NCBI GenBank assembly: GCA_010093815.1
Contig: ML996575.1
Source of the DNA: Pseudovirgaria hyperparasitica
Taxonomy: Eukaryota
Length of the DNA stretch: 64,000 bases
Direction: 5' to 3' (one strand)
The first letter of the stretch is position 1. Every line of letters begins with the position of its first letter. The notes below the pieces were generated by a model. It was given only the letters and a program-made list of their open reading frames with translations. It made no database searches and had not been told where the DNA came from. The translations under genes were made by a program, and so were the position numbers. Below, piece by piece: positions 1-64,000 of the stretch.

Positions 1-615
1 GTGAGGAGGTCAAGATACCAAGGGGTGGGAGTCATGAAAGGGGCACCACGTGTCAATACCACGAGTCTTTTCTGTATATAGCATTGCGAGGGGCGTTATT
101 CTTTTGTATGTGTGCGGTCCACGGGCCGTTCGAACTTTTCATAGTCAGATATTCGCAATACCAGGCAGGTCGTGATACCTTCCCCCTCCCCCTCCCAAGA
201 ACACGACTGCGCTACTCTGAGACTCTGAGATGATTCTTCATCGCTTGGGCCCTGAGCGCCTTTGTCAATTCGTGGTATTGCTGATCTACAGCTAGTAATG
301 GTCTACATTACAACAGCCTCGCTCTTCTCAAAGCGCAAAAAACTCCACATAGGTCGCCGCCTAGAAACGCTCAGATTCGTGTCGTCGTCGTTGTCGTCCA
401 TACTGTACACTCCGCGTGGCGGATTTTTCTAATGGTAAAAATGGTGTTGCTTCGTTCCCAGTCCTGCATCCCCGTTGCGCTGCGAGCGCGAATGCGGCGC
501 TTTTGATCATCTTTGAGTTAGTTTGGCGATAATTGTCGGCCACCTGCACACCCACAGACTGTAAAGCCTCTCCTAGGTCCTTTTCTTCAGCCTCTACTGT
601 TCTCTTACAGGCATC

Positions 616-2889
616 TCAACCCATCGTCCCACCCTGACTTTGTCTCCTGTTGCCATTCCTCACTCCCAACCTCATTCCCATCCCCAGGCTGCTCCCACTC
701 TTTCCGCTGTGTCCACTCTTTCCAGTCTTGTTAGTTCTGGGAGTCGTGCCATTCTTCGACAAGCGGGCAGTGCCCTCCATGACAAATATACCAAGATCTC
801 GGCCTCTTACGCTCTCCAGGTCACCCCTACATGAACGACAGATGCGGAGCGCACACCATGCGCATGAATATCTCTCCTCGATGCCCTCGGAATAACATAA
901 CATACATGGCACGGGTGCGTACGTATTTCTGCTAATATGAAACTTTGCGTGTTGGTGGAAGCAGTTTACGTGTAAGGCTGTGAGTGGAGGCGCGGTAGTG
1001 GTGGCAGGTCGAGAAGCGTTGAGTGAGGACAAATTCGGAAACGTGGAGGTGCGTGCGCCGATCGTGGTGGCTTGAGAGGAGTAGTTCTGTCGTGTTTGAC
1101 GTGGAGACGGCGACGGGGAGAGCACAGGATGAGACGGCGACAGATGGAGTGTGCGAGGGGGTAAGATGTCGTTGGGCGACGACGACGGCGATATAGAGGG
1201 TGATGGAGTGATTTTATTGAGGTACGCTTGTGCACTGTTTAATGCGGATGTTTTCTGCATATATTAGTCCTTCGTTCGTCTGTAGAAGAGCCCCGAATGC
1301 TCACCCTAAAAATGTCGAGGCCGGTGCTACTCTTGCCCCGTGAATGCATCCCCTGTCGTATGCTCTCTGCATCACCCGGCGGCGTGTCTGCACCAGTAGA
1401 TCTCGGACATGACACGCCATAGTCGGATGACGTGTCTTCACCGAGTGAAATTGCAGCGGGCAGGACGGGCGTGGGAGGCGAAGGCGGAACATAGTCTTCA
1501 GCAGCGCTATCGCTACCCGCAGACAGGGACGGCTCGCGTTGATGATCCGGGCTTGACTTGTGATGTATGACGGTCTGATCGGTGTTCTCAGTACGTGCCA
1601 CCGACGGAGCGGTATCTCTCGATATCCCAGTCGAGGTAGACTTGACTGTACCCACAGCCGGTTGTGTCGCACTCTGTCCAGACGTGATTCGGTTGCTGAT
1701 GTCCGAGAGCAAGCTCGACCGCGCAGGTTTCTGTTCCGGTTTTTGCCTCCGCAGACCTCTGGCCATGGTATCTGCCAGCGTTGGGCGTCCAGCAGAGGTG
1801 CCGGGGCGTGTTTTCAGCACAGACTTGAGTTGGCTTGACACGCTCTGCGATGCCATCGAGTCATCGCCGACAGCGCTACTGCTCTTCAGTGACGCTGTCT
1901 TGGACAGTTTGTTCCCCATCTCGTCCAACGTCTGCACCAGGCCCACTTCGCTTGTCCCTACTTGGTTCCTACTTGGGGCCTTGGGTGGGACTGGCGGCGG
2001 GAGGTCCCTGTCTGCGTTTGCGCGTTCTCCGCTGCCAACACGGCTAGATGAACGTCCTCGCTGTGGTAAATCTTGGGCAGGGTTGTTGGCGGGGCCTATG
2101 TCGACAGTCTCAAAGGGAAGATCTGAAGATGGCAAGATGGTGGTGGCGGTGGTGCCGTTTGATGACCTGAGTTTCAGCGAAGCGGGTTTCGAGGATCGCG
2201 ATATGGCACGGAAGGGTATGCTTGCGGGTGAAGACGGGCGGTTCTTGTCAACTGTGGCGGGTGTGAATTAGTCTTAGTCGAGGGAATGGTCCTATCCATA
2301 CAGTGAAGAGGTTGGGAAAGATGGGAAGAAAAGAGAGGAGGCGAAGACTGAAGCAGTTGAAAGTGATAAAGAACCTGCAGGCAAACCGGTACAGACACTG
2401 AGCAGCAGGGACTTTGATTTGAGTGAAGGGACGCGGGCTTGACGAGGTCGGGAAGTGAGAAGAAGGAAAGCCAAGCTGCAGGCACGATGGTACAGATCGG
2501 GGAGCAGGAGCGTCAAAGTGAACAATGTCCATGTCGTGCCATGCTATGCCATACCATGCCATGGGTCCACCATGCGCTGCGACACCCAACGCAGCCCCTT
2601 GCCCCACACTGCAATACCAGGACTGGAAAGTTGGATAGATGAAAAAGAAGAAGATTGGAAAGGCATACATACCTCTCAGGTGAAGAAGGCCCAGCATCGG
2701 TTTGGATTTCCCTTCCAGACCCGATGGCAGAAAGGGTTGACCGTGTTCTGGCGGTGGCGGCTCTGCGCTGTACAACACAGGCGACACGTCATCGATATAA
2801 TCCAGCTCGTCGTCCATGGCAAAATAGTCGTTCAGGATGGTACTGACGATATCCTCGCGGTTGACGGGTGGTTGAAGTAACGATGCCAT
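616..2889 (-). CDS. Fungal hypothetical protein, mostly disordered, with Cys-rich C-terminal putative zinc-binding module (3 exons)
   Basis: ORFs 2248..2889, 1239..2135 and 616..1260 join through GT-AG introns (gtatgt donor near 2672 to cacag near 2252; gtgagc near 1304 to atgcag near 1255). The C-terminus has CFHQH..APVPCMLC..YSCAWCALRICRSC. Confidence 0.7.
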
Positions 2890-4692
2890 CTCGCCTGCGA
2901 TCCGGCGGCTTGATGGTATTTAAGAAGTGTGCAAAAATAGATGGTTGATTCGAATAAACAGCCTCAATTTCATGCGTTGACTTTGGTCAAGTGCGGGCGC
3001 ATTGAATCGTGAAACTTTATCAGAAGTATTGAGGTCCGAGGTTTAGATGCCAAGATGGTGGTATGTTGGGGAATCCTGGGGCAGCGGTTTGAAAGAGAGT
3101 GTCTGTGTGGTGGTGACAAGCAAGCATATATCAAACGGGGAAAAAAGAAAGGCAGAGACTGGCAATGGCAGTTGCTTGGACGGAAAAGGAATCGAATGTC
3201 AAGATGGTAATTAACGAGCTGATGGACGAACGACGAACAAAGGAAATGCAGGACAGCGCGGTAGGTATCAGGTGTCAGCAAGAAAAGTGAAGAAAAAGCA
3301 GAGAGTCAAGGTGGGAGTGCGAGGGAGGAGGACACGAGTACTGTAATCAGTTCGAAACGCGAGCTCCACGCGTAAATAGACCTTCAATCTTCCAGAAGCC
3401 CGTCAGGATGAGCAAGACGAATATGGAACGCGAAGAGATCAAATATCGCAAAGTCAAAAGAGCAATGTCGCGAGACACACTCACTACAAGAAGAGATCAC
3501 TCTCGCAGCACAGCAGGACTGAAGTAGACATCACATTCACACATATTCGCCGACAGAATAGCCTCCTCCGTGACGCATCGCTCGTAATAATAGCAGCGAT
3601 GACGGACATGATAGGGAATATACGTGGTTCCGGCAGGGATAGCGGAGGATGCTGAAACTTGACCTGTCCCACATGATGGTCAGCCCTACGATGTTGCGAT
3701 CCAAGCGGCGGCGGGGAGGTCAATGAGCGATATACACTGCCTCGATTAACTTGGAAGAGTTGTGAGCAGTGGGACGTCTTTGAGTGATTAAAGATAGACG
3801 ATGGTGGGAAAGATGGCGGAGAGCGAGTGGGGAACAACAGAGAAGTGAAGAAGAAGAAGGGAAGTAGAGGTTGGATAGAGGGACAAAGGGGATAACCCGT
3901 CACGATTGCGCAGATCGAGGACCGACCGACCCATAGTAGTGAGGGCCGCGGGCATCTCATCTCATCAACATGCACGAACTGTTAATTACATTACCGGTCA
4001 CTTTCTCAAGTCGTATGTATCCTGTAAACCCCCGAAAGAAGACAGTTCCGCCTATCAGCAGATCTAAAATATGGCTAATCAATTCTCCAGAGTCAGTCGA
4101 CAGTCACGACACTAGCGACGACGACGGGAGATGAGCATGAAACCTGCATCTTTAGATCTTGACCCGCAGGACGCTACGTCTCATCTCATCTGCCCCTCGA
4201 CGTTTCAGACATCCGGGGGCTAGAGAAAGGCACCGGCAGCTACTTTAACCACTTTAGCTGTCCATGGCGGCTGGCCTGCAAGAATAATCCCATATGTGTA
4301 TTCCCGCCTTGCCTTTCAACTGTAATTACTTTGCAACTAATAATGATGCCATACCCATCGCATGCATCAGATGCCATTGCTCATCACGATGGACACAGGT
4401 ACTAGTCAGCAGCCTGCCCAGCCCTCCGGCACAGTCTCTACCTAAGCTACCTCTACCAAGATATGCCCCTACACCGCCACAGACCAAAGATATCAACACC
4501 TCCACATACACACCACTTATCAATCATAACATATCCATAGTAAAGACAAGTATAGTAATTCCTCACGACGCAAGGAGGACTCTTCACTCACTCACTCACG
4601 CACGCACGCATGCAAGTCCCATGGGCCAATTGATACAATGAATAATAAGAGGGTCTAGCCTCCCTACAGCGTAACTATTATGTACAGTAATT

Positions 4693-4810
4693 ACCTGCCA
4701 CTAATACCTGCCACTAGCAATCGCGCCGGCCAGGAACAGCCGCGATTAGCTGCCCTAGCTGCCCTGTCTAGCTGCCCTAGCTGCCCATGCTACTCTGGCT
4801 GCCCTGGCTA
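4693..4810. repeat. Short tandem repeats (tacctgccacta x2; tagctgccc-like x5)
   Basis: Directly visible: ttacctgccactaatacctgccactag and tagctgccctagctgccctgtctagctgccctagctgccc...ctggctgccctggcta. Confidence 0.7.
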
Positions 4811-5919
4811 GTCAACCAGCTAAGCAGCAGCTAGCCAGGAACGCGTGGCATTGGGTGGTCGATGACTAGGTAACAACTGATGGGTATATTATATACACAG
4901 CCAAATACTATAAATACACAAAACACACAGATAATCCACACAGACGCACCCAGACACAGACACACATAAGCACATTGACAAGATAATGATAAGGCTAGCA
5001 GAGAACGTGTTCTGGATGACATACATACCATGCCGTAATACTGTACCTGGTAACTCCAATCTATCTATATACATCCTAAAATACATAATCCATCAATCAA
5101 TTAATTACTCAAGAAGGATTCGTTGGCCCGGTGCAGGTTCAGGTTCAGGTCAACAGCAGGTAGTAGGGATCTTGCATTATTGCCGCATGTCGCTGCCGTG
5201 CACGTTGCGTGATTGCGTGCGAGCTTCGAGGATTGCTCAGGCCTCAAGCTCGACCTGGCGTGCACCAGAGTAGTCAGTAACTAAGGAATAGTCAGAGTAC
5301 CCAGTAGTCGTAATCGGTAGTCACAGTCGGTAGTCAGGACGCTGCAGGCATGTCGAGTGCTGATGACAAGGTATTATTATCGATATATATGTCCGAATAT
5401 CTCTCAAGTCTACATCGTTACAACAAAGATGTAGGATCCCACAAAGACCCACGAGGCCCCCTATCCCGGGTCTGTACATGAAGAAATGCTCGTGGTATCG
5501 TCCGTCATCGGTGCGCCCCGCCCCAAGTGCTATCTCGGGGTGTCGTCTTGAAATAGAGATTAAGAGTTACTAAATAAAACTACTTTTAGTCGTGTGCTTG
5601 AACCGCTTAGATTCATGCCAGTAGAAGGTGGCCGGTCCGTGCATATCTGTCTTGTAGATGCCAGCCGTGTGGATGACGCGGGGGTATAGTCGCGACGCTG
5701 CCGTATGCAGTATGTAAGCATCTTTGCGATGATGCGTGGTGCTGTGGTAGCACTGCCATGTGCGGAGTGTGTTGCCCTATGATGGAACGAGACGGGGGTT
5801 GAGGTTGTCGTCCAAGGAGGAGGCGATGGGTGTATTGGAGGCTCTGATTCAGATGCTGCCGGGTGCTAGTAGTGATACTGATGAGGGTGATAATGTTGAG
5901 ATAGCGTGGTTGAGTGTCA

Positions 5920-7225
5920 TTATATGAATAGTGCCAGCAGGGTGACTGCAAGGGCTAGTAACGGTGCGCTGCCTCCCACGATAGGCTGTGCTCCAGAAAG
6001 TTGTGCAATGGTCGCGTTTACAAAGCTGGGGCCGCAGCCCAGGTTGATCTGGCCAGCAGCGGCAACATATGTCTTACTCAACGGCTGTGTTTCGTTCGCG
6101 GCTGCAACATCAAACACAGCCATTGTGTCCGTCAGACAGGAATTACATGTCGGTCTTGAGCCACCAGGCATGTTTGTGCCGAGCGGGAGGTAGTATATGT
6201 ACGAGTCGTCGGCAGCGTCTGCCGAGTCGTTCGTTATGGCGTTTGCGAAACAGTAGTTTCCTTCCTTGTCCTTCATACAGCCAGCTGCATACAGTGGCTG
6301 GTATGCGATGAGACCGCTCAGCGCTTGTGTGACTGAGGGGTTACCCAACTCGAGGTCAGCTCCGCAGGCTGTGTCTTTCGGTATTTCCTGCGCCAGATGG
6401 TCCATGAGCGACGAGCATTGTTCATAGTCTACGTTGCATGTCGCATCGAGTGTTTGTGTGACGCGTAGGTTGGTCTTGGTGGCATCGAAGAAGGAGACGG
6501 AGTTCTGGGTTGGATTAGCAATGCCTCAAGAGTGTACAGGTACGGTAGCCTACATATAGGAGCAGCGACAATGGTGTGCATGATTGGAAGGTCGCATTGT
6601 TTAGGAATGCAACAAAGAAGTCGGGACAGCTCTGCGCTGTGAAGTTGTTTCCCAGACTGGTATCGAAGGGCATGGGGATCGCTGTGAGACTCGAGTCGGG
6701 AGCGTTGCTGGTCGCAGACGGCGTCGAGTTCTCGGTAGGTGTTGGTGTAGCGGAAGGCTCGGACGGTTTATCCTCCGCGTCTTCGTCTGTTTCTTTCCGG
6801 AGGGCAAGATGGAAGGCTTGGGGAGCAGATCCGGTGGAGCGATCAACCAACAGATGGCCAAATTGAGCGGAGATGGCACGCGAATGTCGATCAGCGTGTA
6901 CCCTGGACAATGCGGCGGTGGTACTGTCGGCCAAGATGGACAGGAGAACAAGAAGAACGAAGGGAATGAAACGAAGGGATTTCGTGGTCGATCGGATCGA
7001 GAGAGCAGGCCGAGTGTGCGATTGAATGAGTGACTGAGGGGATTGAGAAGAGACAGTGTTTGCAGTAGTATTAGTAGCAGTATTAGAAGCAGATGCGAAG
7101 GCGAGAATTAATGGTTCGGGAAGCAGAGTCTGGTGCGACGGCAGACCAGCATGAGAGTTTGGCCTAAGCGTTGTACCCTGTCGGCATGCGGTGTCATTGC
7201 ACGACTCGGCGTCCGGACAGCTCAT
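5920..7225 (-). CDS. Secreted, probably GPI-anchored Cys-rich protein (DUF7729-like), 2 exons; true start uncertain
   Basis: Hydrophobic signal-like segment FIPFVLLVLLSILA, Ser/Thr/Pro linker, PMPFDTSLGNNFTAQSCPDFF..CTPLSLLL, intron ~6505-6553, Cys-rich exon (ACGADL..GCMKD..YCF..PTCNSC..LGCGPSF) and a hydrophobic C-terminal tail. Confidence 0.8.
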
Positions 7226-10200
7226 GATTGAGAGGCACAAAATCCACCTCTGGCATCAAACATGACCAGACAAAGATGGGTTGTTCAAGAGCTGGGGAAA
7301 GGTGGAATAGTCGTATCGATGGTGATGGCTGTCCAGTCCGAGGGCGCGTGAGAGAAGAACAACAACGGGCAAGGGTCCTTATTATGGAAGCTGGTGGTTG
7401 GAGTTGGGAGTTGCAGCAGACCCGGGCTTTTGCAGGCTGACAGTTGCAAGGTGGTGCAGGTCGCTTGTCTACCGGCCGGCAGATATCACAGTCTGATGGA
7501 ATAGCAAGTGGTAAGGAACGTGGTACAAACGAGTGTAAGTAGAGGCGTGAAAAAAGTGTGAAGAGTAGAGAGATGAGAGTGAGTGAGTGAGTGTGAGACT
7601 GTAGATGGTTTTACGAATCCTTTCAGGTTACCTACCTACTACCTAATCACCTACATACATACCTACCGACCTTCCTGGTAGGTAATACTAGCCATGCCAC
7701 GATACTAGAACTATACCAACGCCTCCGAAGCGGCTCCACCGCTCAAAAGAAGTCTAGTTCTGCATCTACCAGACCAGAATAGGCGCACCGGCTTGGCTGG
7801 CTGGCGGTTCTGGCTGTGCCGTAATACAGATAAATTAATGAAAGCCCAAGAATAAGAACGAGAATGGTATGTGATTGTAGTGTATTAGCTGGTCCTTGAT
7901 CCACCGGAGTGCATAGCAGGGATAGAGTCAATGAGTAAACGGGGGTGATAGGAGGCTGATAGGAGGCTGATTGGGGGGAGCGGCTGCTTGTTGGCTCGGG
8001 GGGGCTGCTTGGGGACTTCTGGGGGCGCTGATTCGGGCAAATCGGGGGGGAGGGAAAAAGGGACTGGACAGCGGCATTCAGCCCGTCAACCCGCCAAAAC
8101 CAGCCAAAACCAGCCAAACCAGCTAAATTCCAAGCAATACAGCAGCCAAAATGCCAAAATGCAACTTGTCCCGTTTGTCCTTTCCCCCTTCCCCCTTCGT
8201 CCCTTTCTCTGGCCCCTGCCTGACTATTTGCGCTGCGTTCTAGCCCGTTCGCCCCTTCCCAATCCGGACTCGTTGCTGCCAAATACGGCTTCGGCCTTGC
8301 ACCGCTCGCCCCTGCCGGTTTGATTTGTGGCGTCGATCAATACTTCTCTCGCTTCCCTTTTCCATTCCATTTTCCAATCCCCATCTTCCCTCACCTCCAT
8401 CTACACAACATCATGACAACAATCACTGCCAGCCTTGCCATTAGCATTGAATCCCTCAATTAACTTCTGTTTGCACGCTCAACGCCTTCAAATCTCTCAC
8501 AGCAAAAGCATTTGCCTCTTGTCATGCTGCATTCCATCGTTCCGTTCCTAGCACGCATTCATAGCCTGCCTACCCATTAGCTATACACGTTCATGGGTGG
8601 ATGTAGTAGAGTGGATACACGCTTCGAGAGGAGTGCTCCAGTGGTTCCCGCCAGCCAGCAGCACGACTGGACTGGACTGTCCTTCAACGTTTAGTTTAAT
8701 TGCGTTATGGATGCCATTGTCCTGCTGCTGGCTGACGGGTCCACTTGTTGACTGGGCCGCATGCATTCGTCTGATTGGCCGGCCGGACTGACTTTCACTT
8801 GCACGCCAATTTGCATAATTACCAGTATCATTTTCTGCTATGCTGCCTGCCTGTAAGGTTCTCCACCACTTCGTCTTGTTGTCATCCATCAACAACGCCA
8901 TCAACATACCGCGTACGCCATCTACGCCGCTCTGTTCTTTTATCGAATCTAGACTACAACCTGCCTGTCCTGACGGGTGTGAGAGCCAATGGATGTCTTG
9001 CGCTTGTTTTCCTGCCACGGAGCCTCGAGCTGTTTTGAGGCGATTTCATATCCCTTACTCCAATAAGCCCAAAAGTGTACCTCGCCTAGTAATTACTGTG
9101 CGCTCGAATAAGATGTTTGCGTGATAGCGACTAAGTATACACATGAGTCACTGTCTGTACCGAGACTTGCAAAGGCCCGACTAAGGGGCGGCCTGGGTGT
9201 AGTCTATGCATGACTCGTGGTGATATAGATACTCCTGTCTAAAAGTCATCACTGTTGCGAATGGATGCATGACAGATTCCTCCTTCCTTCTGCACGAGAC
9301 CATATCTATGTAGTGTATTGTTTAGAAGGCCATGGACATGCCCATTCCAGCATCCACAGACTCTCAGTCCACACGCACTTCCATCCCCGCTGAAGCCCAA
9401 CGACGACAATCATCATCGCACCATGATGCTGCCCATCTGCGTATGTGTACATCTCCGCATGGCATCTATTGTCGCATCCATGATACCCACCAGTGAGGAG
9501 GTCCTCAAGTGTATTCATGACAGTGTCTATTTGAGTGCCGAATATCTCTCTCGTAGGCAAGGCGGGTTGAAAGGAAAGATGGTTGTAATAAATACTATCA
9601 GAGGTCACCATGACAAAGTGTCGGGTAGCGACCTGGATATATGTGATGGCTGTGTGGCTGGGGTAGATGTTGTGAATGTTGTGGTCTGCTTCATAGTGGA
9701 GTGTATTGTTGGACTTGATGCTTGAAGAGGGCTGTTATATACGTCAAGAATATGAATGCCGGGTAATAGTCAATCCCACCTATGGCAAAAGAACATACCC
9801 GCCAATCCATCTACAACCCGCCCTCAACTAGCATCTCCTAAAGCACCTATATGATTGAGTCACTTCGGTCACTTAGGACATAGAGCAATCGTGTCTCGGG
9901 AATACCCTCAGAAAGCTTCCTGGAAAAAAAGTAATCTAGGGGAAAAATGCGGGTCAGCTCTGCCCGGCAGTGCTCTGAAACCATGGGTCGTGCTGGTCGC
10001 GCTGGTGATGATGATGGTGATGATGATGATGATTGTCATTATTCGATATATCAGATGGACGAGTGGGATTTATATCTACATTAGTTCATGTATCAGCGAG
10101 CTTGCTCTCACATCGAAGACCAACACTATCGTTGAAGCCTACAAGAAGTGCTAAATACCATACCCCCAATAACATGACCGTCCACTCCACAAACAAACGC

Positions 10201-11304
10201 TCTTTCTCTCCGTACGCCCAGCTCCCATCAAAACATTCACCACCATCACCTCGCAGCACTATACCCCATCATCCCTCCTCCACGCTGACCACCACCATCA
10301 CAACAACACCCACCGGAACCACACAACAAACAACCCAGAACACACGCCATGCGTACGTCTCAGGTCGACAAGTCGACGACCCACCAACATGAACGTCGGC
10401 TTCATCTTTCTGCAGTCTGATCGCGTTGCCCTTTGAACCGCCGCATGTGGAGAGCATGAACAGGTTGGGCAGGGGAAGGGGGACGCTCATATATATACAT
10501 GAACACAGGTGCGCAGGTATATAGGTAGGTATACGTATCCTCCGCGAGTTCATAATGCCGGGTACGTCACACTGATATCGGGAGGCTTGCATGGAAAAAG
10601 GAGGCGTCAGTGAAAGGAGGTATACTACACCGTCACGGCGCTGCTTCTCGTCGGAGGGTTGCTTGGTACATGGTTTACACACTTCAGTTCAGTTCAGTTC
10701 ACATACTTCGCTTCACATCCTTACTGCACTGATCTAGCAGCACATGGATAGCCCGCAGGACAAGCAGAAAGCGGCACTCTCACAGCAACACACAGCAGAA
10801 GATTTTTTAGCAATAACGAAGGAAAAAAAAACCCCGTTGCAAATAGTGGTATCTCTAGCGACCGTCCCTGAACCCAAAAGAAAACCTTTGATCAGAGGGA
10901 AACAAAAGAAAAAAAAAGAAGCGCGTGGCATTCCCGCCATGTCCATGCGTGGAAGTATGGAAAAGGGAAAAAAAAAAAGAGACAAGTTCCCCCCCGACGC
11001 TGTTCGAGTCGTTCGTTGCCCCTGATGACAAAACGATTCTCCCAGAGATGGCCGACCGTTGTATTCGCACCGCCCACGAGTGTTGATAGCCTTAAAACGC
11101 GGCAAACAAAGTGTGCGAGAACATACATACATACATACATACATAGGAGAAGGGATATCAAACGTGAAAGGAGATACAACGTAGGTCGGAAATATACAGG
11201 AATTCGATACGCGATGCGGACGATGTGCGCAAAGCCACGCAGGGAGGTGCCTAGTTAGAGGATAAACGAAGAACGTAAAAAGGCGTGATGGAAAGGCAGG
11301 CTGC

Positions 11305-13129
11305 TCATCGAAACTCCAGCCGCTCGCCCACACGTCGACGGCGGCCGCGACTGCCGCCTTCGGGCCGCTGCGCCAGCACGTCGCGCAGCTGGGGATCGTC
11401 TTTGTCCTTGTCGATGTGATGCACCCTCACGTGTCTACACAGGTGGGGAATGCAGTCAGCGTTAATGCACGCACAGTCGACGACGACGAACGATAACGAG
11501 AAAAGAACTTTTCTTACCTCTGCAGGTTGTCTGGCCGAGGGTATTTGTGCTCACGGTCGGGACAGAACGGGCATACATAGCCAGGACTGTCGTGCACGAG
11601 GCCGTGACGGATCATTTCGTTCTTCCGCTTGAAGCCCTTGCCGCCCTCTGCTCGTGGACAGCTTGGCACGGGGCAGTAGTGCGGCCGGCTTTGCGAATGG
11701 ACGTTGGCGTGAGAGCTACATGTACACTGCATCAGTGATGGTCGTAAAGATGGTAGGGTATCACTCACTTCAGAAGATACTGAGTCTGGAAAGGTGGCGC
11801 GGTGCAGCCGGGAAACTCGCAGTTGAAGGCTCCACCAAGTCCCAACGACGGCAGCGAGTGCAGGCTTGTAGGTTGCTGCTGGCCCTGCGTGTGTGGCGGG
11901 GGTAGTATAGGTCTCATTCCGTCCATGCTCAGTCGCTGCAGGTTGTCATTTGGTGATGGCTGTGAGGTGGGACTGAAGCTTTCAGAGCTCGAGGAGAGGA
12001 GGTATAGATTGCTGGTGTCGGATGGGTGTGACGGGCGCCGAGTCGTAGTATTCAACGTGATCTGTGGACCCTGACTGAAAGGATCGCGTGGGGAGAAATC
12101 GCCCTGCATCGTGCTGGGCGATGTATGGCTGCTGATCGAAGGAAGCCAAGTAGAGGTGGGAGAGACTTGGGAGCTGATGCTGAAGGTTCTTCTGGCACTC
12201 GTTGGTGACTGGCCCGCTCCGCCGGAGGGTGAAGAGATGGATGCACGCTGCTGGTTGAGGAACTGAACGAATGCATCGGCGTCCTTGTTCCTTGCAGCTG
12301 CTTCCGCGATATCGCTAAGTTGCCGGAAGCTTGGCAGGGATGGGTTTCTGGCTTCGGGGCTGTTGATGCTGGGGGTGGGAGATTGTGGCAGCTGGAATGG
12401 CGGGAGCGTGTTGGCGTAATCTATCGCTTGAGGGATGGATAAGGATCGCAGTCTTGAAGACATTGTAGAATCATGTCGCTCGCCGTCATGAAGCATCCTC
12501 CCATCTGTTGGTGAGCGACCGGGGGAGAAGTGCCCTTTCCAAGGCGGAGACATCCTCTGCTCGTTACATGTGTTTACCATGGCAACACCACTGATCAGGT
12601 TGCCGATCTCGGAGTCGTTCCGAGCTCGACTCATTGGAATTGGAGAAGTTGGAGATTGTGGATCCGAGACACGCCTCATGTCTAGTTGGAGAGCAGGAAT
12701 CTCGGAGCGCTTGACCGAGGCTTGGGCGATAGCTTTCTGTGCAACACTCACAAGATCAGACGAGCCTGGATCGATTTTCGGACCATCTGTAGAGTGTCGA
12801 TTGCGCCGCTGCTGGCCATGTCGTTGTTGCTTGGATGCGTCGTTTTCAGGTTGTGATGCTGAATCGAGCACCTCAGTCGCAGCAGTTCGAGCAATGTCCG
12901 GGTGGTCAGGACTCATAAACCCCAGCAATACTTGGTCGGCCTGACCAGGTGATGATGCACGATGGCTATGTCGTGTTGAATCGGTATGCTCAGTCACCGG
13001 ACAAATATAAGGGTTGAGGATGGGGAAAGGGGGTGGTGGTGACGGGGATGGGATAGCTTTGACTCTGACTGCTTCAAGCAAAGGTGACTTGTGAAGCCCG
13101 TCCTCGTCCGAATAATAAGAAGCATTCAT
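11305..13129 (-). CDS. C2H2 zinc-finger transcription factor (3 exons)
   Basis: Ser/Pro-rich N-terminus, then CEFPGC..FQTQYLL|NSHANVH, CPVPSC..GFKRKNEMIRHGLVH and CPFC..YPRPDNLQR|HVRVHH across two GT-AG introns. Stop TGA at 11305-11307. Confidence 0.9.
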
Positions 13130-14741
13130 TCAGAGCATCCGGACGGAGGCCAGGCGACTTTAGCCTAGCCTCTAAAAGTCAGGCTCGAGAAAGTGGAGAT
13201 GTGGAATGATGGACAGCCTGGACTTAGTGGTCAGTAGAGCCTCAGCGAAGCAGCAGAACCTTGGAAGGTTCCGAAACACCGAGTGGCCACAGACACCGAT
13301 CGCGATGCAGAGCGGTATTGCGGCACGACCACAAGTTTTTGTTGCAGGAGAGACAGGGCAGGAGACGTCATTGGAGGTGAGAGAAATGTGATAGTGTAGA
13401 AAGGGATATGTGGGTCCATGTATGGGATTCGGTCCTGCATGTCGGATAAATGGTCGGACGGCGGGGTATATCTCAAGCCCAAGACCTGGAGGTAGAAGGC
13501 AACGAGGCTATGAGAGGTGACAAATAACAGTATTACTAGGGGAAGAAGAAGATGATGAGAACAGACAAGTGAAGACTTGATAGAGAGAGAGAGAGCAGGT
13601 TGTAATTATTCACAGCTGAAAAGCATACATACCCGGTACAACGAGCGCTATAAGTTGAGCCTCATAGACGGGCGGGAAGGTTAGTGTCGATCGAAACGTG
13701 CTCGTATACGGACAGGGCAGAATGTGGCATTTGAGATAAGCCGAATCGCAGTCCCGAGCGAGCCACAACAGCGGTAGCAGGACACGCAGTCAGTCAGTCG
13801 GTCAGTCAGTCGGTCAGGTATGACAGCACAACGCTGAATGGGGTGGAGGTATGAAGTGAATGATGGCAGAACAGGCGAGGGTGTGGAAATTCGGAGCGAG
13901 GAGGCTCAGCGGCGCGGGGATAAGGTGGATAGGATGAGGTTGGTCTGTATTATAAGCTGCACGGAGCTGACAGAATAGGCGATCAACTTCCTTGCAGCGA
14001 AGAGACGCACGACAGAGGGCGCGTCGTGTAAAAGGGCAAGGATGGCGCAAGGCCAGGACAACAGAGAGTCGAGAGTTGAGAGTCGAGACAAATAAGGAGA
14101 AAGGATTGCGAACGGAGTTGCAGGAAGCAGCAGCAGTACATAATGTGAAGATGCGAGTGATGAGACGGCTTGAGGTGCGGGAGCGGCACAGCTTTGGACG
14201 AAGAGGCACAAGACAATGAGCCGTCCGTATCAGAGCATCCATCCATCCATCCATCCATCTGTTGCTTGTCCATCAGCATGCCGCCGCCGCCTTTTTTCCC
14301 TCTTCCCTTTTCCCATTTGTCGAGGGGCGGGCGCAAGGGCAGGTTATCCTCTCCGTTCTGCATCCACCTCTCGAGGACCCAGGTCCCACCCAGGTGTAGT
14401 AGATACCCCAGTGAAGTAGAAAGAGAGTGTAGAACCTGGCGTGCGCGAAGAAGAGAGACTCATCAGTGGAGTGAGGGCACGGAGCACAGCCTATAAGGTA
14501 GTAGGTTGTGGAGTCGACTCTATTATCGCCAGGGGGTCCTCACTAGTGTTTGTGTACTAATGATGTCCAAGTATGTGTGTATACTATATCTTGGGTGCAT
14601 GTCAAACCTTGGCTAATCGACGGACAGTGACATACTCGTCATATTCTCAACATATCATTCAACTTCGTCTTTACCTTGTGTATATATATATATATAAAGG
14701 TTTCGACGAGCACACAACCAACTAACCTTTAGAACAGATCA

Positions 14742-14984
14742 ATGGACTATTCTTCTTACTACATCTTTTCTTAGGATCAGTATTACATAGTCGAAATGCT
14801 AGTCTCTCTAATGCAGGACACAGTATTAGACTACAAGAATAATACTCTAACTTAAAGAGTCTATCAAGCAGCTATGTGTACCTACGGTATCCCGATAACT
14901 ATGGACGAGCAACATTTTCGGGAATGGGTCCATCAATATATAATGACTATGGAGTTCCATCCGGTGGTTTTGGAGATTGGTTAG
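14742..14984 (+). pseudogene. Possible RIP-disabled small ORF (81 codons, 2 internal stops)
   Basis: Reads MDYSSYYIFS*DQYYIVEMLVSLMQDTVLDYKNNTLT*RVYQAAMCTYGIPITMDEQHFREWVHQYIMTMEFHPVVLEIG*. The internal TAG and TAA could derive from CAG and CAA by C->T transitions. Confidence 0.3.
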
Positions 14985-15046
14985 TAGATGTGAACTGCCT
15001 ATACCCCGTACTGTAGTTAGTAGATGCGAACTGCCTAGACCTTGTA
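14980..15046. repeat. Imperfect direct repeat, ~31 bp x2, period 36
   Basis: gttagtagatgtgaactgcctataccccgta versus gttagtagatgcgaactgcctagaccttgta. Confidence 0.75.
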
Positions 15047-15057
15047 TGGTAGCTTAG

Positions 15058-16035
15058 TTAAGCACTTCTCTCTATAAGACTCTTTGAATGCTCTAGATCT
15101 CGGACAATCTGACTCATACAACCGAATCTGCCACGCCAGCAACTTTGCATCACATGGTTTAAAGGCAGGCCTGTAGTATCAGGGAATTCGCAGGCTGTAT
15201 AGAGCTTCTCGACGTAAGGACCGGCATCTATTCGCGATTGATGCTCATGGTAAGGTGGTCTACCTGTCACAATCTCATAGATTGTACAGCCAAACGCAAA
15301 GATGTCTGTAGCTCGGCTGGTATAGGGTGTAGCTGGTCGGTAGCTGAACCACTCGTAACAGGAATCGCCTGGTCTGCCGTCAATACTACAGCCTTCAAAA
15401 TCAATAAGCTTGACCCCTTCCATTGTTGAGATCAAGTTATTACACCCTACATCACAGTGGATGATGCCGCATTCGTGTAGATATTGATAGCCTTTTGCGG
15501 CATCAATTAGCCAGTCAATTTTCGTGACCAGCGCTATCTCAGTAGCAGATTGGCATAGAGTCCTGAGGGCTGTCCCACGTTCAAGCACAATAGAGCCATC
15601 TGCTCGAATGCATAGGAGCTTCGTGATATTAGGATGTGAGCCAAGACGCTGATAAGCCTCACGCTCAACTTCCCCATTCCCGTCCTCAGGTGAGTGGAAC
15701 TCTTTCAATACTCTCTTTTCATCGATGGTAAAGATGATACCGGCCTTCCCGCCGGCTATAAAATGTAACGCGCCTGGGGGTATCGAGTCAACACCGGGTT
15801 CGTTTGAAATTTCCTCGAAAGGCGAGGGCTCATTTATGGGTTCCTTGGAAAGTCTGGTTTCGTTCGACGGTGTGTTGGAAGGCTCATTTGAGGGCTCGTG
15901 AGGAGGTTTATCTAAGGACTTGTGCGAAGATATGTTTGGGGCATGATTCGGAAAGCGGATATTACAAGTAAGAACTCGGAGCAGGCAGGTAGAAAGGTAG
16001 CTCCGGTTGGAGCCCATGATGAAACGACTTCGCAA
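15058..16035 (-). CDS. Atypical small protein kinase (non-RD, PKc-like); 5' end uncertain
   Basis: Gly loop FIAGGKAGIIF, VLKEF, alphaC EREAY, catalytic loop IIHCDVGCNN, LIDFEG, and subdomain IX DIFAFGCTIYEIVTG..PY. Confidence 0.85.
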   Translation of the reverse strand: MRSRFIMGSNRSYLSTCLLRVLTCNIRFPNHAPNISSHKSLDKPPHEPSNEPSNTPSNETRLSKEPINEPSPFEEISNEPGVDSIPPGALHFIAGGKAGIIFTIDEKRVLKEFHSPEDGNGEVEREAYQRLGSHPNITKLLCIRADGSIVLERGTALRTLCQSATEIALVTKIDWLIDAAKGYQYLHECGIIHCDVGCNNLISTMEGVKLIDFEGCSIDGRPGDSCYEWFSYRPATPYTSRATDIFAFGCTIYEIVTGRPPYHEHQSRIDAGPYVEKLYTACEFPDTTGLPLNHVMQSCWRGRFGCMSQIVRDLEHSKSLIERSA

Positions 16036-18601
16036 AGTTCATAACAGAAAGGAGAGTTGCGCGATGAGAAGAAGAGGGCCAGTAGAGAGAGGGCCAGTAG
16101 AGAGAGAGTGGGGCTTCGAGCCATCGCTAGCAAAGAGGACCAGGCATCAAGGCATCAATCATACCACTGCATGTGAGTCACTCAGCGTACTCTCATACTC
16201 TTTTCTCTCTCTCTGGATAATTAGAATCAACAACTTGGAACTTCTTTGTTGCTTACTAAGTCGTTACTGAACCTCATTTGTGACATGTCTGTTCTACTCG
16301 CTAATACTACTCTGCATCTCCATGAGCCCCTCTCTCTGCTTTCCGCGTTCCGCTCTCCTGGCCCTGGCTCGCGGCTATTCATTCATCAACCACCCATGCC
16401 GCATCTGCAAATCAGCAATATCCAATTCCTCAACCCGCCTTGCTGGCGACTAGCTGCTGTCTCGCACACGACTTTCTTTCCCGATCGAGTTTCCAGCCGC
16501 ATGCTGTGTTCATGCGCCTCATCCCGTTGGCTCTAACCGTCCCAGTCTTATCCGACTGCATTCGTCCCTCCATGCTATCTATCCTAGAGCCTCCAGATCA
16601 CTTTCATGTCATTTGTCCACACTATCCAAATACTCCACGTGTACATACATGATCCTAGTATGCCAGCCTGTACGCATATATCAGACAACGTCAACAAGGC
16701 TGGCTGATAGGCTATAGAGACAGTGATCCATCCTGCAGCCTCAGCCCCACATTGGATTAGAACATGTAAGATGCGGACCGATCACATCTCTGCACCATGG
16801 ATTCTTCTTGCCGGTAATACAACATCTTCTTCGCAATCTATTCGCTTGGTCTCACATACGAGCTCGCCCATAATACGCTTGGCCGTCTAGGTATGAGCCG
16901 ATCGATTTACGAATCAGTAGTAGTATCCACCATCATTTTCTTATTTCGCGTTCTACAGTCCACGGTGGGTGCCAGCGCGACCATGACAATGGACATGAGT
17001 GTAGGCTTCTCCATTGGATTGGGTATCCCTCTCTCGCTTCAGACAGTATGCGCGACCCCAGCCGGCAGTTCACAACCATGCTCGCAGGCCTTCTTACCGG
17101 AAACTCAGTACTGCGTACGCGGATAGATAGACAGATGCATGCCAATCCCGGCCTCCCCGCGTCGCCATCAGGCTGGTCACCTAATGCACACCACAGTATC
17201 ATATTGGTTGTTGCGTGGCGCACAAGCGGCTCCTCGCGAAGGGCTCGCCCCGCTTGTCCCCAGTCAGATAACTGGGACATTGCACTTGGGGCTGAGAAAG
17301 GCCATCGAAATCAACATGCATGCATGTCAGCTGCAACTCGTCACTCCAGCACCAATCGCATCACATTGAATCCCATATATTTACCGTTGTATATGTATGT
17401 TGTAGCAGCAGCAGCAGCAGCAACACCACACCGGTCGGTCGGCCATATATCCTGAACCGATGTGAGGAAACAGAGTATCATGAAACATGATACCACATCA
17501 GATACCCGATCGCTTGAGCAAGTAGGTCTTTCACAAGAAAGAACAAGACTGGGTCCTTACCACATGGATCCCACGCTCCACTTTCCCCCACGCCCACTTT
17601 CCCCACAATTTCCTTCTGTAAACACTCCAATCCCATGCCCACGCCTATACTTGCACATTTCTGACATTGACATATTACTCCGATGCACCCAACTGAGACG
17701 CGTATGCACTATATCCTACTATTCAGAACCACATGCGATCTAGGTAGCATGCGGGAAAACAGTGTCGTAGACTTGAAACTAGACACTAGGAGTGGGAAAA
17801 GCATTCGTTCGCTGATTCATCTATAGAGGATAGATAATTGATTTTTTAGATACTTTTCCCATTTACTCATAAATAGTATCCCTTAGTCTGTAAACAGTAA
17901 CCCTTTGTGTGCAAACGGTATCCCTTCGATTGCTCAAGCCACTTCTGGGCACTCAAACTAACTCGTAGAGTTATTAGACACGCACTGAACGTTTTGCTTA
18001 TGAGACATTACATTCCACTCAGGCGGTGTGAACGTACACGTGCCAAACAACTTGTAGATAGTCACTGGCAAGACACACAAAAAACAATATGGAAGTATAC
18101 ATCTATCTATATGTATTTCAATATGCATGCTCTCCCTTTTGGCCTCATACCTAACTTACTGCTCGCTCTATACACATACCCTGCTTGATACTCAAACACA
18201 CAAACCACACACGGGAACATACTCACACCAACAACGTCTAGATCTAAATCTATCGCTCTTCAAGACAGCCAAGACAAGGGTCCCCAAAGGAATGAGAGAA
18301 GGCTATGATGCCGCCATATACAAACGTTCGTTCTAGCCTTCCGCTACAGCCACACGCTCATCAGACACGCGCATCCAACAAGAGAGAAAATGCATAGAAT
18401 AGGGACCAGGTATGCGTGACCAAGGAACTGAAAAGCATGCCGAAGCGCGACCATGGGATAGTCTCCGGTCTTGTCTTTGTTTGTGGGTTCTGGATTGGGT
18501 TGAAATGGATTGATATGCTTTGAAAAGTCGATCGTGGTCAATGTAACTGTTTTTTTTTGGGCGTTTCCCTCCCATCAATAGCCGTCTCTCCCCCCTGATC
18601 T

Positions 18602-20898
18602 TTATGTCTCGCTCTTGGTTCCGCCCATCATTCTAAACGGCGCCCATGCCTTGCTTGTTTCTGGCCCCTTTGGCCGCCCGAAATTCATGTCTAAATCTAG
18701 CAAGATCTTCAAACTATTTCGGCTTCGCAGGTACGGTAGAGGTGCGCTCGCTGCTTGCAGTCCAACCCCAGGTTCTGTGAACCCAGAGGGGCCCGCCTTG
18801 TCCTCGTCCGCGCCGTGCCCGCCTGGCATCGGCAGCAGGTTTTGTAACACTTCGTATGCAGCGAGCGTGAAGCCGAATTGCGGCGAGGACCGAAGGATAC
18901 GCGCCGGACCTCCCTTGAAAAATGCCTTGAAACCCTCTTGTTCGTATATCGTTCTCGCGCAGTGTCGCAGCCCGTTGTATGTTTGGTCACCCTTTCGAGC
19001 CTCAACTTGCAGACGCGTCTTAATGACGTCAAATGGAGTCGTGAGATACGCTGCCGGCATACCAGCGATCGCACCAGCGGTGAGGAGATGTAGAACCCCG
19101 AGCTTCTTCGTAGGCGACTCACCAAAGAGGTCGCGTTTGAGATGGGCGTATGTTGGGAAGTAAATGGCTGAGAAGGGAACTGAAGATTCAAATTAGTTAA
19201 TCCTCGTACGAGGTATAAATTCCAGTACGTACCGTCGCGAGAAAGACAGGCTGAAGCGCCCTTGTAAAGACCGACGAGACCGAGATTGCGAACGATCCAC
19301 ATCGCAGATCGCTTTGGAGTACCCTCAGCTGATTTCATCATCTCTCCCTGTACTTGTAACCGGATCTTGACTATTTCTAGAGGGTTGGTAAAGATCTATA
19401 CACAGCGATGTTAGCCTTTATTTTGTACATCGACCATCTCTGAGCGAGGTCACTCACCACTTGGCAAGCACCAGCGGAGCCACCGGCCAACATCTCTGCC
19501 GGAAACCAAATCTGACCAGTCTCCTTGTTCATGAACTTCCCACGAACAATGTCGTTCACAGTCAGCTTTATGGCCTTCTCAGGCGCGACACCAACAAGCT
19601 GAGGCAGGACTCCGGAGTAGAGACCCTTGAAACCTTCGTTGCGAATGACCTTCTTTGCACAATCGAGCGAGTTCTGATACAGCAGCTCACCAACGCGTCC
19701 ACGCTGATTCTGCATTCGCGTCTTGACCAAATCAATCGGGTATACCATGAATGCTCCGAATGCACCAGCCAGACTTCCAAGAGCAAAATGATGCGCTGCC
19801 TCCAGGACGTCGTGGAAGAAGCTTTTAGTTTTGGAAAAGGTTTCGGCACCGGCCTGGCCTACAGCAGAAACCAGCCCTTGCCCGGCTCGTTTGTAGTAGT
19901 TGTGCCACGATGCATCCAAGACTTTTGCAAAATCCATCAAGCTTAGGCGTCCTGACGTATCATCCAGGCCAGCGAAGTGGAACAGGATGTCGGCTTCCAT
20001 GGGAGTGATGAGGGAGAAACGAGCAATACGAGCAGCTTCATTCAGGAAGTCGGTGCGAGTAATCTTTCCATCTGGACTTTTCGCAGTTGCGTTGCGGAGA
20101 ATGAGCTCGACCAGATCCATTTCGCGGATCATGTTCTGGAATGCGCGAACATTGGCGTAAGATATCTTGCTTCCGGCGGAAATGTTACAGAGCGTTGGAA
20201 GGTTTTCGAGAAGATGGTCGGAAAGCTTGTGGTGTGCAGTCTCAATGATGATACGCTGAAATTGTTCGGGCTCAATGTAACCATCATTGTTCTTGTCGAA
20301 ATGTAAAAATGCCTGTCGGACGCGCTCACCTTGCAGACCTCTCAACATCTGCGAGAACTGTGGGTATGTCATCGTATGCCTCTTGTTATTAGAACCAATG
20401 TACAACGCCGCCCATTCCGACGACCAATTGAATGGTAGGGCATTTTCCGACTTGTTCTCATTGTAGATCCGCTCAAAATCCTCGAATGAAACCAAACCAA
20501 TGCCTTTGGTATCAAACACTCGGAAGGCTATTTCATATTCGGCGTCGGGTTTGCTGAGAAGGTTGTCGAAGCTGGTCCAGTCGGACAGGGTCACTTTGCC
20601 TTGTTTTCTTCGATCGGCGACTTTGAATAGTAGGGAGTATTGGTCACGTTTGATCTTGTGCTGATGGCGATGGAAGGTCAGTCTTAGCTTCAAGCTTCAG
20701 CTTGTCAGGGATACCAACATAGTCTTCATTCTCTGGTGCAATCAGGTTGATGAAGTCATCCTCTTCGAGGAAGTAGTCTCCTGATGCTTCGTCGAGCTTT
20801 GCGTGTTTCATGAAGCTTTGTCTGCTTTGTTCCGACAGACCTGGCTCCTGTGTGGATCCCAGCAGAGCTTCCTGCACCGACTCTTTCAAGGCCGCCAT
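18602..20898 (-). CDS. AGC1: Calcium-binding mitochondrial aspartate/glutamate carrier (Aralar/AGC1 family)
   Basis: N-terminal EF-hands ([28 protein letters not shown]) and carrier signatures [30 protein letters not shown], plus [14 protein letters not shown] and [10 protein letters not shown]. Multi-exon. Confidence 0.95.
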
Positions 20899-23335
20899 GC
20901 TGTATAATACGGGTTCTTGATACAAACAAAAGAACCGTCGATGATAGCAAGGTTGTCAATGGAGAGTGTATGGCGACGTTGACGGGAGGCTCAAGTGTCG
21001 AGAAATGGGAGAGCGGTGTCGCAAGGGTCACAAACCCGAAGGCGCAAGGTGCAGTCGAAGGTGGATCTGACCAAGAAGCTATCGCCGATAGCTCCCCGAT
21101 GCGGGAGACGGGCGTGGGGAAATTAGACAGAGGGCCCACGGACAGGGACGAGATGATAATTGAAGCAGTGTGTAGGGACAGAGTGGAATGTGGGTGCGTG
21201 TGTGTGTTGTGAACAGACAAAGGAGAATGAATGCGACGATTGGTGAAATGAATACCCTACAGAGTAGCAAGGTTGGCAGTTCTCCGGCAAACGAATTTTT
21301 CGGGCATTTTGGTTGTCGTGTTTGTCCTACTGTGGCCAGCCAAGCACCAGCCACCTTGTTGCGATCGATGGCTTCAAATACCTCGAGTAGCCCATCACCC
21401 ATCCACGTACTCTGCGGGCACAACTCATTTCCCAATCTACTCTATTACACCTACACCTGCGCCGTATCTACACGATTACATGAATTGCACCTTTCAACGG
21501 CGGCTTGTTGGAGCTCATCGTCCTTTGCGCCCCGCGATGAGGGAGGCTGGCAGATACCTTAGATGGCATTCCGGCCTTTATTCAAACACCTACCCTTGTA
21601 TGGAGACTATTCATCAGAGATGACATCGCGCAGCAAAAACAACTCAAGACGTCGCCAGCCCATCTAGACTGGTAGCTGTTTCATTAGCCTACGTTTCATG
21701 TGCCAGCAAATAGCCAAAATAAGCCGTCGTGTGATGTGGCAGCAGTGACCTATTTCTGCGGCTCTAACATCCAAGTATTAATGTACCTAGGCAGACCTAA
21801 ACCGTTCCCTCGAACTACAAGATGCAATACTTCCTTTGCCGGCATTAGAGCTCAACATCTGGCATTTCATGCGGATAGCCCACCCTGAAAATTGCACGGG
21901 CCTCGTATATAATTAGGGACTCGATGCTCTTTTTGTCTCTCCCAGGTAAGAGATAGTACGACGCTGTTCATCAACACATTCATGTTTTCATTCCCAAGAT
22001 CATCGAGCAAGCTTGCCTACGACCTCATGGTTACTGAGTACATCGCTGCCGCTGTTTGCTGTTGCCTTCACCATAGATCGAGCGAGGAAGTCATTTCTTC
22101 AGAACAGTTGACGCATCTTGTCAAATCACTCTACCCGTTGCACAGGGCATGTTGTCCCAGATCTTGTTCTTATGATAGTCTTTACCTCATTCAGGTCTGA
22201 ATTTTCAGTATAAAGGCCTGACTTACTAGCACGATCGATCCAATAGTCACGGACTATACCACTATGCATCTCATCAACACGACCTAGGTGATGCGAACAT
22301 CCAGATTGACGCGCACTGAGAGGCTTTGCAAAATGACACCTTCCGTTCTCAAGGTTTATCATCGAGACGCAACGTCTCTCCAGTTGATTCCAAAAGCTGG
22401 GTACGTTCAATCCTTGTTGTCCAGACATGTAAACAACTTGATACCGCGCAACGAAGGATCAGACTACATAATTAGTGAGTGCTTTTTGACTTGCTTCTAC
22501 ATTCCACAAATCAGGCCTGCTTGCCCGACAAGCTGGATCGCTATTCATCACCGTCCCGCAAATTTATTTTCCAGTCATGGTACTACCATGACTTTCCTTA
22601 GCAGCGTAGGTAGAGGTAGGCAGTATCGGCTGCTTACTAATGTCGCCAGTGTTTACAGATCAATATATACTCTCCCTAGATATGCCCGCGCAGAACGGTC
22701 CTTACAGGCAGGCATCAAGCACAGTGGCGTGGTATATCGTAGTCGGTTCATTTTCTTGAGTTGTTGTTACACCAATAGAAAGGAGCGTAAGTTACACTCA
22801 TTTTTGGAAACTCTAAAGCTTTTGTACTATGACTTCTCCATTTGGCCTATGCTTTGAACTTACGCTGATTGACACCTGTCTCTAAAGTTGTGCAGGACTT
22901 TGATGCTCACATTCAAGGTGGCTCTCTTGAGTTTCTTCCAGCTAGTCGCAACCCATCTAAAATGGAGTAATATAAGTCTGGATGCCTGGGACCAGATGCA
23001 TTACTCCCAAAAAGGTAAACGTACTAAACGATCTAAGCTTATCCTATATAATTAATAGATCATAGGGCATCTAGGTACGTCAACAATAATTATAATTGGA
23101 CCAGACTTGGACTAAGAAGTAAGCTACCAGAAGAGCGAAAGCTGGTCATGAACCTTGCACCCTGCAATGGATCCGCCTCCGCTAAAGCGATCACAACGAC
23201 GTCACTTCCCGGTCAGGTTCTGAGGTTGGCCAAGCTTGACCATCGCAGCCTGTTCACTTCTTAGAACTTCTGCCACCTCTGACTTCTTCTCTACTTGGAA
23301 TCGTTACATTGCTACAGCTCTTCCATAGTCTCACA

Positions 23336-25071
23336 ATGGCTGCAGAGCAAGATCGGTATGGCGCTCACTTTGCTCCTAGCCAGGACAACATCGACAGAGC
23401 TAAGCAGACTGCTGAACAAGCAGCTCACAAAGTAGGCGACAAGATCTCTACTGGAAAGCATCACCTCGGTCACTACTTTAGACTCGAGCAGACTGCCCTT
23501 GAACAAGCTCGTTCCAAGATGTCCGGAGGTTTAAGTGGTGCGGAGCAAGACACCTGGGCTACATACTTCTCCATTGGCAACGATGGTCTTGAAAGAGCTA
23601 GAAGGTTAGCTGGCACTAAAGGAGTTGGTTCTGAGCAAGACCGCTATGGACAGTACTTTCGAGGCCCAGACGACGCAGCGCAAAGACTTAAGAGCACTTT
23701 CAAGGATGCTGCTGGAGATATTGACAATGCTGCTCATAGAGTTGCTGGTAAAGCAAAGGATGCTTTCCAAGATGCTTCTGGCTCTGAGCAAGACCGATAT
23801 GGCAACTACTTTAAAGGATCTAATCATGCAGCTGAGAGGGCCGATCATGCTGTTATCAGGACGAAAGATGCGTTCCGTGGTACGACCGGCGCAGAGCAAG
23901 ATCGCTATGGCGGTCACTTCGATGCTGCAAGCGGAAAACTGACTGATAAAGCTCGACGAGGTCTTCATTCATTTGAGGATGCCCAGTATCAAAGACGCGA
24001 GGCTTTCGATAGAACTGGCACATTCTCTCCTAGCGACAGAACAGCTAATCCTCTTCGGACAGCCACCGTTGGCATTCTTCAGTCAACCATACTCCCATCT
24101 CTATCGCTCCATGGAGGTCTAGCCGCAATCGCATATAGCGTCGCTCGTTACACAGGTCGTCTCGATGTGAAAGACTATCTTTGGCCCGCCGCCCAAGTTG
24201 CAAATGCATGGTACAGCGCTGTGGGCCGTCATCTGCTCGCTGGAGTCTCCCTCACTATGATCGTGGAGACGCTCTCGTACCCCGAACGTATCCTCCTTGG
24301 TGGTATCACTGCCTGGGGTACTCGTCTCCTCTACCGTATTGCGACCCGCAGCATCGCTCGCGGCCAAGATGATGAACGTTATATTGAAGCTAAGAAGGAG
24401 CCCGACTTCTGGAACAAGGCCGCCTTCGCCATATTCCTACCTGAAGCACTCTTCCAGACTATCATATCGCTCCCAGTCGTTCTTCCGTTCCGCGATGGTG
24501 CTGCAAGCGCCGCTCTAGCGCCTACCGCTGGCCTCGCTCATGTCGCTCATTTCGTAGCTGTTTTCATCTTCGGCACTGGGTTTGCACTCGAAACTCTTGC
24601 TGATCGCCAATTAGCCACACATAAAGAGAAGGCTACAGAAAGTCTGAACCGAGGGGGTGTATGGAGCATTGTTCGGCATCCAAAGTGCGTACCCTTTTCC
24701 CACCCCAGTCCGTATAGTACAAATTTATTGACTTGTTTAGCTATCTCGGCGAAACTCTCATTCATGCCTCCTTTCCCATTCTTCTCTATTCATGTGGTCT
24801 CCTCCATCCTATCGCCGTTCTTGGTCCACTCGCCAACTATGCTTTCTTGCGCTATATAGGCGGCGATGCGCAGACTGAGACATCACAAGAAGAGAGATAC
24901 AAGACTGAAGATCCCGCTAAACTTGCTCAATTACAGCAGTACAAGGCGAAAACCAACTCGTTCTGGCCAAAGGTTGAGGAGTTGAAGAACTCATGGGTAT
25001 GGACCGTGGTAGGTGTGGGCCTAGTAGGTGCAGTAGTCGAGAGCGGAGTGAGGGAACTCCTCTTACACTAG
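23336..25071 (+). CDS. DUF1295 (steroid 5-alpha-reductase-like membrane protein) with N-terminal EQDRYG repeats
   Basis: Membrane domain with WGTRLLYRIATRSIARGQDDERY, ETLADRQL and GVWSIVRHP|NYLGE (intron ~24685-24739). The N-terminal ~200 aa is hydrophilic and repetitive. Confidence 0.85.
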
Positions 25072-25197
25072 AAATAACACAAACGAGTCGTATCAATACC
25101 GTGACCGAGCCAGTGCAGTCACTCGAGAAGTTATGCCTTCTATAACATAGCTTCTATTGAAACGACGGATAGACTATCAGAGCATTACATCCTAGTC

Positions 25198-26925
25198 TTA
25201 TCTTACAACTGGTTTCAAATGCACCCACAGCGGGGTTTTATCCCAAACTACATATATCTTCTGCTTGGGAAGCTCCACATTATTGGGTGCGAGAGCTATG
25301 TCAAAGTGCCAAAGAATCTATAACATGTTAGCATACTGATCTTCTCCATTGAGCCCGTCCATGAATGAAGAGCGCAAACAGGAGGATGATTGTTACCTGG
25401 GCCATGATAAGGCGCATCTCCATTCTAGCTAGACTACTACACAGTTAGCATCCCGAACGTACGTAGTACCATTCTCAGAGGGGGCGGTAAGTACTTGCGA
25501 CCAATGCAATTCCGTGGCCCAACACTGAACGGCTGTAAAGCTTCCTTTCGATCACCTGACCACTTCCCGGTCTCATCAGGAAGAAACCTTTCAGGGTCAT
25601 ATACCTCTGGGTTCTGCCAATTTTCTGCGCTGTAATTCATAGCATACATTGTAATTCCAACACCAGTCCCGCCAGGAACATGCTTTCCGCAGATCATAGC
25701 GCCTTCTGGGGGAGTAACACGAGTAAAAGTACCAGCACCGGGTGGGTACATACGTAGGCTTTCTTCGAGAGCAGCTATAAAATAGGGCATCCTACCCATC
25801 ATGTTCATATCGATCTCGTCGGCGCTCGAGCAAGTCTGTCGGATCTCTGTTGTTACCCGCGACTGTATATCCGGATGAGCGCCAAGGAAATATGTGAAAC
25901 CAGTGAGTAATGTTGCTGTCGTCTCTGAACCTGCAACAATAAAGACACGCGAATTAGTTGACAGATCTCCAAGGCTTAATTTACCCAATCTATAGGCATC
26001 GATCATGTTCTGCATCAGGTCCGTATAGTCTGGATTTCTGTCAAGTCGGCGAAGCAACTTCTCATGCACAAGCTCGTGATGATCAGTACGAGATCTTCTA
26101 TCCTGGGATCGAACCAAGACTAGCCACATGAGCTTCCTAAGAATTCCAAAGCGATTGACAGCGAAGATGTAAGCCGCTGCGCGGACATATAGTCTCAGTA
26201 CTCTTATCCAAGGATGATATGTGGAATTCGATAAACAATCGAAAGATTCACTGTACGCGAGATGCCCAATGATATCGAATGTGATGAACTGGTAGGCATT
26301 ATTACGGAAGTTTTTCAAGTATTGTTTAGCGATAATGAGCAGGTTTAAGGCTTACGTTATACCAGTCCTGAACGTTGATAGCGTCTCCATGTTCTGCTTT
26401 TTCTTGTAGTCTTTGTATTAACAGGCTGACATAGCTGTTGACGGTTGGCTGTTGCTCTCTAAGCGCCTTGTCAGAAAATCCATGGGCCATTAGCCGGCGA
26501 AGGAAACTGTGATGCTCCCTGCCAGCGCTGATGATATCATCTTCTCGGCTCTCACGAATCAAGCTCTGTTCATCTTTCGCGTTCTCCGGCTGTCCTTGTC
26601 GGTGACCAAAGATGTCCTGCCACGCTAAGGGATTGATATATCCTAGTTCATTAGGAGAAACCCTAACAACTTCTCCATACTTATCGTGGGCAGCCTTAAT
26701 TTCAAAAGCAAGTGTCCCATTGAGTAAATGATATTTGTACCACAAGTCGGTCACTCTAGCCACCAATGGTCCAGGATAATTTCTTAATGGATGAAGAAAA
26801 ATATTGTATGTAACTGTGGTAGCTCCTGCTAGAAGGACCTAAAGAAGTTTTAGATCCGAGGAAAATGAAAATGGTGTAAATTGGCAACATACAATTGTGA
26901 ATATTCCGAGCAGTGTGAACGACAT
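25198..26925 (-). CDS. Cytochrome P450, CYP65/TRI11-like (5 exons)
   Basis: Spliced MSFTLLGIFTI|VLLAG..HPLRNYPGP, YGEVVRVSPNEL, AGSETTATLL, EESLR, PERF, heme motif FSVGPRNCIG and C-terminal VWDKTPLWVHLKPVVR*. Confidence 0.93.
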
Positions 26926-27637
26926 AAGTTTCGAGTATTCGAAATGAAAGAGGCTAGGAGATCGTATGTTTTCTAAGCGACGTTTGAAGGACGACCTAAG
27001 GGATCTTAGAGGCAGAACTTTACAAAAGATCAAATTCACTGTAGGATATGATTATGACCGATATAGGCTCACTTTACTATGATCCGAGATTTTATTATCT
27101 GATGGGAAATCCAAAGGAGACGATATGGCACATTTTGGAGGTTACCTGCATACGACAAAACAGTAGTGGAGTGACGGGAGAGCTATTGCAGGGGTAGTAT
27201 GCGTGACTATGCATCGGCTAAAAGAAACAGCCGAAGAGGATTTGATGCTACATTGCGTCTAGAGAATTGGATGATATGATGTGATATGTTTCCCATAGAA
27301 CAATACATTCCAAATACAATGTCAAGCCTAGAGGTGACCTATATGATATGATAGGAGGGCATATGCGACGTTATGCATCAGCTGAGGGAAACGATGAAGG
27401 AGATACCATAGACCGAGGTGTGAAAGCTCTAGCTTCAACACTGTCCAGGATAGCTGTCCATACCGCTATCAGAGCTTCATTACTCCTTTGATAGTAGTGC
27501 AGCAGTTTAAACAATGAGCTTGTTCGTGTGGCAAACTATGTCATGATGTATATACGCAAGATAACAAGAAATGCGCGGCTGCAGCTGCATGTATCATCAT
27601 CTGATGTTGTGTATCATGATGCAATGCGATGCGATGC

Positions 27638-27685
27638 AATGCAAGAACCACAAAACTGGAAAATGCAAGAACCACAAAACTGGAA
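27638..27685. repeat. Perfect 24-bp tandem duplication in the divergent P450/BVMO promoter
   Basis: aatgcaagaaccacaaaactggaa x2, preceded by gatgc/aatgc pentamers. Confidence 0.85.
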
Positions 27686-27875
27686 ACAACCGCATACATG
27701 AGTCTCGTATGATTAGCAGGCCTGACAGCGATCATACCATGCTGTGTACGATGTTATATGCTAAGTCAGTAAGATATTTTCTAGGACCACAGCGGGTAAA
27801 TGATACAATACATGACCTTTCACTTCAGTAAAGGATCCAGCAGATTCTATACTGTCACGCTCGGACAGTGAAACC

Positions 27876-29965
27876 ATGGCTGCAACTGATACACACCATG
27901 ATGCTGTCGAGATGCCATTCGATCCCAACAAAATCCAGGCCATATATGATGAGCAACGCAATTTACGCCTCAATGATGAAGATACCCAAAGGTATCGCCA
28001 TGTGACAGGGGGTGGCTTCGGTGTTGCTCAAAAGCACGGGAATACGGAGTCCAAATTCATCAGGGACGGGATTTCTGCTAAGTACGAGGTCATCATCGTA
28101 GGTGGAGGTTTTGGGGGACTTTTAAGTGCTATTCAGTTGCTTAAAAGCGGCATTCAAGACTTTGCTATTATCGAGCAAGGTCGTGATTTCGGGGGTACGT
28201 GGTAAGTCTGCATGAATTGACCTTGAAATCCTGCGATCACATCCGTAACAAAGCTCGTAGATTAACTTTCTTCAAGGTACTGGAACAAATACCCTGGAGC
28301 GCAGTGTGATGTTGAGTCATACATCTACTTGCCTCTTCTGGAAGAGGTCAATTACATGCCGAAAGAGAAATATAGCTACGCGCCGGAAATTTTCCGCCAT
28401 GCGCAGACCTTGGGTCGCCATTTTGGTCTGTATTCAAAAGCATTGTTCCAGACTACAGTTAAAAGTCTTCACTGGTCAGGGAGCTCCCACCTTTGGAAGG
28501 TAGAGACGGACCAGAGCGATCACCTGTCTGCGCGATGGGTGGTCCTCTGCCCAGGAAATCAAAGCACTCCTAGATTCCCAAACATACCAGGGGTTGAGTC
28601 TTTCCAAGGAGCAAGCTTCCACACATCTCGGTGGGATTATTCATACACGAAAGGCGAAGGTGATGGCAAGCTGCTTGGTCTGAAAGGAAAACGGGTCGGT
28701 ATCATCGGTACTGGAGCTTCGGCTGTAAGTATTTATCATGTCGAATTTCAATCGCAATGCACCGTATATCTCAGCAATCACCGATAATACCAGTAGCTGT
28801 GGATAGGATTCAAGAAGCATGATGATAGTTGACATGGTTTAAAGGAGGCACGATTGGGCGAAATTCATATCTGAGGCTGATTATGATACAGGTCCAAGTT
28901 GTGCCAAACGTAGCAGATTACGCGCAGCATCTCTTCGTGTTCCAGCGCACACCGTCCTCAATTAGTGTTCGCAACAACCATCCAACGAGCGAGCCGTGGG
29001 CGCTATCACTAGGATATGGGTGGCAGCGTAGAAGAATGGACAACTTTCATGCCATAACTACGGGCATTGCGGACCCGAACGAAGGTGATTTGGTCAACGA
29101 TGCATGGACTACAATGTTGCGCAAGGTCGCCGGGGGTCTGTCTACAAAGAACTCTGGAAGCAACGGCAATCCAGCCCAGCCTGATCTTCAACAGATGGCA
29201 CAAGCATCTCAGCTTGCAGATTTTGAGGTCATGGAGGGTATACGAGCTCGCGTCGACCGAGTAGTCACAAAGAACTCAGATACAGCTTCAGCATTGAAGC
29301 CATGGTACAATTTGTTGTGCAAGCGGCCGTGCTTCCATGATGGATACTTGCAGACGTTCAATAAAGAGAACGTCACATTGGTGGACACCTCAGGCAAAGG
29401 CGTCGAAGCGGTCACATCAGAAGGCGTGGTTGTAAGAGGCCAACACATAGAGTTGGACTGCATAATTTACGCAACAGGCTTCGCATGGCAGACCGAATGG
29501 ACAGAACGTACTGGCATACAGATTTTTGGCCGCGACGGACTCCCAATAACGAAAAAGTGGGCTGAAGGCATGTCAACATTTCATGGCTGGGGCACGCATG
29601 GCTTTCCAAACTTGATATTGATGACACATGCCCAGTCTGGCCTGTCAGTAAATTACACACACACGATAATCGAGAAGGCAGAGCATATGGCATATATCAT
29701 TGAGAGTTGCCGAGCTCGGGGTATACAGGCAGTCGAGCCGACTGGTGAGGCTGAGAACGCCTGGGTTCACGAATGTCTGCGCGTTGCTGAGCCAAGGAAT
29801 GAATTCCTTCGTCGCTGCACCCCCAGCTACTTCAACTACGAAGGGCAAATGAGTACTAAGCTGCTTCGGTCGAACTTTTACTCAGGCTCTCCTAATGAAT
29901 ATCAGCGCGAACTTACTAGATGGAGAGAGAATGGTGAATTGGAAGGGCTTATCCTCCATTATTAA
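27876..29965 (+). CDS. Type I Baeyer-Villiger monooxygenase (FAD/NADPH), 3 exons
   Basis: FAD motif GGGFGG, FGGTW|YWNKYPGAQCDVES, BVMO fingerprint FQGASFHTSRW, NADPH motif IGTGASA|VQ, FQRTP, CKRPCFHD (catalytic Arg) and IYATGF. Confidence 0.93.
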
Positions 29966-30268
29966 GACAACTACATAGACTTACTCGTATTTTGTCTAAG
30001 GACTAATGAGACTATTATCTAATTTCTCGTTTCACAACAAGGTTTCTATGTCAAAAAAGTCTCTCATCAGGCACCCAGCGTATTAAGGTGTAGCCAAAGC
30101 TCAGACGAATGTTAGTCTATTACTGGGCATGTCGAATTGGTCGAGCTGCCATGCAATACTTCAAACAGAGAGATAAGTTAGGTATATTATGAGCGGATAT
30201 ATTGTTTGACTTTTGAATATTAAATTCCTGGAGTTCATCATGTCTGTAACTAACTCGAGGTACACGAT

Positions 30269-32641
30269 CTAGACCTTCAATAACTCTAGCAAGGATTGAA
30301 TGGCTTTATTCTCAATCTCACAGTGCTTCTCGATCCCCGCAACCTCCGCCAATATCTGCATGCCTAGTTTGCTAAGCATAGTAATGGTGTACTCGACACT
30401 ACCAGACTCCTGCAGATATTGGAGGATGAGTCTCTTTTGAGCCTCGGAAAGTTTTCCTGTATTGTGCCGCTGTGAAATTATATTTTCCAGCAGATGAGAT
30501 TCCGAGTGAGTAAATGCATATATCAGAGCAATGCTGAGTTTCCCTCCATCCAAGTCTTCACAAAATCCTTTTTGCTCCATATACTTGTTCCGGTCAGTTT
30601 TGATTTCCGTCTACGAATGTATCATGAACAGACATACCTCTGGTAAGTTAAGGTTTGCATAATCGTCGCGAATTTGGAAATACCTTCCGAACAGGGTCAT
30701 AAGAGGTATAAGATTTGGCACCAAAGGCAACCGGGCTTTGGCCATCATGAGTCTTGCAAGTAATCGGAAAAGGCCACCAGTTTCTAGAGATGGCAATTAG
30801 TAGGGGTTATATTGATTGGATCAGGACTTGGAGGCATACTTCCGTCAATCATTACCAAAAATTGTTGCAAGGTCGGACGGATCCCGTTCGAACTCCAGTA
30901 CAGATCATAGCTTTGGCCAATAAAGAGATTTCTTATTTCTTCTGTAATCTAGTGTTAGCGAAATGCTGACGGGCTTGAGCATATCTTATCACTCGGAGAT
31001 AGCTTACCACTGAAGATATCGAGACCTTGTGTGTCATCGTGCTTTCTGATAATGCTCATAGCTTCGAGAATGTAATAGCTGGCCGAGTTGATCGTTTGTG
31101 GGGCACCAAAGACCATATGAGTCGATGGCTTACCACGACGGAGACTTGAGTCATCCTGAACATCATCGAGCATCAGTGAGGCATTATGTAACATACCAAC
31201 TGCCTGATTTATCCACGACATATCGTCTGGTGCAACATCTAGCCATACATTGATAGCGTTGCCGATTAATTCTCGAATGTTTTTGGATGGAAGCGATGCT
31301 ACATACTCGGCTGGCGCCGAGAGAACCTAGAAATCTGTCAGCATTCCTCTCAATCTGACATGACTATAGCACTGGGGTACATACCGTTCCTGGCAATTCA
31401 GGGAGTCTGGTTGTAGATACTATAGTGGCATCAATGGTGTCGCACATCTCTTTCTCTGGAGCTATGCTAGCATTCGAGGATGGTGGTGTCGGAACATTGT
31501 GGTCGAGGGATCCTTCAGTTAGCATAAGTTGCGAGAGCTGTAGTGTATTTAACTTCTGCTCTGGATGATACCTCGGGCATGAATTTCCCCACATAAGATT
31601 ACCGCTGATCATGTATCCCATAGCCTCGATGAAAACCCGCGAGTCGAGTGAGAGCTGTTCATTTGCCTTCACGTCTTTTATCGTGTCAACATATGTAGCC
31701 ACAAACTGCTTTACCATCTGGAGAATACGACACTGTGCATCTCCAAGACTCATAGACTCCTGTGTCATCAGGATCCAAAGGCTATTGGTCATACTTGATT
31801 TGTTAAGCATTTTTGCCAGCTTCTGCTCCTTCTCCCACGACTGGATATCGTTCGTGAGTACTGCAGCTAACCACACAGGTCGAGTCAGTTGTACACATAG
31901 ATCCATCTCCTCTGGAGGGATCGTTATAGCCATGCCAAAAGTGGCTATAGCGATCAAGAAACTATAGTATCGTCAGTTTGTATGTATGCCTCAAGAAACA
32001 TCAGAGCGAATAGACGTACTAGGACCCACTATCAACTACCCGATAGTTTAGATAATCATCCAATGACGGAAAATGCGACGGGTCACGCTTTAAGTCGAGA
32101 TCTTTCTTCCAATAGTCTATAACATTCTTCGCTCTCACGGGGTCGATAGCGGACAGCTCTTTGAAGATGTTGGCTAGGATTTTTCTTTCGCCATTCAAGT
32201 CGACGCTGACTTCGCCAATCTCCGGGCTCCAGTCCAAAGCATCCATGACCTGAGCGTTTAGCTCAATGGCCTATCACGGCAGTTAGTAGCTAGGTAGAAT
32301 TGGACAACCATTGGTCGAGTCATAGCAACCTTTGAGATCTTAGCTACGTCAATAACATCGTCGTGAAGAAAGCCAAATTCCATGATATAAGCAACAATTC
32401 CTAACCGTTCTGGTCGACATTCTGGTATGGCTGCTGAAGTGAAGTTGTACAATGGCCCCATATTCCCTCCTAGTGATGTTGCAGGTAGCGGACCGACATA
32501 CTTTCGCCAATCATTCCGCAGTCGGACAGTAGCAGCATCGTCCAGATAAGAGTAGCGGCTCACGCGCACAGGAATTCCAACGCAAAGCCCTTGATTGTCA
32601 TATGACTCTGGATCAATCATGTATGAGTAACGGTACTCCAT
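30269..32641 (-). CDS. Bifunctional (chimeric) terpene synthase: class I terpene cyclase plus trans-prenyltransferase
   Basis: Exons 32641-32330, 32270-32020, 31961-31385, 31326-31008, 30941-30840, 30783-30638 and 30583-30269 total 2022 nt (673 aa) with no stops. Cyclase motifs: PECRPERL, FLHDDVID, YRVVD, NDIQSWEKE, W..SCPRY. Prenyltransferase motifs: SKNIR, HNASLMLDDVQD..RRGKP, GQSYDL, KTGGLF, FQIRDDYAN, GFCEDLD. Confidence 0.95.
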
Positions 32642-33009
32642 CGTTAACAAGCTCGGTCTGTCTTTTAGTTTAAACTTTGTGTTTCGTGGAAAGGAAGTGT
32701 GATGCGACGGCGTTTGCAAAGCTGGATAGTACCTAGAATTATATAACCTCGTAATGTTACATTACGCTTCACAAAGGGGCCAGTCAGTGATGCCCAAGTT
32801 CCCTAGCATACCCTTCCAAATGCACTAGCGTAATCCGCGTGGGATTGACATGTTATCCTACAACTTAAGTCGTACCATCATGACCAAACTGTAGCTAAAG
32901 AGTTTGTGCATACAGACCTAGCGTCAGCACCGGAGTATGGGAACGCTATCTGGGTATAACCTTTCAGCGCAACTGCTATCAGACACCTACATATGTGCCA
33001 TCTGCATTT

Positions 33010-33333
33010 CAGATAGTAATCATGTATTATCAGTATTATTGGTCAAAGTAATACTAACATAAGATACCTTATCCTGTATATTATCTATGTTACTATTACT
33101 CTTATAGTTAAGTCTAAACTACCTAGACTATGTATGAAAACATACCTATAGTATATTATAGTAGTAGGAGAGTTTATTTTCATAGATAATTTGTAATGTC
33201 TAATTTTTTCTAAGATAATACCTTCATTTCTATAGATAACTAATAGAAGTAAGAGTAAATCGTAAGCCTCAACAAATTTAACACGATATTTAAGAATAAT
33301 ATAGTAAAGTAGAAGCTAAATGTATACACGTAC

Positions 33334-33371
<38 letters not shown>

Positions 33372-33745
33372 CTAGATAGAGTATCCTTTCTAATTAATGC
33401 TTAACACAGTAGCGATACTTATGTATATACTATGTAGTACTATATAATTAGAAGAGATGTATTAATACTTAGTGGGATACGAAATAGATCTTTATAACCG
33501 ATTCTCTTATCATAAAATTTCTTCTAATATTATCTATTTGATACTATAAGATATTCTATATTAGTACACAAGAGAATAGTAGATTAGAGTTGGAGTTAAA
33601 TCTACTATAGATAATCTTATAGGTAGTTTCTTATAAGTCTCAATATATAGAAAATTCTAGATATAGTAACGACATAAAATACTAAATATATTCATATTTG
33701 TTTTCGTATATATAGGACTACTATGCAGGATAATATCTCGTATAC
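33010..33745. mobile_element. AT-rich RIP-like degenerate repeat relic with (TA)n tract
   Basis: Abrupt drop in G+C, TpA-rich and CpA-poor by eye, no ORF of 60 aa or more, (TA)n at ~33337-33367. Confidence 0.6.
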
Positions 33746-34218
33746 CTCATTGACTATGGTGAATAGAGGTGTCGCGTCTGGGCAAACATGCTAAAAGATG
33801 CGCTGAAAAAGTTACAGACGGATAAATGTTAACGGCTTCCCTCCGAGGCTTGAGGCTGCGGGATAAATAATGTGACCGAGAGATGGGTGAAGTGAAAGTC
33901 ATCGAAGCTACAGCACTAACGCATTGACCCATGTAGCTAGAAATGATTTGACACTCCGCAAACAGTTGCTTGCAGTTGATAAAAGTAGCTTTGACATCTC
34001 AGCTGAGAACTGTGGATTATGGTGTCAGCTGAGAAATATTCGACGTTTGACGCATGCCTACCTTCATTTGTGGCGTATACCCGAAGCCGATAACTATGAA
34101 TCATATCGACAATCGACGAATAGGTGATACCAGAAGGTCCGTCTTGGTATAAAGCCTCTGGCTGGTCCTTATCAGCGAAGTAGATTGATTTCCCTCCAGA
34201 CACGAAATCTCCCATATC

Positions 34219-36212
34219 ATGGCTGGCACTCTGTATCATGATATTTCTTCTCTTGGTATTCAATTGTGCCGTTGGGCACAAAATCGACCATACGATTTTC
34301 TACTCACACTTGGTGCTTGGTTGATTGGATATGGAATCTCAGTAGTTGTATACCGCTTGGTATTGTCACCTTTAGCAGGAATACCCGGTCCGAAACTTGC
34401 CGCTGCTACAGGGTGGTACGAGACTTTTATAGACCTCTGGAGCAATGATTTTCCGGAGGTGCTCAGACGACTACACGAGAAATACGGTAAGAGTTGAACT
34501 TGCGAGTGCGTTCGTCTAGACCGCAGAACTGAGATAACCGACTATAGGTCCCATCGTACGTGTCACCCCATGGGAGGTCCACATCAATGATTCCCACTTT
34601 TACGATAAGCTCTTCGTGACAGCACATAAACGGCGAACGGATATTAGCCCTTTGTCCAATCCAACAACATTCAGCTTGGGTTGTGAAGACTCTATAATCT
34701 CCACAAGATCGCATGACCGACATCGCCAGATGCGTAAACCTTTGGAGAGTTTCTTCTCACGCCAAGGTATTTCGCGCATAGAAGATATCATCCATGGCGA
34801 AGTCCGCCTTCTCGATACAAAGTTCCAATCTCGAAAGGGCACTGGTGAGGTAATCTGGCTAAATGCAGTCTTCGCGTCCTTCGCGGGAGACGTGATTGGA
34901 TGTGTCACATGCGGCGACAATCCTGGATTTCTAGAAGGGAAAGACTTTTCTCCTGAATGGTACGGCCTCAAAGCATGGATACTAATGCCCGATAATTTAC
35001 TATATTTCAGGTACACCACAAATCGAAAGCTGTTGGAAGTTATTCCTATAATTCGTAACTTCCCATGGCTCACTAGGTATATTGCACTACTAGTCTGTTA
35101 CTTTAAGAAGTGTATCTGACTTTATGAACTTGGTAGGCTGGTAAGAGCCGTACCGCGCTGGATTGTCGACAAGGTCAATCCTAGTGTATCCAGCCTTAGT
35201 TTACTCAAATTGGTTCGTCTCATCTGTAGACTTGGAGTCGTGAGTTTGTACTAATTGAATGGATGTCAGTTTGGTGAGAATCAAATAAGCAAGATACGGA
35301 GCGAGATCGATCAGGCCGAAACAAGTGAAAAGAGTCAGAAAACCTCTGTGTTCCGCCACTTGCTCGAAAGTGACGTGGATGAGTCCGTCAAATCGATTCC
35401 ACGACTTCAAGGGGAGGCTTTCATTCTAGAAGGAGCAGGGACTGTGACAACCACTTCTACTCTAGTAATGACCACATACTATATTCTTGCTAATCCTGCA
35501 GTAGAGCAATGCTTGCGGAAGGAACTCGCAAGTACGATGGGAGACTTTCCCCATACCATCCCAAAATGGACAGAACTTGAGAAGATACCATATCTTGCCG
35601 CGTGCTTGAAGGAGGGACTCAGGTGGGTGAATGGCAATGGGTTACGCCACTCTCGCCATCGGTATCTGATCTCCCGACAGGCTCAATCGCCATTTCAGGC
35701 GACAAGTCCGCATATCTCCTGATGAGGACCTTCACTACCAACACTGGATTATACCTAAGAATGTATGTTGCTGTGGATTTTGTTGTGGAGTCATGACTAA
35801 CATCACTTTTTCCCGTAGACACCTGTGGGTATGTCTAACTACCTCTTACAAACAAACGCGGATGTATTTCCGGAGCCCATGAAGTTCAAGCCGGAACGTT
35901 GGATAGGACATTATAATCCTGAGATGGATAGGCACTGGGTGCCATTCGCACGTGGTTCTCGGAATTGTCTGGGCATGAAGTAAGTATTGTCATCCTTATT
36001 TCAGCGGCCTTTGAAGCAATACTAGGACTTATCATTTCGTTCACAGTTTGTCTATGGCCGAGATGTATATTGTTTTGGGTACCTTGTTTCGCCAAGGGGC
36101 GTACAAGATATCTCTCGTAGATTGTGATGAGCGGGATATTCTACCGGTGCAAGATAGTGATATCGGCTGTCCTAGAGCAGACAGCAGGGGACTTAGAGTC
36201 AGGTTGGACTAG
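34219..36212 (+). CDS. Cytochrome P450, TRI4/CYP58-like (8 exons)
   Basis: [39 protein letters not shown]-helix GAGTVTT, KEGLR, FKPERW, heme motif [11 protein letters not shown] and C-terminal RGLRVRLD*. Seven GT-AG introns restore the frame. Confidence 0.92.
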
Positions 36213-37430
36213 ATTTACAGTTATGGCTGCTGCTCAGAGACATCTGGACACTTATTTGGCTTTCGGCGACCTATCGATGAACAAACCATCGGCCCTTTTC
36301 TCAGTTTGGGTGTAAGCGCGTTCTCTCTACGTTATTTGAACTTTGCGCTATGATTCCAGGTCAAGTACGACGTGTTTGGATTATGTCCTACCCCGTGTAT
36401 ACCCACTATTTTCACAAGCCATGCGAGTTTCGGCATGGCTGTCTCCGGACTCAATATCTTCCATATTAGTTCTTGCTTACTTCGCGATATCTTAAGTATC
36501 AAGTGTCTACAGGAGTCGACAAGGGCCGGGCTCCGTGCATCCCGGACGGGTTGTAAATGTGCCATGTCTCGATTGCTCTGATTATTTAAACGTGCCTTCC
36601 GGCTCTGGTCATTTTCGTTCCCTTATTCTGCCTTGTCGGCTTCATCTTGCGCTGACATCCGCACGCGAAACGGATCTAAGCCTTCAAGGCCTTTATCTGT
36701 TGCAACTCTATCATCTCCCTTGAGTAGTACTAAGGCTACTTGGGAGATTATAATATAGAGAGTTTTGGTAAATTATGTCGTCCAAATAAGAATGATTCGT
36801 AATTAGCGAGCTTTAGTGCTATGGATTGAATCTCAGAAACTAAGCCATACCTTCCACCTTAGGCCTTGCGCTAAGGATACTCAAGCAGGGGTCGGAAGCT
36901 AAGGTTAATCCCCAATTTTCTCCTCGAACCTTAACGTTTTGGTGCATGACATGGATGGATAGACTGGGTTTGTCCTAGTAGTCTTTGAAGCACGTACCTA
37001 GAACGCGTTAGTACGTCTGTTGGAGACGGTGCAAAATACGCCTAGACGACAAGCAACAACAAACCATTCCGAGTACTTGCCTCGAGGTCAACTGCGGCCG
37101 AATCACATACCAGGATTTTGCGAACTCCAAATACAAAGTCATCAACTATTTGGCTTTCTTCAGACAGACAAAAAAGCTCTTGGATGGTCTCTGGGACAGA
37201 GACGGCCGATGAAAGCCCTCACTGCACACCACCCCGGTCTACGCCAGAAAGAAGTACATTGCGCAAGATCAGCTCACGTGGATCCGAGTTCGCTTTAACA
37301 TCTGCATACCCGTCGAGGTAAAGTTTAGAAACAAACCTTAAAGGTTTCTTATGAGCTATTAAATACCGCATGAACTCGCTGAAGCTAGATATCCTGCAAC
37401 TCTGGATGAAGAGCATAGTTGCAAGGTTGT

Positions 37431-37482
37431 AACGTACGTGTGGATGAGAACATACGTGTGGATGGGAACGTACGTGTGGATG
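37431..37482. repeat. 18-bp-period minisatellite x3
   Basis: aacgtacgtgtggatg-ag / aacatacgtgtggatg-gg / aacgtacgtgtggatg. Confidence 0.8.
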
Positions 37483-38908
37483 CTGGAAAATTCCGTGATG
37501 TCCCTACTCTATACTTGTTTGGCTTCTGCTTCTCAAACAGGCTCCATGTAAGACTACCTCCTGCTGACTGTTACTCCCTCAATCTAAAAGCAAGCTGACT
37601 TAATCTGTATAGTACACACATGCTACTCGCTGGCATTTCCATGTGCGTTTTGCTAGTCTAGTCCGGCGCCGTCTTCTCTACCTTCTTCCGACACGCTCTT
37701 GTGTTGTACTGGACTTGTGACCCGATTATCCATAGTCTAGGCGCAGCATACATGGCCCATGAGTTTCTCAAGCCAAAGAAAGGGCAGATGCTCTCAAAAA
37801 CATGATAAAGCAGCCAGGAACATCAGGATTGGAGTGGTAATCTCTTTCGGGTATGTCTCGTCTGGTAATCTCTCGCCCTCAGATCCACAGGCTAAGGATA
37901 GGTTCGTTCTGATACTACGATGTGAGCACTACATAATTATCAGACCGGCCACCTACCTTGCTCTACTGTCATTTTAGGGGACGAGCGGGCATTAATGGTA
38001 ATGCAAAGTAGCAATATATATACACGCACTGACGCCTGTATCGGACAGGCTCATGTTCCACTATCAAAGCTTCCTCAACGAGCCAAACGCAGCTTATCAC
38101 GTGGACGACTGCCATGGTCGGATGGCAGCACACGCCTTACGCCAGGTGCTTTCACACTATCACATAAGACGTGAGACGCGGAACTGGCCGTTCATACTGT
38201 AGCTTATGACTTTCCATGCGATTAATATTATGGTTGACCAAGACTAGTATATCATGTGCCTTATCGACCTGGAATGGGTAAGTTCTTTGTCTATAGAGCA
38301 TCTCTCAGTGCCTTACTGATATATCGGAAGAGGAGTCGAGCAGATACGCGGAGAGCATCTTGATGAGATTAATAGAGTGCGTGAGAAAGTTTATGCGTAT
38401 GTTTAAGGATGAAAGATTTAGCGAGTATTGTTGCAAAGATCCTTAGGCAGAAAGAAAGATACGACCAGAAGATTCACAGGCTGTCTGTTATATGTAAGGA
38501 AAGATTGCACTCTGAAGCTGGGTCGTGAGCCAAATTGGGAAAAAATCTATGTGGAAGAAAATATTCGTGGTACTGCAATGGTCGCTGCCTGTTACCTTGC
38601 GTGAATGGCAGTAGGTCTTGCAATATATAACCGACTGATCTCGTATGGAGCGTACGGTCATGTATGCTCTGAACGAGCATAGGCTTTCGAAACATAGAAG
38701 AGCATGTCGTGTCCAAGAGCGATGAGAAGTCAGGATATGCCCAGTAGCCTTGAGTTCAATGCTGAAGTACAAGGTATTAAGTCTTGGTCCTCGAAGTTCT
38801 AGCTCTAGCTCCAAGGTGGAGAGCCAAATGTGTCTGCAGAAGAAAAAATGTACGTATTCGAATTGCGTAGAAGCAAACATGCTCGTGACCAGACCAATCA
38901 CCTCAACT

Positions 38909-39760
38909 TCACCCCTCAGCATCAATCGCCTTTTGCAAATTCACCGTGAACGTACTATCTTTGAACGGCACCGTTGCGTCTCCAAAGTCCGTATCCGTCA
39001 GTGCCTACAAGTCAAATCATCAGCACACTTCAACCCTTATCACCCACCAGTACAGACTCACCGTCCTCGCCGCAGTTGTCAGGCTCTCCCACGCCACCAA
39101 CGGCTGCTCGCCACCCACATCGCTCGTGAACACCATCTGATGATTCACCGGAAACACACTCCGATACCCGACCAAGGGCCTGGCACCGCTATAGCTTGGG
39201 CTCGCAGACACATCGTAGTTGCCATGCGCAGAGACGGCGAATGAGAGCGTCGTAGCCGTCTCCGACGCGGCGCTCAGCCATACTACAATGTTCTCCCACT
39301 CGTGTCGGTGGCCGAGGCCCGATGACGGCGAGTCTTTGGGCATATACCACGAGTACATGATGGCGTAACGCCCAGCGAAGGATGTGGCGCGTGAGTATAC
39401 TTGGCCGGTGCTGCTGGAGCAGTCGCCGTCGGAGACACCGGTTGTGGCGAGGCCGCCGCTGTTGATAAAGTGTTAGTGCATGCTCGATGGGAGGAGGATT
39501 TGAGTCATAGGGCGGCGAGAGCAGGAAACGAACCCCGTGTCGCCGTTGGCTTGCACAGCAGGGAAGGGTACACAGCCATTGAAGATCTTCAGGAAAGGCT
39601 TATATTTGAGGTAGAGCGTGCCGGTGGTGCCTGATGGAACGGTTTGGGCGAAAGGAACCACAGCGTCGTGGGCTATTACTGCGCGGCTCTCGAGGGTGAG
39701 GGGAAAGGCAGAAGTAAGGCTCGCAAAGAGGGCAGAGATGACGAACGTCTTGACCTGCAT
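38909..39760 (-). CDS. Necrosis- and ethylene-inducing peptide 1-like protein (NLP/NPP1, type 1), 3 exons
   Basis: Signal peptide MQVKTFVISALFASLTSA, KYKPFLKIFNGCVPFPAV, second Cys in GDCSSSTGQVY, AIMYSWYMPKDSPSSGLGHRHEWE and last exon ALTDTDFGDATVPFKD. Confidence 0.95.
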
Positions 39761-39913
39761 CGTCAGTAAGATGTATTCAATTGATAGAACACTTGCGCGG
39801 GTGAGTCGGAGCTGAGAATGATCCTCGCGAGGTTGACTGTCCTAGTAGAGTCGACTCTGAGTGAATTTGTTTCTTGCATAAACGTTTGAACCAGGAAATG
39901 TTACACTCTATAA

Positions 39914-40239
39914 CGTAGACCTCTATGGAACACCCTCGATTTATATATAGAACACCCCGGCTTATTAGTCGGGTAGTAGTCTCGGGAGTGAATAGAGGAT
40001 GTAGGTATACCGGGTTAGTATTATAATAACACGCCTATAACGAGTTATATAAGTAGTATATATATAGATCTACTAACTAATTTTAACCTCGTACGCCTCA
40101 AAATAATACTTATATATGTGTTTTTAAGAGGGTATCCTGGTATACTTACCCTTACCCCCTCTATTCGCTCCTGAGACTACTACCTAACTGAGAAAGACGG
40201 GGTGTTTCATATATAAATCAGGGGTGTTCCATAGTAACG
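39914..40239. mobile_element. Non-autonomous TIR element (MITE), Mutator-like by TIR and TSD size
   Basis: Left arm ctatggaacaccctcgatttatatatagaacaccccgg..ggtagtagtctcgggagtgaatagagg (from 39923) matches the reverse complement of the right arm (ending 40234). The direct repeat cactctataa flanks it at 39904-39913 and 40240-40249. Confidence 0.8.
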
Positions 40240-41222
40240 CACTCTATAACACTTACTATACGTTCCGCCAACGATCTGCAAGACTTCTAGCGTCGTGGAA
40301 ATTGGCCAGTGATCATTGAACTCAGAACCATGCTTCAGAAGAACTGCCACAAGTGGTAGCACCAAAGAACAACGATGTTTCCTCAAACGACCATACCTCC
40401 GAATCATAATATATCCTCCCTGGAGATACGAGAGCATCTTATTGCAAGCGAGCCCCTAGTGCGTGCCTCTTCCTTAGGGCGTTGGAGGCGTGTTGATCGC
40501 CCCGGGAATGGCAAGCCAGTCCATGAAGCCATATAGTACCTAGCGCGTAGGTGGCAGTTAGCGTCATTGGGCACTATACAGTCTGCGACTAGGATCGGAG
40601 CAAGATACTGCCATCGGATCGTCGTATACTAGGCTACTGCCAAGTTTTGCGGAACAGGGTTCGCCCGTCGGGGATACACTGTCAAATCGGAAGGTCCCAG
40701 TTTGGGGTCTATAAGGCTCGGAGCATCACTCGAACGTCGGGGTATTCCAGACTGGTATAGGACATGTGCTATTGGTACACATTAGAGGCCAACATAGGCG
40801 TGCTACCAAGTCAAGCACGGATTGGTCAATTATATGAATGGGAGTGAAGCACGATTAGCAGTGCATCTTTGGCTTCGAGGTCAGAATCATCCCTAAGCTA
40901 TATGAAATTATTTATTAGCGGATTTGAATCTGGTAAGGGGACGTGGTATTCTTATCAGCATACCAAGCCATCATGTATTCAGCGACCGGAGATGGAAGAT
41001 CTCGCCGCGAAAGTCGTGGCTCCGAATAATCTCTTTCGGATTGGAACCACATACTGTTGTCGTATTTTCTCATGGGTATTCCGTGATATCATCGCATACA
41101 TACATGCTAAGTCTTGTGGCCTTCCTGAAGTCAATGTTCTCGTGCCATCACATTAGGTTCCCCACCCTGCGCCACTTTATTTTTTGACGCATTCTGCCGC
41201 GCCGATTAGTGGCTTATATTCT

Positions 41223-42897
41223 TCAGCTGAAGATACCTCTTCGACCACCCCTCCTTGTACCACCCATCTCGCTATCTTCACCCTCCCATGAGGGTGCCGA
41301 TGCTGTGCCCCCTTGTTGTTTACTGCTCTTAATCTCCAGGCCTGCAGCTTTCATATTCAACTGTAGTAAACGAAGACGTAGTGTATTTTCATAAGCCTTT
41401 GCAGCTTTGATAGCATCCTCTTGTACAGCATGACGGGAATTGGTTTTGGGAGCGATGAGAAGCTGTGTTATGTTAGTCGTGAGGAGTTTGTAGGAAGGGT
41501 AGACGTACCCCCTCCACGAGATCTATGCGAGCTTTGAGGACGCCTTTCTCAATCATTTCGACAAGTTCAGTCTCAATTTTCCCCTCTCCAGTAGATTGGA
41601 ACGCATTGGTCATCTCTTCAAGCGTAACGCACTCGAATGGAATGAAGTATTGTACTATGCACTTGCTTCTGATCGTGCCGTATAACATGCGCAGTACGGG
41701 ATTCAGGTAGACATCTAACAGGTAATCGGTCCGGTACGCATCGAGCTGCTCAAGACATGCGGAGTATTTGCTCGAGCAGAAAAGAGAGATTGCGCGTCGG
41801 ATGTGAGGTTCTAACTCGAGATATTGACGGAATTCCGGGTTGTTTAGGACTTTTTCTCGCAGCTCTTCCCTATCCATGCTTGCTAGCGCACAGAGACCGC
41901 CATATACTGCAATGTCATTCTGGGTGAGAACCTCTTTTTGCCATGCAATTTGTCCCTGATTCTCAAGGTTGCCGTATGCAAACTTCGTCACCATGAATTC
42001 TTTCGCCGCCTGTCGGAAGTTGCCCATTTCCATGCTGCACAGCCCCATCAGAGCTTTGATGATGGGCTCATGCTCTGTCCTACTGTCGCTCTTCTGGCCC
42101 GACGAGTTGGCTTTGATGAGCTGCGACATAACCGACTGCCATTGCTTCTGCTGAATGCCGACGAGTATCAACCGGAATAACATGTCGACAATGTTGTTTG
42201 CGTTTGTGCAGTAGTCTCGCATGCGCTGATATGCTTTCCAGCTTTCCGCGAGCTCGCCAGTAGAGTAATAGTGCCGACCAAGGTCTTCGTTGCCCATCTG
42301 TGTCGCATTGTCAGTCTAAGGACTAGACGCCCGCCGTTCTTTGACCCCTCGACTTGGATGTAATTACGTACTCGTATGCTCTCTTTGATGAGATTGTTCC
42401 GGTACCCTTTCAATTCTTTCTCTAGTCTTTCACTCTCAGCCTTGATAACCTTCAACTTGTGATCAACCAGCTTTTGATCTACCTGACCGGCAGGATCGTT
42501 TGGTGCAACCTGGCTTAGCGCACTGGTAGCTGTGAGGTATGCCTCCACATCTTTTCCGCGTTCAGCTTGCTGGACTGCCAATCGAAGGGCATCTAGAGAG
42601 AGGACTGTAGACGTTGTGCCGATGAGCATGAGGCGATCGAACCGAGTACGATCTGGTGGCCGTCATCTCTGTCAGCGACAAGTAAAACCTAGCGAAGGGA
42701 AAACGCACCATCATAGTGCTGAATATAGGAATCAAGGTCGAACTTTGGTAAGTCTGCAGGTATGTCAATTCGGGCGCCAAAGGAACATCAAACCCGTACG
42801 TAGCTGGCAGAGGAAGCTCACCTCTCACGACCAAGCCTCCGGAAGCCAGTTTCTCTTGGAAAAAGGGTGAATCCTCGACGTCCACAGCGCTCGTCAT
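41223..42897 (-). CDS. CSN1: COP9 signalosome subunit 1 (PCI domain); alternative upstream ATG at 43005
   Basis: LEKELKGYRNNLIKESIR|MGNEDLG, RMRDYCT, DIAVYGGLCALASMDR, FRQYLELEPH, LLDVYL, IVQYFIPF and LKARIDL. The last exon ends with TGA at 41223. Confidence 0.93.
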
Positions 42898-43929
42898 ACT
42901 GGGCTTGGACTTCAGGGCGCTCACTGAGCCTCGAGCATTAGTTTTCTGACGTTTGTTGGGAGTTGGACTTTTCCTATGAGCTGGATGTTGCTGCGGAGGG
43001 TCCATCTAGGAGATGATGCAACCTGGCTGTCGACCTTTAGCGAGCGCGCGGGGCAAGCAGGCTGGACAGTGCGCCGCTACTTCGGGTCTGGGGTTTTCCT
43101 GAACGCAAATTATTTACTATGTAATTATTGTGGATGGGTAAGAGATACAGTTTAGAACTATGCAGGTGAGTTGGAGGGCAATGGCTGAGTAATGGTAAGT
43201 GCACTTCACAAACTTGGAATGTGCAAGTGAAAATTGAAACTCCCGAGATGCGCGAGCGAACGCTGCCTATGTACTCCAGCTCCTTCACACCGGTCTTGCC
43301 TTCAGAGTATTAAAATGCCAATTTCGCCAAACAAATGCTGCCCTGCCAAACGCCGTTTGCAGCAGGCAGAAGCCTCATTGGCCGTTGCCCAGTACGCTGT
43401 CTAGACAAGACTTCGTGTTGCCCAAACCAAAGACTATACAACAAGGAAGAACAAAGAAAGCCGACCCATTCACGGTACTATTCAAGTAATTAAGAGCGCG
43501 CAGACGCCATCTCCCTCCAAACAATCCTCTACCCATACAGATTCTTGAAACTCAACGCATTTGAACTCAAAGAATATACCGTCTGCACAAGGTAGCTCCT
43601 TGCAGTAATGTCACCAAGTCGCCTCGTCATCACCTTCTGTCATAGGAGGAAGGCCGACCCTGTTAGAGTACTCTAAGGAAGAGTCACCTGTCCCACGACA
43701 GAAATGATATTGATTTGACGGGAATGTACTCTTGCAGTATGGGATGGCCGCGGCCTCGGTATGAGTAAGATGTAGTCGCGTCCTAGTGTTCGAGGTTAAA
43801 AGTCGTGCTTATAACGGAAATGCATGAATTAGGCGTCTGGCCTAGATCTCATAGAGTCCAGCCATGGTCTTCCATAAATCAAACAATGCGACAGAGCGCT
43901 TCCAGTATTGTACCTGAAATCCAGGGCTC

Positions 43930-46900
43930 TCACGTGTGCTCGACCAAGTCCTGGCTAGGAGGAAGTAGCCTTGCCATTTCCTGAATATCTTCAATCACTT
44001 CGTTGAAGGCCTCAATAACCTTTTCTGCAATATGAGTACGGTTCCAGTCGTGTCGGAAGCGCCAGATGGCATCCATGAGATGGGCGTTCACTTGCTCTAA
44101 CTGCTCCACACTGAGACCAGAGGAGTTCTTCGCGAGGCGATCAAAAACTTGCTCGAGGTATGGCTCATCAACTACGAGATTTGGCGCCACATCGTTCAGT
44201 AACGCATTGATTGCTGTTGGTTGCTGGGGCAGAGAAGTGACCTGAATTGCTGGAGGCTGGCTCGACTGCGATGGCTGAGAATTCGTCTGTTGACTGGCAT
44301 GGTGGGGAAATTCTGGGGAAGAGTCAGTGCTCCAGTCACTCATTGACTCGCTTGTATACGTGCCTTGAGTATCGGGAATTGATGCGACTGAGGGCGGCTG
44401 CATCATTGAAAAATCGGGATGATCTCTACTAGGGTTACCATTCGTACTTTGAGTGTTATTCGAAGTGGAGTAGCGATTCGAGCGATCGGTCCTTTGACCA
44501 GACGTGGTCGTTGAGGCGCTATTATGAAGCTGATGTGGTTCAATGCCAAATGCCACATGGGTGTGCGCCGAGACCTGTGATTTCTGGGTTTGTGTATTGG
44601 CACCGCTCTGTGTGCCATATGCCTGAGTCTGATTGTCATGGTCTTGGCTATCGGTCATCGGGGTGTCCTCGTCAGGGTGAGAGTTCACACCTGCACCATT
44701 GCCGCCAGCTGTGACACCATTGGAAATACCACTGTATGAGGTCTGGTGGCGAACTGGTGTGGTTGGTGGCATGACATGTCGGCCAGGAACAGGTACACCC
44801 AAGATGATGGGACCCGTTCCATTTGTTGTTTCCGTTCCAACATTAGACACGTGCGGTGGCACATTTACAGATCCATTGAATAAAGGCACGCCTGGGCGCG
44901 CATGCTTTGTCGCCTTCGCAGCTCGCGCTCTTTCACGTTCATAGACGGCATCACACTCAGCTGCTAGGGCAGGCTGTTGCGCAGAGATGGTATCCATATC
45001 GACCTCGACATTCGAGAGGAGCTCTTTTGCTTTGATCATCTTTTCGGGATGACCAAACGTGACCCAATCCTTTTCCATACGCCTTATGTCATCACGATAA
45101 TCTCGGGGCCGCTTGTAGTACCCATTCGATAAGCGTTTCTCGATGATGGTGATATCTAGATTGTAGTAGAATTTGCCTGTCTCGGTCTCGCGGAGACCAG
45201 GAACTCCGTGCTTATCGGTACCAAGCTCGTAAGGCCGCAGTTGTCCTTGCTCCGCTCGTAGTTCTTGAGGAAGGTCTGTCGTGACAACAGTCGGATCTTG
45301 CTCATCGTACAAGTACTCTATTACTCTTTCTTCTATGACAGGAAACCTGAATGATCTGTACTTCTGTTTAATTTGGTCCATGACAGGCTGTATGAACATC
45401 TTCAGTCGATTCAGCGTCAGCCGGTCATTCTTTTTCTGTGCCTTGAGCTCCTCTTTCGTAGGCTCTACAGGGGCCTTTTCTGGTGCGAGCTCTAGTTGCG
45501 CGAGTTTACGTTTCTTGCGATTGGTGGGATCAGTAAAATGAGTTGGCGGAAGTCTGATGAAGCTGATAAGATCGCCAAAGAACTCTTTTCGTGCCGAGTG
45601 GTTAGGTCTAGTCAGTTCATACTGATTTCTCCTAGAATAGCCGAACAAATCCTTGACCATATGCGCTTTCCTGGCTTCCGATGCTTTGTCGTGGCCCGCC
45701 TCTGGGTCCTCAAGCATTCCGAGGAGCAGGACGCTGTCATCAGGTCTTAGACTTTGGAGCAATGACTTGAATATACTAAGAGCTGCCGGAGGCAATGAAT
45801 CGTACCAGATATCGACATGTGGAATGTAAATAACACTTGGTTTATGACGTTTGACCTCTTTGAACAGCTGCGCAACGGCAGCCTCGGGTGATCTTGAAGA
45901 ATCTTCTAGTAAAGTGGCAAGATCAAAGGATTGGACAAATACTCCCTCGAGCTTGTTGAGAAGGGCAGAGGAGAGATACTGCTGTCCCATCCCACCAAGC
46001 CCGCGTACCAGTAGTCGAGGCCTGAATACGCGAGCTCGTTGGAACTCAGTCTCCATCATCTCACGTTCGAATCCTTGAGCATCCTCCCGATCATCGTACT
46101 CGGCTTCTTCGAGCGCTGTAAGTTTACGTTTGCGAGGTAGTACATCATCAATCATTCTGGTGAGATCCGTGAAGGGTTCGCGTAGTAGCGGCTCGATTTT
46201 CTTAGGAAGCGGTGCCGCGGACGATTGCGCGGATCTTTCAGACGATGGGATCATCTTATTTACCGATATCATGAAATCCTTGGCCAGAACCTTGATGGTA
46301 TTAGGATCCACAATGTACTTCTTGTTGGACTTATATATCTGAGGATAAGTGCCCTGAATTGCATTGAGAGCAGCTTCTGTGCAGAGAGCCCGGAGATCAG
46401 CACCACCATATCCCTTCGTTAGTTCAGCTAGTTGATCCTTGAAAGGGTCTTTGAGTGGCGGTTCCCAGCCCTTCGTATGTATGTCGATGATGGCTCGGCG
46501 CGCTGGTACACCTGGTAGAGGAAAGTAGAATTCACGGTCGAATCGTCCCGGTCGGCGAAGTGCTGGATCCACAGAGTCGGGCCTGTTAGTGGCTCCAATC
46601 ACTATTACTTGACCGCGACCGTCCATGCCATCCATCAGAGCTAGGAGGGTTGCGACAATGGAGGCATGAATCTGCTCTTGCTTGCTCGATCTAACGGGGG
46701 CTAAGCCATCAATTTCGTCGAAGAAGATGATACTGGGCTGGTTCTTGCGTGCTTCTTCGAACAGCAAACGCAATTGGCGTTCGGCCTCACCAACCCATTT
46801 GCTCAACGCATCCGCACCTTTGCGCATGTAGAATGTGACCTTCTGTCCACCAGAGCTGACGCTGGAAGCTAACGCACGAGCAAGTAGGGTTTTACCAGTA

Positions 46901-48798
46901 CCAGGAGGACCATGAAATAGCACACCACGGGGTGGAGTGACGTTGAAATTCTTGAACAGCTCTGGATAGAGGAGTGGAAGCATGACCATCTCCTTCAATT
47001 GGTTAATATGATCGTCGAGACCACCTACACCGTCAAATGTAACAGTTGTATCAACCCCGAGTGGATCGCTATCAGCGAGTGCCTTCCGATCGGACACCTT
47101 GCCCAGGTTTGCAGGTCCGCCAGATTTTGCTTGAGCTGGATCATTGTTGTGAAGATTGGGCCTGAAGGCTGAGGTTGGCGTCATGCCCACAGCGCCTCCG
47201 ACGCTTGGTTTAGCCGTTTGATTCTCATCTTCACTACTATCCGAATCTATTCCCCCGACGGCACCGGCACCATCAGCTCCTCCGAATAAAGCACGTGGTC
47301 CGTCGTGACCGCCAAAGGGCCCTTGAGTCGAGAACAGCGAACGCCAACCCGCCCCGCCACCTCCGCCACGGTTTCTGTTGCGCGACGGTGTAGCAGCTGG
47401 CGCATTGTCTTCTTCGTCTAGTGCTGCAACTAACTCTGGGCGGTAGATACGGTAATCAACTTGCTTGCCACGCGAGCGTAGAGAGGGTTGATCAAACGCG
47501 ATGTCAGAGACTGGCTGTCGACGGGTGCTGCGGCGAGTGCGAGCTTTGTCCATGGCAAGCTCTTCTGCCTCCTCCATCAGCTCGTGGCGGTCGAGATCAT
47601 CGTCCGAGTCACTATTTTGCCGACTACGTTGGGATTTACGCGTAGGATACCGGCGAGCTCGTCCGACCGAGTCATCGGATGGGCTTTTGCCTTGGCCTTT
47701 CTTTTTCGCATCGTCTGACTCTGATACGTCTTCATCCTCTTTCTCTTCGTCCCCCACTGGCTCGAAGTCGCTGCTCTCTTCGATTGCCCGCTTCTGGGAC
47801 TTCCCAGCACTCTCACCTGTGCCTGACTTTCGGGACCGCAACGTGCGCCCAGGGCGTGAGACTGGACCCTCTTCTTCCTCCTCATCGTCGTCATCATCTG
47901 CTGTGGGTTTCATCGCTTCATCACCGTGGACGGACTCAGAGATTTCAGCCATCTGCACATCGCTTGTGAGAATAGGCATATCAGGCTCCGCTTCAGAATC
48001 AGCTTGCAAAGCATTGTCCTCTACTGGGGCGTTCTCTTGGGCATTGCCAATAGCGGCTGCTGGGTTGGCCTGGGCCGAGTTGCTCTGTGATTCCTCTTGC
48101 GACGCTTCCATGATAGCACTTGGTGGTTTCTTCAGGCCTTTAGTAGCACGAGATGGGCGCCGTGGCATGTCCTGAGTTTCGCGGTCAACACTGGAGCCAC
48201 GTTCGAGAACAATATGTTTGCCAGAATTCGAGAGTGAAACGAGGGGTTGTTCTGCTTCATGAGACAAGCGACTGCTTCGCCGGCTTCCAGCGGTTTCGGG
48301 TCCTGGGGTAGACCGTGATTTGCTCGGAGCTTTGTTGCCTCGCGTTCTTCTATTATTGGTATTCACCTTCAGCTTGACGATCAAAGTCTGCTTTCCTGGC
48401 TTGTCTTGCTTGCCGCGTCGTGGACGGCTAGGCAATTCATCTTCGTCGTCATCATCTTGATCACTGTCGTCCTCCTCGTCGTCACTATCCTCCTCGTACT
48501 TGATCTCTTTCTTTGTAGCTTTGCGAACAGCTCGTCCACGCTCATTTGTTTCGATTTCTTCTTCCGTTTCTATCGCGGAGCCGAAAGAGTCGTCCATTTC
48601 TAGATCGTCTTCGTCATCAACAATATCATCGGAGTCATATGTCCGACGTCTCTGAGGTCTGCGCGGCTTTGAGCTGGAAGATGAGACTTTTTTGGACCGT
48701 TTTTGAGGTCTTGCGGCTCGTTCGTCAAAATCGGAGTCGTTGGGATCAGAAGCATTCGGATCGAAATCTTCGAGGCGACGCTTTGTCCGGCCCGACAT
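43930..48798 (-). CDS. YTA7: AAA+ ATPase with bromodomain-like region, ATAD2/Yta7 (Abo1) ortholog
   Basis: Acidic N-terminus, Walker A GPPGTGKT, FYMRKGADALSKWVGEAERQLR, Walker B IIFFDE, LRRPGRFDREF, second degenerate AAA domain (RPRLL) and IEKRLSNGYY. Confidence 0.97.
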   Translation of the reverse strand: MSGRTKRRLEDFDPNASDPNDSDFDERAARPQKRSKKVSSSSSKPRRPQRRRTYDSDDIVDDEDDLEMDDSFGSAIETEEEIETNERGRAVRKATKKEIKYEEDSDDEEDDSDQDDDDEDELPSRPRRGKQDKPGKQTLIVKLKVNTNNRRTRGNKAPSKSRSTPGPETAGSRRSSRLSHEAEQPLVSLSNSGKHIVLERGSSVDRETQDMPRRPSRATKGLKKPPSAIMEASQEESQSNSAQANPAAAIGNAQENAPVEDNALQADSEAEPDMPILTSDVQMAEISESVHGDEAMKPTADDDDDEEEEEGPVSRPGRTLRSRKSGTGESAGKSQKRAIEESSDFEPVGDEEKEDEDVSESDDAKKKGQGKSPSDDSVGRARRYPTRKSQRSRQNSDSDDDLDRHELMEEAEELAMDKARTRRSTRRQPVSDIAFDQPSLRSRGKQVDYRIYRPELVAALDEEDNAPAATPSRNRNRGGGGGAGWRSLFSTQGPFGGHDGPRALFGGADGAGAVGGIDSDSSEDENQTAKPSVGGAVGMTPTSAFRPNLHNNDPAQAKSGGPANLGKVSDRKALADSDPLGVDTTVTFDGVGGLDDHINQLKEMVMLPLLYPELFKNFNVTPPRGVLFHGPPGTGKTLLARALASSVSSGGQKVTFYMRKGADALSKWVGEAERQLRLLFEEARKNQPSIIFFDEIDGLAPVRSSKQEQIHASIVATLLALMDGMDGRGQVIVIGATNRPDSVDPALRRPGRFDREFYFPLPGVPARRAIIDIHTKGWEPPLKDPFKDQLAELTKGYGGADLRALCTEAALNAIQGTYPQIYKSNKKYIVDPNTIKVLAKDFMISVNKMIPSSERSAQSSAAPLPKKIEPLLREPFTDLTRMIDDVLPRKRKLTALEEAEYDDREDAQGFEREMMETEFQRARVFRPRLLVRGLGGMGQQYLSSALLNKLEGVFVQSFDLATLLEDSSRSPEAAVAQLFKEVKRHKPSVIYIPHVDIWYDSLPPAALSIFKSLLQSLRPDDSVLLLGMLEDPEAGHDKASEARKAHMVKDLFGYSRRNQYELTRPNHSARKEFFGDLISFIRLPPTHFTDPTNRKKRKLAQLELAPEKAPVEPTKEELKAQKKNDRLTLNRLKMFIQPVMDQIKQKYRSFRFPVIEERVIEYLYDEQDPTVVTTDLPQELRAEQGQLRPYELGTDKHGVPGLRETETGKFYYNLDITIIEKRLSNGYYKRPRDYRDDIRRMEKDWVTFGHPEKMIKAKELLSNVEVDMDTISAQQPALAAECDAVYERERARAAKATKHARPGVPLFNGSVNVPPHVSNVGTETTNGTGPIILGVPVPGRHVMPPTTPVRHQTSYSGISNGVTAGGNGAGVNSHPDEDTPMTDSQDHDNQTQAYGTQSGANTQTQKSQVSAHTHVAFGIEPHQLHNSASTTTSGQRTDRSNRYSTSNNTQSTNGNPSRDHPDFSMMQPPSVASIPDTQGTYTSESMSDWSTDSSPEFPHHASQQTNSQPSQSSQPPAIQVTSLPQQPTAINALLNDVAPNLVVDEPYLEQVFDRLAKNSSGLSVEQLEQVNAHLMDAIWRFRHDWNRTHIAEKVIEAFNEVIEDIQEMARLLPPSQDLVEHT

Positions 48799-50180
48799 GG
48801 CGCAATTTTAATTATATGAAACAAATTTTGTTCGACCTGCGGCAGACTTTTAGCAACACCGTAGGCAAGTGGATCTTCGAGTACTGTGCGGTAAATTGGC
48901 CGCACAACAGTACACAGAGGTATGATCTTACACTTAAGCCCGGAACAAGCCTTCAGGAGTACTGAGACCACACATCCAGCTGGCAAAGCGATTACGTCGA
49001 ATGTGCAGCGTCTTGCTGTAGACTTTAACGCGTGGAGGTTGTGAATGGCGTATTCAGGCAGAGAAGCTCGTGAGTGACGCGCTTATTGGTACGAACTCTG
49101 ATCTTATGAATTACCAGCGATAGGCAGAGAGTCGCAAGGATGGCAGTCGCGACGTTGGCAGAGGATAGGTTAGGAGGTGGACAGGTAGTTGTGAATGTGT
49201 AGACCAGTCTCGGGAACTGCTTTGTGGATGCGAGTTAGGTGTTGACCCTTGGACTCGCAAAGCCAAGGCGCTAAGCCTGTTACAGCCCTTCGTTTGACGC
49301 TACACCTCGATCCCCGCATCATTTTAGAAGTATTTGCCATGCTCGCGCGGAGCATCTATAAGACGTGTATCTGAGCAGTTCATAGCATTATTCTTAAAGT
49401 TGAATATATGGCTATCAGAGCGGATGTTTCGAATCGCGAAAACCGCATTATATATTTCTACAACTTTGCGCATTTCCCCGGTCCCTGCGCCCGCCCTATA
49501 CGGCCATCCTTTTTTCGCCATATCTTGTATTCCATTTACTTGACGTCCGAAGTGATCTGCAGGCACGAGCAGTGGGGTTAAGCTTAAATTTGAGCCGCAT
49601 GTAAGGCTTGCCGGGGACCACAGGACGATTTCTTCGTGTCCCTAATTAGCTTTCCACGCGTTGACGCTCAAGCCGGCAAGCGCCATCCCCATGCTTCGGG
49701 TGGACTCTCGAGTAACATTCTTTATTAAGTCACTGTCGAAATGACAACTTGTTGATCTCTGTGAACGTTTGACCATGAGTAGATTTGAATTCGTTAATAA
49801 AGTGTGGTCTATACAGGACCAGGTTACAACAGCCAAATACTTTAATGAGATCCACATAGGATAGATGATAGCATTGCGAGTAGCAAAATTCTGTTACGAT
49901 TGGGGCCCGATCCTACCCTGGAATGTAAAGTATCTGGTGTTGCTTATAGGCTATCGCTAATCGAGTCACGTGACCGAGTGATAGGATAACCATTGCGTTC
50001 TCCCCATGTGCTACTATTGCTCATGAAGCAACCCGCAGCAGCTGTTGAGAAGCACACATATCAATAGTCAGCTGCAATACACGTAACCTCTAATATTTAC
50101 AAGTTCTGATATATACAAAGCGTCAAGATTGACGACGCAAGACATGCAATCCCTGAAAAAGCATATATACCTGGTATGGC

Positions 50181-51431
50181 TCAAGGGTCTTTCGCTGATT
50201 TGAACTCTTTCGACCAATCTCTGGCAACGATACGGTCCAAAACTTCATCACGAAATTAGCAAAGGTTCTGCAAACGTGCACTTGTGAGCTTACCTTTCCC
50301 CTCCTCTGCACACCACCCCCGAGCATCAAGCTTCCCAATGGTTTTTCCATTCTTCATGGTATCAATCATACCGTCTCTCATAACGGCAACACTCATACTG
50401 ACAAAGATGTTCCACGAGACTCGTGCAAGCTTCGCATACGAGCGCTGGAAGGGATTCAAAAGCTGGATGGCCTGGTCCTGTGCCTTTTGTACTTTTAGGC
50501 GATGGGATGATCGAGCGGCGATGCTATGGACAGGTTCTGACAAGGAGAGCTCTGGTAAGCGAATGATTCGCGTGTGCGTCTTGCGTCGGAAGATCAGATG
50601 AGACATAACTCTGGCCTGCAGTACCAGTTCATTGCCACTTCTGACCAATGTGATATTTTTGATCATATTTGCAGGCGCAAACATAACCACATAGCCTAGA
50701 GCCGCTATCGCAGCTCCAACAACAGCAATGTATGTATTCTTTGCCCATCCTGGAACCTCAGATGCGATAATTTCCGGTATGAGCATAGCCACGCCCCCCA
50801 TAAAGGTCAATAGGGTGAAACCAATTAACACACAAGCACCAATGAGGCCTCCTTGATTCGGGGCTTCGTAAAGCAGAGGTTTCTTTTGTATCATCAAGTC
50901 TATGAGAAGACGCTCTATACCTCGCACTGGTGCTACTATCGACGGTGAACTCTTTGCAGGTGGACTTTGCGTGATACTCGGCAGTTTCTCAACGTTTTGT
51001 GACTTTAACACAGCAGTGTCAATCGACATGGCATCGCTAGTCGAATAAGGCAGATCTGGTATTGCTGCTGCTGCTGCCTCTTCCGCAAGCGGTTTCGAGG
51101 TGGGCTCTAATTTGAGTATTTCTCTGGATCTTTCCGTCTCATGTATCCTAGGACTAGCAGCGCTTGGGACCTTCCTTGACTGTTCCCATATGCTTGGGTT
51201 GTGCTTTAAAGGGCTATCCTTTGCAGTTGTTTGAGCTGAGAGTTGTTTCGCATTGTATTTTTCCCGCCGTGCAACATCTTTACGAGCTCTAAAGGCAGCC
51301 GATGCGTAGAAACGAGCAGCAGCAGCTTTCCGTGTGAAGGAGACAGAGCGAAGACTGCATGGCGGAACTAACGGCGCCGTTTGCGAGCACCTGAATATGG
51401 TGTGTCGAAATAGTGACGACGGTGCGGACAT
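50181..51431 (-). CDS. Hypothetical, probably mitochondrial inner-membrane protein (2 TM), 2 exons
   Basis: Arg/Ser-rich acid-free presequence-like N-terminus, LLYEAP then two hydrophobic helices, GKLDARGW, and an intron (gtaagc) before the short last exon VLDRIVARDWSKEFKSAKDP*. Confidence 0.75.
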
Positions 51432-51723
51432 CCTATAACATGTCAACTCATCGTTCTTCTTTTTTCAAGACTAGGTATGGACTGACATGCACACTCTGTG
51501 CCCAGGACGCACCTCTGTCCGATTCCTGCGACGCGTCTCGCACCCCGATGGTCGCAGACCTGAGTTGTAATTCTGCTTTAAGATGGACCCTGGTACGTAG
51601 CTCCGGCTTGGCATATGAAACTTCGGGATCCATGCAACATCCCAACAAGATTATTGACAACTCACGCACCTACGACGTCCTTCGAGCCACCGTGCTCGCG
51701 AATTCACGCTCCTCTAGTTTGCT

Positions 51724-53188
51724 ATGGCTTCGCTGGGGAACGTATGCAGGCTCTCTGCTCGCTTGACGAGCTCTCAATTGCGCAACAATGTCTCTGCTCG
51801 GGGTAGGCTATCAACGGTTCTAGGTCTCGACGATGCATCAGCTAACTGGTATAGGCTTTCGCACAGCGACAGCAAGCTTTGCAGCGCACAACTTTACTAT
51901 GCCAGCCATGTCGCCAACTATGACCGAGGGCAACATCAGCAGTTGGAAGGTCAAAGAAGGTAATGCACCAGCTGCATGTCTCGACGATCATAGATTGACA
52001 AATCTCAGGTGATAGTTTCTCCACTGGCGATATTCTACTTGAGATCGAGACAGACAAAGCTCAGATGGAGGTCGAAGCGACAGATGACGGTGTCATGGCA
52101 AAGATCACTGTGCGATAAGCAGAACTCACCCGCAGCAAAGTCAAGAGCTAATGAGGCCACAGCAAGGAGACGGCAGTAAGGGTGTAAAGGTTGGAGCTCG
52201 TATAGCAGTCCTTGCTGATCCTGACGAGGATCTCTCCTCTCTTGAGATTCCCGCCGAAGATACGCCCAAGATATCGCAGCCAGGAAAGTCGGAGAAGCCT
52301 ACCCAACAAGAATCTGCACCCGCGAAAGAGTCGCAACCACAAGAAGCGGAGCGCAAAACTGAAGTCGGAAACATGCCGTCGAGTGCTGGAGAGCCCAAGC
52401 AACAAAGCTACCCTCTCTATCCTTCCGTCCAATTCCTCCTGCATTCCAACGGCCTCAGCAATTCTGAAGCCTCCAAGATCCCGGCCACAGGTCCCAACGG
52501 CCGCATCCTCAAAGGCGACGTCCTCGCATACTTAGGCCGTATCGAGAAGTCCTACTCCGCCGAACAGTCCAAACGCATTGCCAAGCTCGGCCACCTCGAC
52601 CTCTCTAACATCAAGCTCGCCGCGCCGCACGCCCAGAAAGACATCAAGCCCACCACCAAAGAAGTCCAACCGGTGCCAGAACCCCCAGTCGAACTCTCCC
52701 TTCCCATATCCCTCACTGCTGTCCTCGCAACTCAGTCTCGCCTCGAAAAGACTCTCGGTATTCATCTCCCTACCTCCACATTCGTTGCGCGCGCAATCGA
52801 CCTCGCAAACTCCGACCTGCCCAACTCACCCAACCGCAAGCCCACCGCCAACGACCTATTCAATTCCGTGCTTGGTCTCGACAGCCTGAGCCCTCGCACT
52901 ACTTACGGACATTTCAACCCACAAATCACACCCTATGCGCTCAAGAGCGCCGGGGCCCCCGCGCAGCCCGTGCCTATGCATAAGAGGAAAACAGATATTT
53001 TTGATGAGATCCTCGGTTCAAAGCCAAAGACAAGAAACCTGCCCGCGCCAGCAACAGCGAGGCCCGTGAAGGAGGCAGTGAATGTGTTTACCGTCAGTGC
53101 GAGCAGAGGCGACGAGAAGCGCGCGATGATATTCTTGGAAAGGGTGAAGACGGCGTTGGAGGCGGAGCCAGGGACTCTGGTGCTGTAG
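51724..53188 (+). CDS. PDX1: Pyruvate dehydrogenase complex protein X (E3-binding protein), mitochondrial, 4 exons
   Basis: Presequence, lipoyl domain [45 protein letters not shown]3-binding [18 protein letters not shown], and fungal PX C-terminus ending [10 protein letters not shown]. Confidence 0.93.
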
Positions 53189-53928
53189 GTGGAAGCTTGT
53201 AACCTACGAAACAGGCAGGCATGCCTGATGTCTCTGACAGCCGCTTGTACAGTACATGTATGCTGTTTTGTTTTCTCTTAGCGATATAGAATTCTGCTTT
53301 GAACAAATGGCTATCTGGTAAAATTTTCACCCCTGTCTCTCCAGATGCTGCATATGCATATGATGCATGTGGAAAGTACTAAATGCGGCGTCCAAAGCGT
53401 GGAAGGACACGCAGGTCTCCGCCGAAGCCATGCATGCACGGAGCGCTTGAGCGAGATGCATAAGCAGGCGTGCCAGACTATCTTCGCAAATGGGGATACT
53501 CGTGAAGGGACGTGAAAGGTAAGTGTGTATATAGGAAGACGGCACATCAAACAATTTGCACACTAAGCTTTGGACAAGGACACAGTCTGGAATCAAAACG
53601 CAGTAGACGACCCACGAGCAAAGTGCCCCTCCAAGTTTCACAGGTAGTACGGCTCAGAATCATCGATTCGAGCAATGCAAAAGATTTCCACGTTGTTCAA
53701 AATCATTCTTCGTTACGCTTTTCTACAAAATGGTATTTTGCCTCTTCATTGTCTTATATGAGAGCAAACGCGACGTTCATCAACGCGTGGGTATATGGGT
53801 TTATTTAAGTGGAACAACGCGCTGAGGTATACAACAACGCCTCTCATGCTGCTCATATTCATAATGTTTCTGTTTCGGCAATGCTGGAGCTTCAAGCGCG
53901 TCATTACCACGACGGGATTGTAGGGAAG

Positions 53929-56921
53929 TCATACTCCTACCATCGACCTCAGTCCCTCGATCGTCCCTTGACGCCTCAACCCGCGAATACCTTTCCCAGC
54001 CCCAAAGACACTAAACATACCCTTCTTCATGTCCGGACTCGGCGGCCCATTCTCAAACTCGAACGGCAGAGCCTCACGCCGCGAGTCTTCGCTTGACTCA
54101 CTAGCCCGCGGCAAAGGAGGTACAGTCATCTGGTCGTTGCGGGGCGTCAGCTCGTTCTCGGAACTGCCACTTAATAGAGGAATTGTGGTTGTGACCGTCG
54201 AGATGGTCGTTTGCACGAAGATACCACTGCCGAGATCCATTTGACTAGGCAGAGAGGGTGCGCAGGGACCAGCGCGTACTTCGTATGCCGGCTTACGCAC
54301 GACGGCTGCAGTGTCAAGTGCAGGTTTCGACGCGGTCCTTGAGTGCTGAGAGGAGGGGAGAGAGTTTTGGGATGAGGGGCGTGAGTCCGATACGTCTGAA
54401 GAGAGGGGATGGCGGGTGGACTGCACTGAATATGATGAGTAGTTCGATAGCTGGGGCGATGGGAGAGGCCCTGTCTGGGATGCGAAGGCTTGGTAGGCTG
54501 CAAGCTGTGCTGCGCGACGATCATTTCTACGAAGGGGAACTGCAGGGGGGGTTGCATCATCGTCGTTATCAAGGTCGTCGAACTCGTCCGGCTCGTCAGT
54601 TGGGATGGGCTGTGGCTTGTGAATCGGTGAAGAGAGGTCGAGCTTCTTCATGCGTGATAGGGCGGCCTGGATCTTCGCAGAACCCCGAAGGATAGAAGGA
54701 GTTGATATTACAACTTCTTTCTCTTCTGAAGTCTGAAGCGAGGAGTAGTCGCAGGTATGGTTGGATGATGATGAAGAAAGTAGCGCTTTTGGTGTGGCTT
54801 CCTGAGGCGAAGTTTCTTGTGACCTGATGCGACGGTCATCAGGACTACTTGTGCTATGACAGCGTATAGACACTAAAGAGCTCGCAGGTGATGCTGCAAC
54901 AAACTCGTCGGAGAACGTTGGGGAAGATGCGTATGAAGACTTGCACGATGAGTTAGAAGCAGAAGATCGGATATCGACGATATCGTGCTCTTCAAGACTT
55001 CCAAGTGTGTCAAAAGTCGGCGTATATACTGTGCTATCCTGCTGTTTCGAGCCCGAGGGGTCTAATCGCACAGCAGAGGATGCCACTTCGTCGGAGATTT
55101 TTGCAGAAGCGCGAGGAGTTGATTCATCCAAGGGAGGCAGTATTGACTGTGCAGTTATGTCATCGCGCAGAGAAATGGACAAGAGACGTCTTCGTTCTAA
55201 AATTGCGGGATTGTTTTGGGATCTGTCTGCAGGAGTAGCCTTGGCCAACAATTCGTCCGATACAGTTGGAGTCAAAGTAGTATTAGACGTAGACATTCCG
55301 GGCCTACTTCCCTCACCGCTATCGGAGTCACTCATGCCAGCGTTCGATCTTATGGGCGGCAATACGTCATCAGACGATGGTGTGTTCATCGTGCCCTTCG
55401 ACGACGACTTTGAGTTCCAGTTATTTTCCATGATAGATAGCGGTGATAACGGGCTTGATGGCAAAGATTGCCTGCTTCCCAATTGCCATGAAGGAGTCGG
55501 ACACACTAAACAGCAAAGAGAATAGCCGACACCTTTGGTGTTGCGGACCTCAGGCGGCGCCCGAATAGCATGAATGAGCATCTGCAGTATGCCATAAGTA
55601 AGGAGCCACCGAACCTTACGAGCGTCGGCGGATGAAATACGCTCCTCGCTACGCTCACAGCACTCCTTTTCAAAGTACATGTACTCGCGTACGAATGCAT
55701 TGGAGGTAGCCTCGCGATTTATTGAATTAGTCGCTGCTATCAGAGCCCGCAACTGTGCGGCTCGCTCTTCGGCTTTGTTCTTCCTACTACCAAGTCCTAT
55801 TAAATTACGACGTCCGCCCAATGATGATTCTCGCGGAATTTCTGGTAACAACGGTAGCGGGTGCGGAAGGGGCTCGTATCGATTGCGAGAATTGAAAGCC
55901 TGAACGTTTTCCAAGACACAAACGCCTCCATTGCTTGGGTGCAGCAATGCTTGAGACTCAGTTGATTCAGTGTCTACCAGGTAGTCGTATAGGTTCCGGA
56001 AGTCGAAGTACATAGATGTGTAGAGTTCCTTGTTGAAAGCTTGCAGACTCACGGGGGGCCAGTATCCATACCTCCGCACGTAATAAGCGTGGAGGAAAGA
56101 CCGAAACCGGTCTAGATGGTCTCGGGCCGCTGTAGATAGGCCCAAGTTGTAGGGTGATATGTCTTCTTCTAGGAAGGATCCCATGGCTTCTTCGACGCGC
56201 TCGAGATGCACCTTGACCTCGAGGGAGGTTTTCATGATTTGAGACTTGGTGGCTTGACTGACTAGAGCAAACTCCTCGCTGAGATCCAATTCTTCGTTCA
56301 TACCAACGCAGTGTGCGAATGCATCGATCCACATGTCTTGGATCTGGAACTCTTCCGAGTAGTAGAGTATAGCCAGCGCGTGATCGGGGCAATGAGCAAA
56401 GCTCATATATCCCATAGTTCGAGCATAACCCCTCAGTTCATCAAAGATGTCAACATCAGCATCACGATAGAGTGCTAGTCGAGCTTGAAGATCGGCAAGG
56501 GACTTTCCAAGATTGGTGCCAACCAAGGGTCTGCCGAACAAAAAAGCAAAGAAGTTTCGAGTCGTAATATGATATTGGAAAGCGCTTTTTCGCGAGTAAT
56601 GGCTAGGGGCTGGGAGATAGAGAGACCACTGCTGAATAGTGCCGTCTTCGGACGGCTCTGCGACAACTTGCTCATTTAGAGGGGTACATCGTGCAAGATC
56701 GAGGGCTGCTCTGGGAATGCGTATGGCAGGGCCTCTTTTGGACTGTCCTTGGGCGTACAAATGAACAAAGCAGTTGCCTTGAGAATGCCACAGTTCCTTG
56801 TCCTGCGTGGTTGTGAACAAAGGCGGTGTAGAGAGATTATTGATCGGGAACTCACCTTTCTAAGGCCATCCCACGTAACAGTACTGCGCGAACGGCCGTC
56901 GTATCGTTTCACCGTCGGCAT
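53929..56921 (-). CDS. Conserved fungal hypothetical protein (DUF8004-like) with long disordered C-terminus; start may lie further upstream
   Basis: KRYDGRSRSTVTWDGLRK|DKELW..GNCFVHLY, HITTRNFFAFLFGRPLVG, WIDAFAHCVGM, HLDRFRSFLHAYY and DARKVRWLLTYGILQML. Confidence 0.8.
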
Positions 56922-59900
56922 GATTGTAGGATTTCTGGCAGTCAAGATGTGTGGGGGAGGACACATTAAGACTGGCATCACAGCCCGTTTGCGAGTGTCG
57001 GAATGCATGTCAATACGTCGGGTTCCTGGTGGAGCCGTTACCCAACGGCACGCATCAGATGTGTGCGAAACAGTCTGTCCTGAAGCTCGTGCACTTGCAA
57101 GGGACGCAAGGGACGCAAGGGACACAAAGGGAGCTGTTAGCGGCATTCCGGGATTAACAGTATTATGGATGGATCCTTGTATAATATGTTGGAGAAGCCC
57201 GGGAACGGATGTTCTACGATCGTCGAGTAAACTCCCACTTTGAGGGTTAGCTCTGAACGAAAATAGTCTTTGCGGTGAGATTATTGTCGAGCCGAGGATC
57301 ACAGCCAACAATGATGGCGACAATGAGCCTTTCAATACAGGCGTGTTATTATGCCCCGGCTGGACTTGAACTTAGATACTACTGTTGGAGTCGAGACTTT
57401 GTTGGTCTTTCTCTCGGAGGTTCTTCCGCTGCGGCGAATCAGTTTTGTTGTACAGAGATGGAACCGTGGTAGCAAAGCATGATTACGCCCTCGAAATTGC
57501 GGAGAGACTTGGTTGTGTCAGGCAGCTGCTCATTGCAGAAGTGGAGCGTTGAAGCGGGTCGATGCGGCGTGAGACAGCGGGATGTAAGTGTAGATGTCTG
57601 CTAGAATCGTGTCTTGTTTCTTCCTTGCGCAATCGCAAAAGGAGGCATGAAGTTTTTAAGAACCGAACAATTACGCCTCTGATATCGAGCGCTCCTCCCT
57701 GGTTGCTTGCCCCCTGGCGGAAGGCTACATTAGGGAATGTGAGGGGAGTAAAGGGGAGCAGAGGACAGTCTGTGGGCCGAGCCACGAGCAATGCAGACTA
57801 GAGGCTGTGGCGCACTCAATGGCTGCCGCTTGTTGGCTTGATGGCGAGACGAAGAAGCAGTGGATTGGCCGAGAGGTGTAAATCTGGCTACCTTAAGTTA
57901 GGAACAAACGCGTGAGGTCTCACCATCACTGGCATAACCATTGCAAGGGGTGTGGGCGCGCACGCAGAATCTGGAACCATTTGTGGACCTTACCGACGGA
58001 CAAGGCTTGAGCAGCCGTCAAGCTGAGGAAACCCGAGGGCCAGAACTCAAGAGCTCTCATCTCGACGGCACTTTTGGTCACCCAAGACAGGACTCCAACT
58101 CGTCAGCCTGAGAGTATGCAACCTTTATCACAACGCCATCTATCAGATGTCTTGAGCCAACAGTATCAGTACGGCGTTGACAAGCGATGTGTGAGCTTGG
58201 GAGGCCACCCTTGCGACAGCAACAAAGGAACGAAGACGTGCCGATGACGATGAATCAAGGGATGGAATGCGAACTGGGAATTACTCCGAGATGTTGGACC
58301 TGGGAAGCCGGTCCTGATGCAACAACATATATCGACCTGAGTAGGTATTAGGACGCGGTGGCGGGCGCGGCAGTGAAATCCTTCCAGACAGTGTCCGGCA
58401 CTGCCTGCGCATCTGCGGACCACGATGTTCCTGGTGTTTGTTCTGGAAGTATACCGTTACAGTTGGAGTTGGCATCATGACACGACTCAGCAGTGGGCAT
58501 CATTGCATCAATAATGAAGGGTCCGTGACGCAGTGACAGTAGCAGTGATTCAGTGACAGTGACAGACGATGAACTGACCTCTGTGATTATTGACAGTGTG
58601 CGTTCTAGGCTGCATCGGTGCATCCTGCCATCCGATCAGTCAGCCGCATCTGCCCACTCTCACCGCCCGCTCACTAGAGACACAACATTCTACAGGTAAT
58701 TATTAATCAATTAATTAATTAGCCTTCACATCTCAATACCACTCCTGAGTCCTGACGCCGCAATGCTGCATCTGCAATTTTTCACTCATCTGTCCAGGGC
58801 TATCTATTCTTAGCCCTTGGCCCAGGCATGTGCCTTACCGTGCATTGACGGTATGTGCGCCGGTATTCCTACGCTTGGTGTCTTATCTATCCATCCTGTC
58901 GTCAGCATAGCCAACTCCATTGTGTCTCATCTTTAGAATCAATCATTGTTGTCGAGGTCTATTGCAGCGCCGAGAAAGCTGCTCCGCTATGCATGGAAGT
59001 CCAAGCTATCAAGCGTACCATACCACACCATGCGAAACATACAATCAGATAATGTCAGAAATGCCTCATGCGACCTGACCTTCTCACGTCAACCGAGACA
59101 CATTATTGGTGTTTTTACCTCGCAGCCCTCTTGCCATCAGTGGACATCATTGAGCATCGCATTTCAGTACTTGTCTAATATCTCCTTTATCCTTCTGATT
59201 CTCTACTTGGAAGAGTGACTACTTCGTGAGAGACAGTCGCGCAGTCATCGTAGGGTGTAAATCTCGGCGACTATAGCCAGACTGGTCATGGAACTCCGCC
59301 ATGCGCTGTATCTATCAGGCAATCCTTTTGTGATATATATATATATATACCTTGTCGGATCCCATATACTTCAGGTGTATTAAATGGCGCAAGACTCTTG
59401 TCATTACCTTGCATCGATATCAGTATTCGAACCTATCCACTTATGGAACAAAGGACACAACGCGACCATTATCAATTCGCGAGGTCAAGGTCGCAGGCGA
59501 CAAACTTGGAAGCCAATAACCACAACATTACTAACATGTCCAAACAGATCGGCTGAGGCTCAGGAGCAAACTTCATCCTCGGCTATGCGACCGAATGCTA
59601 TTGTACTTAGTGGTGTGTCACGTACCAAAGTCCCCCAACGAACTCTATACAAGATCTGCCACTTCCTCTGGTGCATTCTTGAATGCTTGTCGCAGCATGA
59701 CAAAAGTTGAAAGTCCCATTGGTTCCCTCGCCAGACTACGTCACGTAGCGGGGCAATCGACTGGACCTAATTCGAAAGAGCTTGTTCTTCGAACGACCTA
59801 TTTCCTCTTGCCAACCTATAGATCTGCCCACGAGACAAATAGTATAGCTTCCACATGCTTTCGGCTTACTTAGTATACGTCATAAGCGTTAGGGACCAAT

Positions 59901-60041
59901 GTACCAACTAGTCTGATGCGCTGAGAGAAGTTGCACTTCCCGAGGCGCTTCGTATGGAGTATGGCACGATGTAGAGCTTAAAGATTGGGTCAAGTCACCC
60001 TTTCTAGACCAAGCCTTCATAAGATTAACAAATTTTTACAA

Positions 60042-61623
60042 ATGGTCATGGACCACTATAGGAATAGGAATATCGTGCTGACTTGGGCACTTCTTGCGGC
60101 TGCTGTATCAGCAATCGGGGCTAGCTACCCAACAAGACCACAGGACTTAACTACTCCTGTACAACAACGGATTGCAATCAGTGCACCACATGGTGAGCGG
60201 GATTCAGCCTTATGTTTCCTGGCTATCCTCCCCAGCAGATATGCTGACTTCCACAGCCGTATCGATTGGCTGGAACACATATCAGAAACTTGACAGGCCA
60301 TGTGTCAATTATGGTACTACTGCTACCAATCTCACCAAACAGACCTGCTCCAGCAACTCCATAACATATCCCACGTCTAGAACATATTCCAATGCTGTGA
60401 CACTGACCGACCTTTCGGCGGCGACGACTTACTACTATAAGATCGTGTCCACCAACTCCACCGTGGACCACTTCTTCAGCCCCCGGGTCGCCGGTGACTG
60501 TTCCTCTTTCACCATGAACACTATCATCGATCTTGGCGTCTACGGTGTTGATGGATACACCATCGACATGGACGAAACCAAACGCGATATCATCCCGAAC
60601 ATCCAACCCTCCCTCAACCACACAACCATCGGCCGTCTCGCTACCACCATTAACGACTATGAAGTCATCCTCCACCCCGGCGACTTCGCCTACGCCGACG
60701 ACTGGTACCTCAAGCCCAAAAACATTTTCGACGGTCAAAATGCCTATGAGGCCATAATCGAGCAATTCTACGACCAACTGGCTCCGATTGCGGCCCGCAA
60801 GCCGTACATGGCAAGCCCAGGCAACCATGAGGCCGCATGTCAGGAACTCCCGCACACGACTGAGCTCTGCCCCGAAGGCCAGAAGAACTTCACCGATTTC
60901 ATGAATCGCTTCGGTGCTACCATGCCCTTTGCGTTCTCCTCCACCTCGAGCGACGAGACCGCGCGAGTTGACGCGAACATAGCCAAACAACTCTCTAATC
61001 CCCCGTTTTGGTATTCCTTCGAGTATGGCATGGTGCACGTCACAATGCTCGACACAGAAACAGATTTCCCGAGCGCACCGGACGGGCCGGGTGGTAGCGC
61101 CGGCCTGAACGGTGGACCCTTCGGAGCACCGAATCAGCAGCTGGATTTCCTGGCGGCAGATCTGGCGAGCGTGGATCGCGGTGTGACACCGTGGGTTGTG
61201 GTTGCGGGGCATCGGCCATGGTACTCGACAGGCGATACTGGGTCTCGATGTGCGCCATGCCAGGCTGCCTTCGAGCCACTGCTTTACAAGTACGGCGTTG
61301 ATATAGCGGTTTTCGGCCACGTGCATAATTCACAACGTTTTCTGCCGTTGTATAATGGAACGGTGGATCCGAAGGGGATGAGTAATCCAGTGGCGCCGAT
61401 GTATATTGTAAGTGGTGGCACGGGGAATATAGAGGGCTTGAGCAAGGTGGGGAGTAATTACACGGGGAATGTGTTTGCGTATGCGGAAGATTTCAGCTAC
61501 GGTCAATTGGAGTTTGTGGATAGAGAGAGGTTGAAAGTGAGATTTCTGAGGAGTGAGACGGGGGAGGTATTGGATGAGAGTCTGCTCGTCAAGGATCATA
61601 CAGAAAGATTTATACGGCACTAG
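60042..61623 (+). CDS. Secreted purple acid phosphatase (metallophosphoesterase), 2 exons
   Basis: Signal peptide, FN3-like N-domain and all five PAP metal blocks: DLG, GDFAY, GNHE, VAGH, GHVH. Intron at ~60193-60256. Confidence 0.93.
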
Positions 61624-61963
61624 GTGGCACTGGTAGAGGATGTATGCTGCAATTGAATTGGAATTCTCATGTGCTTAAATCTCATATAGTCATCGATCCA
61701 ATTTGATCAAGAATCTATGGTCTCAGCACTCTCTGTCACGCTTTGATTAAGGTTCGTAGTCTCATTTGGGAATGGCATTGAGTTGAGCTTAAACACTGTG
61801 AACATATAATCCGAAATTTACTCCAGTCTTGTACTATCGCTTGCATGCAAAATATGATTTTGGATCGAGCGGCCAGTTATAATATAACGTCGTTCCTCAA
61901 CGTAACATGGACATTATTAGATTGACCAAGGTAAGATCAAATAGGGATTATGTAAGGGGCTCT

Positions 61964-63742
61964 CTACTTCTGCCCTGTATTCTGTCTTTTGGGTGGAGGT
62001 AAGTCCAGACTGCTGTCAGACTCGGGTGATGTAGACTTGTTGTTGTTGCCTGAGAATTCAATCTCGAGAAACCTCTCCCATTCCTTTTGATGCTCTGAGT
62101 GACACTCGCATACTTCATTCTCATTGTTCAGAAGGTCGTCCGCTCGAGGGAATTCCTGTTTGACCAAGAACCTTTCCAGCAGATCTTGCAAATTCTGACA
62201 ATCCTGATGCTCAGGAGGCACTAGTTCAACTCCGTCACTCTGGAGTTTAAGTTGTCCCCACTTTGGTTCGCTGTACCCATAAAGGAAAAGAATGAAGGTA
62301 TCCGTAATATATATTGGACTGATCCCGCCTGGGACGTGATCATTCTTTTGGAGACCAAACCTTTTCCCGAACTCTTTGTAAGTAAGCCAAAGACAACGAT
62401 TTCCATGTATGTCCACCGCCGCATTGATCATGCGGTCTTCTGGAACAACTGGGGATGACGGGCGGTATCTCATACTGAGGGTAGCCGAGCTAGGTTCAGC
62501 CGGAGAGCCTTCAAGGAGAGGAGTCCTTACTCCCTCGTACCAACGTTCATCGAAATGAGGCGCCTCGATTATGTGCTCGTGCCTTGACTCCTTGTAATGG
62601 TTTTCAAGCATGCTCACAGACGAATTACCCACAGAAATCCACCAAGCCCTGATGTCTTTCCGTAGTTCTGCGCGATTTTCCGGTTTCCCGAGGAAGTTCG
62701 ATAGACGGGGATCACGTCCTGATCGAGAATCTTTCGGACGACTGACGGACCTTGTACTGCTCCCGACCTTCTCTTTCAAATAATGTGCCAACGACAAATA
62801 GACCCATCGCTTCTCGCCGACGAGAGCTAGGACTTGCCTGGTTGTGTACATAATTGACGGCTTTTCTTCGATGTCCTCTTGGACCTCCTGATATCCAAGT
62901 AAGGCCTTCATAGCCTCATATGAGAATGTAAGTCTGCGTTGATCATTTCGACGATCAGGCAGCCAATAAGTGATCGACTCGATGTCCGCTTTATCAGAAT
63001 TTATCTTAGATTCGAAATTCCGCGTGAAGACAAATCTACTCTCCGCATGGTATAGGGAGTTTAACAGTCCATCATCTGTCCTTCCACCGAGCCCCCGGTC
63101 GCGGATGATGAAGCGTAATGCATCTTTGCTACTCTTGTTATCTTCGATGGAGACGAGAGCTTGCTGAGGCGTATTCAGGTCCGGACGTCGAAGACTAGTC
63201 GTAAGCCAGGCTATATGTTGGAATGCGTGGAGAGCTTCACTAGGCTTTGCTTTGAATTTGAACGACTGAGACGATCTTATGACTCCACCCTCTTCAAGTT
63301 CAGTGGTCATTATGTCCATCTTGATACTACTCTGTGGCGCAGTTACTGGTCTCTTGGGACATCCAACTGCATGCCTGAGTCGATCTTCGATAGCAATAAC
63401 AGCGTTGAGACCCTTGACTTTGGTAGTAGGCCAGACTGCCTCAAAGTATTCGTTGATAGTGGAGGCGCGGGATGTCGCATGATCGCTAACCACGCAGAGG
63501 AAGGAGCCTACATCCACCATCTTGTACTTGTCATCATCACTGGTTCTATCACTGATAGATGCATTGATGGACGCTTTTAACTCGTCGAAACCGAATTGTG
63601 CAGTGATTTCTACGTCGCATTCAAGATCGTTAGCGGGATTGGGCATCACACTCAATGCCAACTTAAAGACTTCCTCAATTTTCGCCTTGGGATTGATGTC
63701 ATAACTCTCACCAAATTCTGTAGTAGCTAGAGCCTGAGACAT
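61964..63742 (-). CDS. Hypothetical protein, 592 aa, single exon
   Basis: Long uninterrupted ORF with protein-like composition and no catalytic motif I recognise. Basic C-terminal PPPKRQ could be an NLS. Confidence 0.65.
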   Translation of the reverse strand: MSQALATTEFGESYDINPKAKIEEVFKLALSVMPNPANDLECDVEITAQFGFDELKASINASISDRTSDDDKYKMVDVGSFLCVVSDHATSRASTINEYFEAVWPTTKVKGLNAVIAIEDRLRHAVGCPKRPVTAPQSSIKMDIMTTELEEGGVIRSSQSFKFKAKPSEALHAFQHIAWLTTSLRRPDLNTPQQALVSIEDNKSSKDALRFIIRDRGLGGRTDDGLLNSLYHAESRFVFTRNFESKINSDKADIESITYWLPDRRNDQRRLTFSYEAMKALLGYQEVQEDIEEKPSIMYTTRQVLALVGEKRWVYLSLAHYLKEKVGSSTRSVSRPKDSRSGRDPRLSNFLGKPENRAELRKDIRAWWISVGNSSVSMLENHYKESRHEHIIEAPHFDERWYEGVRTPLLEGSPAEPSSATLSMRYRPSSPVVPEDRMINAAVDIHGNRCLWLTYKEFGKRFGLQKNDHVPGGISPIYITDTFILFLYGYSEPKWGQLKLQSDGVELVPPEHQDCQNLQDLLERFLVKQEFPRADDLLNNENEVCECHSEHQKEWERFLEIEFSGNNNKSTSPESDSSLDLPPPKRQNTGQK

Positions 63743-64000
63743 TTCTTTGAAGACATCGATCGGGTGATGGGCAAAGAATATTCAGTGGGGAGTGTCTATA
63801 GAGTGAAGAGTGTGTATAGCAGTAAGTACGCAAGACATGGACGCTTAAAGTAGCTCAACAATGTAAGTTGGGAGTGAGGCTAAACTGCGTCTTTGTTTAA
63901 CATTGCGCGCTCGAAACAATACAAGGAACTGGTAGCTTTCACAAAGAGCCGGTCGAACGCTACAGGAAACAAGGCAATGAACGCCAGAGTGGGCCTTTGT

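Follow-up and report, generated by a model that had tools for sequence, protein, structure and literature searches.

A candidate four-gene diterpenoid cluster containing a Baeyer-Villiger monooxygenase in Pseudovirgaria hyperparasitica

Four adjacent genes of the mycoparasitic Dothideomycete Pseudovirgaria hyperparasitica appear, with a probability of about 0.5, to constitute an intact and compact diterpenoid cluster, in which a chimeric terpene synthase (TS) would supply a skeleton that is oxidized to a ketone by cytochrome P450 activity and converted to a lactone by a type I Baeyer-Villiger monooxygenase (BVMO). The genes lie within a 64,000-nucleotide stretch of contig ML996575.1 (assembly GCA_010093815.1), here termed the window.

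Gene organization and transcription

Spliced mapping resolves positions 25198-36212 of the window into four complete, intron-containing genes in the order P450-1 (-), BVMO (+), TS (-), and P450-2 (+), with the P450-1/BVMO and TS/P450-2 pairs divergent and the BVMO/TS pair convergent (Table 1). The coding sequences of all four are uninterrupted in the exact spliced models, a motif scan found all catalytic motifs intact, and the translations of P450-1, BVMO, and TS are identical to annotated P. hyperparasitica proteins (P0274, P0121, and P0001), the three retrieved proteins carrying the consecutive accessions KAF2756359-61. Pfam matches were obtained on 10 of the 38 stop-to-stop open reading frames (ORFs) of 23240-37503. 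The spliced models, Pfam matches, and motifs bear out the number, identities, completeness, order, and orientation of the genes as claimed in an initial annotation of this DNA, and the ends that it had assigned to the cluster, 25198 and 36212, are exactly those of the two outer stop codons. A simple AT repeat is present near 33325-33382, within the TS/P450-2 intergenic region.

Table 1. Features of the cluster and Pfam matches on stop-to-stop ORFs (window coordinates)
Feature	Position	Strand	Details
P450-1	25198..26925	-	488 aa; P0274, KAF2756359.1
P450-1 CDS	26925-26893, 26838-26356, 26288-25495, 25433-25397, 25317-25201; stop 25198-25200	-	5 exons
P450-1 5'UTR intron	26996-27072	-	joint in X1
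P450-1/BVMO divergent intergenic region	26926..27875		950 bp, GC 0.42
BVMO (type I)	27876..29965	+	615 aa; P0121, KAF2756360.1
BVMO CDS	27876-28201, 28277-28724, 28892-29962, then stop	+	3 exons; exact spliced mapping
TS (chimeric PT-TC)	30269..32641	-	673 aa; P0001, KAF2756361.1 / XP_033598812.1 / QXF69100.1
TS CDS	32641-32330, 32270-32020, 31961-31385, 31326-31008, 30941-30840, 30783-30638, 30583-30272; stop 30269-30271	-	7 exons; exact spliced mapping
TS/P450-2 divergent intergenic region	32642..34218		1577 bp, GC 0.35
P450-2	34219..36212	+	527 aa
P450-2 CDS	34219-34486, 34548-34959, 35011-35076, 35137-35212, 35270-35622, 35681-35762, 35819-35979, 36047-36209; stop 36210-36212	+	8 exons
p450 Pfam	25440-26838; 34538-35719	-; +	4 ORFs, two in each range
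FMO-like/FAD-binding Pfam	27816-28784	+	2 ORFs
polyprenyl_synt; Terpene_syn_C_2	30272-31972	-	2 ORFs; 1 ORF
DUF1295	flank		1 ORF

The synthase, P450s, and BVMO are thus co-located as four adjacent genes in 11 kb, with housekeeping-type genes on either side. In agreement with the initial claim that the cluster contains neither regulator nor transporter, Pfam analysis of the ORFs inside the interval detected no transcription-factor or exporter domain, with the proviso that small exons could hide one; the same result, with the same proviso, was obtained for the 132 ORFs of at least 95 aa in the rest of the window. A Pfam family was assigned to 13 of these 132, all of housekeeping type except an NPP1 gene, and no methyltransferase domain was found by Pfam on the ORFs of the window.

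Contigs from a single run (X1) behave as RNA, with GT..AG joints on the strand of the gene. Joints in these contigs coincide with the P450-1 introns at 26289-26355, 26839-26892, and 26996-27072; the two 3' introns of this gene are predicted only, and a contig at 25305-26331 crosses both unspliced. For P450-2, the introns at 34960-35010, 35077-35136, 35213-35269, and 35763-35818 and the exon 1/2 junction are visible, those at 35623-35680 and 35980-36046 are predicted only, and a contig beginning at 34062 extends the 5'UTR at least to that position. Further contigs lie on 29111-30312. The two P450 genes are thus transcribed, and their transcripts spliced. TS is without transcript support in this run, which says nothing either way on silence. 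A silent or decaying cluster, from which no product arises in nature, is very improbable in view of four open reading frames with each catalytic motif intact and of the spliced transcripts from both P450 genes.

The terpene synthase and its likely product

The predicted TS has the features of the fungal chimeric PT-TC (PTTS) class I type, with an N-terminal cyclase and a C-terminal trans-prenyltransferase in one polypeptide. The cyclase metal-binding motifs DDVID (94-98) and NDIQSWEKE (225-233) are accompanied by a Terpene_syn_C_2 match on residues 86-274 (80.5 bits), and the Asp-rich prenyltransferase motifs DDVQD (434-438) and DDYAN (560-564) by a polyprenyl_synt match on residues 381-616 (182 bits). 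In a quick tree of 50 rows, TS falls in an eight-row clade (SH-aLRT 99) with PaPS (P9WEV6), the chimeric synthase that makes phomopsene in Phomopsis (Diaporthe) amygdali, apart from AbFS, TvTS, and AbVS, and its sister is an enzyme of Pseudocercospora fuligena (SH-aLRT 95). PaPS is the sole characterized member of this clade, in which no Penicillium enzyme is found among the 50 rows treed. Sequence comparison therefore places TS in the PaPS clade of PT-TC chimeras, with an identity to the Swiss-Prot PaPS entry (55% in the cyclase and 50% in the prenyltransferase domain) that does not suffice to assign it the skeleton made by PaPS. In a 2021 screen one product was obtained at 36-94% identity, yet products differed at high identity; because identity and product were so poorly coupled, 55% identity to PaPS leaves the product of TS unfixed, and it cannot be predicted on this basis.

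The annotated TS protein (P0001) has an extra GenBank accession, QXF69100.1, and bears the UniProt/UniRef name 'Penichrysol'. Because of this second accession and name, the TS product has probably been assayed already, and the product-like name implies that its skeleton is probably not an unknown one. We take penichrysol to be a diterpene alcohol, and assume that the name may denote the alcohol of PcCS. The name thus points to a diterpene alcohol as the product of TS and suggests that this is other than phomopsene. It is highly improbable that TS forms a C25 sesterterpene, or a product of another chain length, as would be the case in a sesterterpenoid cluster akin to the ophiobolin and terpestacin examples of the initial annotation: PaPS, the one characterized enzyme of the clade, is a diterpene synthase, and penichrysol is a diterpene alcohol. 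Chimeric synthases do yield both C20 and C25 products, and the screen of 2021 had 34 active enzymes, 4 of which made both. The P. fuligena homologue is automatically named 'Ophiobolin F synthase', a kind of label that counts as no evidence.

The oxidative enzymes and the proposed pathway

Both P450s possess the heme-thiolate loop, ExxR, PERF/W, and I-helix motifs of cytochromes P450. P450-1 has a p450 Pfam match on residues 52-468 (228 bits) and the motifs PGP (33-35), AGSETT (291-296), ESLR (348-351), PERF (404-407), and FSVGPRNCIG (426-435), and no representative above 50% identity was found for it. P450-2, with PGP (56-58), AGTVTT (330-335), EGLR (389-392), PERW (444-447), and a heme-thiolate loop at 462-471, gives single-HSP alignments with full-length P450s over residues 43-505 and p450 Pfam matches on three of its exon ORFs. 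The two are only 23% identical and therefore belong to different families.

The flavoprotein aligns over its full length with six homologues, with no gaps where exons join. The second BVMO motif, defined as [A/G]GxWxxxx[F/Y]P[G/M]xxxD, is present as GGTWYWNKYPGAQCD at residues 106-120 and is invariant in all seven aligned homologues (7/7). The BVMO fingerprint, FxGxxxHxxxW[P/D] as quoted in the atranone literature, is present as FQGASFHTSRWD at residues 218-229, between the Rossmann motifs GGGFGG (76-81) and GTGASA (253-258). Among solved structures, 34 distinct PDB sequences were matched at E <= 1e-20, including phenylacetone (about 224 bits, E 4e-65), cyclohexanone, and steroid monooxygenases and OTEMO. 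The closest solved relative is 5mq6 (411 bits, E 7e-122; residues 61-610, including the N-terminal extension), at a level of similarity too low to read substrate range. We take 5mq6 to be the Thermothelomyces thermophila polycyclic-ketone monooxygenase, PockeMO, which is not known as a cluster enzyme. The initial assignment of the flavoprotein as a type I BVMO is upheld by both motifs, the Rossmann pair, and the 5mq6 match; judged on its sequence, it is a true member of this class.

In the pathway we favor, the C-terminal prenyltransferase domain of TS would produce geranylgeranyl diphosphate (GGPP), from which the N-terminal cyclase would form a compact polycyclic C20 skeleton of the phomopsane or cyclopiane type. 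The two P450s would hydroxylate this skeleton, with further oxidation of one carbinol to a ketone. Insertion of oxygen beside this ketone by the BVMO would then expand the ring to a lactone, from which a seco-acid may form by ring opening. Such a route from P450 to ketone to BVMO lactone, as first proposed, is chemically reasonable. In conidiogenone biosynthesis, a single P450 carries out two oxidations on the alcohol of a chimeric synthase to give a ring ketone, and a BVMO requires a substrate of this type. By description, this cyclopiane pathway (PcCS/PchDS/PrDS plus one P450, leading to conidiogenol and conidiogenone) resembles that proposed here; two genes suffice for it, whereas the present cluster adds a second, unrelated P450 and the BVMO.

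That economy also fits a different division of labor, in which TS and one or both P450s make an oxidized diterpene resembling conidiogenone or phomopsenonate and the BVMO is a neighbor with a role in, for example, ketone catabolism or detoxification. We consider this unlikely, but with appreciable weight. The BVMO family is broad (7679 matches, many of them bacterial ones at 47-51% identity), and the two divergent promoter regions have no common sequence motif beyond chance. Among the best 120 matches, adjacency of BVMO and synthase is not conserved in the PaPS clade: one of the six other genomes, that of P. fuligena, has a BVMO among these matches on a contig of the size of its synthase's. 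There, one 349,123-bp contig carries both the sister synthase (KAF7194703.1) and the best-matching BVMO of that species (KAF7194724.1), which is 56% identical and, self excluded, ranks third among the 7679 matches; the linkage is loose, with accessions 21 apart and not adjacent. The best BVMO homologues are from Fusarium nematophilum and Pestalotiopsis/Neopestalotiopsis, genera missing among the best 120 synthase matches, and in Pestalotiopsis sp. NC0098 the homologues of BVMO and P450-1 are on contigs of different size. The shared P. fuligena contig, unlikely to be due to chance, is nevertheless a moderate sign of BVMO-synthase linkage. Moreover, the P. hyperparasitica BVMO lies between two pathway genes, has the 950-bp divergent promoter region in common with P450-1, and has 5mq6, not the small-ketone enzymes, as its nearest solved relative, all of which argue for its participation.

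If the BVMO does participate, it might act on a P450-made aldehyde or side-chain methyl ketone to give a formate or acetate ester, hydrolysis of which would lead to a nor-diterpenoid and not to a ring-expanded lactone; this is improbable. Type I BVMOs, of which this enzyme has the intact fingerprints, generally accept aldehydes and acyclic ketones too, and P450s of different families leave room for methyl oxidation. The asperaculin and penifulvin pathways show that related BVMOs can pick different sites on one substrate. The compact tetracyclic skeletons of the PaPS and cyclopiane type, however, offer ring ketones, as in conidiogenone, which favors the lactone route.

Relation to known systems and significance

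The claim of novelty in the initial annotation is not supported in the form given, since the combination of terpene synthase, P450, and BVMO is established for penifulvin and asperaculin and predicted for the atranones, and the synthase is already annotated and named. In the penifulvin and asperaculin work, PeniA/B/C and AspeG/F/B were experimentally established as terpene synthase, P450, and BVMO sets that yield sesquiterpenoid lactones with a compact polyquinane skeleton. Compared by pathway logic, the sequence of cyclization, P450 oxidation, and Baeyer-Villiger oxygen insertion is the same as that proposed for the present cluster; in contrast to its C20-type PT-TC chimera, these systems employ a stand-alone cyclase acting on FPP and extra alpha-ketoglutarate dioxygenases. 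For the atranones of Stachybotrys, which are diterpenoids, a terpene cyclase (ATR13) and BVMO (ATR8) logic was predicted in 2014. The core cluster ATR1-14 resembles the present one in being a fungal diterpenoid locus with a BVMO, predicted to be late-acting, that carries an FxGxxxHxxxWD motif, but it comprises 14 genes and leads to a dolabellane skeleton, with the role of ATR8 a prediction, whereas the present cluster has only four, among them that of a chimeric synthase. In P. fuligena, the BVMO homologue is automatically named after ATR8. The PaPS line, from phomopsene to methyl phomopsenonate, places a ketone on its end product, comparable to that proposed here; the portions of its literature available mention no BVMO, in contrast to the window.

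No description of the cluster was found in the literature searched. It is a real, uncharacterized cluster that makes good sense as a target for genome mining, but it is of a familiar type and does not constitute a new sort of system. At somewhat less than even odds, we tentatively propose that it encodes an undescribed family of tetracyclic diterpenoids, either lactones with an oxa-expanded ring or seco compounds, from a rust-fungus parasite, which would include the first BVMO-remodeled PT-TC product, with the BVMO recruited only in the Pseudovirgaria/Pseudocercospora branch. Should the BVMO act on the oxidized skeleton, it would give access to lactone and seco derivatives of compact polyquinane-type diterpenes, cyclopianes and phomopsene being scaffolds of synthetic and pharmacological interest, and a BVMO for bulky polycyclic ketones would be gained. 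Reconstitution would be easy, because just four genes are involved and an added regulator is unneeded. The cluster would leave the general understanding of terpenoid pathways unchanged; its product could matter for fungus-fungus antagonism, since the organism that would make it lives as a hyperparasite on rusts.

Gene models and setting of the cluster

The initial annotation had placed four genes between 25198 and 36212; the spliced models confirm their order and orientation, and the observation is correct to the base, its two ends falling in the stop codons of P450-1 and P450-2. Pfam families were found on 10 of 38 stop-to-stop ORFs in a scan of 23240-37503, and a search with an exon ORF of the chimeric PT-TC terpene synthase (TS) matched a single protein out of 752 candidates, P0001, 'terpenoid synthase [Pseudovirgaria hyperparasitica]' (673 aa). 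The TS and Baeyer-Villiger monooxygenase (BVMO) models are identical to P0001 and P0121; those of the two P450s were built from reading frames, GT..AG sites and transcript joints, and the P450-1 model is identical to the annotated protein P0274. The accessions of P450-1, BVMO and TS are consecutive (KAF2756359.1, KAF2756360.1 and KAF2756361.1). P450-1 and BVMO are divergent with 950 bp between them, BVMO and TS are convergent with 303 bp between them, and TS and P450-2 are divergent across 1577 AT-rich bp (GC 0.35). This last intergenic region (32642-34218) contains a simple (TA/TATA)n-like repeat at ~33325-33382.

Features of the four-gene interval and its flanks
Feature	Position	Strand	Structure or basis	Catalytic signatures
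DUF7729 gene	5923-7255	-	Two ORFs divided by an intron	
DUF1295 membrane-protein gene	22650-24900	+	Directly left of P450-1	
DUF1295 ORF within this gene	23240-24856	+	Pfam; adjoins the interval on the left	
P450-1	stop 25198-25200	-	5 coding exons, 488 aa	FSVGPRNCIG, ESLR, PERF, AGSETT
P450 fragments (two)	25440-26838	-	Pfam	
FMO/FAD fragments (two)	27816-28784	+	Pfam	
BVMO	27876..29962	+	3 exons, 615 aa; exact spliced mapping of P0121	GGGFGG, GGTWYWNKYPGAQCD, FQGASFHTSRWD, GTGASA
Polyprenyl-synthetase fragments (two) and terpene-cyclase fragment (one)	30272-31972	-	Pfam	
TS	32641..30272	-	7 exons; exact spliced mapping of P0001	DDVID, NDIQSWEKE, DDVQD, DDYAN
P450 fragments (two)	34538-35719	+	Pfam	
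P450-2	stop 36210-36212	+	8 exons, 527 aa	P450 motifs present (letters withheld)
Spliced transcript	36911-38700	+	Directly downstream of P450-2	
NPP1/NLP-family gene	39023-39841	-	Pfam; right flank	

A motif check of the translations found all catalytic signatures intact in the four proteins. P450-1 and P450-2 share 23% identity over 461 residues and therefore belong to different families. X1, the only public sequencing run covering the stretch and of unrecorded type, yields 16 contigs that match it at 99% or better; the joints show GT..AG in the sense of the gene concerned, and X1 thus behaves as RNA of P. hyperparasitica. Introns of P450-1 are seen at 26289-26355 and 26839-26892, together with a 5'UTR intron at 26996-27072, and four introns of P450-2 are confirmed, with a loose contig end that fits the exon 1/2 junction. 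The two 3' introns of P450-1, which match the public annotation, and the P450-2 introns 35623-35680 and 35980-36046 are predictions. One contig (25305-26331) is unspliced across three P450-1 intron positions and thus represents pre-mRNA or DNA. Contigs also lie on 29111-30312; X1 has no cover in bins 27308-29110 and 30313-33918 (most of BVMO and the whole of TS), a gap that says nothing about expression, and its contig depth cannot rank genes. With all signatures intact and spliced transcripts from both P450 genes, a silent or relic cluster is highly improbable.

In the rest of the window, 13 of the 132 ORFs of at least 95 aa carry a Pfam family (DUF7729, protein kinase, EF-hand mitochondrial carrier, RPN7/PCI, AAA ATPase, E3-binding domain and purple acid phosphatase among the flanking families), and none carries a fungal transcription-factor, MFS or ABC domain. 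The four genes thus form an island among ordinary neighbors. Their GC3 (0.44–0.52) lies inside the range of the flanking ORFs (0.43–0.75), a comparison that gives no sign of foreign origin. The two divergent promoters have in common 25 9-mers (shuffle mean 14.8, maximum 29), six 10-mers (shuffle mean 4.0, maximum 11), and one 11-mer (shuffle 1.1), with no signal at any of these lengths, and the P450-1/BVMO promoter contains no CGG-N-CCG site.

The DUF1295 gene was considered as a tailoring enzyme and, having only a generic DUF1295 match and Atlas matches below 0.9, was placed outside the cluster. The ~300-aa N-terminal part of its 539-aa ORF has no Pfam family, and an X1 joint from 23015 to 23122 is non-canonical, with TA..TA at its ends and six letters that differ between the two sides. 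The NPP1/NLP-family (necrosis-inducing-protein) gene, 3 kb to the right of the cluster in this rust parasite, has approximate X1 introns at 39004-39060 and 39459-39533 and a high GC3 (0.75). Its transcript is merged in the assembly with the 3' end of the convergent transcript next to P450-2, which is spliced with GT..AG ends at 37548-37612 and 38278-38330; a further intron of 198 bases (37851-38048) is alternative. This transcript contains no long frame (longest ATG ORF 81 and 72 aa in its two isoforms) and may be non-coding or encode a small protein. Farther to the left, the DUF7729 gene gives a strong match (210 bits).

Relatives and probable product of the terpene synthase

The P0001 query returned 275 proteins at E <= 0.001 among 7999 candidates, the best non-self matches being those of Hypoxylon sp. 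FL1857 (50% identity), the phomopsene synthase PaPS of Phomopsis (Diaporthe) amygdali (722 bits), and Pseudocercospora fuligena (49% identity). Identity to the Swiss-Prot PaPS (P0245) is 55% in the cyclase domain (184/334) and 50% in the prenyltransferase domain (156/315). In a quick IQ-TREE tree of 50 rows (the first 45 listed matches, PaPS, AbFS, TvTS and AbVS, and two more matches; minimum row size 600 aa; P0003, a near-duplicate of PaPS, left out), TS falls inside an eight-row clade with PaPS (SH-aLRT 99) and pairs there with the enzyme of P. fuligena as its sister (SH-aLRT 95), on long branches (0.8). PaPS is reported as the source of tetracyclic phomopsene and methyl phomopsenonate (PMC8951520). 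On this placement, a C25 skeleton for the window cluster is very unlikely. A metagenome scan with the PaPS-clade alignment gave 86 pattern matches that resolved to six loci; none exceeded 43% identity, and their short contigs offered nothing on synteny.

P0001 carries a separate GenBank accession (QXF69100.1) beside its genome-project accessions, and its UniRef name is the bare 'Penichrysol', as expected if a submitter had entered a compound in the product field. We take penichrysol to be the product of PcCS. This chimeric synthase is described as making a cyclopiane-type diterpene alcohol (PMC8951520). Chen et al. (2021) reported 74 chimeric synthases expressed in yeast, 34 of them active and deposited as MW798200-MW798233, with four known diterpenes made by eight new enzymes (PMC8307374). 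P0001 is likely one of these enzymes, making the PcCS alcohol, and TS has probably been assayed already. The main text of PMC8307374 contains no occurrence of 'Pseudovirgaria', 'QXF69100' or 'chrysol', and 'penichrysol' does not occur in the literature searched, a scope outside which most subscription journals lie. None of 10 other synthase matches looked up carries a QXF accession, which speaks neither for nor against a link to the 2021 screen.

The BVMO and its association with the cluster

P0121 can be aligned over its whole length with six homologues, the BVMO motifs being invariant. Among solved structures, 5mq6, presumably the polycyclic-ketone monooxygenase PockeMO, is much the closest (E 7e-122, 411 bits, residues 61–610), well ahead of the phenylacetone, steroid, and cyclohexanone monooxygenases at ~200–224 bits. 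The invariant motifs and the 5mq6 match place P0121 among the genuine type I BVMOs, in the long-N-terminus subgroup, and so bear out the enzyme class first proposed for this gene. Over a 378-aa exon, BVMO is 47–51% identical to alphaproteobacterial and other bacterial 'cyclohexanone monooxygenases', most fungal homologues being at 48–59%; at the sequence level, an old inter-domain transfer in this BVMO subgroup is hinted at.

A pathway role for BVMO is favored by its placement between pathway genes, with a promoter region in common with P450-1, and by P. fuligena, in which the TS sister (KAF7194703.1) and a 56%-identical BVMO (KAF7194724.1, the third-best non-self match among 7679) lie on one 349,123-bp contig. 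Assuming a genome of tens of megabases, we estimate that a 349-kb contig would be shared by chance in about 1 in 100 cases. However, the P. fuligena accessions differ by 21, so that the two genes are probably not adjacent, provided that accessions there run in gene order, like those of the window. Also counting against a pathway role, the other five PaPS-clade genomes have, among the best 120 of 7679 matches, no BVMO on a contig equal in length to that of the synthase, one of these contigs being only 5,388 bp and one row lacking contig data. Fusarium nematophilum and Pestalotiopsis/Neopestalotiopsis, the sources of the highest-scoring BVMO homologues, do not appear among the best 120 synthase matches; in Pestalotiopsis sp. 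NC0098 the contigs that carry the homologues of BVMO and of P450-1 differ in length; and in the protein database search the proteins closest to P450-1 after itself are at 42–50% identity, with none higher. Weighing these observations against the gene's position and the P. fuligena contig, we consider it unlikely that BVMO is a bystander. Recruitment of BVMO in the Pseudovirgaria/Pseudocercospora branch only fits the distribution, without being proved by it.

Proposed route and known systems

In the proposed route, the chimera would make GGPP and cyclise it to a compact polycyclic C20 alcohol or hydrocarbon, the two unrelated P450s would hydroxylate this skeleton and carry one position on to a ketone, and BVMO would insert oxygen, forming a lactone that may then open. 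The order of the steps and their substrates are as we infer them, and we give the whole chain from TS through the P450s to a BVMO lactone about even odds. Action of BVMO on an aldehyde or methyl ketone, leading to a nor-diterpenoid, seems quite unlikely.

The flavoproteins of the ophiobolin and terpestacin clusters are known as oxidases, in agreement with the initial annotation. The same pathway logic as proposed here (terpene synthase, P450, BVMO) is described for PeniA/PeniB/PeniC and AspeG/AspeF/AspeB, which yield the lactones penifulvin and asperaculin, the two BVMOs attacking different sides of one ketone (PMC11669671). A pairing of diterpene cyclase (ATR13) and BVMO (ATR8) was predicted for the Stachybotrys atranone cluster in 2014 (PMC4117958). 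PchDS/PrDS with one P450 are reported to give conidiogenone via two oxidations (PMC8951520), and sordarin biosynthesis proceeds through a Baeyer-Villiger-like step that was initially attributed to the FAD enzyme SdnN (PMC12006653). The one paper found to mention both Pseudovirgaria and terpenes (PMC8403587) cites P. hyperparasitica solely in connection with a swainsonine-like cluster. In the literature searched, mostly outside subscription journals, we found neither a cluster that pairs a PT-TC chimera with a type I BVMO nor a paper on the window cluster or its four accession numbers.

The gene identities in the initial annotation thus stand on the models and motifs, and its chemistry, a P450-derived ketone converted by BVMO to a lactone, is plausible; its suggestion of novelty is overstated, the pathway logic being known from penifulvin and asperaculin and from the atranone prediction. 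The cluster is an uncharacterised fungal terpenoid cluster of conventional build, and the genome that carries it is public and annotated. Tentatively, and with somewhat more doubt than confidence, this rust hyperparasite may use it to make a new family of tetracyclic diterpenoids, oxa-expanded or seco, and BVMO may have been recruited in a single branch of the PaPS clade.

Follow-up and report, generated by a model that had tools for sequence, protein, structure and literature searches.

The phomopsene synthase PaPS (P9WEV6) from Phomopsis (Diaporthe) amygdali represents the nearest characterised relative of PhPS (also PTTS087), the chimeric terpene synthase of Pseudovirgaria hyperparasitica that is examined here in its genomic context. 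Phomopsene is common to both enzymes. With 728 residues, PaPS is longer than PhPS (673), the latter being shorter by about 55 residues, mostly in the linker. Unlike PaPS, PhPS also yields a water-trapped cyclopiane alcohol, penichrysol, and this is the product that it has in common with PcCS, PchDS and PrDS, the cyclopiane synthases of the Penicillium conidiogenone pathway, as far as these are covered by the available descriptions. PhPS groups with PaPS, which the clade lists available place in clade II-B. As PcCS sits in clade II-D, penichrysol is reached in two subclades. A further relative, DvVS from Didymosphaeria variabile, is 46.5% identical to PaPS and makes variediene; its gene is clustered with those of one P450, an epoxide hydrolase homologue and an SDR, as described in parts of PMC9440366. 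The enzymes with solved structures (PaFS, EvAS, EvSS, EvVS, and TvTS) share the two-domain architecture and the folds of PhPS, with identities by structural alignment of about 29–34% in the cyclase and 41–44% in the prenyltransferase, and differ from it in their products.

PhPS itself was expressed in yeast by Chen et al. 2021 (PMC8307374), a paper used here through its supplementary tables and parts of its text, and its product data stem from a screen of 74 genes. SI Table S2 enters PTTS087 under P. hyperparasitica, and SI Table S3 equates it with PhPS (MW798224), gives its type as diterpene, names PaPS as the closest known enzyme (55%), and records penichrysol (19) and phomopsene (20) as its products. 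The construct in that work carried a codon-optimised version as a fusion with a GFPP synthase, in contrast to the native genomic gene considered below; the protein is the same, and no difference was found between the published entries and the gene model.

The synthase gene and its published protein

The window, that is, the whole stretch of 64,000 nucleotides analysed, holds a gene predicted by six-frame translation and a splice-site scan to comprise seven exons on the minus strand, from 32641 to 30269 (Table 1). When joined, these exons give 2022 nt, corresponding to 673 residues and a stop codon, with no internal stop, and bear out the seven exons, 673 residues and intact frame of the original prediction. 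The six introns (59, 58, 58, 66, 56, and 54 nt) all follow the GT..AG rule, and each holds a CTRAY-type branch candidate. The weak donor of intron 1 that had been pointed out earlier, GTTGCT, is present. In an alignment with the seven closest relatives shown, no extra gaps arise where introns 1 and 6 have been spliced out, and the public gene call has the same splicing. Two other acceptors were tried and rejected: a TAG at 30949 for intron 4, which lies 4 bases past the branch candidate and breaks the frame, and a TAG at 30611 for intron 6, which would leave an intron of 27 nt. The seven-exon model as spliced is confirmed as a real, intact gene; the support for its splicing is indirect, because it comes from junctions that align, from an identical public call, and from a synthetic gene that is active in yeast.

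Table 1. Coordinates of the synthase gene, its exons and motifs, and the neighbouring oxidising genes within the window.
Feature	Positions	Strand	Basis or remark
Left cytochrome P450, 488 aa	25198..26925	-	tblastn span 25201-26925 plus stop codon
Type I Baeyer-Villiger monooxygenase (BVMO), 615 aa	27876..29965	+	Convergent with the synthase
Synthase gene PhPS / PTTS087, chimeric terpene cyclase-prenyltransferase, 673 aa	30269..32641	-	Spliced model
Exon 1, aa 1-104, N-terminus of the cyclase	32330..32641	-	Spliced model
Cyclase aspartate-rich motif DDVID, aa 94-98	32348..32362	-	From the exon table
Intron 1, weak donor GTTGCT	32329-32271	-	Splice-site scan
Exon 2, aa 105-188	32020..32270	-	Spliced model
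Exon 3, aa 188-380, remaining cyclase and disordered linker	31385..31961	-	Spliced model, AlphaFold
NSE/DTE motif NDIQSWEKE, aa 225-233	31826..31852	-	Spliced model
Cyclase RY pair, aa 318-319	31568..31573	-	Spliced model
Exon 4, aa 381-487, opens the prenyltransferase domain	31008..31326	-	Spliced model, Pfam
First prenyltransferase aspartate-rich motif DDVQD, aa 434-438	31153..31167	-	Spliced model
Exon 5, aa 487-521	30840..30941	-	Spliced model
Exon 6, aa 521-569, contains DDYAN	30638..30783	-	Spliced model
Second prenyltransferase motif DDYAN, aa 560-564	30653-30667	-	Spliced model
Intron 6, acceptor ends AAG	30637-30584	-	Splice-site scan
Exon 7, aa 570-673 plus stop	30269..30583	-	Spliced model
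Right cytochrome P450, 8-exon model without internal stop, 527 aa	34219..36212	+	Own model; divergent from the synthase

A protein search queried with exon 3 returned four proteins among 807 candidates, the top match being a protein of 673 residues with 100% identity. Near-identity to a characterised synthase with a known product had been named beforehand as the outcome that would count against the original prediction, and it is what was found: the spliced model and the P. hyperparasitica database protein are identical at 673 of 673 residues. This protein is deposited as KAF2756361.1, XP_033598812.1, A0A6A6W5M9, and QXF69100.1, and carries the name 'Penichrysol' in UniRef. Two primers listed for PTTS087 in the supplement of PMC8307374, when translated, reproduce the first nine and the last seven residues of the model. 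A search of the genome with a stretch of the cyclase gave one strong match, at this locus, the second being only 21% identical, and no second close synthase copy was found in the P. hyperparasitica genome. The name, the species, both termini as given by the primers, and the single copy all agree with QXF69100.1 being the protein of MW798224.

The protein is therefore PhPS/PTTS087, already published and deposited with two known diterpenes, and the account as a whole, namely a chimeric synthase that belongs to the PaPS subclade within clade II-B and makes the diterpenes penichrysol and phomopsene, can be held with high confidence. The enzyme itself adds nothing new and is to be regarded as ordinary, because two known 20-carbon compounds have already been reported from its expression in yeast. 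Regarding the wider literature, the word 'penichrysol' was not found in the main texts of the literature searched, appearing only in the supplement of PMC8307374; none of the Pseudovirgaria papers listed concerned terpenoids as judged by the title or the start of the abstract; and the main text of the TRACER preprint holds no mention of PhPS. The mention of 'Pseudovirgaria' in one terpene-synthase paper concerns swainsonine.

Domain structure and the state of the prenyltransferase

Like other fungal chimeric prenyltransferase-terpene synthases, PhPS holds an N-terminal class I cyclase and a C-terminal trans-prenyltransferase, its 673 residues being close to the length of about 700 that is typical of the family. 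Pfam profiles run on the exon frames detect Terpene_syn_C_2 (PF19086) at 5e-10 and polyprenyl_synt (PF00348) at 2.5e-24. The motifs listed in the original prediction (DDVID, NDIQSWEKE, RY, DDVQD, and DDYAN) are each found in the spliced model; the DDxxD/E, NSE/DTE and RY set of the cyclase is thereby complete, and the DDxxD and DDxxN pair of the prenyltransferase is present. The AlphaFold model used here, built with an alignment of 119 sequences, has a pLDDT of 90.4 and predicts a disordered linker at residues 338–365 (pLDDT below 50), whereas a single-sequence run with a pLDDT of 33 was set aside. Among solved structures, PaFS is the top match for both cyclase exons, and Foldseek aligns the model with TM-scores over the target of 0.92–0.94 for the PaFS cyclase and 0.91–0.93 for the PaFS prenyltransferase.

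The prenyltransferase domain could be weak or dead, so that PhPS would act as the reported cyclase on GGPP delivered by a housekeeping synthase. Of the 76 near-invariant columns of the prenyltransferase, PhPS deviates in 5, compared to 1 of 39 in the cyclase, and at least five departures occur in only 14 of 121 prenyltransferase sequences. One of the residues concerned, Gly582 (30545-30547, minus strand), occupies a position that is Glu in 117 of 120 homologues and that belongs to a conserved segment downstream of the second aspartate-rich motif. Furthermore, the published assay, as described in the available parts of PMC8307374, combines the prenyltransferase with the cyclase and a fused GFPP synthase, and the GGPP consumed in it could come from yeast or from the fused enzyme. 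However, both aspartate-rich motifs are retained, together with RRG, KTG, GQxxD and Lys584, and the predicted fold of the domain confidently matches active prenyltransferases. Close relatives depart equally or more (P0002 in eight columns, P0016 in six, and P0013 in five), and the departures among the subclade relatives of PhPS range from 2 to 8, which suggests, as far as sequence comparison can tell, a faster change within the subclade rather than a loss. Because the relatives depart to this extent and the catalytic motifs are whole, a dead domain is considered improbable.

Relatives, products, and proposed cyclisation

Scoring of 7999 candidates in the homologue search produced 275 matches with an E-value of 1e-20 or lower, and among the 120 matches listed none other than PhPS itself exceeds 56.4% identity in the cyclase. 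PhPS and PaPS share 55.8% of residues in the cyclase (aa 1–330) and 51.2% in the prenyltransferase (aa 381–673), compared to the 55% of the table in PMC8307374. Separate trees of the two domains, proposed as a check of the original prediction, were built with FastTree from 120 cyclase and 121 prenyltransferase domains under midpoint rooting, all drawn from the search matches and with few characterised enzymes among them. Both domains fall with PaPS; the clade has 11 members for the cyclase and 12 for the prenyltransferase, each with a support of 0.998. The cyclase sister of PhPS under the same rooting is a protein from Pseudocercospora fuligena (P0002; support 0.906). A D. variabile protein, P0014, also falls in the PhPS/PaPS clade and is probably DvVS. 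Position in the tree would not by itself settle the product, because DvVS, a relative within this clade, makes variediene, according to the available part of its description.

The two segments that had been described as pocket regions diverging from known enzymes are, in fact, shared by PaPS, which is identical at 9/15 and 5/7 positions. The corresponding counts are 7/15 and 3/7 against a record labelled talaropentaene synthase, and 2/15 and 2/7 against one labelled variediene synthase, while further pocket segments of PhPS and PaPS agree at 10/15, 13/16 and 15/18 positions. On this alignment, the two segments are to be read as marks of the PaPS subclade rather than of a new pocket. The cyclases of PhPS and PaPS are thus 56% identical, yet PhPS adds a cyclopiane alcohol otherwise known from a different subclade, which makes the pair a test case for the residues that switch the cascade and admit water.

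Penichrysol is a cyclopiane alcohol of formula C20H34O (HR-EI-MS 290.2607), also entered as a product of PcCS and PTTS136 in the supplement of PMC8307374, where reference 20, cited for PcCS, is a crystalline-sponge paper. Among the known compounds in the available parts of that supplement, there is no entry with NMR or HR-MS data for phomopsene, which seems to be one of six assignments made by GC-MS only. The main product of PhPS might have been misassigned in the screen, being a stereoisomer or another C20 alcohol that co-elutes with penichrysol. The strain from which the penichrysol NMR sample came is unnamed in the text parts of PMC8307374, PTTS136 makes the same compound, and PcCS is listed there in clade II-D, whereas PhPS groups with PaPS, listed in II-B. 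On the other hand, PhPS was named and deposited under penichrysol by its authors, and phomopsene and the cyclopianes are assumed to share a pathway in the part of PMC8954384 available. Since the two are held to share it, it makes chemical sense that one relative of PaPS should produce both, and a misassignment appears quite unlikely.

The original prediction had left the chain length open between C20, C25 and C30 and had regarded the skeleton as possibly new, a reading that is largely refuted and now has very little probability: the sesterterpene and triterpene synthases EvAS, EvSS and TvTS do occur among the sequence matches, but PhPS gave only diterpenes, two known compounds, in a GFPP-supplying host, with HexPP absent from the screen in the parts of the paper available. 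When PhPS was fused to the GFPP synthase in yeast, diterpenes only were scored for it, and four other enzymes gave both classes in the same host (supplement of PMC8307374). Assignment to a C25 or C30 class finds no support in this literature, the C30 substrate not having been offered in the screen as far as its available parts state. Since the protein is PhPS, with penichrysol and phomopsene as its reported products, the product class is C20 and neither skeleton is new. From the description of a PaFS/AcOS-like bifunctional synthase, the intact chimeric enzyme and the broad placement in clade II have stood, while the product class and the new skeleton have not.

Regarding the mechanism, the C-terminal prenyltransferase most likely builds GGPP from DMAPP and three IPP, as suggested by its family, motifs, and fold. 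Class I cyclases ionise GGPP on three Mg2+ ions, and in PhPS the N-terminal cyclase would use DDVID and the NSE/DTE motif to bind Mg2+ and then ionise GGPP. The cyclase is expected to run a type B cascade (C1-III-IV; 1,11-10,14), carried over from the work on PcCS and PaPS; clade II enzymes follow type B cyclisation according to the available parts of PMC8307374. The route proposed for the cyclopiane alcohol in the accessible part of PMC7983979 starts with the 1,11-10,14 closure, a ring expansion, an alkyl shift and a 2,10 closure, and ends with a hydride shift, a 2,7 closure and the capture of a secondary cation by water. In one branch, this secondary cation would be trapped by water to give penichrysol, as in PcCS, whereas in the other a proton loss would presumably lead to phomopsene (C20H32).

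Neighbouring oxidising genes and surrounding sequence

The synthase is part of a row of four genes between 25198 and 36212, in the order P450 (minus), type I BVMO (plus), synthase (minus), and P450 (plus), all with open frames and the key motifs of their families. The left P450, the BVMO and the synthase are covered by consecutive accessions (KAF2756359-61). The left P450 holds AGSET, ExxR, PERF and FxxGxRxCxG, and the right one AGxxT, ExxR, PERW and FxxGxRxCxG. For the exon of the left P450 that was searched, no relative exceeds 52% identity among the 149 non-self matches listed, and P. fuligena is not represented among the nine matches named. The BVMO bears GxGxxG, FxGxxxHxxxW and an AGxWxxNxYPG-type motif. 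We take the FxGxxxHxxxW fingerprint, [AG]GxWxxxx[FY]P and the Rossmann motifs as defining type I BVMOs, and the neighbour gene shows them. Its closest relatives are 53–56% identical over the full length.

Like the cyclase sister of PhPS, the third-best non-self match to this BVMO is from P. fuligena. The relatives of the synthase and of the BVMO in this fungus (KAF7194703.1 and KAF7194724.1, respectively) both lie on contigs of 349,123 bases and have accessions 21 apart, which hints at a linkage of the pair there, though not amounting to adjacency.

In P. hyperparasitica, the flanking P450s and the BVMO probably oxidise the scaffolds made by PhPS. A comparable case is the Penicillium conidiogenone pathway, in which one P450 oxidises the cyclopiane alcohol twice to give conidiogenone (PMC8951520); the passages of that paper on the pathway mention no BVMO, whereas the P. 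hyperparasitica cluster has one. As a tentative pathway, which we consider possible but somewhat less probable than its alternatives taken together, one P450 would make a ketone from the secondary alcohol of penichrysol or from a ring carbon of phomopsene, in the manner of the conidiogenone pathway. The BVMO would then insert an oxygen, forming a seco-cyclopiane or a lactone with an expanded ring, which the other P450 would decorate. If true, this would represent an unreported class of diterpenoid lactones, of cyclopiane or phomopsene type, made by a rust mycoparasite, and P. fuligena would have a related pair of synthase and BVMO. Neither a product nor a paper for the four-gene cluster was found in the literature searched, a collection that leaves most subscription journals outside. 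Together with the synthase, the flanking P450s and the BVMO offer a ready four-gene set for heterologous work aimed at an oxidised diterpenoid that would be new.

The gap from the synthase to the right P450 contains an AT-rich island (33000-33720) with a GC content of 23–30%. Its TpA/ApT ratio is 1.26, compared to 0.77 in the window, and its (CpA+TpG)/(ApC+GpT) ratio 0.53, compared to 1.22. It resembles the remnant of a RIP-mutated repeat in the shared promoter region. On the left, a frame of 539 codons with a DUF1295 domain (23240-24859, plus strand) adjoins the P450 and may be either the edge of the cluster or unrelated to it. About 3 kb past the right P450, there is a gene of the NPP1 family (necrosis-inducing protein-like; 39023-39841, minus strand), detected by Pfam in two frames (7e-41 and 1e-5) and with no sign of cluster membership. 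Ordinary genes bound the cluster at 15061-20696, 41476-48807, 52088-53188 and 60151-61623, where Pfam detects a protein kinase, an EF-hand mitochondrial carrier, an RPN7/PCI subunit, an AAA ATPase, an E3-binding protein, and a purple acid phosphatase. A DUF7729 domain is also detected by Pfam at 5923-7255.
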